This document shows, one piece after another, positions 1-32,000 of a DNA stretch of 32,000 bases. The notes under the pieces are model-generated. The model was given only the letters and a program-made list of their open reading frames with translations, did not search any database and had not been told where the DNA came from. Numbering within the stretch: position 1 is the first letter of the stretch; the number at the start of each line of letters is the position of its first letter. This stretch comes from Candidatus Saccharimonadota bacterium (GTDB lineage Bacteria > Bacteroidota > Bacteroidia > Cytophagales > Amoebophilaceae): assembly GCF_965196625.1 (NCBI RefSeq), contig NZ_OZ239769.1, positions 30,001 through 62,000 of the forward strand, written 5' to 3'. The position numbers and the translations under genes were made by a program.

Positions 1-1
1 A

Positions 2-2152
2 TTTACACAGATTCAACAAGAAAATGCCCGCAAGCGCGCGGAACGAAGAGAAACAATTAAAAATGCTTGGGTAAATAGAAAAGTTATATTGGCTAATCTG
101 GTACCCAGCCATACTACGATTGTATATATAGGATGCTATACTACCGTCACTAGCTTGCTAGCTTATTTTATAATGCATATTACACATCATGGTTCTTGGC
201 TTATACTTCAACTCTTTGTATCTACTTGTTGGTTAGGCTATCCATTTATCTATGATATCTCAAAAAAGATAAGATCCATTCCAGCTTGGTATATTGGCTT
301 ATGTTGGTTAATAGGCCTAACGCTTTATCTGCCTTTAAATTTACTTTGGCATTCGTGGAATTCTGGAAATTCCATCTTTACCACATCATTATTTTTGGCC
401 CATTGCGCCGTAATCTTATGGGTATTGCCACTCTATCTAGGCATAGCAGGTTTAACGGTTACTTTATTAGTGGTTATTTATCCGATTTCTACTGGGTTAC
501 CCTATCCAGTATTATGCTCATTATGCCCGATATTTATAGTGATTCTGTTGCTATTTACCATTATTATCTGCTTGAAAAGCAAGCTAGATAATTCTATGAA
601 GCAAGTGATCTATCTGAAAGATCAAGAAGGGATTAGAGAATCCCAGCAACTCAAAGCATCCCTCTATGACGCGGCTCTGATTCCTTGCACTGGTGCTGCT
701 CCCTCTAAAGGGTATGGTTTTATTTTAAACCAAATAGTACGCAAAGTTGAAGAATCTATCTCCTTTTTAGACAACCATACTCCCCTTTTTAAGGAAGATA
801 TTCAAAGTATTATTAATAAATTTTATGACTGGATCATCTATTTTAACAGAAGAGAAAAAGCTAAGGATCACGCACTACTACAACCTGATAAAATTACTTT
901 AGAAAAGTTGATACGTAAGGTAGAGGTTTCTTTATCCCAAGAAGTAGCTACTCCACCTAGGCTGTTGGTAGAAACTATAAACCTTCCTAATAGAGAACCA
1001 TGCCCCGACATAGTATGCGATATCCATCAAGTAGTCTATTCATTGGTTAAGTCTATTTTACGAATTGGTAAGCTAGAGGGCCCAAATGTACCTATTATTA
1101 GAATACAATTGTATGCCACTTCTTTGCAATTTAAGCGGGCTGATCCTATTGATAGCAGCCATGCTGCCTTTATAGATTTTCAAGCTACTGCTTTAGTAAT
1201 TAGCCAGGCTACTATTGATTCTGATACACTTCCTAAGGTAAAGGAGGTCTATAATGATACAATAGATACTACGGATGCTCAAGATAAGAAAAAGGTACTA
1301 CCATCCATAGATCTTGAGCAAGATACTATATCCACTATAGTGAGTGCCCATTATGGTTATTTGGAAGTTTCTATTGACAGTAAGCCCCCTACTATGTTAC
1401 TGGTATTTCCTAGCGATGTCACAGATATTCTAGATAATATGACTGTCGAACTGCCTCTAGATTGTTTAACCTCAGAAGGACTTATCACTCCTAAAGAGCA
1501 AGCTAGTTCTATGATGGCATTAATGAAGTTCCATGATTATATTTGTAAAGCGTCTCATGAAGAGGATCCTATTGATGTAAAAATCATTTCAGGGTTGCTT
1601 TTACTGTTAAGGCAGCATTTTAGATTTAAACGGCATGCCTCTGGTCAATTGTTTTATGTGCGTGCGGTAGGAATTACGGAATTAGTGGTAGAATGGGTTT
1701 TTCACTCTCCTAAAGTGATTTATGCTTCTTTGCTCTATGAATTGGTTCGCTATACTTGTTTGCCTATTTCTTACATTAAAGAACATTATAATTTAGGTGT
1801 TTATTCCTTTGTGTTAAATATAGTAGGTATAGATAAACGCCAAGACTTAGATCATTCTTCTTTGCTCTATGTGCAGAATCGATTGAAAGAGGCAATTAGG
1901 GAAGATCACGTACAACTTTCGGTTCTCTTTATTAAACTAGCCGAACGACTCTATGACCTACGCCACGCAGCAGGATATATTCATTTACAAGAGGTAGTGC
2001 ATATGGTTAAAGAAACGTTAGCCATAGATGTTAGGTTAGCAAACGAATATTTAGGCCCAGAAATAGGACCGCTATTAGAAAAAGCCGCTAAACAAGCGCT
2101 AAAGGTTTGTAAAGGTAAAGAAAATAGTACAAGAAAAGATCAAGGTAGTTAA
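2..2152 (+). CDS. 3' part of a large polytopic membrane sensor-like protein (TM block, unassigned cytoplasmic region, degenerate RelA/SpoT-type HD domain); frame open to the left window edge
   Basis: Track ORF 89..2152 begins at a TTG, but the same frame has no stop back to nt 2 (FTQIQQENARKRAERRETIKNAWVNRKVI...), so the gene probably starts upstream of the window. The first ~170 aa are 5-6 hydrophobic helices. The last ~170 aa align by eye to the SpoT/RelA hydrolase HD domain (SVLFIKLAERLYDLRH vs SpoT VILIKLADRTHNMRTL; ASLLYELVRYT vs AALLHDVIEDT), with catalytic positions substituted. Confidence 0.6.
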   Translation, partial: FTQIQQENARKRAERRETIKNAWVNRKVILANLVPSHTTIVYIGCYTTVTSLLAYFIMHITHHGSWLILQLFVSTCWLGYPFIYDISKKIRSIPAWYIGLCWLIGLTLYLPLNLLWHSWNSGNSIFTTSLFLAHCAVILWVLPLYLGIAGLTVTLLVVIYPISTGLPYPVLCSLCPIFIVILLLFTIIICLKSKLDNSMKQVIYLKDQEGIRESQQLKASLYDAALIPCTGAAPSKGYGFILNQIVRKVEESISFLDNHTPLFKEDIQSIINKFYDWIIYFNRREKAKDHALLQPDKITLEKLIRKVEVSLSQEVATPPRLLVETINLPNREPCPDIVCDIHQVVYSLVKSILRIGKLEGPNVPIIRIQLYATSLQFKRADPIDSSHAAFIDFQATALVISQATIDSDTLPKVKEVYNDTIDTTDAQDKKKVLPSIDLEQDTISTIVSAHYGYLEVSIDSKPPTMLLVFPSDVTDILDNMTVELPLDCLTSEGLITPKEQASSMMALMKFHDYICKASHEEDPIDVKIISGLLLLLRQHFRFKRHASGQLFYVRAVGITELVVEWVFHSPKVIYASLLYELVRYTCLPISYIKEHYNLGVYSFVLNIVGIDKRQDLDHSSLLYVQNRLKEAIREDHVQLSVLFIKLAERLYDLRHAAGYIHLQEVVHMVKETLAIDVRLANEYLGPEIGPLLEKAAKQALKVCKGKENSTRKDQGS

Positions 2153-2378
2153 TACATTTTTCCTAAAAATTTGCTTAAATTATACACTTGTTCGACCAAT
2201 ATTGTCAATGTAAGCAATCATCATTTCAAAGACCATCAACTTTGCTACACTCATAGTTTTCTTCTTTGCTAGTTAAGTGGAAAATTTGATCTTCAGGTTT
2301 AAAATATAAAGAAGCTTTTTAAAGCTCAATTCTAGCCTCTAAGCTTCCATGCAGGTTACTAAGTATATAATTCATTGA

Positions 2379-3926
2379 ATGACTCAGACCAATATAGAAC
2401 TAAATGAACAGTTTATTAAAGCACTTGGCCTTATGGAATCAAGCGCAAAAAATGTTTTTATTACTGGTAAAGCAGGGACAGGGAAATCAACTTTATTAAA
2501 GTTTTTTAGAGAAAATACCCAAAAGACAATAGCAGTGCTTGCACCTACAGGTACTGCTGCAGTAAATATTAAAGGGCAAACTATTCATTCATTTTTTGGT
2601 TTTAAACCTGATGTAACTCTTGAATCAATTAAAGCCATTAAAGAAAGTAAGAAAAAAGAGAATATTTATAAAAAGCTGGATGCTATCATCATTGATGAGA
2701 TTTCGATGGTTAGGGCTGATTTACTGGATTGCATAGATAAGTTTCTCTGCCTTAATGGTAAAAAGGAAACGAAGCCATTTGGAGGGGTGCAAGTAATGTG
2801 TATTGGTGATTTATATCAATTGCCACCAGTAATACAAAATAGGGAAAAGCAAATATTTACATCACACTATCCTACCCCCTATTTCTTTAGTGCGCATTGT
2901 TTCAAATCACTAGACCTTGAATTTATAGAGCTTGATAAAATATACCGACAAAGTGATACAAAATTTATCCAGCTGTTAAATAATATTCGTAACAACTCTA
3001 TAACGGACAGTGAAATAGAAATCATTAATGAGAGATATGATGCTAGTTTTGAGCCTTCTTTAGATGACTTTTATATTTATTTAACCACTACTAATGCAAA
3101 CGCCCAGGCTGTTAACACACAAAAGCTAAAAGGCATAAAAAGCAAAGAATTTACATTTACTGGTATAATAGAAGGAGATTTTGCTAAAGAACAACTACCT
3201 ACACTTGTTGAACTAAAATTAAAAGTTGGTGCGCAAGTAATGATGCTCAATAATGACGCTAATGGCAGATTTATCAATGGTACTATTGGGAAAATAATAG
3301 ATATAGATGTAGATTATTCTGTTCCTAAATTGGTAATCTTACTGGAAAAAGGAAAAAAGGTTAGCATTAGTCCTTATATTTGGGAATCTTATAGATTCTA
3401 CTTAGAAGGAAGTGCGTTAAAATCAAGTATTACGGGTACTTTTATGCAATATCCAGTCATGCTGGCATGGGCTATTACCATCCATAAAAGCCAAGGTAAA
3501 ACCTTTGAGAAAGTAATCTTAGATATAGGAAAAGGGACATTTGCACATGGTCAAATCTATGTTGCCCTTAGCAGGTGTACCAGTTTAGAAGGGTTGGTAT
3601 TAAAGAAACAAATTGCAAAGAAACATGTTTGGATGGATTTTAATGTTGTAAAATTTATTACAGATTACCAGTATAAAAAATCTGATCTTTTATGTGCTTT
3701 AGAAAATAAGATGATAATACTAGAAAAAGCTATTAAACATAAGGCTACTATTCATATTACTTATTTAAAAGCAAAAGATGAAAAATCGAAAAGATCCATT
3801 ACACCTATTGCTGTAGGAGAAATGGAATACTTGAATAAACCTTATATTGGTGTAAAAGCTTTTTGCTTAAAACGGCAAGAATATAGAGTATTTAGGGTAG
3901 ATAGAATATTAGAGATTAGCCAGTAA
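2379..3926 (+). CDS. PIF1/RecD-family SF1B DNA helicase with a C-terminal WYL-like domain
   Basis: Walker A GKAGTGKST, Walker B IIIDEISMV, and conserved ITIHKSQGKTF and YVALSRC motifs typical of PIF1/RecD. The C-terminal ~60 aa (ITYLKAKDEKSKRSITPIAVGEMEYLNKPYIGVKAFCLKRQEYRVFRVDRILEI) fit the WYL pattern. Confidence 0.85.
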   Translation: MTQTNIELNEQFIKALGLMESSAKNVFITGKAGTGKSTLLKFFRENTQKTIAVLAPTGTAAVNIKGQTIHSFFGFKPDVTLESIKAIKESKKKENIYKKLDAIIIDEISMVRADLLDCIDKFLCLNGKKETKPFGGVQVMCIGDLYQLPPVIQNREKQIFTSHYPTPYFFSAHCFKSLDLEFIELDKIYRQSDTKFIQLLNNIRNNSITDSEIEIINERYDASFEPSLDDFYIYLTTTNANAQAVNTQKLKGIKSKEFTFTGIIEGDFAKEQLPTLVELKLKVGAQVMMLNNDANGRFINGTIGKIIDIDVDYSVPKLVILLEKGKKVSISPYIWESYRFYLEGSALKSSITGTFMQYPVMLAWAITIHKSQGKTFEKVILDIGKGTFAHGQIYVALSRCTSLEGLVLKKQIAKKHVWMDFNVVKFITDYQYKKSDLLCALENKMIILEKAIKHKATIHITYLKAKDEKSKRSITPIAVGEMEYLNKPYIGVKAFCLKRQEYRVFRVDRILEISQ

Positions 3927-4010
3927 GCGGTGGAGTGCGTAAACGCCACTAGGTTGTAGAAGTTAAGGCTTGGTATCTATCACGTTTGTATTATCTGACC
4001 TCCTCATTTT

Positions 4011-5051
4011 ATGAATAAGCGTATCATTAACCAAACTTACCATCAATTACTAAATGATTTAAAAACCAGTGTAGCCAGTGCTAAATACAAAGCCTCTCTT
4101 CATATTAATAAAGCACTTGTGTGCCTTTATCATCATATAGGAAGTCGTATCCTGCATACGCAGGTGCAAGAACGATGGGGCACTGGTGTTATTACTGAGC
4201 TATCTAAGGATTTAAGAGCTGCTTTTCCAGAGATGAAAGGGTTCAGCCCACAAAATCTCAAATATATGCGGAAGTTTGCTCAAGTATATGATCAAGATGA
4301 AATTGGTCAACAAGCTGTTGACCAAATACCCTGGGGACATATTGTAGTCCTGATCTATTCTGGGCTCAGTAAAGTCCAACAAAAATTTTACATAGAATGC
4401 ACTATTAAAAATGGCTGGTCAAGAAATAATTTATCTATGCAAATAGAAACCAATTTATATGAACGTCAGTCAGGTGCCATTACTAATTTTGATAAACAAT
4501 TACCTCCTTCACACGCCGCCTTAGCCTAGGCTACCCTAAAGAATCCTTATTTATTCGATTTTCTAAGTCTTGGGGATGAAGCTCATGAAAGAGAATTAGA
4601 AAAAGGGCTAGTTGCACACATTGAAAAATTCCTACTTGAATTAGGTGAAGGATTTGCCTTCTTAGGTCGTCAGTATCATCTTCAAGTTGAAGAACAAGAT
4701 TTCTATATAGACCTGATATTTTACCATATCAAGCTTCGTTCCTTTATAGTTATAGAGTTAAAATCTGGAGAGTTCAAGCCTGAATATGTAGGAAAAATGA
4801 ATTTTTATCTTTCTGCTGTAGATGATTTATTACGCCACTCAAGTGATAATCCTTCTATTGGGTTAATTTTATGCCGATCTAAGGTCGACGTTTTAGCAGA
4901 ATACACTTTACGTGATATAAATAAACCTATAGGCCTTTCAACATACAGGCTTACTAAAAGCTTACCTAAAAAATTACAAACAGTCCTTCCAACCATTGAG
5001 GAACTGGAAGCAGAACTTGCTAAGGGTTTAGATGATATAGAAGATGATTGA
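4011..5051 (+). pseudogene. DUF1016/YhcG-family PD-(D/E)XK nuclease interrupted by one in-frame TAG (4527..4529)
   Basis: Track ORFs 4011..4529 and 4797..5051 are in the same frame (both start positions are divisible by 3). The stretch between them is open and reads ATLKNPYLFDFLSLGDEAHERELEKGLVAHIEKFLLELGEGFAFLGRQYHLQVEEQDFYIDLIFYHIKLRSFIVIELKSGEF, the canonical DUF1016 nuclease core (D..ELK). The only interruption is the TAG at 4527. Confidence 0.8.
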
Positions 5052-5166
5052 TCTCACATGTCGCACCAGAAAACATGTTTTATGCAACATCTTAATAGTC
5101 TCTTAGCATATAGACTCACATTATAAACCAGCTTGAGTCGATCAATAGTGTATCATTGTAAGCAGA

Positions 5167-5198
5167 TGTAGTCAGGTTAAAAATTGAATCTGACTACA
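5167..5198. promoter_or_regulatory. Operator-like palindrome TGTAGTCAG-N14-CTGACTACA (the perfect stem actually extends 11 bp, 5165..5175 / 5190..5200)
   Basis: Read directly: gatgtagtcag gttaaaaattgaat ctgactacatc. Confidence 0.6.
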
Positions 5199-5411
5199 TC
5201 AATAAGCCTATAAAATATACTGAAAATGTGTTATATAATTATAAATATATTTCTGATATATAATAATGTAGTCAAATAAATTGGGTATAATAGTTACATT
5301 TACTATTCTATTAAGGCTTAATATATTCAGTTTATATAGTTAATCATTAATTAAGTTACTTCTGCTTACAAAATTCATTATGTATTCATAATCAGATCAA
5401 AAATATTTTTA

Positions 5412-5443
5412 TGTAATCAGATTAAGGCAATAATCTGATTACA
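5412..5443. promoter_or_regulatory. Second operator-like palindrome TGTAATCAG-N14-CTGATTACA (13-bp perfect arms 5411..5423 / 5432..5444)
   Basis: Read directly: atgtaatcagatt aaggcaat aatctgattacat. It has the same half-site family and the same 14-bp half-site spacing as the site at 5167..5198. Confidence 0.6.
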
Positions 5444-5977
5444 TTTGAGACTATATTAGATATATACAGATAGATATAAATGTTTGTGTGATAGAATTTT
5501 TTATTTAATTGAAAGGTAGTTGTGGAGTTATCTAAGTTTATTTGTGTATGATGCAAAAATAGAAGGAACGAATGAATAAAATCGGGTCTGACTAAATCTT
5601 AAGGCCATAATTTTTAATTTTAGTTATTAATAATTAATTTAATGCTTTAAAATGGTAATCTACAGGTAGGCAATAAGCACAAAGTATTTGTTCATCCAAT
5701 GAGATTATCATATAGATAAATCGTTTAACAGTCTAGAATTTTATTTATATACATAATTAATATTATGTTAAGTAGAATTTTGGATGGAAATAATTGTATA
5801 AAACGCTCATTATTAAATATTTATAAATTTTATAAAGAGCTGTCAAAGCATGGTGACTATTTAACAATAAAAATTATCCGTTGGAAAGGCATAAAAAAAG
5901 CCTCCCGAAGAAGGCTAAAAAATTTATTTTTTTTGAGGTTGGACACCTATCGGATCAAATCTTAAAAGCAATCAAGC

Positions 5978-8091
5978 ATGAATACTACACACTTAACCAA
6001 AGAAATGATCCTTAATAGAGCCAATGAAGTGGCACTAATGCAACATCTTGTTCCTACTTTCGATCCCAATATACGAAAAAATCATAAATCTATATTCTCG
6101 AAAAAAGATAATAATCCAAGTATGTCTATTTATTGGGATGGTACTGTAAAGAAGCTGATGCGCTTCTTCCATCTAGTATCACCAGAAATCTTCAAATTCA
6201 ATACATCCCTTTTTCAAAAAATAACTCTTTTTCTAAACTCTTTTTGGATTATTGGGCACAATTTAAAATTAATCAAGAAATATTGGAAAAATTTGATGTT
6301 AGACAGGTTGCAGAAGTTTCTTTTATAAGTAATACGTACAAGTTCATTTGCTATAAATATACTTACACAAAAAAACTAGCAGCTTGCTATCATATAGATG
6401 ATAGGGTAAAAATATATGTTCCAAAAGTTCCTGCTGCTTTCTCTAATGATCAGTCTTTTCCTGGTCAAGAAAAATATTTTGGATATAAAGATCAGCTAAA
6501 ATCAGATGTATTTGGTTTGTCTCAATTACCATCCGGTAATCTGCCCTATATCATGTTTACTGCAGGTGAAAAGGACTGTATGAGTGCTCATGCACATGGT
6601 TTTATTGCTATAGCTATGCAATCCGAAAATCAATTCCCAACAAAAGAACTCATCAAGGAACTACGTGGCAGAGCGTCTGTTTTGCTATGTTGCTATGATA
6701 ATGATGTATCAGGCATTAATGCTTCTAACCGATTGATGGATGATTTGAGTATAGTTCCTATTAAACTACCAGAAAATATTAAAGATCTGGCAGAATATTT
6801 TCAGATATATACTGCTACTTTTCAGATCTTGTTGGATCAAGGAATCAATAAAAATAAGTGTCTAAAACCGATTCAGTTGGCTTCAAAAGTTACAGAGTTA
6901 GAAGAAGATATTGTCCTATATGAAGAAGGTAACACTGTTTTACATAAAGTAAGAAACTATTTACGTAGTAAATACAAATTTAGATTTAACATTATTAAGC
7001 ACCATATACAAATCTGTGCAAGAGGAAAAACGGACCAATGGCAGATGGTAAATAGCGCAGATGTATGGTCAGAATTGGTAATGAATAAAATTAAAATATC
7101 CCGTTGTGATGTTCGATCTGTTTTAGAATCTTCTTTTGTAGAGATGTATAACCCTATCAAGTCATACTTTCTTCAGTTTGACAGAAGCAATCTAGGTGGC
7201 CAAGACTATATTCTAGAGCTATCTAAGTATGTTTTTTTAGAAGATACCAGTGATTCTGCTGCTTCGTACTGGTATAATCACTTGAGAAAGTGGATGATAC
7301 GTGCTATTCGTACGGTATTTGAAGATGATGCTATTAATAAGCATGTTTTAATATTAAGTTCTAGAAAAGAGAATATTGGCAAATCTTTCTTCTGTCAGTT
7401 TTTGTGCCCTCCAGCTCTTAAAGCTTATTATAATGGAAAAATTATTATACGTCATGAGAAAGATTTTCAATCGGCATTGACTTCTTGCTTTATCATCAAT
7501 TTAGATGAATTAAATGAGCTTACAGATAAAGATATATCTCGTCAAATTAAATCATGGATATCTCTGCCATCCATAAATATTCGCCTACCCTATGAAAGAG
7601 AAGAAACGACAAAACCTAGGATAGCTTCTATTTTAGGTACTACCAATGATCTGGAGTTCTTAGATGCTGATTCTGGATATAGTCGCTGGATAGGTTTTCG
7701 GGTTTCTGGAACTAAATATATAGACGATGCAGCTACAGACATTTTAGAAGAAGCTTGGTGTCAGGCATATAAATTATATAAAGAAAATAATAAATCTGGA
7801 GAACTCACGCTAAAAGAGATCGAAGCTAATAAAGAATATGCATTAGGGTTTATGAAAGTGGAAGCAGAAACAGACTTGATAGAACGGTTTCTTACCTCTT
7901 CTAATAACGAAGCGGGAGTGTTTATGACCACTACAGAGATTCAGGAATATTTATTCAATCGTTCTGGGACTTCCATTAGGCTAAGCACAAAGCTGATAGG
8001 TTCTTCACTCTCTAAACTTGGGTTTAGGAGAATATCCCGTAGAGTGGGATCCAAAATAATTAGTGGCTACTGGATTTGTACTGTTGAATAA
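5978..8091 (+). pseudogene. Mobile-element DNA primase/helicase-like protein (N-terminal primase-like leader, Toprim domain, VirE-like P-loop domain), apparently frameshifted near 6133..6328
   Basis: ORF 5978..6328 (..FSKKDNNPSMSIYWDG..) and ORF 6133..8091 overlap in different frames. The large ORF starts at a TTG inside the small one. Toprim signature: MFTAGEKDCMSAH ... LLCCYDNDVSG. The C-terminal half has a P-loop-like LILSSRKENIGKSFF followed by IINLDEL, as in VirE/D5-type primase-associated NTPases. Confidence 0.55.
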
Positions 8092-8126
8092 GCAAATATA
8101 AATAGAAATTTTACCATAAATTAATT

Positions 8127-9020
8127 ATGTATAATCAAAATTTGCTCTCTAGATTTGAGATCTATTTAGCCGCAGAAAGAAGGGTAAGCTCGAACACCGT
8201 TATTGCCTATAAAACAGATCTAATGCAGTTTGCTCACTTCTTGTCACGTATAACGTCTCAAAAAACACTTACAGCAGCAACTATGCACGATGTACGTGAC
8301 TGGATAATGTCTTTAGTAAAAGAAGCGCTTAACACTTGTTCTATCAATAGAAAAATCGCTGCTCTACGTACCTTTTATACTTTTTTACAAAAAAAAGAGC
8401 TTATGGTTGATCGTCCTACTGATGGACTTAAAAGTCTAAAAGTAAAAAAAAGATTACCTATTTTCTTTCAAGAAAAAGAGCTTCTATCTTTCTTAAACCA
8501 ATATGTGTTTCCGGTTAATTTTTCTGGGTTCCGTGATAAGTTAATATTAGAGATGGTATATGGGACAGGTATACGTTTAAATGAACTTTTGTCTCTTCAT
8601 ATAACAGATATCAACCTTATAAACAGGACAATTAAGGTTCTAGGCAAGCGTAATAAAGAGCGCCTTATCCCCTTTCTACAACCATTAAAACAAATGATAG
8701 AGACTTATTTATCCCAAAAAGAAGCATTAGGTTACAGCTCTATAAAAGAATTATTCATTACAGACCGTGGGAAACCCTGTTATCCCATGCTTATCTATCG
8801 CATAATCAAAAAACATTTGGCAACAAATATTCAAGCTGGTCGACATAGTCCTCATATATTTCGTCATACATTTGCCACCCATTTGCTGAATAATGGAGCT
8901 AGTTTGTTAAGTATTAAATATTTACTAGGCCATTCAAGTTTAATGGCTACCCAGCACTATACCCATGTTGATGTTACAAGATTAAAAAAAGCATTTCAAG
9001 ATGCTCATCCTAGAGCATAA
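8127..9020 (+). CDS. Tyrosine site-specific recombinase, XerC/XerD family
   Basis: 297 aa. N-terminal SAM-like core-binding pattern (FEIYLAAERRVSSNTVIAYKTDLMQFAHFL). Catalytic residues appear as GIRLNELLSL (R), HIFRHTFATHLL (H-x-x-R) and LLGHSSLMATQHYTHV (H, Y). Confidence 0.85.
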   Translation: MYNQNLLSRFEIYLAAERRVSSNTVIAYKTDLMQFAHFLSRITSQKTLTAATMHDVRDWIMSLVKEALNTCSINRKIAALRTFYTFLQKKELMVDRPTDGLKSLKVKKRLPIFFQEKELLSFLNQYVFPVNFSGFRDKLILEMVYGTGIRLNELLSLHITDINLINRTIKVLGKRNKERLIPFLQPLKQMIETYLSQKEALGYSSIKELFITDRGKPCYPMLIYRIIKKHLATNIQAGRHSPHIFRHTFATHLLNNGASLLSIKYLLGHSSLMATQHYTHVDVTRLKKAFQDAHPRA

Positions 9021-9099
9021 ACATTTTTCTAGCTGAATCGACAATAGATTTTTGGCTGGTTCATTATTTTGAAGAAATTTTAATATAATTCTATATTAT

Positions 9100-10272
9100 A
9101 TGGGCTTAGAGTTTCTAAGGTATTTAAAAAATATTATGCGAAGTATTTCTTTTGTTTGGAGTGTGATCGCTAGTGTCTTACTCAGCTTTTATCCAGGCGT
9201 ACAAGATGCTAAAAAACGCATTGATACATATGAACGAGCAGGCCGCTATGACCAAGCCTTAGATGTAGCAAGAGAAACGCAGAAAAAACTTTTGAATAAT
9301 AATGGTGATAAAGTTAGTAACCTATCACCCATTATAGTGCAATTGGAAGAAAAACTGCTTCATTTGGGGTATTCAGGGATTTTCTTTAGTCAAGATGGGA
9401 AACCACAACCAAAGCTTTGTCAACTTTTGCAGATTTTAGGTATGCAAGAGCCATCTAAAAAATCCATAGAGGAAATTAGCGCATGGGCTCAAGCCAACTT
9501 GTTAAGAAAAGGGGAACGCTGGCAAGCGCAAACTAGTCGATTTGAACCATTAAGAAACAGCCTTCAGCCCCTTCTTGCTGATTTAGGATTTATCAATGGA
9601 AAGTCTGCTCATTTTCAGAAATATACAGGGGCGATTGTCCACGGTGCTCTTTTACCAGCGGTACGTATTCGCCTTTACTATCTGATCAAACAGTGGAAGG
9701 AAGGGGTACGATTTTCGGATCTTTATTTCTTGAGTGGTGAGCGGCCTTTAGACCCACAACGTGAAAATCAAGATGAGCTGATAAAAGATAAGAACTCGCC
9801 GTTAAAAATACGAAAAGATTGGAAACTTTTAGATTTTCCAAAAACAGAGTGTGAAATGATACAACTTATTTGGGAGCAATCAGAGTTACCTGAAGCTATG
9901 AAGCAACAAATCAAAGTGCATTTTATTAATGCACCTATCAAAAATAATCTTCGCCCTACAACAGATGATACCGTAGAAGCATGGCTTAAAATAGCTCCTT
10001 CTGTTGGAAATTATTTGGCAGTGACAAACAGCCCCTATATCAATCGACAGGATGTAGTGACCAGAACAGTTGCCGCTCAGGCATATGGTTTTGATACCAT
10101 TGGACCAGCTCTTGGCTCGGAAGTAAAAATGGCTATCGTTCTTGACGAGTTAGCCCGGTTGATTTTTATGTTGTCTAGGAATGAAAAATTAGAGAAAAGA
10201 GCAACTAAGTTACCCAGTTTTAGTTCTAAACTGCGTTTTGACGCTACGGACATGCGGGATAAGGTCGCATAA
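9100..10272 (+). CDS. Hypothetical protein with an N-terminal signal/anchor; weak pattern resemblance to DUF218/YdcF-type fold only
   Basis: Long intact ORF with a hydrophobic N-terminus (SISFVWSVIASVLLSFYPG). Patterns AIVHGALLPAVRIRL..., LSGERPL, TECEMI, RPTTDDTVEAW and AVTNSPYINRQ are reminiscent of DUF218. Unverified. Confidence 0.5.
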   Translation: MGLEFLRYLKNIMRSISFVWSVIASVLLSFYPGVQDAKKRIDTYERAGRYDQALDVARETQKKLLNNNGDKVSNLSPIIVQLEEKLLHLGYSGIFFSQDGKPQPKLCQLLQILGMQEPSKKSIEEISAWAQANLLRKGERWQAQTSRFEPLRNSLQPLLADLGFINGKSAHFQKYTGAIVHGALLPAVRIRLYYLIKQWKEGVRFSDLYFLSGERPLDPQRENQDELIKDKNSPLKIRKDWKLLDFPKTECEMIQLIWEQSELPEAMKQQIKVHFINAPIKNNLRPTTDDTVEAWLKIAPSVGNYLAVTNSPYINRQDVVTRTVAAQAYGFDTIGPALGSEVKMAIVLDELARLIFMLSRNEKLEKRATKLPSFSSKLRFDATDMRDKVA

Positions 10273-10811
10273 ATTAGAGTACTGATAATTTGTATAAGTC
10301 AGCCCTTAATCTTACAAATTTCGTGTAAAAACCTCTATGGATTAAAACACTTTATAGCTATTTGGTTTCCAAGTGTATACCTTAAAATAATTTACCGTGA
10401 TTGAACTTATATTTTCTGTGCTGTGGTTTCTAGTGAAATGGATTTGCAGGCTATCCTTTTTTACTATAAGTTTGACCTGGAGTATCTTTTCTTCTTTTAG
10501 TGTTTGCATGTTTTACATGCTTTCTATTTTAATGCCTATTTCAGCATATACTAGTGATGATTCAGAATGATAATTAACAATTATGCAAACTCCAATTTCT
10601 TCTCCCTTAAAAATTAACTAATAATAGTTTATGTAATTGATTATCATGTGTAAAGATACACATTAACCCTGAACATGAAACTCAGGTTAATATTTACTAA
10701 GTTAGTATTAAGTATACAATAATATATGCTTGTACCAAGCAAATATTAGATAACGCCATAATGTCAAAACGTTAAACATAATCATAGCCCTTTTATAAAT
10801 ATAGTTTAGGC

Positions 10812-11384
10812 ATGTCATGTACAAACAATAATAGCTCTGAAAGAAGGGAAGACGTTATAGATGTATTAGATGAACAGGGAAATAAAACGGGCGTAATATT
10901 ACCCAGAAAAGAAGTTCATAGACTAGGTAAGATACATCGTGTCGTTCATTTATATTTGTTTGAACAATCTTCTAATAAGCTTCTCATACAAAAGCGTTCT
11001 AATAATGTAAGTCGTTTCCCAAATATGCTTAGCATCTCTGTAATGGGTCATGTTAATGCGGGAGAAGAAAGTATACAAGCAGTAAAAAGAGAGTTAAAAG
11101 AAGAACTGCGCATAGATCCTAAAGAGATAAAATTAGAGTTTTTATTCTCTATTAGACAAGATGAGGTTTTACATCCTAACTACATAGATCGTCAATTTAA
11201 TGATGTCTATCTAGGCTGGTATAACTTCAAAATATGTGATATTCAGTTTAATCCTAATGAAGTAAGCGAAGTCAAGTTAATGAATTTCTCAGAATTTGAA
11301 TATATGGTTTTAAATAGAGACCAAGAACTTGCTTATGTATATCTAGAGGAATGTAAGCGAATTTTACCTTATCTTAAAATGTAA
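10812..11384 (+). CDS. Nudix hydrolase
   Basis: Near-consensus Nudix box GHVNAGEESIQAVKRELKEELRI (GX5EX7REUXEEXGU with only the last G replaced). Confidence 0.85.
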   Translation: MSCTNNNSSERREDVIDVLDEQGNKTGVILPRKEVHRLGKIHRVVHLYLFEQSSNKLLIQKRSNNVSRFPNMLSISVMGHVNAGEESIQAVKRELKEELRIDPKEIKLEFLFSIRQDEVLHPNYIDRQFNDVYLGWYNFKICDIQFNPNEVSEVKLMNFSEFEYMVLNRDQELAYVYLEECKRILPYLKM

Positions 11385-11826
11385 GGCTTCAACAGCAGTC
11401 AAATATTTTCCTTATAAATCTAAGTCATTCAATTATCAATTGAAAAAATCTAATCTAATCTTGAAATCTCGTTATTCAATAGAGGATTGATTATAGTATT
11501 TTGTTAAAAACATAAAAAATAGAGATATAAAATGGATATTGACTTGATCATCATCATAACGTTCCTAATAATCACGCTAGTTATTGGTCTATACGCTAGT
11601 AAAGGCATTCATACATTTAAAGACTATGCAGTAGGTAATAGGAAAATGTCAACGTTTGTGATTACTATTTCAATGATAGCTACTATTTATGGTGGAGGTC
11701 ATTTAACTTATAAAATAAATGACTACGCCTGTAAAGGGTTATACATGTTGGTCAGGGATTTAACTGGACCATTTAGTTTTTATTTAGCCTCCACGTTTAT
11801 TATTCCAAGGATGAAAGAGTTCATGG

Positions 11827-11834
11827 AACATCTA
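11827..11834. repeat. Target-site duplication AACATCTA (left copy)
   Basis: Identical 8-mer lies immediately outside both IS terminal inverted repeats. Confidence 0.85.
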
Positions 11835-13166
11835 GAGTTTGTAAATAAAATTGTGTAAATGCTTATTATTAACTAATCTAACGGATTAAATCGTTAGTTA
11901 TAAATGAGTCATAAGCAATGGAACAACAACAAATAAATATAGATCCAAATCTACTAAATGAATTGTCGAAGTCTATTAAGAGTGAAAAAGATTTAGCTAT
12001 TCTCAGCAAGCAACTATTAAAAATCACGGTAGAACGTGCTATGGATGCAGAATTAGAGGATCATCTTGGCTATGAAAAGCATGCTATAGAAGGCAGGAAC
12101 ACGGGAAATAGCCGTAATGGTTACTCTCCTAAGCGATTAAAGGGTGATTTTGGCGAAATGGAAATTAATACGCCACGTGACCGAAACAGCACGTTCGATC
12201 CTCAAATCATTCGCAAAGGGCAAACTCGCTTCACTGAATTTGATGAACAAATTTTGGCTCTTTATGCTAGAGGGATGACTACCAGAGATATTTCAGATAC
12301 ATTCAAAGAGCTGTATGGTACAGAGGTATCACACAGTTTAATTTCGAAAGTAACTGAATCTGTTATTGAGGAGATTACTGTTTGGCAGAATCGTCCATTA
12401 GAAACAGTATATCCCATATTGTATTTAGATTGTATCGTTATCAAGTGTCATCAAGATAAACGCGTAATCAACAAATCAATTTATTTGGCATTAGCCATTA
12501 ATTGTCAAGGGCAAAAAGAATTACTTGGTTTGTGGATAGCAGAAACCGAAGGTGCAAAATTTTGGCTCTCAGTATTAACTGAGTTAAATAATCGTGGCAT
12601 TAAGGATATTTTTATTGCTTGTGTTGATGGATTAACCGGATTTCCAGATGCTATTAATACAGTATTTCCAAAAACCAAAATTCAGTTATGCATTGTTCAT
12701 CTTATTCGTAATTCGTTACGTTATGTACCCTATAAGGACATGAAGTCCGTCGCATCGGATCTTAAAGTTATTTATCGCGCTATTTCTCTTGAGCAAGCGG
12801 AAGAAGCACTTCTTATTTTTAGTGAAAAATGGGATAAAAAATATCCAGCTATTAGTCGTTCATGGCATAAAAATTGGAGCAACATTATAACTATTTTTGA
12901 CTATCCTGATGAAATACGAAAAATTATTTATACGACCAATGCCATTGAATCACTCAATAGCGTTATTAGAAAATCTATCAATAACCGTAAAATTTTTCCT
13001 AATGACCAATCTGCATTAAAAGTAGTATATTTAGCCATACAGAAGGCATCACAAAAGTGGACTATGTCTTTACATGATTGGAGAGCGGCTCTGAATCGAT
13101 TCGCTATCGAATTTGAGGGAAGATTCTCCTAAAAAACGGCACTTACACAAAATAATTTACAGGCTC
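11835..13166 (+). mobile_element. Complete IS256-family insertion sequence (1332 bp)
   Basis: Imperfect terminal inverted repeats: GAGTTTGTAAATAAAATTGTGTAAATGC (11835..11862) versus the reverse complement of 13139..13166, GAGCCTGTAAATTATTTTGTGTAAGTGC. These match at 22 of 28 positions. One transposase ORF, flanked by an 8-bp direct duplication. Confidence 0.9.
11918..13132 (+). CDS. IS256-family (Mutator-type) DDE transposase
   Basis: 404 aa with the family-typical blocks LEDHLGYEKH, NGYSPKRL, TPRDRNSTFDPQII, YARGMTTRDI, YLDCIVIK, FIACVDGLTGFPDAI, QLCIVHLIRNS and TTNAIESLN. Confidence 0.95.
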   Translation: MEQQQINIDPNLLNELSKSIKSEKDLAILSKQLLKITVERAMDAELEDHLGYEKHAIEGRNTGNSRNGYSPKRLKGDFGEMEINTPRDRNSTFDPQIIRKGQTRFTEFDEQILALYARGMTTRDISDTFKELYGTEVSHSLISKVTESVIEEITVWQNRPLETVYPILYLDCIVIKCHQDKRVINKSIYLALAINCQGQKELLGLWIAETEGAKFWLSVLTELNNRGIKDIFIACVDGLTGFPDAINTVFPKTKIQLCIVHLIRNSLRYVPYKDMKSVASDLKVIYRAISLEQAEEALLIFSEKWDKKYPAISRSWHKNWSNIITIFDYPDEIRKIIYTTNAIESLNSVIRKSINNRKIFPNDQSALKVVYLAIQKASQKWTMSLHDWRAALNRFAIEFEGRFS

Positions 13167-13174
13167 AACATCTA
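13167..13174. repeat. Target-site duplication AACATCTA (right copy)
   Basis: See the left copy at 11827..11834. Confidence 0.85.
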
Positions 13175-15146
13175 TCTATAGCCGAATCTATGGGACATCT
13201 CTACGGTCAAGTAGTTCGAATACTTACAGCTATCATTGGAGTTATAAAAACCGTTGCTTTAGTGGCTGCTCAGTTTAAAGTAGGCATGAATGTATCACTT
13301 CTTCTATTCCCTGAAATAAAAGAGTTTGCTGCTTTCTCAACAATGATCATAGGTTTGTTGGTTATTTTGTACTCGACCTTTGGCGGAGCTAGGGCTGTAG
13401 CACTAACAGATGTCTATCAATTTTTTCTTTTTGGTGTTTGTTTCCCTATTTTAATTTGTACATTCTTGTATCATGCCCAACCGTCTACACATTGGAAAAG
13501 TTTTATGATGATGCCACAATTTGATCCAGTAACAGTGTGTACATGGAATAATACATTAAAAGATGCGTTAGCTACATTTATTTGGCATACTGTGTTCCCA
13601 TTTGACCCAGCACGTGTCCAGCGTATCTATATGGCTTCTTCTGTACAACAAGCAGCCAAAGTATTTTTAATTAGTGCAGTGATACGTATTATTTTTCCTT
13701 TACTTTTTTTAACTATTGTAGCATCGTTATATATAGGTGGGCATACAATTAATCCTGGTCAAGATGTACTAGACTATGTCATACGTCTTGCATACTTTCC
13801 AGGCATAAAGGGATTATTGGTAACAGATATTATTGCTCTACTAATGTCTACTGCTGATTCTAATCTACATGCTGCTTCTGTCTTATGTGTTAATGATTTA
13901 TGGCCTTTTCTATTTAGGTCAAATAGAATATTCCGAAGCCCTTCTCTAACTACTGTACGCATCACCTGTTCACTAATAGGTTTGATCAGTGTCTTTTGTG
14001 TTTTGTATACGACTAGTGTTTTACAATTATTAAATAAATCAACACTATTTTACACCTCTGTTATCACTGTTCCATTTATAGTATCTTGTTTTGGCTTTAG
14101 GCCAAGTTCTGCTGCGGTATTATGTACAATGGGTATAAGTACTGCTATAACAGCCTATCACATATTTATAAAAGTACAACCGATAGGACAAAAAGATATT
14201 TTTAAGTCTCTGTTGCTTAGTTCACTTGTTTTACTTGTTATGCATCGCCTCTTACCTAAACAACCCGGTAAAGGTTGGGTGGGAATCCAAGATTATAGCG
14301 CTGTAGAACTACAAAATCAAGAAAACAAGCGCTGGTGGGTAAGAAAACTATACTATTTTCAATCAATTTTTACTCCATCTTACTGGAAGGATATATTTCC
14401 TAAAAACGCTATTACCTTCATAGCATCAGGCATTTATTTTATTATTTACAGCTCTATATTACTTTGCTACGTAGAACAAGTATATGAATTTTCCTACATT
14501 CATTGGTATATATCTGCCATGTCTATAGGTACAATAGTAACCCTATATCCTACTTTTCACACTTATAAACAAGGAGGAAATAGATTTCTGCATGGGTTAT
14601 GGCCTATATTGTTATGTACTGTCCTTTGTATTACTGGCATAACATATATGAAATTGAGCCATTTTTCCCCTATATCTTGCGCATTTTTTATAGTAAATAT
14701 AGGTCTAAGTAGCCTATTACTACCATATACTATAATGATATTTATGCTATTTACATCGCTATTTATCCATAGATGGATACCTCCCTATCTATCCCTTATA
14801 AGTTATAAAGAGCTGATAACCATAGAAACAATGATAGGGTTAACTATTCTACTCAGCTGCCTAGTATATCGATATCTAAGGAATAAAAATCACATACAAT
14901 TACAAACTATAGCATTAACTAGAAGCTATGAGCAACAGTATGCGCTAGCTTCACTACACAATCAAGCCAACTGGAATCGATTAGATCCTACCTATAGCGG
15001 AAAGGTACTACAAGATATGGCTAATGCATTGGAACCCTATGTAAAAAATCTACCTATACAGCAACATCAGAAAAAATTATATGTATTTAGCCAATCTCTA
15101 CTGCAAAGAGCTAAGGAAGAACGTACCTTTACTTTGGACTCAAAAT

Positions 15147-15737
15147 CTATCTGTTACGTAATGCTCCATTTGGGTTAAGATATCTGTATAATGTAGTTCT
15201 ACTAATCCCTAATTCTTTACATAAGTCATTGACATTGGTTTTTTTATTTTCCATAGCTGCTTGCGCTAAACTGAGCTGAACCTTGCTTATAGCTAATTTT
15301 CTTCCCCCTTTTCTGCCCCTAGCCCTTGCAGCGGCCAATCCCGCTATAGTCCTTTCCCGAATCAAAGCCCTTTCAAATTCAGCTAAAGCAGCAAATATAG
15401 CAAACACCATTTTTCCAGAAGGCGTAGTAGTGTCTATGTTTGCTCCTTGTCCGGTTAGTACTTTTAACCCCACCCCTTTGTCATGTAGTTCTTGTACTAG
15501 ATTGACGAGGTGTTTTAGGTTTCTACCTAACCGGTCTAGTTTCCATACGACTAACGTATCTCCTTCCCTAAGCGTTTTGAGACAATTGGTTAAGTCTTGT
15601 CGATCATCTATACTGCCAGAAGCTTCATCTTTGTAGATATAGTTTTCCGATATGCCTGCTTCTTTTAAAGCATCTATTTGCAAGTCTAGTGTTTGGCTAC
15701 CATCCGACTTAGATATACGTGCGTACCCTATAAGCAT
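15147..15737 (-). CDS. Serine recombinase (resolvase/DNA-invertase family)
   Basis: MLIGYARISKSDGSQ (catalytic Ser region), GDTLVVWKLDRLGRN, FAALAEFERALIRERTIAGLAAARARGRKGGR, and a C-terminal HTH (ISRTTLYRYL). Local GC is clearly above the flanks (for example 15301..15360 is 36/60 G+C). Confidence 0.9.
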   Translation of the reverse strand: MLIGYARISKSDGSQTLDLQIDALKEAGISENYIYKDEASGSIDDRQDLTNCLKTLREGDTLVVWKLDRLGRNLKHLVNLVQELHDKGVGLKVLTGQGANIDTTTPSGKMVFAIFAALAEFERALIRERTIAGLAAARARGRKGGRKLAISKVQLSLAQAAMENKKTNVNDLCKELGISRTTLYRYLNPNGALRNR

Positions 15738-15740
15738 ATT

Positions 15741-15786
15741 ATATTCTTATGTTTCAAAAACGTTCGTTTATGAAACATAAGAATAT
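15741..15786. promoter_or_regulatory. Perfect 16-bp inverted repeat (ATATTCTTATGTTTCA N14 TGAAACATAAGAATAT) 4 bp upstream of the recombinase start; candidate recombinase binding/crossover or autoregulatory site
   Basis: Read directly. The spacer aaaacgttcgttta is itself partly palindromic (aaacg tt cgttt). Confidence 0.55.
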
Positions 15787-16038
15787 TAACCAACAATACC
15801 GCATTATAAAATGCTATTTTTGTTACTTATTCAGTAACATAATCTATGTCACAAATAGGTATATAAAAATTTGATTTAGAAACTAATTTAGTGGGCCGTT
15901 AGTATGCAAAATATTTATATGTTGTATGGGTATAGTAGTTACTTGCAGATTTTGTAATAATTTGTAAAATTATGTAATAATTGTTAAGTTGTTACAGTAA
16001 TAAAAATTAGCTTTAATTTAAACTAAACATAAATTGAA

Positions 16039-16701
16039 ATGAACGCGAATAACTTTAAAGTTCTATTATGCTGCTATACAATGGGGATAGCTGGGTGTAA
16101 CAAAATAGGGAACCCAAATTATATGGATGGTGGTGGTGATAGAACATCCGAAAAGAGACAAGATGTTGGGGCAGCTGTATCGGTTACGCAAAGTAGTTCT
16201 ACTTCAGATTATCATAAGTCTCTAGAAGATTCTCTTATTGGCATAAAACGTGTGGCTGATCTTGCAGAGCAGGCTGCTATCGTTAAACAGCAGGCTGCTG
16301 AGGATGCCATTAAGGCTGCTGCTGATGCTAAAGCTGCAGCAGAAGCAACACGTAAAACTGCTAATGACAGAGAAAGAGCTAGACAGGAATCTCCTTTGCC
16401 AGGAAGCGATACTGTATATCATAAGTCTCTAGAAGATTCTCTTATTGGCATAAAACGTGTGGCTGATCTTGCAGAGCAGGCTGCTATCGTTAAACAGCAG
16501 GCTGCTGAGGATGCCATTAAGGCTGCTGCTGATGCTAAAGCTGCAGCAGAAGCAACACGTAAAACTGCCAATGACAGAGAAAGAGCTAGAAGAGGGCTAG
16601 GAGGAGGTGACGCTTCAACTCTAGCAGAAACAGTGCCTAAAACTGATGATAGAGAAAAAGGAGCTAGATTAGAATTAGGGCCAGGCGGAGATGTTTTATA
16701 G
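16039..16701 (+). CDS. Ala/Lys/Glu-rich helical lipoprotein with an internal 69-aa duplication
   Basis: N-terminal signal with lipobox (MGIAG|C). Low-complexity helical repeats (AEQAAIVKQQAAEDAIKAAADAKAAAEATRKTANDRERAR) occur twice. Confidence 0.7.
   Translation: MNANNFKVLLCCYTMGIAGCNKIGNPNYMDGGGDRTSEKRQDVGAAVSVTQSSSTSDYHKSLEDSLIGIKRVADLAEQAAIVKQQAAEDAIKAAADAKAAAEATRKTANDRERARQESPLPGSDTVYHKSLEDSLIGIKRVADLAEQAAIVKQQAAEDAIKAAADAKAAAEATRKTANDRERARRGLGGGDASTLAETVPKTDDREKGARLELGPGGDVL
16210..16590 (+). repeat. Two 174-bp copies (16210..16383 and 16417..16590), period 207 bp, differing at one base (16362 T vs 16569 C)
   Basis: Base-by-base comparison of the two stretches. Confidence 0.95.
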
Positions 16702-17027
16702 ATATCGTTTAGTTAACAGGTTTATTTTATTGTCCCACTTTGGGAGAAAAGCCCCGCACTTGCAGTGCGTCGTTTCAACATAGTTAGTTATGTATATGTG
16801 CAGTATTAACCGATCAAGGGTTATGTGTGATAGACATGAATCGATAGACGGTAAACTCGGAGACTTTCAAGTTGAAAACTAGTTGTGGCTAAGGCATTCA
16901 TGCCGTAATCTTAAGCCCTATATTTGCAATGTAGGGTGTGTTAACTTAAACTAATTTTATTTCTATTCTATATTTTTTAACTAAGGTTTTATTTTATATA
17001 CCATTTAACAATTAATCATTAATCGTA

Positions 17028-17810
17028 ATGACGCATTCTATCAATATTAAAGGTTTAAAATTTTTGTTTTACATTATCATACCAGTTTCGTTAATGGGAA
17101 TGATGAATCCACCAGATCCGTATGTTCAAGCACGTGATGCGCTTATAGCAGATTATAATGGTCTACAGGGAAATAATAATCTACTTTTGGCTAATTATAA
17201 TCGTGAATTGTTAAACTCCTTTAACTCTATGCGTAATGGTGCTAATGACGCTGCCATCTGGGCTAACAATCAGCCTGCTCTTGCTGAAACTGATTCTAGA
17301 ATCGCACGTACTATATATGATAGAATCGTTGTCATGTTTGGTTACATTGCTCAACATGCTCAAAATGCTCAGGCTCGTGCAGCAGCTGTTCGAGCTAATG
17401 TGCAAGGTGTAGCAGCACTACCTATTGATCAGGCAATTTTAGGTGATTTAAATTTAGCGAGTGGTGTTAGAAGACGAGCTGAAGAGTCTTTTAATAATGC
17501 TGAAGGTGAATCTAATAGGGCTCAAAACTCTGCACAAGAGGCTAATGCTAGACATGCTAATATTCAACCAATAATAAATCGTATGAATCCTCCAATCCTT
17601 GGTATGCATTACACTAGGGAGCATATTGCGAATTATCGTGCGAATCATGCCAATATTCTAACTGAGTTTAATCAAGCTAATATATCTGCTTTTGAGGCTA
17701 AAACTCATGCTAATAATGTCCATAATCAGGTTAATCTTCTTAATACGCTAATTCAGAATATGATTATAATAGGTAATAGGCGTGGTATTGCTAACTTTCC
17801 ACAAAATTAA
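17028..17810 (+). CDS. Asn/Ala-rich secreted or membrane-anchored protein of unknown function
   Basis: Intact 260-aa ORF with a hydrophobic N-terminus (LKFLFYIIIPVSLMGMM), then helical N/A/Q-rich sequence. I recognise no family. Confidence 0.55.
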   Translation: MTHSINIKGLKFLFYIIIPVSLMGMMNPPDPYVQARDALIADYNGLQGNNNLLLANYNRELLNSFNSMRNGANDAAIWANNQPALAETDSRIARTIYDRIVVMFGYIAQHAQNAQARAAAVRANVQGVAALPIDQAILGDLNLASGVRRRAEESFNNAEGESNRAQNSAQEANARHANIQPIINRMNPPILGMHYTREHIANYRANHANILTEFNQANISAFEAKTHANNVHNQVNLLNTLIQNMIIIGNRRGIANFPQN

Positions 17811-17900
17811 TCGTGTCCGCCACTAGTGTGGCTGGGAACGCATTTTTTCTATTCTGTATCCATTCAATCCACACCCACAGAAGTAGGTTATATCTAGAAA

Positions 17901-17926
17901 AGAAACTGCATTTGACTGCAGTTTCT
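17901..17926. terminator. 10-bp perfect hairpin (agaaactgca tttgac tgcagtttct) between convergent genes; read on the minus strand it is followed by TTTTCT
   Basis: Read directly. It lies downstream of both 17028..17810 (+) and 18106..18747 (-). Confidence 0.5.
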
Positions 17927-17975
17927 TAGAAGTACTGTGGCAGAAAATGCGTTTTTTCTGGTTTTTTTACTAAAA

Positions 17976-18018
17976 TTTAGGGCAAAATTAGGCGTTTATG
18001 CTAAAAATTTGCCCTAAA
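17976..18018. repeat. 11-bp inverted repeat tttagggcaaa / tttgccctaaa with a 21-nt loop
   Basis: Read directly. Confidence 0.6.
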
Positions 18019-18105
18019 ATCATGCTTGAAACAGGTTGAAAAGGAAAGTTTAGCCACAGCGCTGAATGGATACATTGCTATAGCCTCCACAATAAATCAA
18101 ACAAA

Positions 18106-18747
18106 TTAGATTTCTATTCCGACATATTTATCGATATGTGCTATTTTCCTTTTTCTATAATTTTTATATTCACAATCAATATAATTTGATTTAATATCCC
18201 TAGCAATAGACCTCTGTAGTTGTAAAAGGAAATTAATAGCCTGACCAGTTAAGTTCTGTTGTAGTTGCTCATTCCAGTCTTTTCCTGAAGTTACAGATAT
18301 TTTAGTAGGTTGCATACCTTCTTTTTTAGAAATATTTTCTATTAATTTTTGCATACGTTGACCTTCTTGATCTATATCAAAAGCCAATACTACTTCTTGG
18401 TTATGTTGTTTAGCCCCTTTTATAAGCGTACTGATTTCTTTAGCGATACTACTAGAAATAGTATCACAAGTAGCGATATACATCGTATTATCTTTTTCTG
18501 CATACAACTGTTTATAACTTAAAGCATCTATAGGACTCTCTGTGAGCACAATCTTTTGCACAAGAAAATTGGGATGCTTTAATACAGCTAACCCTCTAGA
18601 AAGCCCTTTTTGAAAGTATGTTCTACTTTTTATTTGCCCAGTGTTACCTTTAAAAAACTGGTAGGAAATAGTGTTACACATCGTTCCATTTCCCTGGTTA
18701 TCCAATCCTTGATAGAGACCAAATACCGCTTTTCTACCTACTTGCAA
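18106..18747 (-). pseudogene. Toprim-domain segment, probably the frameshifted C-terminal part of the upstream relaxase-DUF3991-Toprim gene
   Basis: Toprim pattern LTESPIDALSY ... VVLAFDIDQEGQRM. The ORF starts at a TTG and overlaps the upstream ORF by 10 nt. Its frame stays open upstream of that TTG. Confidence 0.6.
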
Positions 18748-20024
18748 AGAGGTGCCGATGTATAAGGCCCATAGATTGAGGCTGCAATACCACGGGCTGT
18801 TAAGTAATTTTCTTCTTTTTTTGAATCAATGCTATAAAAGTATGCTTTGGCTAGTTCAAGTGAAAATTGATTTTTTATGACTGTATCATCCAAATGCATA
18901 CTAGTTAGGCCACGAATGGACTTATAGCTGAAGCCGCGCTTTAACATAAAATCTACTATAGTTCCTTTGTCTTTATCATCTACTAGAGAGCTATAGGTCC
19001 AGTGGCCACTGTTATTTAGGCCATTTTTAATCAATATTTTGTCTTCATCTTTATCCATTACTGCCCATAATCTTGAGCTTTTATCTTTATTAAGCTGATA
19101 GCCCATAGAAGCAGCATGCTGTATTAAATTTACTTCTCGTTTGATACGATCTAAATCTGATCGTATGTTTTCTTTGATGATATTGCTATAGGTTTTTTCT
19201 GTTTCTAATGCTTTTATTTTCTGTTTTTCAGCTTCATAAGCATACGCACAAAGTTGATTAGATATATTCTGATGTACTTGTTTAAAGTTTAGTAGATTTG
19301 GCCTGGGTATGTCTGATGTAACAGCCAGCACTGTCTCCTGCTTTTTTTTAAGTGTTTTTTGTCTAAATTGACTGATAGGTATATGGCTACGTTCTGTTAG
19401 ATGCCTAGCTATCCCTCGATTTAATCCAAATTGTTTCATAGCGTTTGCATACCTATCTTGATAAGCCATCAGCATATGAGACCCTTCCATAAATCTTTTC
19501 GCACTTAATCTACCATCTTTACAGATCGGGACTACTACGCAGTGTATATGAGGTGTTTTTTCATCCCTATGTAGCGTGAAGCGAACAATATTTTCTGAGC
19601 CAAACTCCCGACAAGTAAACCCGTAATTTACTCTTTTCCAATCGTTAAATAAATTTTCATTTTGCTCAATTTCTTTCATCCGTTCATGGCTGCCGGTCAA
19701 TATAATACCTAAGGCTTTAACGGCATCTTTTCTAATTTCTTTGTTACCTTTGTATCCTGATTGTATTCTATTATGAATATCTTTTGCTAGGGTTTCATGT
19801 TTTAGAGGCGATAATTCTTCATTTAAATGCGTGCGTGTATGATCAATATGGGGGCCTAATAATTCACGCATTGCTGGGTCTATATCGTTTTTAAAGTGTG
19901 CTACATTTTGAGTCAAATTTTTTCTGTCTATATGTGTGCCTATTCTGCCTGTTTCTTTATATTTAGTGATGTGTAGTACGGCATATTGTATGGGTTGTAT
20001 CGTATATTGCTGCATATAAATCAT
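18738..20024 (-). CDS. MobV (Mob_Pre)-family relaxase with a C-terminal DUF3991-like region
   Basis: Motif I region THIDRKN...NDIDP and motif III HRDEKTPHIHCVVVPI (HxDE..PHxH). The C-terminal AASMGYQLNKDKSSRLWAVMDKDEDKILIKNG...DKGTIVDFMLKRGFSYKSI plus the final YLTARGI fit the DUF3991 pattern that normally precedes a Toprim domain. Confidence 0.8.
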   Translation of the reverse strand: MIYMQQYTIQPIQYAVLHITKYKETGRIGTHIDRKNLTQNVAHFKNDIDPAMRELLGPHIDHTRTHLNEELSPLKHETLAKDIHNRIQSGYKGNKEIRKDAVKALGIILTGSHERMKEIEQNENLFNDWKRVNYGFTCREFGSENIVRFTLHRDEKTPHIHCVVVPICKDGRLSAKRFMEGSHMLMAYQDRYANAMKQFGLNRGIARHLTERSHIPISQFRQKTLKKKQETVLAVTSDIPRPNLLNFKQVHQNISNQLCAYAYEAEKQKIKALETEKTYSNIIKENIRSDLDRIKREVNLIQHAASMGYQLNKDKSSRLWAVMDKDEDKILIKNGLNNSGHWTYSSLVDDKDKGTIVDFMLKRGFSYKSIRGLTSMHLDDTVIKNQFSLELAKAYFYSIDSKKEENYLTARGIAASIYGPYTSAPLCK

Positions 20025-20094
20025 GGGAAATTTCTTTCCCCTTTGCTTGATTATAGATTAACGAAATCGGAGAATAGGGCATTTGTGTGGAATA

Positions 20095-20130
20095 CACTTT
20101 ACGTAGTAAAGTATAGTGTGCTATACTTTT
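20095..20130 (+). other. Candidate MOBV-type oriT: overlapping hairpins ACTTTAC-gta-GTAAAGT (20096..20112) and AAAGTATAG-tgtg-CTATACTTT (20108..20129)
   Basis: Read directly, 71 bp upstream of the relaxase start. It closely resembles, as far as I recall it, the pMV158/MobM oriT core (ACTTTATGAATATAAAGTATAGTGTG/TTATACTTTA). Confidence 0.55.
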
Positions 20131-20234
20131 GAAAAAGTAGCCTACATTTATATGTAAGCTGTATGGGAAAAAGTAGTTATTTTTTACGTAGTAATGTTAC
20201 GTTGCTTTAATAAGATTTCAACAAGAGATTTATT

Positions 20235-21875
20235 TTACAACTTTATATGCTCTTCATGTATTTCATACGCCCAGTTATCTATCATCCTGGTTTCCTCATT
20301 GAAGTTAATGCCCAGTAGTATAATGGCTTTTTGCCTGAGTAAATAAGGTTTATAGTAGCCGTTTGATTTGATTTGTTCTAAAGCTATTTTCCCGGTAGAT
20401 CTATACTTTATCTCTATAATATAAATGGCTGTTTCTGATTCTAAAACGATATCCGATCTCCCTTGGCTAGAAGCGGACTCACTATGCATATGCATTTTTC
20501 TCCCACCTAAAAATCCCAGCCCTTGCAGTAACATATGTAAATTACTGTGGTATTGTTTTTCTTGCTTGGTATCTATATAATAGGGCAGTGTGGCAAAGGC
20601 TGTATTGATATATTCTATAAACATTTCAATTTTTTTGTCAGCTAGTGCCTTTCTAATTTTATCTCGCTCTTGTAAAAAATAATCTTTTACACTCTTTTCT
20701 AAACTGGACTTGATACTTTTCTGGAAGGAGGCTTCTATTTCTTTATTGGGAAACTTTAATGTATATAGATCAGTAGATTCATCATAATTGTCAATAGTGA
20801 GATATCCGGTTTGAAACATCAGAGATTTTAAACTAATCTCATTCCTACTTTCTGTATACATTAAGTCATCTCTGGTAGCTTCTATTTGGAGATTATTTAC
20901 CTGAAGATCAAACCTGTCAGGATCTGCTAACATTTGGTTAATGAGTAAACTTGGACTACCGGATTCGTACCAGTAGTTTGCTAATTCTCCAGTATTTAAA
21001 AACTTTAATGTAGACCAAGGATTATATACACTTATACCATCTTGGTGGAATTTATATCCATTGTAATAGGTTGCTATGTGGCGCATAACTTCTAGATCGG
21101 TTATGTTTTTATCCGCTTTTTTGCCCCATTGTACACCAATGGTATGTATGTTATCTGAAAAAGTATATACAATCTCTTCTTGCGTATATCCAAACATGGC
21201 ATCTGCATCTTTGGCAATAGTAATATCGTTTAAATGATTGGCCCCTGAAAATATATCCGATAAACTAAACTTACTAACACCTGTGATAAAGGTGAGTTGA
21301 AAATATTTGTTGAGGGATTTTAAAGTCATAAAGAAATCTTTCATCACTTTGATATTGGCCTTTTCTAGGTCAGAACCTTTGGTTAGGTGAACTATGGACG
21401 CGTCATATTCGTCTATCAATACTACTATTTTGGATTCATAATCATTCCCTAATTTAGTCATATCTTTAACTAAATTAGACAGTTTTGTTTTGAGAACCTG
21501 TCCAGTAAGTGTCAACTTGTGTGATGAAGCAACACACGTAAGTAAATCTTCTAAGGATAATTCAAGTAAATCAGGTGTGTTATTGTTTAACACTGAAAGG
21601 TCTAAATTAATAACTGGATATTTCTTCCACTGATAGCCATTTTCTTTTTTGCCTATATGATAATCTTTAAACACTTCTTGCTCTCCACTACATATAGTAT
21701 CTAGTGTATCAATAAACAGTGATTTCCCAAATCTACGAGGCCGGGCTATAAATACAGGGTTTTCTTTTTCTATTAGCTCTTGAGCATAGCGGGTTTTATC
21801 TACATAGTAGCCTGTTCGGATAACCCTTTCAACATCTGAATAGCCAATAGGAAGTGCATTAATCTTACGCATCAT
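20235..21875 (-). CDS. Predicted AAA-ATPase-like N-terminal domain fused to a PD-(D/E)XK nuclease-like C-terminal domain (AAA-ATPase_like + PDDEXK_9 architecture)
   Basis: N-terminus LPIGYSDVERVIRTGYYVDKTRY...FIARPRRFGKSLF, then VVLIDEYD. C-terminus GRSDIVLESETAIYIIEIKY (D..E.K nuclease motif). I prefer the start at ATG 21875 (MMRKINALPIG), 1 nt after the upstream stop, to the track start at 21920. Confidence 0.8.
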   Translation of the reverse strand: MMRKINALPIGYSDVERVIRTGYYVDKTRYAQELIEKENPVFIARPRRFGKSLFIDTLDTICSGEQEVFKDYHIGKKENGYQWKKYPVINLDLSVLNNNTPDLLELSLEDLLTCVASSHKLTLTGQVLKTKLSNLVKDMTKLGNDYESKIVVLIDEYDASIVHLTKGSDLEKANIKVMKDFFMTLKSLNKYFQLTFITGVSKFSLSDIFSGANHLNDITIAKDADAMFGYTQEEIVYTFSDNIHTIGVQWGKKADKNITDLEVMRHIATYYNGYKFHQDGISVYNPWSTLKFLNTGELANYWYESGSPSLLINQMLADPDRFDLQVNNLQIEATRDDLMYTESRNEISLKSLMFQTGYLTIDNYDESTDLYTLKFPNKEIEASFQKSIKSSLEKSVKDYFLQERDKIRKALADKKIEMFIEYINTAFATLPYYIDTKQEKQYHSNLHMLLQGLGFLGGRKMHMHSESASSQGRSDIVLESETAIYIIEIKYRSTGKIALEQIKSNGYYKPYLLRQKAIILLGINFNEETRMIDNWAYEIHEEHIKL

Positions 21876-21876
21876 T

Positions 21877-22818
21877 TTATCTTTTTTGATTTGTTTTTCG
21901 TTCTCTTTCGTTGATTTCATATTCTATCATACTTTTCCAAGCCAACCGATCTTGTTCTGCTGCGATAGAAATCCGGTCAACTTTAGTTAAAGTAGAAGCC
22001 TTCTCTCGTAATTTTACAGCTTTTTCTTTAAGTTTTGTTGAGGCAATAATATTTTTTTGCAGCAAATTATAAGCTGCTAGCCGTTCATTGACCTTAAGAC
22101 CAGCTGCATCATCATCTAATAGATACTGAATTTCTTTATTATTGGCTAGTAACTCATCGGCTTCTCTTTGATAAGCGTCTGCTAGGAGTAACTGTTTGGT
22201 ATGGGCATATTCCCCGACCGTACGATCATATTGAATTGATTTTTCGATGTCCTTATTAAGTTTTTTCAAATCGGTATATTTTCCATTTGCTGCTTTGATA
22301 CCTACTAATTTACCTGTATTTTTCAGGGATCTATTCACTGAATGAATGGTTTGTTTTTCTCTTGCACAGCTATATTTCATGTTCTTTTTGAGTTTATGGG
22401 TATATTTTGTTTCCGGTATATATCGAGCAGGGTTAAAACTAATACCTAATAAATCTTCTGTTTGACCTAAGATCATTTTTTTAAAGCTCATATTCTTGAG
22501 TCTTTTACCTAAGTTAACCGCATCTCTTACCGCTCTACCAGCCTTTTCTATGGCTCTTTTGGTTTCCATAGCGGTCCTGGCACTATCCCTGATTTTATCA
22601 AAAGTGCTTTGTTCTGTTTTTGCAATCGTTTTAAGAAGGTCTACCTGTTTGTCTTGCTTGCCAAATAGTTTTTTTATGGTGCTACCAAATGGTATATAAT
22701 CTAACGTACTATTCACCACATCTTTCAGGGTCTCTTTGGCTTTATCCCATGTATCTCCTGCATAAGCTACGGTAGCGGTTGATAGAAAGACTAGCCATAA
22801 ATATCTTTTAAAACTCAT
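21877..22818 (-). CDS. Secreted coiled-coil protein in the tra operon (no family assignment)
   Basis: Internal ATG 22818 gives a signal peptide MSFKRYLWLVFLSTATVAYA and forms an ATGA overlap with the TraM-like stop (22815..22817). The rest is Lys/Glu-rich and helical. Confidence 0.6.
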   Translation of the reverse strand: MSFKRYLWLVFLSTATVAYAGDTWDKAKETLKDVVNSTLDYIPFGSTIKKLFGKQDKQVDLLKTIAKTEQSTFDKIRDSARTAMETKRAIEKAGRAVRDAVNLGKRLKNMSFKKMILGQTEDLLGISFNPARYIPETKYTHKLKKNMKYSCAREKQTIHSVNRSLKNTGKLVGIKAANGKYTDLKKLNKDIEKSIQYDRTVGEYAHTKQLLLADAYQREADELLANNKEIQYLLDDDAAGLKVNERLAAYNLLQKNIIASTKLKEKAVKLREKASTLTKVDRISIAAEQDRLAWKSMIEYEINERERKTNQKR

Positions 22819-23588
22819 CTGTTTTTTAATTGTTTTCCTACACAAACATATACCTCTCTACCCTTATGCAGTTTAAAGAACTTGGTTTTAGTTACATCTT
22901 TAATGAATTGGGTAGCCATTTTACTTATTTCACTGGCTAAGCCTGAATCAGCTTGATCGGTGATCATATCCAAAACTTTATGACTGTTGTTTTCAATAAT
23001 CGGATTAACCCCTTCACAGAAGAGACCAGGTAAGAAATCGGTATCGTAACAAGCTAAAGAGGCCGGGAAGGTCCGATCTAGATACTGGGCTACATGGATG
23101 GCTATTAATATTCTATTTTTAGCAAATTTGGCTTTCCCATATAAAACTGTACCCGCTGGTAACACGGTATCATTAATGATACAATTTTCTTCTAGTTTAA
23201 GGATTACAGAACTTTCGTCTGTTACCTTTTGATTTTCATCTAAGTGGGCACGGTAGAAGGTATTTAATATTTCTTCTTGTGGGTTATCTTGATAGGAAAT
23301 AAAACCTTGGCTTGGTGTGGTTCGAACAGTAGTTTTTTTAGGTAATTTCGTGAACATAGATTTCTTTTTTTTAGGCTTTTTAGGTTTTGCTAAAGGTGTT
23401 AGGTTAAAGAGACCAGCCAGTGACGAGATCCCTTTTCTAGAAGTTTTTTTCAGGAGCGATTCTTTTTTACCAGATAGTTCTTCATCATACTCGTCAAGTA
23501 ATGTTTTGGCATCATTCTTTTTAACCTCTTGAAAATCTGGAACTTTTACGTTTACAGGATTAAAATTTTCTATTTTGTGTTTTCCCAC
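22815..23588 (-). CDS. traM: TraM-like conjugative-transposon protein (C-terminal TraM domain; no canonical start for its TM anchor)
   Basis: VILKLEENCIINDTVLPAGTVLYGKAKFAKNRILIAIHVAQYLDRTFPASLACYDTDFLPGLF...KFFKLHKGREVYV follows the Bacteroides TraM C-terminal pattern (V.LRL...IP.G....G.A....RL.I.I......PV.L.VYD.DG..G). Called start is GTG. Confidence 0.7.
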   Translation of the reverse strand: MGKHKIENFNPVNVKVPDFQEVKKNDAKTLLDEYDEELSGKKESLLKKTSRKGISSLAGLFNLTPLAKPKKPKKKKSMFTKLPKKTTVRTTPSQGFISYQDNPQEEILNTFYRAHLDENQKVTDESSVILKLEENCIINDTVLPAGTVLYGKAKFAKNRILIAIHVAQYLDRTFPASLACYDTDFLPGLFCEGVNPIIENNSHKVLDMITDQADSGLASEISKMATQFIKDVTKTKFFKLHKGREVYVCVGKQLKNR

Positions 23589-23605
23589 AAAGACCTTTCC
23601 AAAGG

Positions 23606-24430
23606 TTACAATAGCACCAATGACAACCAGTAATAGATATTTACGCTACCATAGTAGGGTGCTTCTAAAAGCAGACGCGCAGGTATAGATAAGTTCACCA
23701 AGCGACTACCAGATTGCTCAATAAAACCCACTAAGAGTTTTCGATTAATAGATGTAGTATAGCGCGGTAAGACGTATACAAACATTTTACTGCTATAAGC
23801 GGGTATGACTCGATCTTCTAAGCCATATATAGGAAAGACGAGTTTTCTGCTTTTTTTACTGTTGTAGTGCTGAAAGTTGGTTTCAAATAGTTCAAAGGTT
23901 AGACCTGTTTTGTTCTCCAAATATACTTTTAGATAGGTATACTCCTCATCATGAAATAGATTAGTAAGGATAAGGTCATAGTACCTGGTATGCTTGCCTA
24001 TATTAAAATAGGTTTGCTCCATCGATCGAATCTGTTTTATTTTTTGTAATACCTGATGGTCTAATGTAGGATGGGGGCTAGCCTCTTCTTCTCCTTTGCT
24101 TGTAAAATCATAGACTTCTTGCGGTTTATGGGTTGCACGCAATAGACCGTTAAAGACCTTATTACCTTGCTTAAAGGTAACCACTATAGAAGTAGCACTT
24201 GTACCTGGTTTGGTAGCCCGCAATAAAACCATGTTTTGGTTGATATTAGCGATATAATCTTTATTGGGCATGATGACCTCTTTAATAGCCTCATCAAACA
24301 ATAGCATCGAGGAAAATCGATGCGCAACTTCTATCTCCTCTAAAGGACTATAACTGGTTATTTTTTCTGCCGCTTGAGCAGTCAAACAAAAAAGACAACT
24401 TATTAGTAGGCTACGTATTATCTTGCACAT
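23606..24430 (-). CDS. traN: TraN-like conjugative-transposon protein
   Basis: Signal peptide from the internal Met (MCKIIRSLLISCLFCLTAQA). Blocks IEVAHRFSSMLLFDEAIKEV, MVLLRATKPGTSATSIVVTF, YLENKTGLTFELFETNF and IEQSGSRLVNLSIPARLLLEA parallel the CTnDOT TraN pattern. Confidence 0.7.
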   Translation of the reverse strand: MCKIIRSLLISCLFCLTAQAAEKITSYSPLEEIEVAHRFSSMLLFDEAIKEVIMPNKDYIANINQNMVLLRATKPGTSATSIVVTFKQGNKVFNGLLRATHKPQEVYDFTSKGEEEASPHPTLDHQVLQKIKQIRSMEQTYFNIGKHTRYYDLILTNLFHDEEYTYLKVYLENKTGLTFELFETNFQHYNSKKSRKLVFPIYGLEDRVIPAYSSKMFVYVLPRYTTSINRKLLVGFIEQSGSRLVNLSIPARLLLEAPYYGSVNIYYWLSLVLL

Positions 24431-25070
24431 ATTCACGCTTATTTTTAGGGTCAACAAAAGTAAAATCAGTAATGAGTAATCCATAGGGATTTTCTTTGCT
24501 TCTGTGCGTTGTTTTCACTTTAAAATAAACCCCTCCGGGTAGTTCTTTATGATCTAGGCCGCTAAGCTTTTTGCCTTCTAGCCCTAAGAACTGCAAAGTA
24601 GTTGTATAAAAAGCTACTACTTCGTAAGGATAATCCATCAGATTGGTCTCTATCTGTTCAACTGACAAGATGGATATACCGTTATAGCTTTTATATACCT
24701 GAAATACCTCCTCTTCGTTGTATTTACTTTTTAGAAAAAGACCACTTTTTTTATCCATAACCTGTAAACAAGCCAGTAAGTTACCTTGATAGGTATATTC
24801 ATTATGCTCAAAAGCATTTTTTAGAAACTGCATGGTAAAATTTTCTATTTCAAAGGGTTCTCGCCGAATGGATTGTTTTCTTTTCCCGCTACAATAGCTT
24901 CCTTCTGGCGTTACAAAATAGGTTAAGTCACTGTTTATAGCACCGACCCATTTGGCAGCAAAGAAACAAGTTAAGCCCGTTAAAATAGCAACAACCCCTA
25001 TACATAAATATTGTATACGCCCGATCAGCCTACTGAGCTTATAGCTATTGAATGCATTTACGTTAACCAT
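24411..25070 (-). CDS. traK: TraK-like conjugative-transposon protein
   Basis: ~210 aa, a single N-terminal TM, then a globular domain ending in ENPYGLLITDFTFV (compare TraK ..NPNGFIIEDFAIV). Located directly after the TraJ-like gene with an 8-nt overlap. Confidence 0.75.
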   Translation of the reverse strand: MVNVNAFNSYKLSRLIGRIQYLCIGVVAILTGLTCFFAAKWVGAINSDLTYFVTPEGSYCSGKRKQSIRREPFEIENFTMQFLKNAFEHNEYTYQGNLLACLQVMDKKSGLFLKSKYNEEEVFQVYKSYNGISILSVEQIETNLMDYPYEVVAFYTTTLQFLGLEGKKLSGLDHKELPGGVYFKVKTTHRSKENPYGLLITDFTFVDPKNKREYVQDNT

Positions 25071-25908
25071 TTTTATTGAAACTCTCTTTTTTAAGTTTAT
25101 AAATCTGTTTACCAGTTGCTACGATTTGATGTATGGCAAAGCTGGTTACGGTGGTAAAGATCATGCCGCCCATCATCTCTCCTATGTATAATCCTGTAAT
25201 GGTACCTACAATTAAATACATCGCTACTAATGCTACAGACCCTATTAAGTTTAACATATCGCATCCCGCTACCGTTTTGATATTTAACTGAATAATGCTT
25301 AGGTCTATTAACGCCATGGTAAAACCCCACATAAAGAAAGAGAGGTGCAAGCTAAACCAATTGGCAGCTATTTTTTGATACCTACCTGGTAAAGCACTCA
25401 TAGCAATGGCTAGTGGTCCTATTTGGGTAGAAAAAACAAGTAAATAACCCCTTATGGCGTGCATTACCCCTCTGGAAAACATTTGTAAAAAGCCCAATAC
25501 AAGATTTTTGATTTTATTGAGTATTGATTGAATGATATAGTTACCTGATCCCCAAAACCCATCTGCTTGATTGGTTTCCAGGTTTGCTTTTTGTGCTTCT
25601 AAGTATTTTTGCATCGCTTGATTCAAACCCAATTCGTCTATTAACGCACTGGTTATATGATCTAATACTTGATTGATCTCTTCGAAATGGCACAGCAATA
25701 GTGCCAATACCATCCCTTTGGCGATATTCTCTATAATGGCTGCTTTACTACTGACTTCATTTAATCCATCTTTGATGTATCGCACGCAAAAATCAATACT
25801 TATAAAGGTAGGCAGTAAGAATAGCGCAATCTCTGTTGTGGTCTTTGTAACTTGCCGCATAACACTCCAAACTTCACTAGAAACATAGTGCACAGATAGA
25901 TATTCCAT
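25063..25908 (-). CDS. traJ: TraJ-like polytopic membrane protein (VirB6-like role)
   Basis: Multi-TM protein positioned between the TraG and TraK homologues, as in CTnDOT-type operons. Confidence 0.65.
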   Translation of the reverse strand: MEYLSVHYVSSEVWSVMRQVTKTTTEIALFLLPTFISIDFCVRYIKDGLNEVSSKAAIIENIAKGMVLALLLCHFEEINQVLDHITSALIDELGLNQAMQKYLEAQKANLETNQADGFWGSGNYIIQSILNKIKNLVLGFLQMFSRGVMHAIRGYLLVFSTQIGPLAIAMSALPGRYQKIAANWFSLHLSFFMWGFTMALIDLSIIQLNIKTVAGCDMLNLIGSVALVAMYLIVGTITGLYIGEMMGGMIFTTVTSFAIHQIVATGKQIYKLKKESFNKNG

Positions 25909-25910
25909 GG

Positions 25911-28334
25911 CTATTTAGCTTGTAGTTTGCGTTGTCCGTCTACCCACTCAGCAATCCCTAATCGATCATCTCCTTTCGCTTGAATCAGCCTGGTAATAGC
26001 GTTTCTTTCATCTGGCCTAGAGGTGAGTAGTGCATGTTCCCAAAGTGATGTGTGCAGCAGCCATATGTTAGCCTCTCCCATTTCTTTGATAAAAACTTCT
26101 CTATATCCACTTGACCCATTTTTTCGTCTTAAGCTTTCATATTTTTCCCTTTCAAAGGGAGTCATGCCTATAAATGCTCCAATATCTTCCCTACTCGATT
26201 TTTTCTCATTGTAAAGCAGTATAAAAGTAGAGGCATTGTTTTTCATCGCACCAGCTATTTTAGAGGCTTTGATTTCATCTATGTTTTGGGTAATGATCCG
26301 AATGGAAGTTTTGGTTTTTCTGCCTTTTCTAAAAAAGGCTTCAATGTTTTCTTCGGCATAGTCATCTAACATCGTCCACCCTTCTTCAATGTCAATAAAT
26401 TTAGCTACGTCAGGATATTGGGCAACCATTTCAAAGGCAAACTCAAATAGCACTTGTACGACAAGGGGATAAAGTTTAGGATTGTTTTTGATTGCTTCTA
26501 ACTCAAAACAAATGAGTTTATGGTCTTCTAAATAGACCTGCTCGTAGGAATTAAAATGCGCTTTATAGATCCCATGGGCAAAAGGATGGAGTACAATGAA
26601 AAATTCATGAAATGGGAACAATCTATCACCAGTTAATCTTTGAATCTGTTTGTCTTTCTGATCTACTAGTTGTTTGAGATAGTTATAAAATCCAGTTAAG
26701 CTCGGTACAGAGGCCTTATCTAGAGTAGCATAATAGCCTGGTATCCATTCAAATAGCAGCGCTTTCTCTACTTCACTCATGGGATTTGCATTTAAATCTC
26801 CCTTCCATATTTTTCCAATCAGTTGTACCAAAAAAGTTACTTTATTGATATCTGGCTTAAATAAGCCATCTGCTTCAGGTTTGATCAGAAATGGATTTAA
26901 ATGGAGTGGTGTTTCGGCATTGTATTCGATGTATTTCCCGCCTAATATTTGAAAAAGTCTTCTATAGGTACCTCCACTATCTATTACAATCACTATATGA
27001 CCTGCTTGAAACCGATCCTTAATCATTTTTCCATTAAAAAAAGATTTACCAGATCCAGAAGGACCAAAAACAAAAGCATTTTGGTTGTCTAAGTCGAGAT
27101 TAAATGGATCATAATAGATGGGTGTTTCTTGTCTACTCGCCAGTAGTATACCACTATCACTACTGCTTCTAGGCGTAATCATATTGAAATAGGCCAGTGC
27201 AGTTTTAAGTGCCATCGGTTGACCCCGGTAAAGCTGATGGCCATTGCCGGGTATCGCTGAAAAATATAGATTAACGGTATCATAGTCCTCTACGAAAGGG
27301 GCGATATCTAGTGTTTTAAATACTTTTTTAACCTTTTCAATGTTATCAGCTAATTGTCTTGGATCTACTTCATAAAGGATAACCAGATAGTTCAAGGTTA
27401 CGATCACTTCTTCTTGTGTTCTAATGGCTGATTCAAAGGCAATCAACGCTTCCATATCTTGGTTTACATTACGAATGGCTCGGCCACTGCGTTTAGTCGC
27501 TTGGCTCCATTCTAATGCTTTGGTACGGCTTTGTAAAAAATCTTCTGTATTTTGAATGGCAATGGCTTGTACAACAATATGGGGACAGTCCATATAGTGG
27601 CTTAACGCCCAGGTAAAAGGTACGGTTACCCCTCCCCCATTGCCTAACCCGTTTTTACTGGTGTAGTCTGGTTTACTCGATTGGCTTTGCATCGATACAA
27701 TCGCTACCTGCTTATTACCAATTTTAAAAAATCCTTTTTGATTGGTCAGGCCATGCTCTAAACCATCTATGGTGCCACTAAAATCTAAGTTGAGCCAGGC
27801 ATAAAGCAAGTTAATATTATCTGATGCAGTCAACTGTCTATAGTGCCAACCATCTGGAAAGGCAGATTCTAACTCTAGGCTACATTTTTTTACTTGATCT
27901 ATTGTTTTATTGAGTTCTGCCAGTGGATGTTTAAAGCAACCTTTCCCACAAGAAAAAGTAGTCGTATGCGGCTCTATGCTATGGGTAGTAAGCCTACATA
28001 TGACGAATAGATAGGTTACATGGTTTAAAAAAATATGTCCATTATAGTGTTCAATCTGCTTTTGATGAAAAAAGTTGTAGTCATTTTGAGTTTCTATATA
28101 AAATGTTTTATTGGAATAGCTATCTAATTGTTGTATAACAGTTCCAATAGGAAATTTTCGAATGGTCTGGGCTAGGGTATCTATACAATTTTTATAGGTT
28201 CCCTCTCCTACCCCTTCATCAGGAAATAAACTCAATTGATAGCCTATGGCTACCGCTCCATCTTCCAAAATGATGGACCCATCTTGAAATTCAGTAATGG
28301 GTAGATAGTTTTCTATATATTTTTCTTGTAACAC
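25911..28334 (-). CDS. traG: TraG-family conjugative-transposon ATPase (VirB4 homologue)
   Basis: 807 aa. Walker A FVFGPSGSGKSF, Walker B-like VIVIDSGG / FIDIEEGW. Size and N-terminal pattern (YLPITEFQDGSIILEDGAVAIGYQLSL) are typical of Bacteroidota TraG. Start is GTG. Confidence 0.9.
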   Translation of the reverse strand: MLQEKYIENYLPITEFQDGSIILEDGAVAIGYQLSLFPDEGVGEGTYKNCIDTLAQTIRKFPIGTVIQQLDSYSNKTFYIETQNDYNFFHQKQIEHYNGHIFLNHVTYLFVICRLTTHSIEPHTTTFSCGKGCFKHPLAELNKTIDQVKKCSLELESAFPDGWHYRQLTASDNINLLYAWLNLDFSGTIDGLEHGLTNQKGFFKIGNKQVAIVSMQSQSSKPDYTSKNGLGNGGGVTVPFTWALSHYMDCPHIVVQAIAIQNTEDFLQSRTKALEWSQATKRSGRAIRNVNQDMEALIAFESAIRTQEEVIVTLNYLVILYEVDPRQLADNIEKVKKVFKTLDIAPFVEDYDTVNLYFSAIPGNGHQLYRGQPMALKTALAYFNMITPRSSSDSGILLASRQETPIYYDPFNLDLDNQNAFVFGPSGSGKSFFNGKMIKDRFQAGHIVIVIDSGGTYRRLFQILGGKYIEYNAETPLHLNPFLIKPEADGLFKPDINKVTFLVQLIGKIWKGDLNANPMSEVEKALLFEWIPGYYATLDKASVPSLTGFYNYLKQLVDQKDKQIQRLTGDRLFPFHEFFIVLHPFAHGIYKAHFNSYEQVYLEDHKLICFELEAIKNNPKLYPLVVQVLFEFAFEMVAQYPDVAKFIDIEEGWTMLDDYAEENIEAFFRKGRKTKTSIRIITQNIDEIKASKIAGAMKNNASTFILLYNEKKSSREDIGAFIGMTPFEREKYESLRRKNGSSGYREVFIKEMGEANIWLLHTSLWEHALLTSRPDERNAITRLIQAKGDDRLGIAEWVDGQRKLQAK

Positions 28335-28621
28335 AGTTTACTGTTTTTTGCGTTCATATACTTCGGTTGCTTGAAATGAAAAGCCATCCAAGAAAACAAA
28401 TAGGTGGGATTTTGGCTTTTTCTAGTAGATCTTAATAGGAGCAATAGTAGAAAACATGAAGCAGGACCGGTTAACATCCATAGCTTACTGATCTTAAAGA
28501 TTTTATTTAAAACCATTAACCCAAAGAGAGAGACCATGCTAAAGAGTACCAGTAGTAATGCTTCATGGGTATAAAGAGGACCTATCATCCCTCTTTTTTC
28601 TATGCTTTTATTAACGATCAT
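28313..28621 (-). CDS. traF: TraF-like small membrane protein (DUF4133, VirB3-like)
   Basis: MIVNKSIEKRGMIGPLYTHEALLLVLF... with two hydrophobic helices. It sits between the TraE-like gene and TraG, with a TAATG stop/start overlap with the TraE-like gene. Confidence 0.65.
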   Translation of the reverse strand: MIVNKSIEKRGMIGPLYTHEALLLVLFSMVSLFGLMVLNKIFKISKLWMLTGPASCFLLLLLLRSTRKSQNPTYLFSWMAFHFKQPKYMNAKNSKLCYKKNI

Positions 28622-28854
28622 TATTGATTACCAAACATATCCATAATTTCTGAAATGATAGAAGAGCAGACAAAGAAAAAGAAAATGCCTACTATCCACC
28701 AGATGGCATAGCTCATTGCTTCCTTTTTATCCCTGCTACTGATAAATTTTGCCGCTACCATCAATCCTGTAACGGTGGCTGCAATAATAAATATGGTGTT
28801 GGTAATACTGCCGGTCCAATCTTTTAATTCTTCTAAATTGTCATGTAATGCCAT
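28621..28854 (-). CDS. traE: TraE-like small membrane protein (DUF4134, pilin/VirB2-like)
   Basis: 77 aa, two TM helices, with the pattern AATVTGLMVAAKFISSRDKKEAMSYAIWWIVGIFFFF similar to DUF4134 (..GA.KVY.KW..GD.D..K.A..W..). Confidence 0.65.
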   Translation of the reverse strand: MALHDNLEELKDWTGSITNTIFIIAATVTGLMVAAKFISSRDKKEAMSYAIWWIVGIFFFFVCSSIISEIMDMFGNQ

Positions 28855-28860
28855 AGATTG

Positions 28861-30276
28861 TTAATGTTTTAAATCAGATATAAGGTTTTTTCGCATCTCC
28901 TTATAGAAATGAATATCGATAGCCGCTAACTGCTCCCTAATATTTTCGATAGTTATTGGTAAATGGCTAAATAATTTAGGCTCCTTATCCACTTCATTAA
29001 GGAATTCAGTTATCGTTTTTGGGTTCTCATCACGCCAAGTAGGTATGTATTTGTTTTCGAAGAAAACAAAACTATTCCTTATGGCAGAGTTTGCTAGGGA
29101 TAATATTTCAGAGGCACGTACAGCCCCTTCAAAACGAGCTTGATTTTCTTTTAAGAATGAATCATAGTCTTTAGCGATTGATGCTATTTTGGTTTTTTCT
29201 TTTTTCTGCTTTAGTAGGTTCTTCATTTTAGCAAGAATTTGTTTAGACGCTTTGATGGTTTTATCTCTGATATCTGGGTCTGTTGTAGTGTAAATTAAAT
29301 CCGAAAGTAATGTTTTATATTCGTTGATCTTGGATGCTAATATGGACAATATTATACTAGAAATATCTACCTGAAGTTTTTCTTTTCGACCACCTGGATG
29401 GATGATAGAGAAACCTACTATTGGCCTGCCAGATAGATTTTCAATAGCTGGGGAGCAACCTATGTAGGTAGTGCCTCCTTGTAACTTTAATGGTCTAGTA
29501 AGTTCATGACTACTTGACGCATCATGTAGGCTACCTGTTACCCCACCTTCAAAATGCCAATCTTCTATAATCCATGCTTCATCACCTATTAAATGGTTAC
29601 CACCTAACGTTAACGCAATATTTTCATTACAGATAATCTGAGCAAAAAATACCCTATCTTGAAGTGGATAATCAGTATTTTCTAATGAAACGGTAGTGGT
29701 ACGTAGTTTACTATTAGAATGATCTTCACTTAATGGCTTTAAAGTTTCTGAAAACTTTGTTTCTTCTTCTTGAATCGATTTTTGTATAGCTTTTTTGTGC
29801 CAAATATATAACCCGTAGGTTGCTAATTTATGGCTAGATTCAGGTGCCTCATTGCCATACTTATCTATCAATAAGGTGTCTAAGGTAATTGTACAATGGC
29901 CACTATCTTCATCAACCGCTGGTATAAAAAATAATGGATAGCCATCATCCTTATAGACAAAATCATGTCCATCCCCTAATAGATCTCGATTTTCTGTTTC
30001 TAAGTGCCCTGAGATGCCTTCTATAGATATCTTTTTAATCCTGAAGCCCATACCATTATTTTTTATATGTTCATTTTCAGATGTAAACAATATATGTATA
30101 GGAATCCTTTGATCTTCAAAATATCCTGTCTGGTTGTCTGACCTAAGTGAAACGGTATAACTCGGTGTCTGTCTTGATAAGTCTTGTTGAGCTCCCCTAT
30201 GGAAAAAACAAGCTTGCAAAGTGTTCAAAATGATCACTAAAAATAGTTTGAATAAATAAAATAATGGATGCATCAT
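28861..30276 (-). CDS. Putative lipoprotein leading the tra operon (two related beta-rich modules plus a helical tail)
   Basis: Signal with a possible lipobox (LNTLQA|C). Segments SENEHIKNNGMGFRIKKISIEGISGHL and NENIALTLGGNHLIGDEAWIIEDWHFEGGVTGSL look like an internal duplication. The stop lies 6 nt before the TraE-like start. Confidence 0.6.
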   Translation of the reverse strand: MMHPLFYLFKLFLVIILNTLQACFFHRGAQQDLSRQTPSYTVSLRSDNQTGYFEDQRIPIHILFTSENEHIKNNGMGFRIKKISIEGISGHLETENRDLLGDGHDFVYKDDGYPLFFIPAVDEDSGHCTITLDTLLIDKYGNEAPESSHKLATYGLYIWHKKAIQKSIQEEETKFSETLKPLSEDHSNSKLRTTTVSLENTDYPLQDRVFFAQIICNENIALTLGGNHLIGDEAWIIEDWHFEGGVTGSLHDASSSHELTRPLKLQGGTTYIGCSPAIENLSGRPIVGFSIIHPGGRKEKLQVDISSIILSILASKINEYKTLLSDLIYTTTDPDIRDKTIKASKQILAKMKNLLKQKKEKTKIASIAKDYDSFLKENQARFEGAVRASEILSLANSAIRNSFVFFENKYIPTWRDENPKTITEFLNEVDKEPKLFSHLPITIENIREQLAAIDIHFYKEMRKNLISDLKH

Positions 30277-30391
30277 TTGAGTATTTATTGAAGGTTTTGA
30301 TAATTAAGATTTATTTAATATTTTTATGTTAAAATGGGTTTGTATAAATATTTATTTTGTATGTAATACCTACATAATTAAATGGGTTAGT

Positions 30392-30972
30392 TTATAGGTT
30401 GTACTGTAAGAAAAGACCCACTAATAATCCGCTAGTTCCTTTATCTTTAAAAAACCCAATACAAGGACCTATTCCTATACCAATAGTCCATTTTGATTGA
30501 AATAAAAAGTATAATGGAGCCCTAAGGTTACTCTGATATCCCACCCATTCCGATTTGGCAATCCAAAAATAATAGCCTGATAAGGACCATATTCTATAAT
30601 AGGTCCTAGAGACAAACTGATGTAATGGTGCGCATTTATAGCACAAAGTGTATATAAAAACGAGGGTGCAATGACCCATCGCATATGTTTTTTATAGTTA
30701 AATTTAACAGGTGAAATACCTCCACTTAAGTGCAAGGCTATCGATGGACTCAGATGCCCATGATAATAGATACCATAACACATCTGATGATCCGGCATTC
30801 TATGCCAAACTAGACCTACAGATTTACAACCTTCTGTATGTCTTAAAAATGGTGATTTAACTTCTTTTACATGACTAACTGTGTAACTAGTATGATTTCC
30901 TAAATCTTCTTTGCCCTGCAAAGGAGTATAAAACATTAAAAGCAGTATAAATATTTTGCGAAAGTATTGCAT
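30392..30972 (-). pseudogene. Signal-peptide protein with beta-strand-like alternating pattern (possible outer-membrane barrel), frameshifted near 30480..30500
   Basis: ORF 30475..30972 ends ..GLHYTFYFNQNGLLV*. The overlapping ORF 30392..30679 continues sensibly in another frame (..KWTIGIGIGPCIGFFKDKGTSGLLVGLFLQYNL*). The junction is at the caaaatgg A-run. Confidence 0.5.
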
Positions 30973-31051
30973 ATTTATAAAAATTTATGAATTATACAAA
31001 ACTTTTTTGATAAAAGCAATAGATTTAAAATTATTTTTTATATTTTTATGA

Positions 31052-32000
31052 ATGAACCAAAATATTTCTATAGTATTTGCTTTTTTGATAGGCTATCAGC
31101 TGTTCTTTTACCTACATCTACTCTATTTAAATGATATAGCCCTTATACCTGATGCATTGGCTACACTCCTATCTTATTGTATAGCTGTGCAACATAACTG
31201 GATGGTGAATAGCCTATACGTACTATGCTTACTCCATTATCAATATGATAAAGTCATTAGGTTGATGGAAAGACTTAAACAAAAATGGCACTTTAACAGT
31301 TTGTTAATATTAGGTTGGGCGGTGCTTTTCTGTTGTTATGTAATGTATTACCCTATATTTTGGGTAAAAGGGAATTTCCATATCTGGTTATATCCCCTAC
31401 TTTTTTTATTAGTTACCTGTGTAATCTCATTGGATAACGATAAAGGGCATTCCCAACTGATCAATCCCACTAAGACGCAAAACAGAGAAAAGAATATCAC
31501 ATTACCTGCAGATAATGGACAATTACCCATTAATAATCCACAAAGGGGGATATACATTTTAGGAAACCAAGGTAGTGGCAAGACGCGCTATGTATTGGAG
31601 CCTATATTATACGCATTGATAAAAAAAGGTTATGCTGGAATCATCTATGATTATGACTTTGAAGGAAGACCCACTGCACTTGATCACAACTACTGTCTTA
31701 CAAAGTTCGCTTTTAACTGTTTTTTACAGTTCTGCGATCCTACTACATTTCAATTCCATAGCATCAATTTTACCTCTCTTAGACATAGTATACGCGTCAA
31801 CCCTATTGCACCAAGATATATTCTAAACAGGGCCTACTTAGAGGAATACACCAGTGTACTATTACATAACCTGGTTCCGGATAAAAAAGATGATTTTTGG
31901 AACCTAAGTACCAAAACATTGCTAAAAGGGATGATTGTTTTTTTGGCTAATAGAAGACCTCGGTGTTGTACCTTACCGCATGTTTTAGTACTGGCTACCA
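31052..32000 (+). CDS. Type IV coupling protein (TraD/VirD4/MobC-like), N-terminal ~316 aa; continues past the right window edge
   Basis: Hand translation from ATG 31052 has no stop to nt 31999. It begins MNQNISIVFAFLIGYQLFFYLHLLYL... (hydrophobic helices), then INNPQRGIYILGNQGSGKTRYVLEPILYALIKKGYAGIIYDYDFEG (Walker A in the T4CP context), later DDFWNLSTKTLLKGMIVFLAN. It is absent from the track, apparently because it lacks a stop codon in the window. Confidence 0.75.
   Translation, partial: MNQNISIVFAFLIGYQLFFYLHLLYLNDIALIPDALATLLSYCIAVQHNWMVNSLYVLCLLHYQYDKVIRLMERLKQKWHFNSLLILGWAVLFCCYVMYYPIFWVKGNFHIWLYPLLFLLVTCVISLDNDKGHSQLINPTKTQNREKNITLPADNGQLPINNPQRGIYILGNQGSGKTRYVLEPILYALIKKGYAGIIYDYDFEGRPTALDHNYCLTKFAFNCFLQFCDPTTFQFHSINFTSLRHSIRVNPIAPRYILNRAYLEEYTSVLLHNLVPDKKDDFWNLSTKTLLKGMIVFLANRRPRCCTLPHVLVLAT

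Follow-up and report, generated by a model that had tools for sequence, protein, structure and literature searches.

The window, by which we mean the whole 32,000-nt stretch of DNA that was analysed, carries on its − strand an ORF of 428 aa whose product belongs to the MobV family of relaxases, and a compact group of inverted repeats lies on the + strand just upstream of this gene (Table 1). The ORF comfortably clears the curated thresholds of two family models: it scores 105 bits on Pfam Mob_Pre (E = 4.4e-30), where 25.5 is required, and 176 bits on the NCBIfam MobV equivalog, where 100 is required. In addition, phmmer aligns it with the crystal-structure chain of MobM (4lvi) at E = 2e-12. 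Both family motifs are present. Motif I reads H31-I-D-R34 (H-x-x-R), and motif III, HRDEKTPHIH at residues 152-161, aligns with HLDESTPHMH of MobM and follows the metal-binding consensus H-x-D-E-x-x-P-H-x-H. Across 29 homologues there is no variation at residues H31, D33, R34, H152, D154, E155, H159 and H161. An earlier interpretation made from the letters of the window, hereafter the sequence-only reading, had named this gene a MobV-family relaxase, and the curated thresholds and the two motifs uphold that assignment. The catalytic histidine of MobM is one that we take to be H22. MobM is known to cut DNA via a histidine, not a tyrosine (PMC5863519), and its residues 1-199 suffice for binding and nicking (PMC3105389).

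Table 1. Genes and sequence elements around the predicted transfer origin (coordinates are those of the window)
Feature	Coordinates	Strand	Evidence or remark
Toprim (primase-like) part of ancestral gene, 213 aa	18106..18747	−	Toprim_2, 6e-15; other frame
MobV relaxase ORF, 428 aa	18738..20024	−	Mob_Pre, NCBIfam MobV and 4lvi matches; likely start 20015
Weak IR3-like extension	20092..20119	+	Read against the description of pMV158 IR3
IR1 hairpin, predicted relaxase-binding	20096..20112	+	ACTTTAC-GTA-GTAAAGT; 7-bp stem, 3-nt loop
IR2 palindrome across predicted nick	20108..20129	+	AAAGTATAG-TGTG-CTATACTTT; 9-bp stem
Nick core ATAGTGTG/CT	20113..20122	+	Predicted nick G20120/C20121, by homology to the mapped pMV158 nick
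Terminator-like hairpin followed by ACTTTTTC	20139..20160	−	75 nt past the stop of the AAA-ATPase gene
Second GAAAAAGTAG copy	20167..20176	+	Repeat finder; alignment with L005
Second IR1-core copy TTTACGTAGTAATGT	20183..20197	+	Repeat finder; no nick sequence 3′ of the copy
AAA-ATPase_like / PDDEXK_9 gene	20235..21920	−	Between oriT and tra genes
Bacteroidota-type mating-pore gene block	21877..30972	−	Pfam and NCBIfam family matches
TraM	22815-23588	−	Passes Pfam cut-off
TraN/DUF4138	23606-24484	−	DUF4138 passes Pfam cut-off
TraK, weak match	24411-25070	−	Below NCBIfam curated cut-off
TraG/VirB4 ATPase	25911-28334	−	P-loop_TraG, 3.9e-58
Coupling-protein gene (VirD4/TraG-D), 5′ part	31265..32000	+	tblastn; continues beyond the window end

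The closest homologue of the relaxase is a 646-aa MobV-Toprim fusion protein (P0001, 86% identity) from the Cardinium endosymbiont of Sogatella furcifera, and its start suggests that translation of the window gene begins at 20015. Cardinium plasmids, Amoebophilus and other Bacteroidota supply further close homologues. The alignment of P0001 with the window occupies two frames: frame −1 for its residues 1-434 and frame −3 for its residues 426-646 (81% identity). The frame switches at TAT-AC-ATC near 18755 (range 18750-18765), where there is an apparent insertion of 2 nt outside homopolymer runs. As a result of this frameshift, the relaxase and Toprim parts form separate ORFs in the window, whereas in the homologues they are fused in a protein of about 640 aa. 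The full-length Mob_Pre-Toprim gene is thus not intact here, and the catalytic domain of the relaxase is unaffected. The frameshift, which is absent from the sequence-only reading, reflects either genuine decay or a fault in the assembly. Unless it is the latter, the relaxase product would lack its Toprim domain, and because of the frameshift the element as a whole may be decaying.

On the other side of the inverted repeats, the AAA-ATPase gene occupies the same syntenic position in the related loci L005-L007, and ORFs tile the interval 20235-28621 almost without gaps. The NCBIfam scores for TraK, TraM, TraN and TraG fall under their curated cut-offs. When searched by tblastn, the coupling proteins of loci L008 and L003 are 59% and 45% identical, respectively, to the product of the gene fragment at the window end. 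As mating-pore and coupling-protein genes are present in the window, we regard the locus as probably part of a conjugative element and not of a small mobilizable plasmid. The window also holds genes for a resolvase, a Mutator-family transposase, a tyrosine recombinase, a VapE-type primase/helicase and a PIF1-type helicase. Since close homologues of the relaxase come from Cardinium and Amoebophilus, the source is most likely a Cardinium-like member of the Amoebophilaceae, a lineage of obligate intracellular symbionts with many degraded mobile elements.

Read from the window, the + strand at 20095-20130 is CACTTTACGTAGTAAAGTATAGTGTGCTATACTTTT. The repeat finder returned the arms of IR1 (ACTTTAC at 20096-20102 and GTAAAGT at 20106-20112, with the loop GTA) and those of IR2 (AAAGTATAG at 20108-20116 and CTATACTTT at 20121-20129), the latter being 100% complementary. 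Because the two repeats overlap at 20108-20112, the hairpins that they can form are mutually exclusive. The MOBV nick core, 5′-TAGTG(T/G)G/(T/C)TA, occurs as ATAGTGTG/CTA at 20113-20123, and the 3′ end of IR1 is separated from the predicted nick by 8 nt. In single-stranded folds the IR2 hairpin is the minimum-energy structure of both strands, with z = -3.4 for the + strand and z = -5.1 for the − strand. A third, weak pairing can be drawn between ATAC (20092-20095) and GTGT (20116-20119) with an ATA bulge, which comprises three Watson-Crick pairs and one G-T pair. It recalls the outer CACAC/GTGTG pairing of pMV158, which also has an ATA bulge, and it differs from the predicted minimum-energy fold. 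Measured from the relaxase ATG at 20024, the start of the motif is 70-71 nt upstream; the distance becomes about 80 nt if translation starts at the ATG at 20015.

Two direct repeats flank these structures. The repeat finder located TTTACGTAGTAA[A/T]GT at 20098 and 20183, with 14/15 positions identical, and GAAAAAGTAG at 20131 and 20167, with 10/10 identical. The sequence-only reading had described both hairpins, with a TGTG loop in the second, as mutually exclusive structures about 71 bp upstream of the relaxase gene and flanked by two pairs of direct repeats; its hairpin coordinates proved exact to the base, and the exclusivity, the distance and the repeats were likewise borne out. It had missed that one of the flanking repeats is part of a terminator-like hairpin: the GAAAAAGTAG copy at 20131-20140 is explained as the complement of the T-tract of that hairpin, which itself appears in the centroid folds of both strands. 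Terminator-like sites number 3, against 0.4 expected. In the 74%-identical relative L005, the alignment shows GAAAAGTA-like sequence at both matching positions, and given this conservation the GAAAAAGTAG pair may be functional. L005 does not share the IR1-core copy at 20183-20197. Matches to a sigma-70-like promoter occur at the frequency seen in shuffled sequence (2 against 2.1), and the promoter consensus of Bacteroidota differs from the sigma-70 type. We rejected the match at 20098-20127 (+) as a promoter, as it faces away from the relaxase gene and such matches are at shuffle-level frequency.

To place the site within the MOBV family, we used the published oligonucleotide sequences of pMV158, the streptococcal prototype of MOBV1 that encodes MobM, as the reference for comparisons. 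The 42-mer ORIT oligonucleotide reads GCACACACTTTATGAATATAAAGTATAGTGTG/TTATACTTTA, the minimal MobM-binding origin consists of IR1 (ACTTTAT-GAAT-ATAAAGT) plus the next 8 nt, and the nick has been mapped to 5′-TAGTGTG/TTA-3′ (PMC3105389). Within the window, the 24-mer of pMV158 IR2 has a single match, at 20107-20130 on the + strand (22/24 identical), and none was found in 100 shuffles; the pattern ACTTTAY-N3-5-RTAAAGTATAGTGTG likewise matches only at 20096-20120 (+) and never in shuffles. The two sites share an identical 14-nt core, TAAAGTATAGTGTG, overlapping inverted repeats (three in pMV158, of which IR3 has only a weak candidate counterpart in the window), a 7-bp IR1 stem that ends 8 nt before the mapped or predicted nick, an IR2 that spans this nick, and a position just upstream of a Mob_Pre relaxase gene. 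Within the aligned site they differ in that the IR1 loop has 3 nt in the window and 4 nt in pMV158, and in that C replaces T on the 3′ side of the nick, giving the dinucleotide G/C in place of G/T. The IR1 stem is preserved in the window by one compensatory pair change (T>C / A>G). The systems around the two sites are also unlike. The window relaxase is distant from MobM, as its phmmer score indicates, and was ancestrally fused to Toprim; pMV158 is mobilizable only, whereas the window element has its own mating-pore genes; and the window site lies opposite the coding strand of its relaxase, with the predicted polarity of transfer relative to the gene reversed.

A blastn search with 20085-20140 against a collection of 72,556 plasmids gave matches in 660 plasmid records, 533 of them typed as mobilizable, with identities of up to 94.6% over 36-37 nt. 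The matched plasmids are mainly from Enterococcus, Staphylococcus, Bacillus and Streptococcus. A megablast search of the same collection with 17800-24500 returned no match. Among the matched plasmids, Bacillus cereus pE33L5 and enterococcal MOBV plasmids share 94.6% identity over 37 nt with the window site, together with the G/C dinucleotide and a stem of the ACTTTAC/GTAAAGT type. They differ in being small rolling-circle or mobilizable plasmids of Firmicutes; in pE33L5 the site points the same way as mobV and lies about 100 nt upstream of it, and the relaxase is 27% identical to that of the window. The 94.6% identity to pE33L5 led us to consider a recent transfer of the site from Firmicutes. 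We discarded this idea, since the relaxase belongs to the Bacteroidota type and relatives within its clade carry graded, covarying versions of the inverted site.

As judged by sequence comparison, then, the site matches a pMV158-family (MOBV) oriT by more than chance. The sequence-only reading had proposed a MOBV-type oriT strongly resembling the pMV158 nick region, had quoted a pMV158 sequence that is identical to the published ORIT oligonucleotide (PMC3105389), and had named alignment to known MOBV origins as a check, with a lack of significant alignment counting against the proposal. Significant alignments exist, and the match to pMV158 IR2, the plasmid matches and the neighbouring MobV gene together support its view.

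The site faces away from its gene, as the + strand carries the motif and the − strand the relaxase gene. In pMV158 the strand that is nicked, upstream of mobM, and then transferred is the coding strand of that gene (PMC5863519), and MobSag of IMESag-rpsI has been shown experimentally to nick the coding strand (PMC5090054). The motif (2227-2263) and mobV (2363-3598) of B. cereus pE33L5 are also on one strand. With the orientation in these three systems established, the statement in the sequence-only reading that the motif is inverted relative to its relaxase gene, which it had made conditional on the orientation of pMV158, holds without the proviso.

Orientation was then surveyed with an 18-nt degenerate core, for which both strands of the 500 nt upstream of the gene were scanned at about 175 loci coding for relatives of the relaxase. 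A genome scan with the single relaxase protein as query had yielded no match, and relatives were then sought by an alignment-based genome scan. At the threshold chosen for the core (at least 15/18), 92.7 kb of control sequence gave 0 matches. Cores at or above this threshold were found upstream of the relaxase gene in 47 loci, which represent 41 distinct upstream regions. Among loci whose relaxase domain shares 38% identity or more with that of the window, 21 distinct upstream regions have an inverted core, 0 have a co-oriented core and 15 lack a core; among these last 15, L005, L171, L172/L173, L174 and L175 retain a recognisable, more diverged inverted site. Below 38% identity, the core is co-oriented in 15 regions and inverted in 5. 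In a neighbour-joining tree of relaxase domains, the inverted loci of the Bacteroidota type form one clade apart from the co-oriented clade of the Firmicutes type, within which a small additional inverted group (L131, L086) is nested. The inverted clade includes loci from Sphingobacterium, Prevotella, Chryseobacterium, Hymenobacteraceae, Cardinium and Amoebophilus. Given 21 inverted against 0 co-oriented regions in a single clade, the inversion is a trait of the clade and is not peculiar to the window. Such a pattern was beyond the reach of the sequence-only reading, which had a single sequence before it. In a limited search of the literature we found no statement of the inverted layout.

We also examined which features of the site are conserved across the family. 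When 27 sites are aligned without gaps, 84% of the cells of the IR2 helix are paired, compared with 23-43% when the partners are slid. Double-sided changes in this helix number 22, against 8.0 +/- 2.4 in shuffles and with 0/500 shuffles reaching the observed value, although relatedness of the sequences, even with no structure, can exceed such shuffles. The G at position -1 is invariant in these 27 sites, the T at -4 is at least 90% conserved, and position -3 is mostly G. At a distance of 6-10 nt, the nick is preceded by the end of a perfect stem of at least 5 bp in 32 of the 38 sites examined (2.7 expected), and the sequence of the stem at the IR1 position varies widely: ACTTTAC, ACTTTAT, GACTTAT, ACTTCG, ACTTTC, GACTTTGC, CACCTTG, CCTTAC and GCATCAC are all represented. 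The conserved part is thus the architecture, a hairpin, about 8 nt and a nick within a palindrome, which fits recognition of single-stranded DNA by the relaxase. The G/C nick dinucleotide of the window is the common form in the clade. The site of the window is fully canonical and is nearer to that of pMV158 than are the sites of its nearest relatives. In L005, the nearest relative for which DNA is available (74% protein identity), a 4-nt deletion has removed AGTG from the nick core, and the nick core of L171 (58% identity) is also altered. With these two cores damaged, it follows that sites in this lineage can decay.

The Cardinium plasmids pCher (NC_018606) and pcBtQ1 and other MobV-Toprim loci of the Amoebophilaceae are also among the closest systems for comparison. 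Their MobV-Toprim relaxases are 47-48% identical to that of the window, and a coupling-protein gene is nearby. On pCher, which counts among the 21 inverted regions, the same inverted layout is found about 100 nt upstream of mobV, with CCTTAT-GAA-ATAAGG followed by CGTAGTGAG/CTACGCC. These systems differ from the window in that the hairpin and palindrome have diverged via covarying changes, the relaxase genes are intact, and the neighbouring position holds a divergent small ORF and then the coupling-protein gene, where the window has the AAA-ATPase gene. The PLSDB gene table gives no oriT feature for this stretch of pCher. The plasmid has been described as cryptic (PMC3486910), and the words relaxase and oriT are absent from the Cardinium genome papers that we checked. 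Origins of the pMV158 family are already well characterised, and apart from its orientation the window site is a textbook example. Resemblance of transfer origins across phyla is an old observation to judge by the title of a 1998 paper by Smith and Parker, which reportedly relates the transfer origin of Bacteroides Tn4555 to a family of Gram-positive plasmids. The Tn4555 relaxase was classed as MobP in a later review.

Taken together, the pMV158-like sequence and the adjacent MobV relaxase gene are best explained if 20092-20129 is an oriT of the pMV158/MOBV family that belongs to a Bacteroidota-type conjugative element in a Cardinium-like (insect) endosymbiont. We place the probability of this reading, which is drawn from sequence comparisons, at about 0.85. 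In the mechanism that we propose, the + strand would extrude the IR1 hairpin on supercoiled or single-stranded DNA, and the MobV relaxase, whose gene starts 70-80 nt from the site on the opposite strand, would bind this hairpin and the next 8 nt. The enzyme would then cut 5′-ATAGTGTG/CT-3′ at 20120/20121 via H31 of the H-x-x-R motif, the presumed counterpart of the catalytic histidine of MobM, and would remain bound to the 5′ end at C20121. The IR2 around the nick may serve in recognition at termination and re-joining, and possibly in binding of duplex DNA. The + strand would be exported 5′ to 3′ by the coupling protein, whose gene begins at about 31265, and by a pore that includes TraG, TraK, TraM and TraN. 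The comparisons establish the sequence and its structural homology, its conservation and covariation across the family, a cognate relaxase whose catalytic motifs are intact, and an inverted layout throughout the clade; the position of the nick on the + strand, the role of the histidine, the polarity of transfer and the present activity of the site are matters that we infer. The nick is assigned to the + strand because the TGTG loop and a well-formed hairpin (3-nt loop) located 8 nt upstream occur only on that strand. As conjugative transfer proceeds with 5′-to-3′ polarity and the site faces away from the relaxase gene, an order of gene entry can be predicted: the leading DNA would run from 20121 upward, with the AAA-ATPase gene first and the tra genes after it. 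The relaxase-primase gene would be the last to enter the recipient, the opposite of pMV158, in which the relaxase gene leads.

The assignment to the + strand bears on one alternative, that the − strand is nicked as the relaxase coding strand is in pMV158, using TACTTTT-TC-AAAAGTA and then TAGCACAC. As IR2 is a perfect palindrome, AAAGTATAG...CTATACTTT is read on both strands, and on the − strand it too is preceded by a 7-bp inverted repeat (20124-20130 / 20133-20139). The loop on that strand is CACA, however, where in the family position -4 is T, position -3 is mostly G and position -1 is invariably G; the preceding hairpin has a loop of 2 nt, which is sterically poor, and is followed by CACAC; and the conserved core is opposite the gene strand in 21/21 relatives of the clade. 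We rejected nicking of the − strand on the basis of the conserved TGTG/TGGG loop and consider it very improbable. A different function for the palindrome, as an operator or promoter element of the relaxase gene in the manner of IR2 and Pmob1 for mobM and not as a nick site, is easier to entertain and still unlikely in our view. The pMV158 oriT overlaps the mobM promoters, and binding of duplex DNA by MobM has been proposed to repress them (PMC5863519). The site in the window sits between the terminator-like hairpin and the relaxase start, a position that should put the relaxase promoter within it or close by. Yet such a role is compatible with oriT function and so is no true alternative, the conserved hairpin with a single-stranded nick core fits recognition of single-stranded DNA, and the one sigma-70-like match over the site points away from the gene, at a frequency no different from shuffles and with a consensus that is not that of Bacteroidota.

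More difficult to set aside, if still less probable than its contrary, is the view that the site is a relic: that it descends from a functional MOBV oriT on an element now decaying in an obligate endosymbiont, where transfer has been lost and too little time has passed for the site to degrade. The frameshift that separates the relaxase from its Toprim part would agree with such a history, as would the nearby transposase, resolvase and integrase genes, the damaged nick cores of the close relatives L005 and L171, and the scores of the tra proteins under curated family cut-offs. Against it, the window site is canonical throughout and resembles that of pMV158 more closely than do the sites of its nearest relatives. 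The catalytic domain of the relaxase is intact with all invariant residues present, and MobM's initial 199 residues are enough for binding and nicking (PMC3105389). The almost gapless tiling of ORFs over 20235-28621 and the presence of a coupling-protein gene also speak against a relic.

If 20092-20129 is indeed a MOBV oriT, it provides a precise predicted origin and nick position for conjugative elements of the Cardinium-type reproductive-manipulator symbionts. The existence of one MOBV branch with a flipped origin bears on how the leading region and the polarity of transfer are predicted from gene order, and it matters for oriT-finding software that presumes the pMV158 layout. It is conceivable, although we hold the proposal as a whole to be rather doubtful, that the inverted layout is ancestral and functionally maintained in a large Bacteroidota MOBV clade, that origins can be recognised across phyla, and that the Cardinium-like element is still competent for transfer. 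Were this so, the MOBV clade with the inverted layout would take in self-transmissible relaxase-primase elements of Cardinium and Amoebophilus, and the relaxase-primase gene would always be the last to enter the recipient, with tra or coupling genes entering first. Furthermore, because the nick region has 36 of 37 bases in common with that of B. cereus pE33L5 and is highly constrained, relaxases of different phyla might recognise each other's origins, in which case mobilization across phyla would be possible.

Close to the predicted oriT of the window is a sequence element that recurs in related loci, in some of them as a pair (see table for coordinates). Of the 10 Amoebophilaceae-clade loci, 7 carry the motif (C/G)AAGC(A/T)AA-GGGAAAGAA at a distance of 7-38 nt upstream of the relaxase start. 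It is seen in the window and in the relaxase loci L003, L008, L171, L172, L176 and L010, with a diverged form, CTAACGAATGGGAAAAAAC, in L010. In four of the motif-bearing loci the motif occurs again, on the other strand and approximately 170-205 nt upstream, and therefore the oriT is flanked by both copies. The motif may serve two divergent operons as a promoter or leader element, or alternatively be a site for an accessory protein.

Two further repeats are found near the relaxase gene. A hairpin, GGGAAA-TTTC-TTTCCC, abuts the annotated start codon, and pairings of a similar kind (GGGAAA...TCCC) occupy the same position in L172, L176 and L010; this hairpin could be a structure for translational control. 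The core of IR1, the hairpin 5′ of the predicted nick, is repeated as TTTACGTAGTAATGT, which matches 14 of the 15 nucleotides of 20098-20112, lacks the nick sequence 3′ of the repeat, and is not conserved in L005, the locus of a 74%-identical relative.

Features of the window and of related relaxase loci
Feature	Locus	Position	Strand	Remark
Paired motif	window	20030-20050	-	
Paired motif, second-copy position	window	20156-20176	+	near-match only
Start-codon hairpin	window	20025-20041		
IR1-like copy	window	20183-20197		
Relaxase-Toprim break	window	18740-18775	-	
AAA-ATPase_like + PDDEXK_9 nuclease-family gene	window	20235-21920	-	between tra block and oriT
Its counterpart	L005	1521-3188		
Cargo/backbone region	window	1-15800		HD-domain protein; PIF1-type helicase with WYL domain; DUF1016 protein; Toprim/VapE primase-helicase; tyrosine recombinase; NUDIX protein; Mutator-family transposase; solute-symporter-like protein; serine resolvase
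Altered nick core	L005	3300-3345		
Altered nick core	L171	about 790-830		
Palindrome	L010	7330-7380		

Putative oriTs in the inverted layout also reside approximately 190-200 nt upstream of the relaxase in four Blautia-type Firmicutes loci (L131, L156, L169 and L086). The relaxases of these loci fall within a Firmicutes clade that is otherwise co-oriented, and this is apparently a second, independent occurrence of the inverted layout.

The AAA-ATPase_like/PDDEXK_9 gene has the same orientation as the relaxase, and its synteny is kept in L005-L007; other relatives carry a small divergent ORF and a coupling-protein gene in its place. The gene content of the cargo/backbone region would fit either a mosaic plasmid or an integrated element. 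The relaxase-Toprim gene, which is a single fused ORF of about 640 aa in all close homologues, is broken in the window into ORFs of 428 and 213 aa by an apparent 2-nt insertion (TAT-AC-ATC), reflecting either pseudogenisation or an assembly error.

In L010, a perfect 20-bp palindrome, AGCTTTAAAGTAAAGCGTAG-CTTA-CTACGCTTTACTTTAAAGCT, is located approximately 70 nt upstream of the relaxase gene, which is 51-55% identical. GCGTAG/CTACGC occurs in it as in the Amoebophilus site, and the palindrome may represent a symmetrised form of the oriT. The two nearest relatives with DNA sequence, L005 and L171, keep the IR1 hairpin and have changed nick cores, that of L005 having lost AGTG through a 4-nt deletion and that of L171 being altered to AAAGTACTATACTATAC. 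These changes suggest that the origins are decaying in this lineage.

Follow-up and report, generated by a model that had tools for sequence, protein, structure and literature searches.

In Rickettsia and Orientia, RAGE and tra clusters are conjugation modules in endosymbiont chromosomes that are reported to be present in multiple copies and to have undergone strain-specific pseudogenisation (PMC9997750, PMC4564193). For the Amoebophilaceae, an ancestral plasmid with chromosomal insertion has already been proposed, from traG alone (PMC4007549). We analyzed a 32,000-nt stretch of DNA (referred to here as the window). It is a chromosome segment of a Cardinium endosymbiont, that of Nabis limbatus, whose NCBI proteins are exact matches to those encoded in the window. 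The biological situation is the same as that of the RAGE and tra clusters, although the likeness is one of analogy only: the Rickettsiales clusters encode an F-type type IV secretion system (T4SS) and a different relaxase, whereas the window carries an MPF_B derivative, and homology is limited to VirB4 and the type IV coupling protein (T4CP). With a probability of roughly 75%, we regard the nine-gene set in the window as a conjugative mating-pair-formation operon of ancestral Amoebophilaceae plasmid origin that is now chromosomal (i.e., an ordinary element in early decay). Its features are listed in Table 1.

Table 1. Features of the operon and its surroundings (window positions; X1 and X2 are clade-specific proteins)
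Feature	Positions	Strand	Evidence or remark
MOBV (Mob_Pre) relaxase-Toprim primase fusion, pseudogene, 428-aa + 213-aa ORFs	18106..20024	-	Mob_Pre 4e-30, Toprim_2 6e-15
Candidate oriT, 75-nt block, two hairpins	20093..20166	.	relaxase upstream-region alignment, near-invariant among relatives
AAA-ATPase_like + PDDEXK_9 protein, conserved passenger between T4SS genes and relaxase	20235..21920	-	Pfam 2.7e-48, 1.7e-12
X2, secreted all-helical protein, 313 aa, orphan family	21877..22818	-	signal peptide, motif GQTEDxLGIxLNPxRYIP
TraM-like / VirB10-like gene body, 257 aa from GTG	22815..23588	-	PF12508 1.2e-24
TraN-like / VirB9-like (DUF4138) secreted protein, C-terminus altered	23606..24430	-	DUF4138 2.8e-9, TIGR03780 1.6e-13
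Lesion site: ancestral traM ATG (23652-23650), now followed by GTA GCG TAA	23641..23652	-	2-bp deletion at 23647/23648
TraK-like / VirB8-like bitopic protein, 219 aa	24411..25070	-	TIGR03781 E 1.2e-3, full-length alignment
TraJ-like / VirB6-like polytopic membrane protein, 281 aa	25063..25908	-	Hymenobacter/Spirosoma homologues, same position
TraG / VirB4 ATPase, 807 aa	25911..28334	-	P-loop_TraG 3.9e-58
TraF-like / VirB3-like small membrane protein, 102 aa, two TM helices	28313..28621	-	position, size, topology, conservation in all relatives
TraE-like / VirB2-like pilin, 77 aa, two TM helices	28621..28854	-	TrbC/VirB2 E 7e-6
X1, variable lipoprotein, two beta-sandwich domains + helical C-terminus	28861..30276	-	lipobox LQAC, Cys23 invariant
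Pseudogene of conserved 193-aa protein that precedes operon in all relatives	30392..30972	-	two frames, 1-bp deletion at 30490 vs cSfur
Type IV coupling protein (VirD4/TraG-like T4CP), 5' part, first 316 codons	31052..32000	+	tblastn with relatives' T4CPs, uninterrupted frame

Operon architecture and gene order

Nine consecutive minus-strand ORFs span positions 21877 to 30276, as originally predicted, and every one of the predicted coupling-type junctions was found. X1 and traE are separated by 6 nt, traE and traF share a TAATG overlap at 28621, and the 22-nt F/G overlap places the GTG start of traG at 28334. A 2-nt gap between G and J is followed by overlaps of 8 nt (J/K) and 20 nt (K/N; ATG at 24430), a 17-nt gap between N and M, and an ATGA overlap of traM with X2 at 22815-22818. 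The AAA/PDDEXK gene lies 1 nt beyond X2 if it starts at 21875, and its position is shared by L010, L011, and L017.

Profile searches bore out the assignment to a Bacteroidota-type T4SS, directly for TraG, TraM, and TraN and through Hymenobacter and Spirosoma homologues for TraJ and TraK. TraG also matched the TraC-F-type (6e-61) and Bac_Flav_CT_G (3e-59) models, both under the curated cutoffs, and was 90% identical to its cSfur counterpart and 47 to 49% identical to the Cardinium plasmid copies. The DUF4138 match of TraN was above the Pfam cutoff. TraK has a single N-terminal TM helix, and its Hymenobacter and Spirosoma orthologues matched TIGR03781 at 1.5e-14 and 1.9e-16. TraJ, with multiple TM segments, had no direct family match in Pfam or NCBIfam, but its homologues matched TraG_N (2e-8) and Bac_Flav_CT_J (1e-7 and 3e-4). 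The TraE-like protein has two hydrophobic helices, and its gene immediately precedes the VirB3 and VirB4 genes; it scored 26.6 bits against TrbC/VirB2, just under the cutoff of 27.9, and 1.7e-4 against T4SS_pilin. No family was significant for the TraF-like protein, which matched the N-terminal region of the VirB4 model NF045975 weakly (E = 0.005), and its Hymenobacter homologue had a weak match to DUF3487/TIGR03750 conjugal-transfer membrane proteins.

According to the equivalences of Guglielmini et al. 2014 (PMC4027160), the order E-F-G-J-K-N-M corresponds to VirB2-3-4-6-8-9-10. This order is standard in a Cytophagales sub-lineage of MPF_B and is not a local rearrangement. The module was found in the same order in the cSfur chromosome (L010), in metagenomic Cardinium-like contigs (L011, L012, L013, and L021), in more distant ones (L014/L015), in an Amoebophilaceae MAG (L005), on the Cardinium plasmids pCher and p_B, and on plasmids of the free-living Hymenobacter and Spirosoma. 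The gene content had been described as reduced and re-ordered. This holds in comparison with the classical Bacteroidales arrangement, for which a Parabacteroides plasmid served as the reference, as TraH (DUF3876), TraI (DUF4141), TraL, TraO, and TraP are not recognisable and N precedes M. It is, however, not peculiar to this genome but the norm across a clade represented by Cardinium chromosomes and plasmids, the Amoebophilaceae MAG, and the Hymenobacter and Spirosoma plasmids.

For X1 (dN/dS, 0.36), we found six close homologues (461 to 542 aa), together with 564-aa (L011) and 963-aa (L014) versions, and no Pfam or NCBIfam match. Its AF2 model (mean pLDDT, 60; about 80 in the N-domain) matched 4lba, 2l7q, and 2l3b in Foldseek (prob 1.0; TMt about 0.5). 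All three are DUF3872 proteins. X1 is possibly TraQ/DUF3872-like; sequence-level comparison gave no support for this relation. X2 (dN/dS, 0.14) is conserved at the 3' end of T4SSs of this type, with a homologue after TraM in pCher, p_B, L005, L010, L011, and L014. Its family comprises 41 representatives among 1.8 billion proteins. X2 had no Pfam or PDB match, and its AF2 model (pLDDT, 50) was unusable.

The traN/traM junction

The claim that all nine genes are full length proved wrong at one junction. The 17-nt gap between N and M is a lesion, because a 2-bp deletion lengthens TraN and leaves traM cut off from its conserved ATG and its membrane anchor. The operon, originally called intact, is therefore not fully so. 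Alignment of the DNA with that of L021 (the closest relative) and of cSfur (L010), a codon view, and direct reading of the sequence all placed the change from GTAAAGCG to GTAGCG at this site. In all relatives (L010, L011, L012, L014, L005, and L021), the traM ATG and the traN stop overlap by 14 nt, and TraM begins with MVK(G/R)KYLLLVVIGAIVTFGKIFV. The corresponding ATG in the window opens a 3-codon ORF only. A TAG precedes the frame of the TraM body, in which the GTG at 23588 is the earliest start codon; this gives a product of 257 aa rather than 279 aa, with no hydrophobic anchor. The 22 missing N-terminal residues include the only membrane anchor of the protein, which is 279 to 302 aa long with an N-terminal TM helix in the relatives (hydropathy maximum, 0.96 in the window versus 2.21). 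TraN lost its own stop through the deletion, and it is 274 aa long (260 to 266 aa in relatives) and ends in ...YYGSVNIYYWLSLVLL instead of ...YYGKG. The NCBI products of the same genome (TraM, 257 aa; TraN, 274 aa; MobV, 425 aa) agree with these lesion calls. Just 22 residues are removed. A rare start (CTG or ATT) upstream of the GTG could in principle rescue traM, or the deletion could be an assembly error.

DNA-processing genes and the state of the element

The damage predicted around the operon is real. A 2-bp insertion at 18760-18761 breaks the relaxase gene in two, and taking it out gives back one ORF. The gene also carries a 33-bp in-frame deletion near 18856; the relaxase-primase of relatives is a single ORF of 643 to 663 aa. 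The primase has about 65 aa missing and a frame change, the DUF1016/YhcG gene is split, and an IS256 copy lies at 11918-13132. The broken 193-aa gene may have encoded an outer-membrane beta-barrel, as suggested by the DUF3575 match of its L011 homologue (E = 9e-4, below the cutoff). Element boundaries and attachment sites were not found, and there is no tRNA within the window.

Judged from their sequences, the coupling protein (616 aa) and the candidate oriT are intact in this genome. The T4CP gene is oriented divergently to the operon and continues past the window end. The part inside is 100% identical to residues 1 to 316 of WP_419241473.1 (616 aa; same genome), which contains TrwB_AAD_bind, TraG-D_C, and T4SS-DNA_transf domains. 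The candidate oriT (DNA fold z = -4.4) has a pMV158-type core, TAAAGTATAGTGTG followed by CTATACTTT, at 20107-20129 on the plus strand. The core occurs once in the window (0 expected) and is conserved upstream of each relaxase copy in L010, L011, L017, and L018.

Relative to cSfur (dS about 0.3 to 0.55), dN/dS was 0.03 for E, 0.15 for F, 0.14 for G, 0.07 for J, 0.10 for K, 0.10 for N, and 0.13 for M. Selection on the relaxase N-domain (0.16) was thus as strong as that on VirB4 (0.14). Along the branch of the window itself, core genes had 126 synonymous and 42 nonsynonymous changes, compared with a neutral expectation of about 1:3.9 (estimated from the site counts behind dN/dS). The relaxase fared no worse here (24:19) than on the cSfur branch (30:28), where it is intact. 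Independent lesions in other strains also affect the channel. The T4CP of cSfur ends at 462 aa; traN is frameshifted in L012; traJ is frameshifted and the relaxase interrupted by an IS in L017/L018; traK is down to 85 aa and traM split in L019 and the Philonthus strain; and the D. farinae strain has truncated lengths for T4CP (265 aa), VirB4 (721 aa), J (254 aa), and N (192 aa). With channel genes J, K, N, and VirB4 damaged elsewhere and the T4CP and oriT intact here, there is no consistent pattern of a kept channel and lost DNA processing, as had been proposed.

By homology, the MOBV relaxase-primase of the ancestral element would nick a pMV158-type oriT lying immediately upstream of the gene that encodes it, and the VirD4-like coupling protein would deliver the relaxase with its DNA to a compact channel spanning the envelope. 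This channel would consist of VirB2-like TraE, VirB3-like TraF, the VirB4 ATPase TraG, VirB6-like TraJ, VirB8-like TraK, VirB9-like TraN, and VirB10-like TraM, accompanied by lipoprotein X1 (possibly TraQ-like) and the secreted helical protein X2. Purifying selection would have acted on the element until recently; decay would since have begun in the window strain, where small indels have disabled the relaxase, primase, and upstream 193-aa gene and have cost traM its start and membrane anchor. Self-transfer by the element as it stands is most likely absent, and assembly of a working channel is probably absent as well.

The original prediction had raised the idea that the channel is kept for something other than self-transfer, such as protein or effector export or DNA uptake. 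Selection would then have retained it once the DNA-processing genes were lost, for example to deliver effectors to the host cell. We consider this very unlikely. The relaxase and primase are indeed broken, eight of the nine ORFs are intact and constrained (dN/dS about 0.03 to 0.15), also on the window's own branch, and the T4CP is retained, which effector-translocating T4SSs need as well. Ankyrin-repeat genes are interleaved with tra genes in the paralogous pCher cluster, among them CAHE_p0026, for which high expression is reported (PMC5698495). Yet ankyrin or effector-like genes are absent from the window copy, its VirB10-like TraM is without its original start codon and its membrane anchor, other Cardinium strains carry lesions in channel genes, the oriT shows perfect conservation, and up to its frameshift the relaxase is under as much constraint as VirB4. 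Moreover, same-order relatives carry an intact relaxase-primase (643 to 663 aa) and T4CP (544 to 614 aa) adjoining the operon in L011 and L014/L015, and an intact relaxase in L010; this arrangement had been named in advance as one that would refute the idea. Exaptation for secretion is unsupported.

A function in trans is unlikely. TraM would be made from a noncanonical start, or the deletion would be an assembly error, and the still functional channel and T4CP would mobilise other replicons or this oriT with the help of a putative relaxase encoded elsewhere in the genome (e.g., on a paralogous pCher-type element). The intact T4CP, oriT, and remaining eight operon genes fit such a function, several paralogous copies per Cardinium genome are possible (cSfur carries a second oriT and three VirB4 genes), and CTG and ATT codons lie in frame upstream of the GTG. 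However, with a CTG start the remaining hydrophobic segment is not long enough for a membrane helix, NCBI annotates a 257-aa TraM, and the deletion sits in a 3-base A run, which in our judgement is atypical for a consensus error. Very recent acquisition from a co-resident donor, with genes intact for want of decay time, is quite unlikely. The lesions are few and small, with no accompanying nonsynonymous rise, and dS against the closest relative varies from 0.10 to 0.34 along the cluster, suggesting recombination between elements; but synteny with the cSfur chromosome covers the module and extends through its flanks as far as the resolvase, and 90%-identity cluster members in several Cardinium genomes fit long residence in the genus. 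The preferred reading is that decay of the conjugation module has probably just begun in this strain, rather than that the module is retained for a new role. Some selective retention of operon genes may be involved, with eight of nine intact and constrained on the terminal branch versus four broken neighbours.

Comparison with known systems

Like the MPF_B T4SS of CTnDOT-type elements (traE-traQ), the window has a tightly coupled single-strand operon with small TraE- and TraF-like membrane proteins before VirB4, direct matches for TraG/VirB4, TraM, and TraN, and weak or intermediate-mediated matches for TraK and TraJ. In addition to lacking the five genes named above, it differs in VirB order (8-9-10 versus K-L-M-N), in NCBIfam equivalog scores that are all far below cutoff, in the length of unlesioned TraM (about 280 aa versus about 410 to 430 aa), and in having X1, X2, and a MOBV-Toprim fusion relaxase with a pMV158-type oriT.

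Within the same family, Amoebophilaceae, the window resembles the tra clusters of the Cardinium plasmids pCher (cEper1) and p_B (D. farinae strain), which share the gene order, the X2 homologue after TraM, the upstream T4CP, a VapE primase, and a MOBV relaxase. They represent a paralogous lineage (VirB4, 47 to 49% identical) that is plasmid-borne, with ankyrin-repeat genes between tra genes and an 858-aa protein at the X1 position, whereas the window copy is chromosomal and has no ankyrin genes. Hymenobacter sublimis unnamed1 and Spirosoma linguale pSLIN02 share the arrangement small-small-VirB4-J-(x)-K-N-M-hypothetical (VirB4 about 30% identical), but in them J and K are separated by an additional lipoprotein-like gene, TraJ and TraM are longer, the relaxase is MOBB (MOB-suite), and there is no degradation.

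For DNA processing, the counterpart is pMV158, the MOBV1 prototype, with which the window shares the Mob_Pre relaxase domain. Compared with the published oriT sequence and nick site (PMC5863519), the core of the candidate oriT, inside an inverted repeat, is identical in the MobM contact site and the surroundings of the nick (TAAAGTATAGTGTG). The window relaxase is, however, fused to Toprim, and the core lies on the strand opposite the relaxase gene. Finally, pMV158 is a mobilisable plasmid, whereas the window element is coupled to its own T4SS.

Organization of the operon and its relatives

The ORF listing of the window contained nine successive minus-strand ORFs, X1-traE-F-G-J-K-N-M-X2, where X1 encodes a lipoprotein and X2 a secreted protein. 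Direct reading reproduced this packed arrangement and every junction figure in the original prediction: a 6-nt gap before the 77-aa gene (traE), a TAATG junction at 28621, a 22-nt overlap between the VirB4 gene (traG; GTG start) and the preceding gene, a 2-nt traG/traJ gap, an 8-nt traJ/traK overlap (ATGGTTAA), a 20-nt traK/traN overlap (traN start, 24430), a 17-nt traN/traM gap, ATGA at the traM/X2 junction (22815-22818), and a 1-nt gap before the ATGATG start of the AAA/PDDEXK gene.

Of ten window proteins compared, eight were exact matches to NCBI proteins of the Cardinium endosymbiont of Nabis limbatus, encoded on a contig of 1,158,289 bp, the chromosome. The G+C content was ~35% across the window, in which we found no housekeeping genes. 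Its gene content corresponded to mobile-element functions (i.e., Pif1 helicase, VapE primase, tyrosine recombinase, IS256, resolvase, relaxase, and T4SS), and the whole window appears to lie inside mobile DNA. Within it, we found no tRNA that might mark an integration site, no att sites, and no ends of the element. A scan for sigma-70 promoters and terminators, a consensus not expected to suit Bacteroidota, returned fewer matches than shuffled sequences did, and a megablast search of the operon DNA against plasmids returned no match. The 687-aa HD-domain protein shared 61 to 78% identity with a portion of a large gene of the Cardinium plasmid p_B (D. farinae strain) annotated as "sodium:solute symporter family," and the 662-aa ORF that follows IS256 was similar to the N-terminal part of the same gene; the two ORFs may be paralogues or pieces of one large gene family.

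Coordinates of the main features in the window
Feature	Position	Strand	Remark
HD-domain protein (687 aa)	89-2152	+	
DUF1016/YhcG-type nuclease, pieces	4011-5051	+	
VapE/Toprim primase	5978-8091	+	
Tyrosine recombinase	8127-9020		
662-aa ORF	13190-15178	+	
Serine resolvase	15147-15737		
Relaxase frameshift	18760/18761		2-bp insertion
Relaxase in-frame deletion	18856-18859		33 bp
Noncoding block upstream of relaxase	20093-20166		75 nt
oriT core	20107-20129	+	23 nt
Nine-ORF operon	21877-30276	-	X1 to X2
traM lesion	23647/23648		2-bp deletion
193-aa protein gene	30392-30972		between T4CP gene and X1; 2231-2812 in L011
T4CP gene, 5' part	31052-32000	+	runs off window

Profile searches of Pfam matched VirB4/TraG clearly (P-loop_TraG, 4e-58), together with TraM (PF12508, 1e-24; 88 bits; cutoff, 25.1) and TraN (DUF4138, 3e-9; 37.2 bits; cutoff, 31.1). 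VirB4 scored 200.8 bits (E value, 2.8e-59; cutoff, 261.55) against the Bacteroidetes TraG model TIGR03783 (Bac_Flav_CT_G) and slightly higher, at 206 bits (6e-61), against a TraC-F-type model, again under the curated cutoff; the NCBIfam equivalogs for TraM (TIGR03779) and TraN (TIGR03780, 2e-13) were likewise significant and under cutoff. TraK aligned over its full length to TIGR03781 with an E value of 1.2e-3, and the 77-aa TraE-like protein gave a weak match to TrbC/VirB2 (7e-6; 26.6 bits versus a cutoff of 27.9). The 281-aa polytopic protein at the TraJ position had no direct family match (TIGR03782 included), the 102-aa two-helix TraF-like protein had no significant direct match, and neither the TraE/DUF4134 nor the TraF/DUF4133 family was matched in the window. 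Proteins at the corresponding positions on plasmids of free-living Hymenobacter and Spirosoma showed detectable homology to the window proteins: the TraK orthologues matched Bac_Flav_CT_K (TIGR03781) at 1e-14 to 2e-16, the TraJ-position homologues matched TraG_N/VirB6-like (2e-8) and Bac_Flav_CT_J (1e-7) models, and a further plasmid homologue matched DUF3487/TIGR03750 weakly. The predicted topologies of the window proteins fit the Tra/VirB assignments, and sequence searches of the PDB with TraM, TraN, and TraK returned no match. Of the proposed Tra assignments, TraG, TraM, and TraN were matched directly by Pfam models, TraG falling short of the cutoff of the Bacteroidetes-specific model; TraK was matched weakly, and TraJ through plasmid homologues. 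Applying the MPF_B equivalences of Guglielmini et al. (E=VirB2, F=VirB3, G=VirB4, J=VirB6, K=VirB8, N=VirB9-like, M=VirB10-like; PMC4027160), the operon order reads VirB2-3-4-6-8-9-10.

Of the two unassigned proteins, X1 is a lipoprotein of variable length (lipobox LQAC, with Cys23 invariant). Its N-terminal beta-sandwich, predicted with medium confidence, is structurally similar to the DUF3872 lipoproteins found at the TraQ position in Bacteroides conjugative transposons; the likeness is modest and of low confidence amid many generic Ig-like matches, and no sequence link from X1 to a solved structure was found. X2, which is secreted and helical, shows strong conservation of a central motif, and its family has only 41 representatives in 1.8 billion proteins. 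Its AF2 model was unusable (pLDDT, 50), profile searches of the PDB and Pfam using 27 distant homologues gave no match, and X2 remains an orphan.

The gene content and order had been regarded as unusual, which is correct relative to the Bacteroidales reference. A Parabacteroides plasmid encodes DUF4134, DUF4133, TraG, DUF3876, DUF4141, TraJ, TraK, a hypothetical protein, TraM, TraN, TraO, and DUF3872, and the classical Bacteroidales element (MPF_B) has the order K-L-M-N, whereas the window operon has K-N-M and gave no profile matches to TraH, I, L, O, or P. Within its own lineage, the arrangement is ordinary. The same order was found in the cSfur chromosome (L010; VirB4, 90% identical), metagenomic Cardinium-like contigs (72 to 88%), an Amoebophilaceae metagenome-assembled genome (MAG; 65%), the Cardinium plasmids pCher and p_B (47 to 49%), and the Hymenobacter and Spirosoma plasmids (~30%), and most of these clusters have an X2 homologue after TraM. 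Because of this recurrence, we regard E-F-G-J-K-N-M as the normal layout in a sub-lineage of the Cytophagales. The module order in relatives is a divergent T4CP (544 to 614 aa), the 193-aa protein, X1, E-F-G-J-K-N-M, X2, AAA/PDDEXK, and a MOBV-Toprim relaxase (643 to 663 aa). The AAA/PDDEXK gene was present in the closer relatives (L010, L011, and L017/L018) and was not seen in the more distant L014/L015, in which the relaxase lies on the T4CP side of the operon. Every component carried by L011 and L014/L015 is intact.

Several of these relatives have additional features. In cSfur (CP022339), a second, partial copy directly upstream of the T4CP gene (960-5310) contains the X2 C terminus, an AAA/PDDEXK gene, another oriT core, 112 aa of a relaxase, and IS256; this copy looks like a tandem or circularly permuted plasmid integration. 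In addition, cSfur has two more VirB4 genes of the pCher type. In the paralogous cluster on pCher, ankyrin-repeat genes lie inside and beside the tra operon (3322-5022, 12217-13113, and 16606-17577); one of them, the RING/ankyrin gene CAHE_p0026, is reported to be highly expressed (PMC5698495) and to be a CI candidate. The window copy contains no ankyrin-repeat genes. MOB-suite typing (PLSDB) rated the Hymenobacter and Spirosoma plasmids as "mobilizable" and p_B as "non-mobilizable," and it assigned pCher to "MPF_T," indicating that standard plasmid typing largely misses this T4SS sub-type.

Lesions in traM and neighbouring genes

All nine operon genes had been described as full length. Eight are, in comparison with relatives; the exception is traM, in which the start codon and the membrane anchor are lost. 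Every relative has a 14-nt overlap between the traM ATG and the traN stop, and its TraM begins with MVK(G/R)KYLLLVVIGAIVTFGKIFV. At the same site, the window reads ATGGTAGCGTAA versus ATGGTAAAGCGTAAA in L021, the closest relative (92% nucleotide identity), corresponding to a 2-bp deletion. Across the 7 kb that span traE to X2, no other indel breaks the frame in comparison with either cSfur or L021. The ancestral traM ATG now opens an ORF of three codons, and the frame of the TraM body starts past a TAG. Because no ATG, GTG, or TTG occurs before position 23588, the TraM product would be 257 aa rather than 279 aa, without its only hydrophobic segment (Kyte-Doolittle 19-residue maximum, 0.96 versus 2.21 in relatives). 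TraN runs through its old stop and acquires an unrelated 13-residue tail. NCBI product lengths for this genome agree (TraM, 257 aa; TraN, 274 aa; VirB4, 807 aa), and a TraM length of 279 aa is shared by cSfur, the D. farinae strain, one MAG, and two metagenomic contigs. Given that the deletion displaced the traM start, the 17-nt traN/traM gap is a scar and not a coupling junction.

The damage reported for neighbouring genes was confirmed for the relaxase, the primase, the DUF1016/YhcG gene, and the 193-aa gene, as was the presence of an IS256 copy. The Mob_Pre plus Toprim relaxase is broken into ORFs of 428 and 213 aa by a 2-bp insertion relative to two relatives with a single ORF (NCBI MobV product, 425 aa). 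Upstream of this frameshift, the Mob_Pre-Toprim linker has a 33-bp in-frame deletion compared with cSfur and L011. The VapE primase aligns with a 757-aa pCher protein only over residues 2 to 56 and 122 to 757, in two frames; ~65 codons are gone, and the frame shifts near 6150. The DUF1016/YhcG-type nuclease gene is in two pieces separated by a noncoding remnant of ~270 nt. The conserved 193-aa gene upstream of the operon is frameshifted by a 1-bp deletion. Its protein, of which the D. farinae strain retains 95 aa, has a weak, below-cutoff match to DUF3575 (outer-membrane beta-barrel; E value, 9e-4) and may be an outer-membrane component of this type of T4SS.

DNA-transfer components

The window also contains the 5' part of a T4CP gene, which was absent from the original gene list. 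Its first 316 codons are uninterrupted, and the encoded residues are 100% identical to positions 1 to 316 of a 616-aa protein of this genome, in which all three T4CP domains are present. A noncoding block with two predicted hairpins (fold z = -4.4) lies upstream of the relaxase and is nearly invariant among relatives with coding DNA only 79 to 90% identical. The block includes the core TAAAGTATAGTGTGCTATACTTT, which occurs once in the window versus none expected and is also found upstream of each copy of the relaxase in L010, L011, L017, and L018. This core matches the nick region of the pMV158 oriT (...ATAAAGTATAGTGTG/TTATACTTTAC...), including the MobM contact site beside the nick (PMC5863519). 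It differs from pMV158 in that the GTGTG loop is on the strand opposite the relaxase gene. On the basis of this conserved, pMV158-matching block, the element has a recognizable MOBV oriT, at which nicking would be expected from the sequence match.

These data do not support the proposal that the channel was kept while DNA processing was damaged. In this genome, the oriT and T4CP are intact while the channel gene traM is broken; of the components for self-transmissibility, an intact relaxase gene and a complete channel set are missing. The relaxase is intact in L010, L011, and L014/L015. Across strains, lesions strike different genes with no consistent pattern, and the channel genes J, K, N, and VirB4 are also hit: the cSfur T4CP ends at 462 aa; L012 has a traN frameshift; in L017/L018, traJ is frameshifted and an IS truncates the relaxase; L019 and the Philonthus strain have an 85-aa traK, a split traM, and replaced upstream genes; and the D. 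farinae strain has a 265-aa T4CP, a 721-aa VirB4, a 254-aa J, and a 192-aa N.

Selection, timing, and interpretation

Nei-Gojobori dN/dS values between the window and cSfur (dS, ~0.3 to 0.55) were 0.03 (E), 0.15 (F), 0.14 (G), 0.07 (J), 0.10 (K), 0.10 (N), and 0.13 (M) for the channel genes, 0.14 for X2, 0.10 for AAA, 0.16 for the relaxase domain, 0.37 for the Toprim domain, and 0.36 for X1. When changes were assigned to branches using a third sequence, the core genes had 126 synonymous and 42 non-synonymous changes on the window branch (neutral estimate, ~1:3.9 from implied site counts). A test for relaxed selection on the relaxase after its lesion was negative, as the window branch (24:19) was no worse than the cSfur branch (30:28), where the gene is intact. 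The raised N/S of traM on the window branch (5:8) was rejected as evidence for relaxation, being equally raised (4:10) on that of L021, where traM is intact. From the dN/dS values and branch counts, we infer that the channel genes and relaxase were constrained until very recently and that all lesions are young. The dS to L021 (21877-28854) was uneven, at ~0.10 to 0.20 for E, K, M, and N and ~0.32 to 0.34 for G, J, and X2, which suggests recombination between related elements.

We favour, with a probability of roughly three in four, a chromosome-resident, plasmid-derived Amoebophilaceae conjugative element. In this reading, its T4SS is a compact, VirB-collinear form derived from the Bacteroidota system and is combined with a pMV158-type oriT and a MOBV relaxase-primase; the element worked until recently and has entered an early stage of decay in this genome. 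The original prediction had raised exaptation, i.e., a channel kept for a role other than self-transfer, from intact channel genes beside damaged primase and relaxase genes. That damage is real and the channel genes are constrained, but relatives with the same gene order keep an intact relaxase-primase and T4CP (L011 and L014/L015), an outcome that the original prediction had listed as refuting the idea. The adjacency of the relaxase to the T4SS and the oriT core in relatives run counter to an effector T4SS, and the extent of degradation of the cluster differs between Cardinium strains, so that it is not uniformly conserved. Exaptation is therefore very improbable. A channel that still works, acting in trans, is somewhat less remote and still unlikely; eight of its ORFs are full length, and traM is truncated. 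A very recent acquisition, named as the alternative in the original prediction, would be about as unlikely.

In these maternally inherited endosymbionts, purifying selection persists up to the tips, which implies that the elements recently benefited from conjugation; this bears on gene exchange among Cardinium strains. A broader reading, which we regard as unlikely, is that an unrecognized T4SS lineage, compact and VirB-collinear, is present in Cardinium and its relatives and operates, or operated until recently, in host cells. It could serve DNA exchange between co-infecting symbionts or, in intact copies like pCher, where tra and ankyrin-repeat genes alternate, effector delivery to the host.

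The Cardinium literature that we found mentions only "traG" and cryptic plasmids and, for the Amoebophilus chromosome, an inserted ancestral plasmid (PMC4007549, PMC6147030, PMC12342168, PMC3486910); for Cardinium and relatives, it states that a T4SS is absent and that an AFP-like system is used. Since the full module and the sub-type appear undescribed in the literature searched, the descriptive novelty is modest and the surprise low. The present analysis documents a near-complete module of T4SS, T4CP, MOBV relaxase, and oriT in several Cardinium chromosomes and plasmids, and a compact Bacteroidota sub-type, VirB2-3-4-6-8-9-10 plus two orphan proteins, that also occurs on plasmids of free-living Cytophagales.
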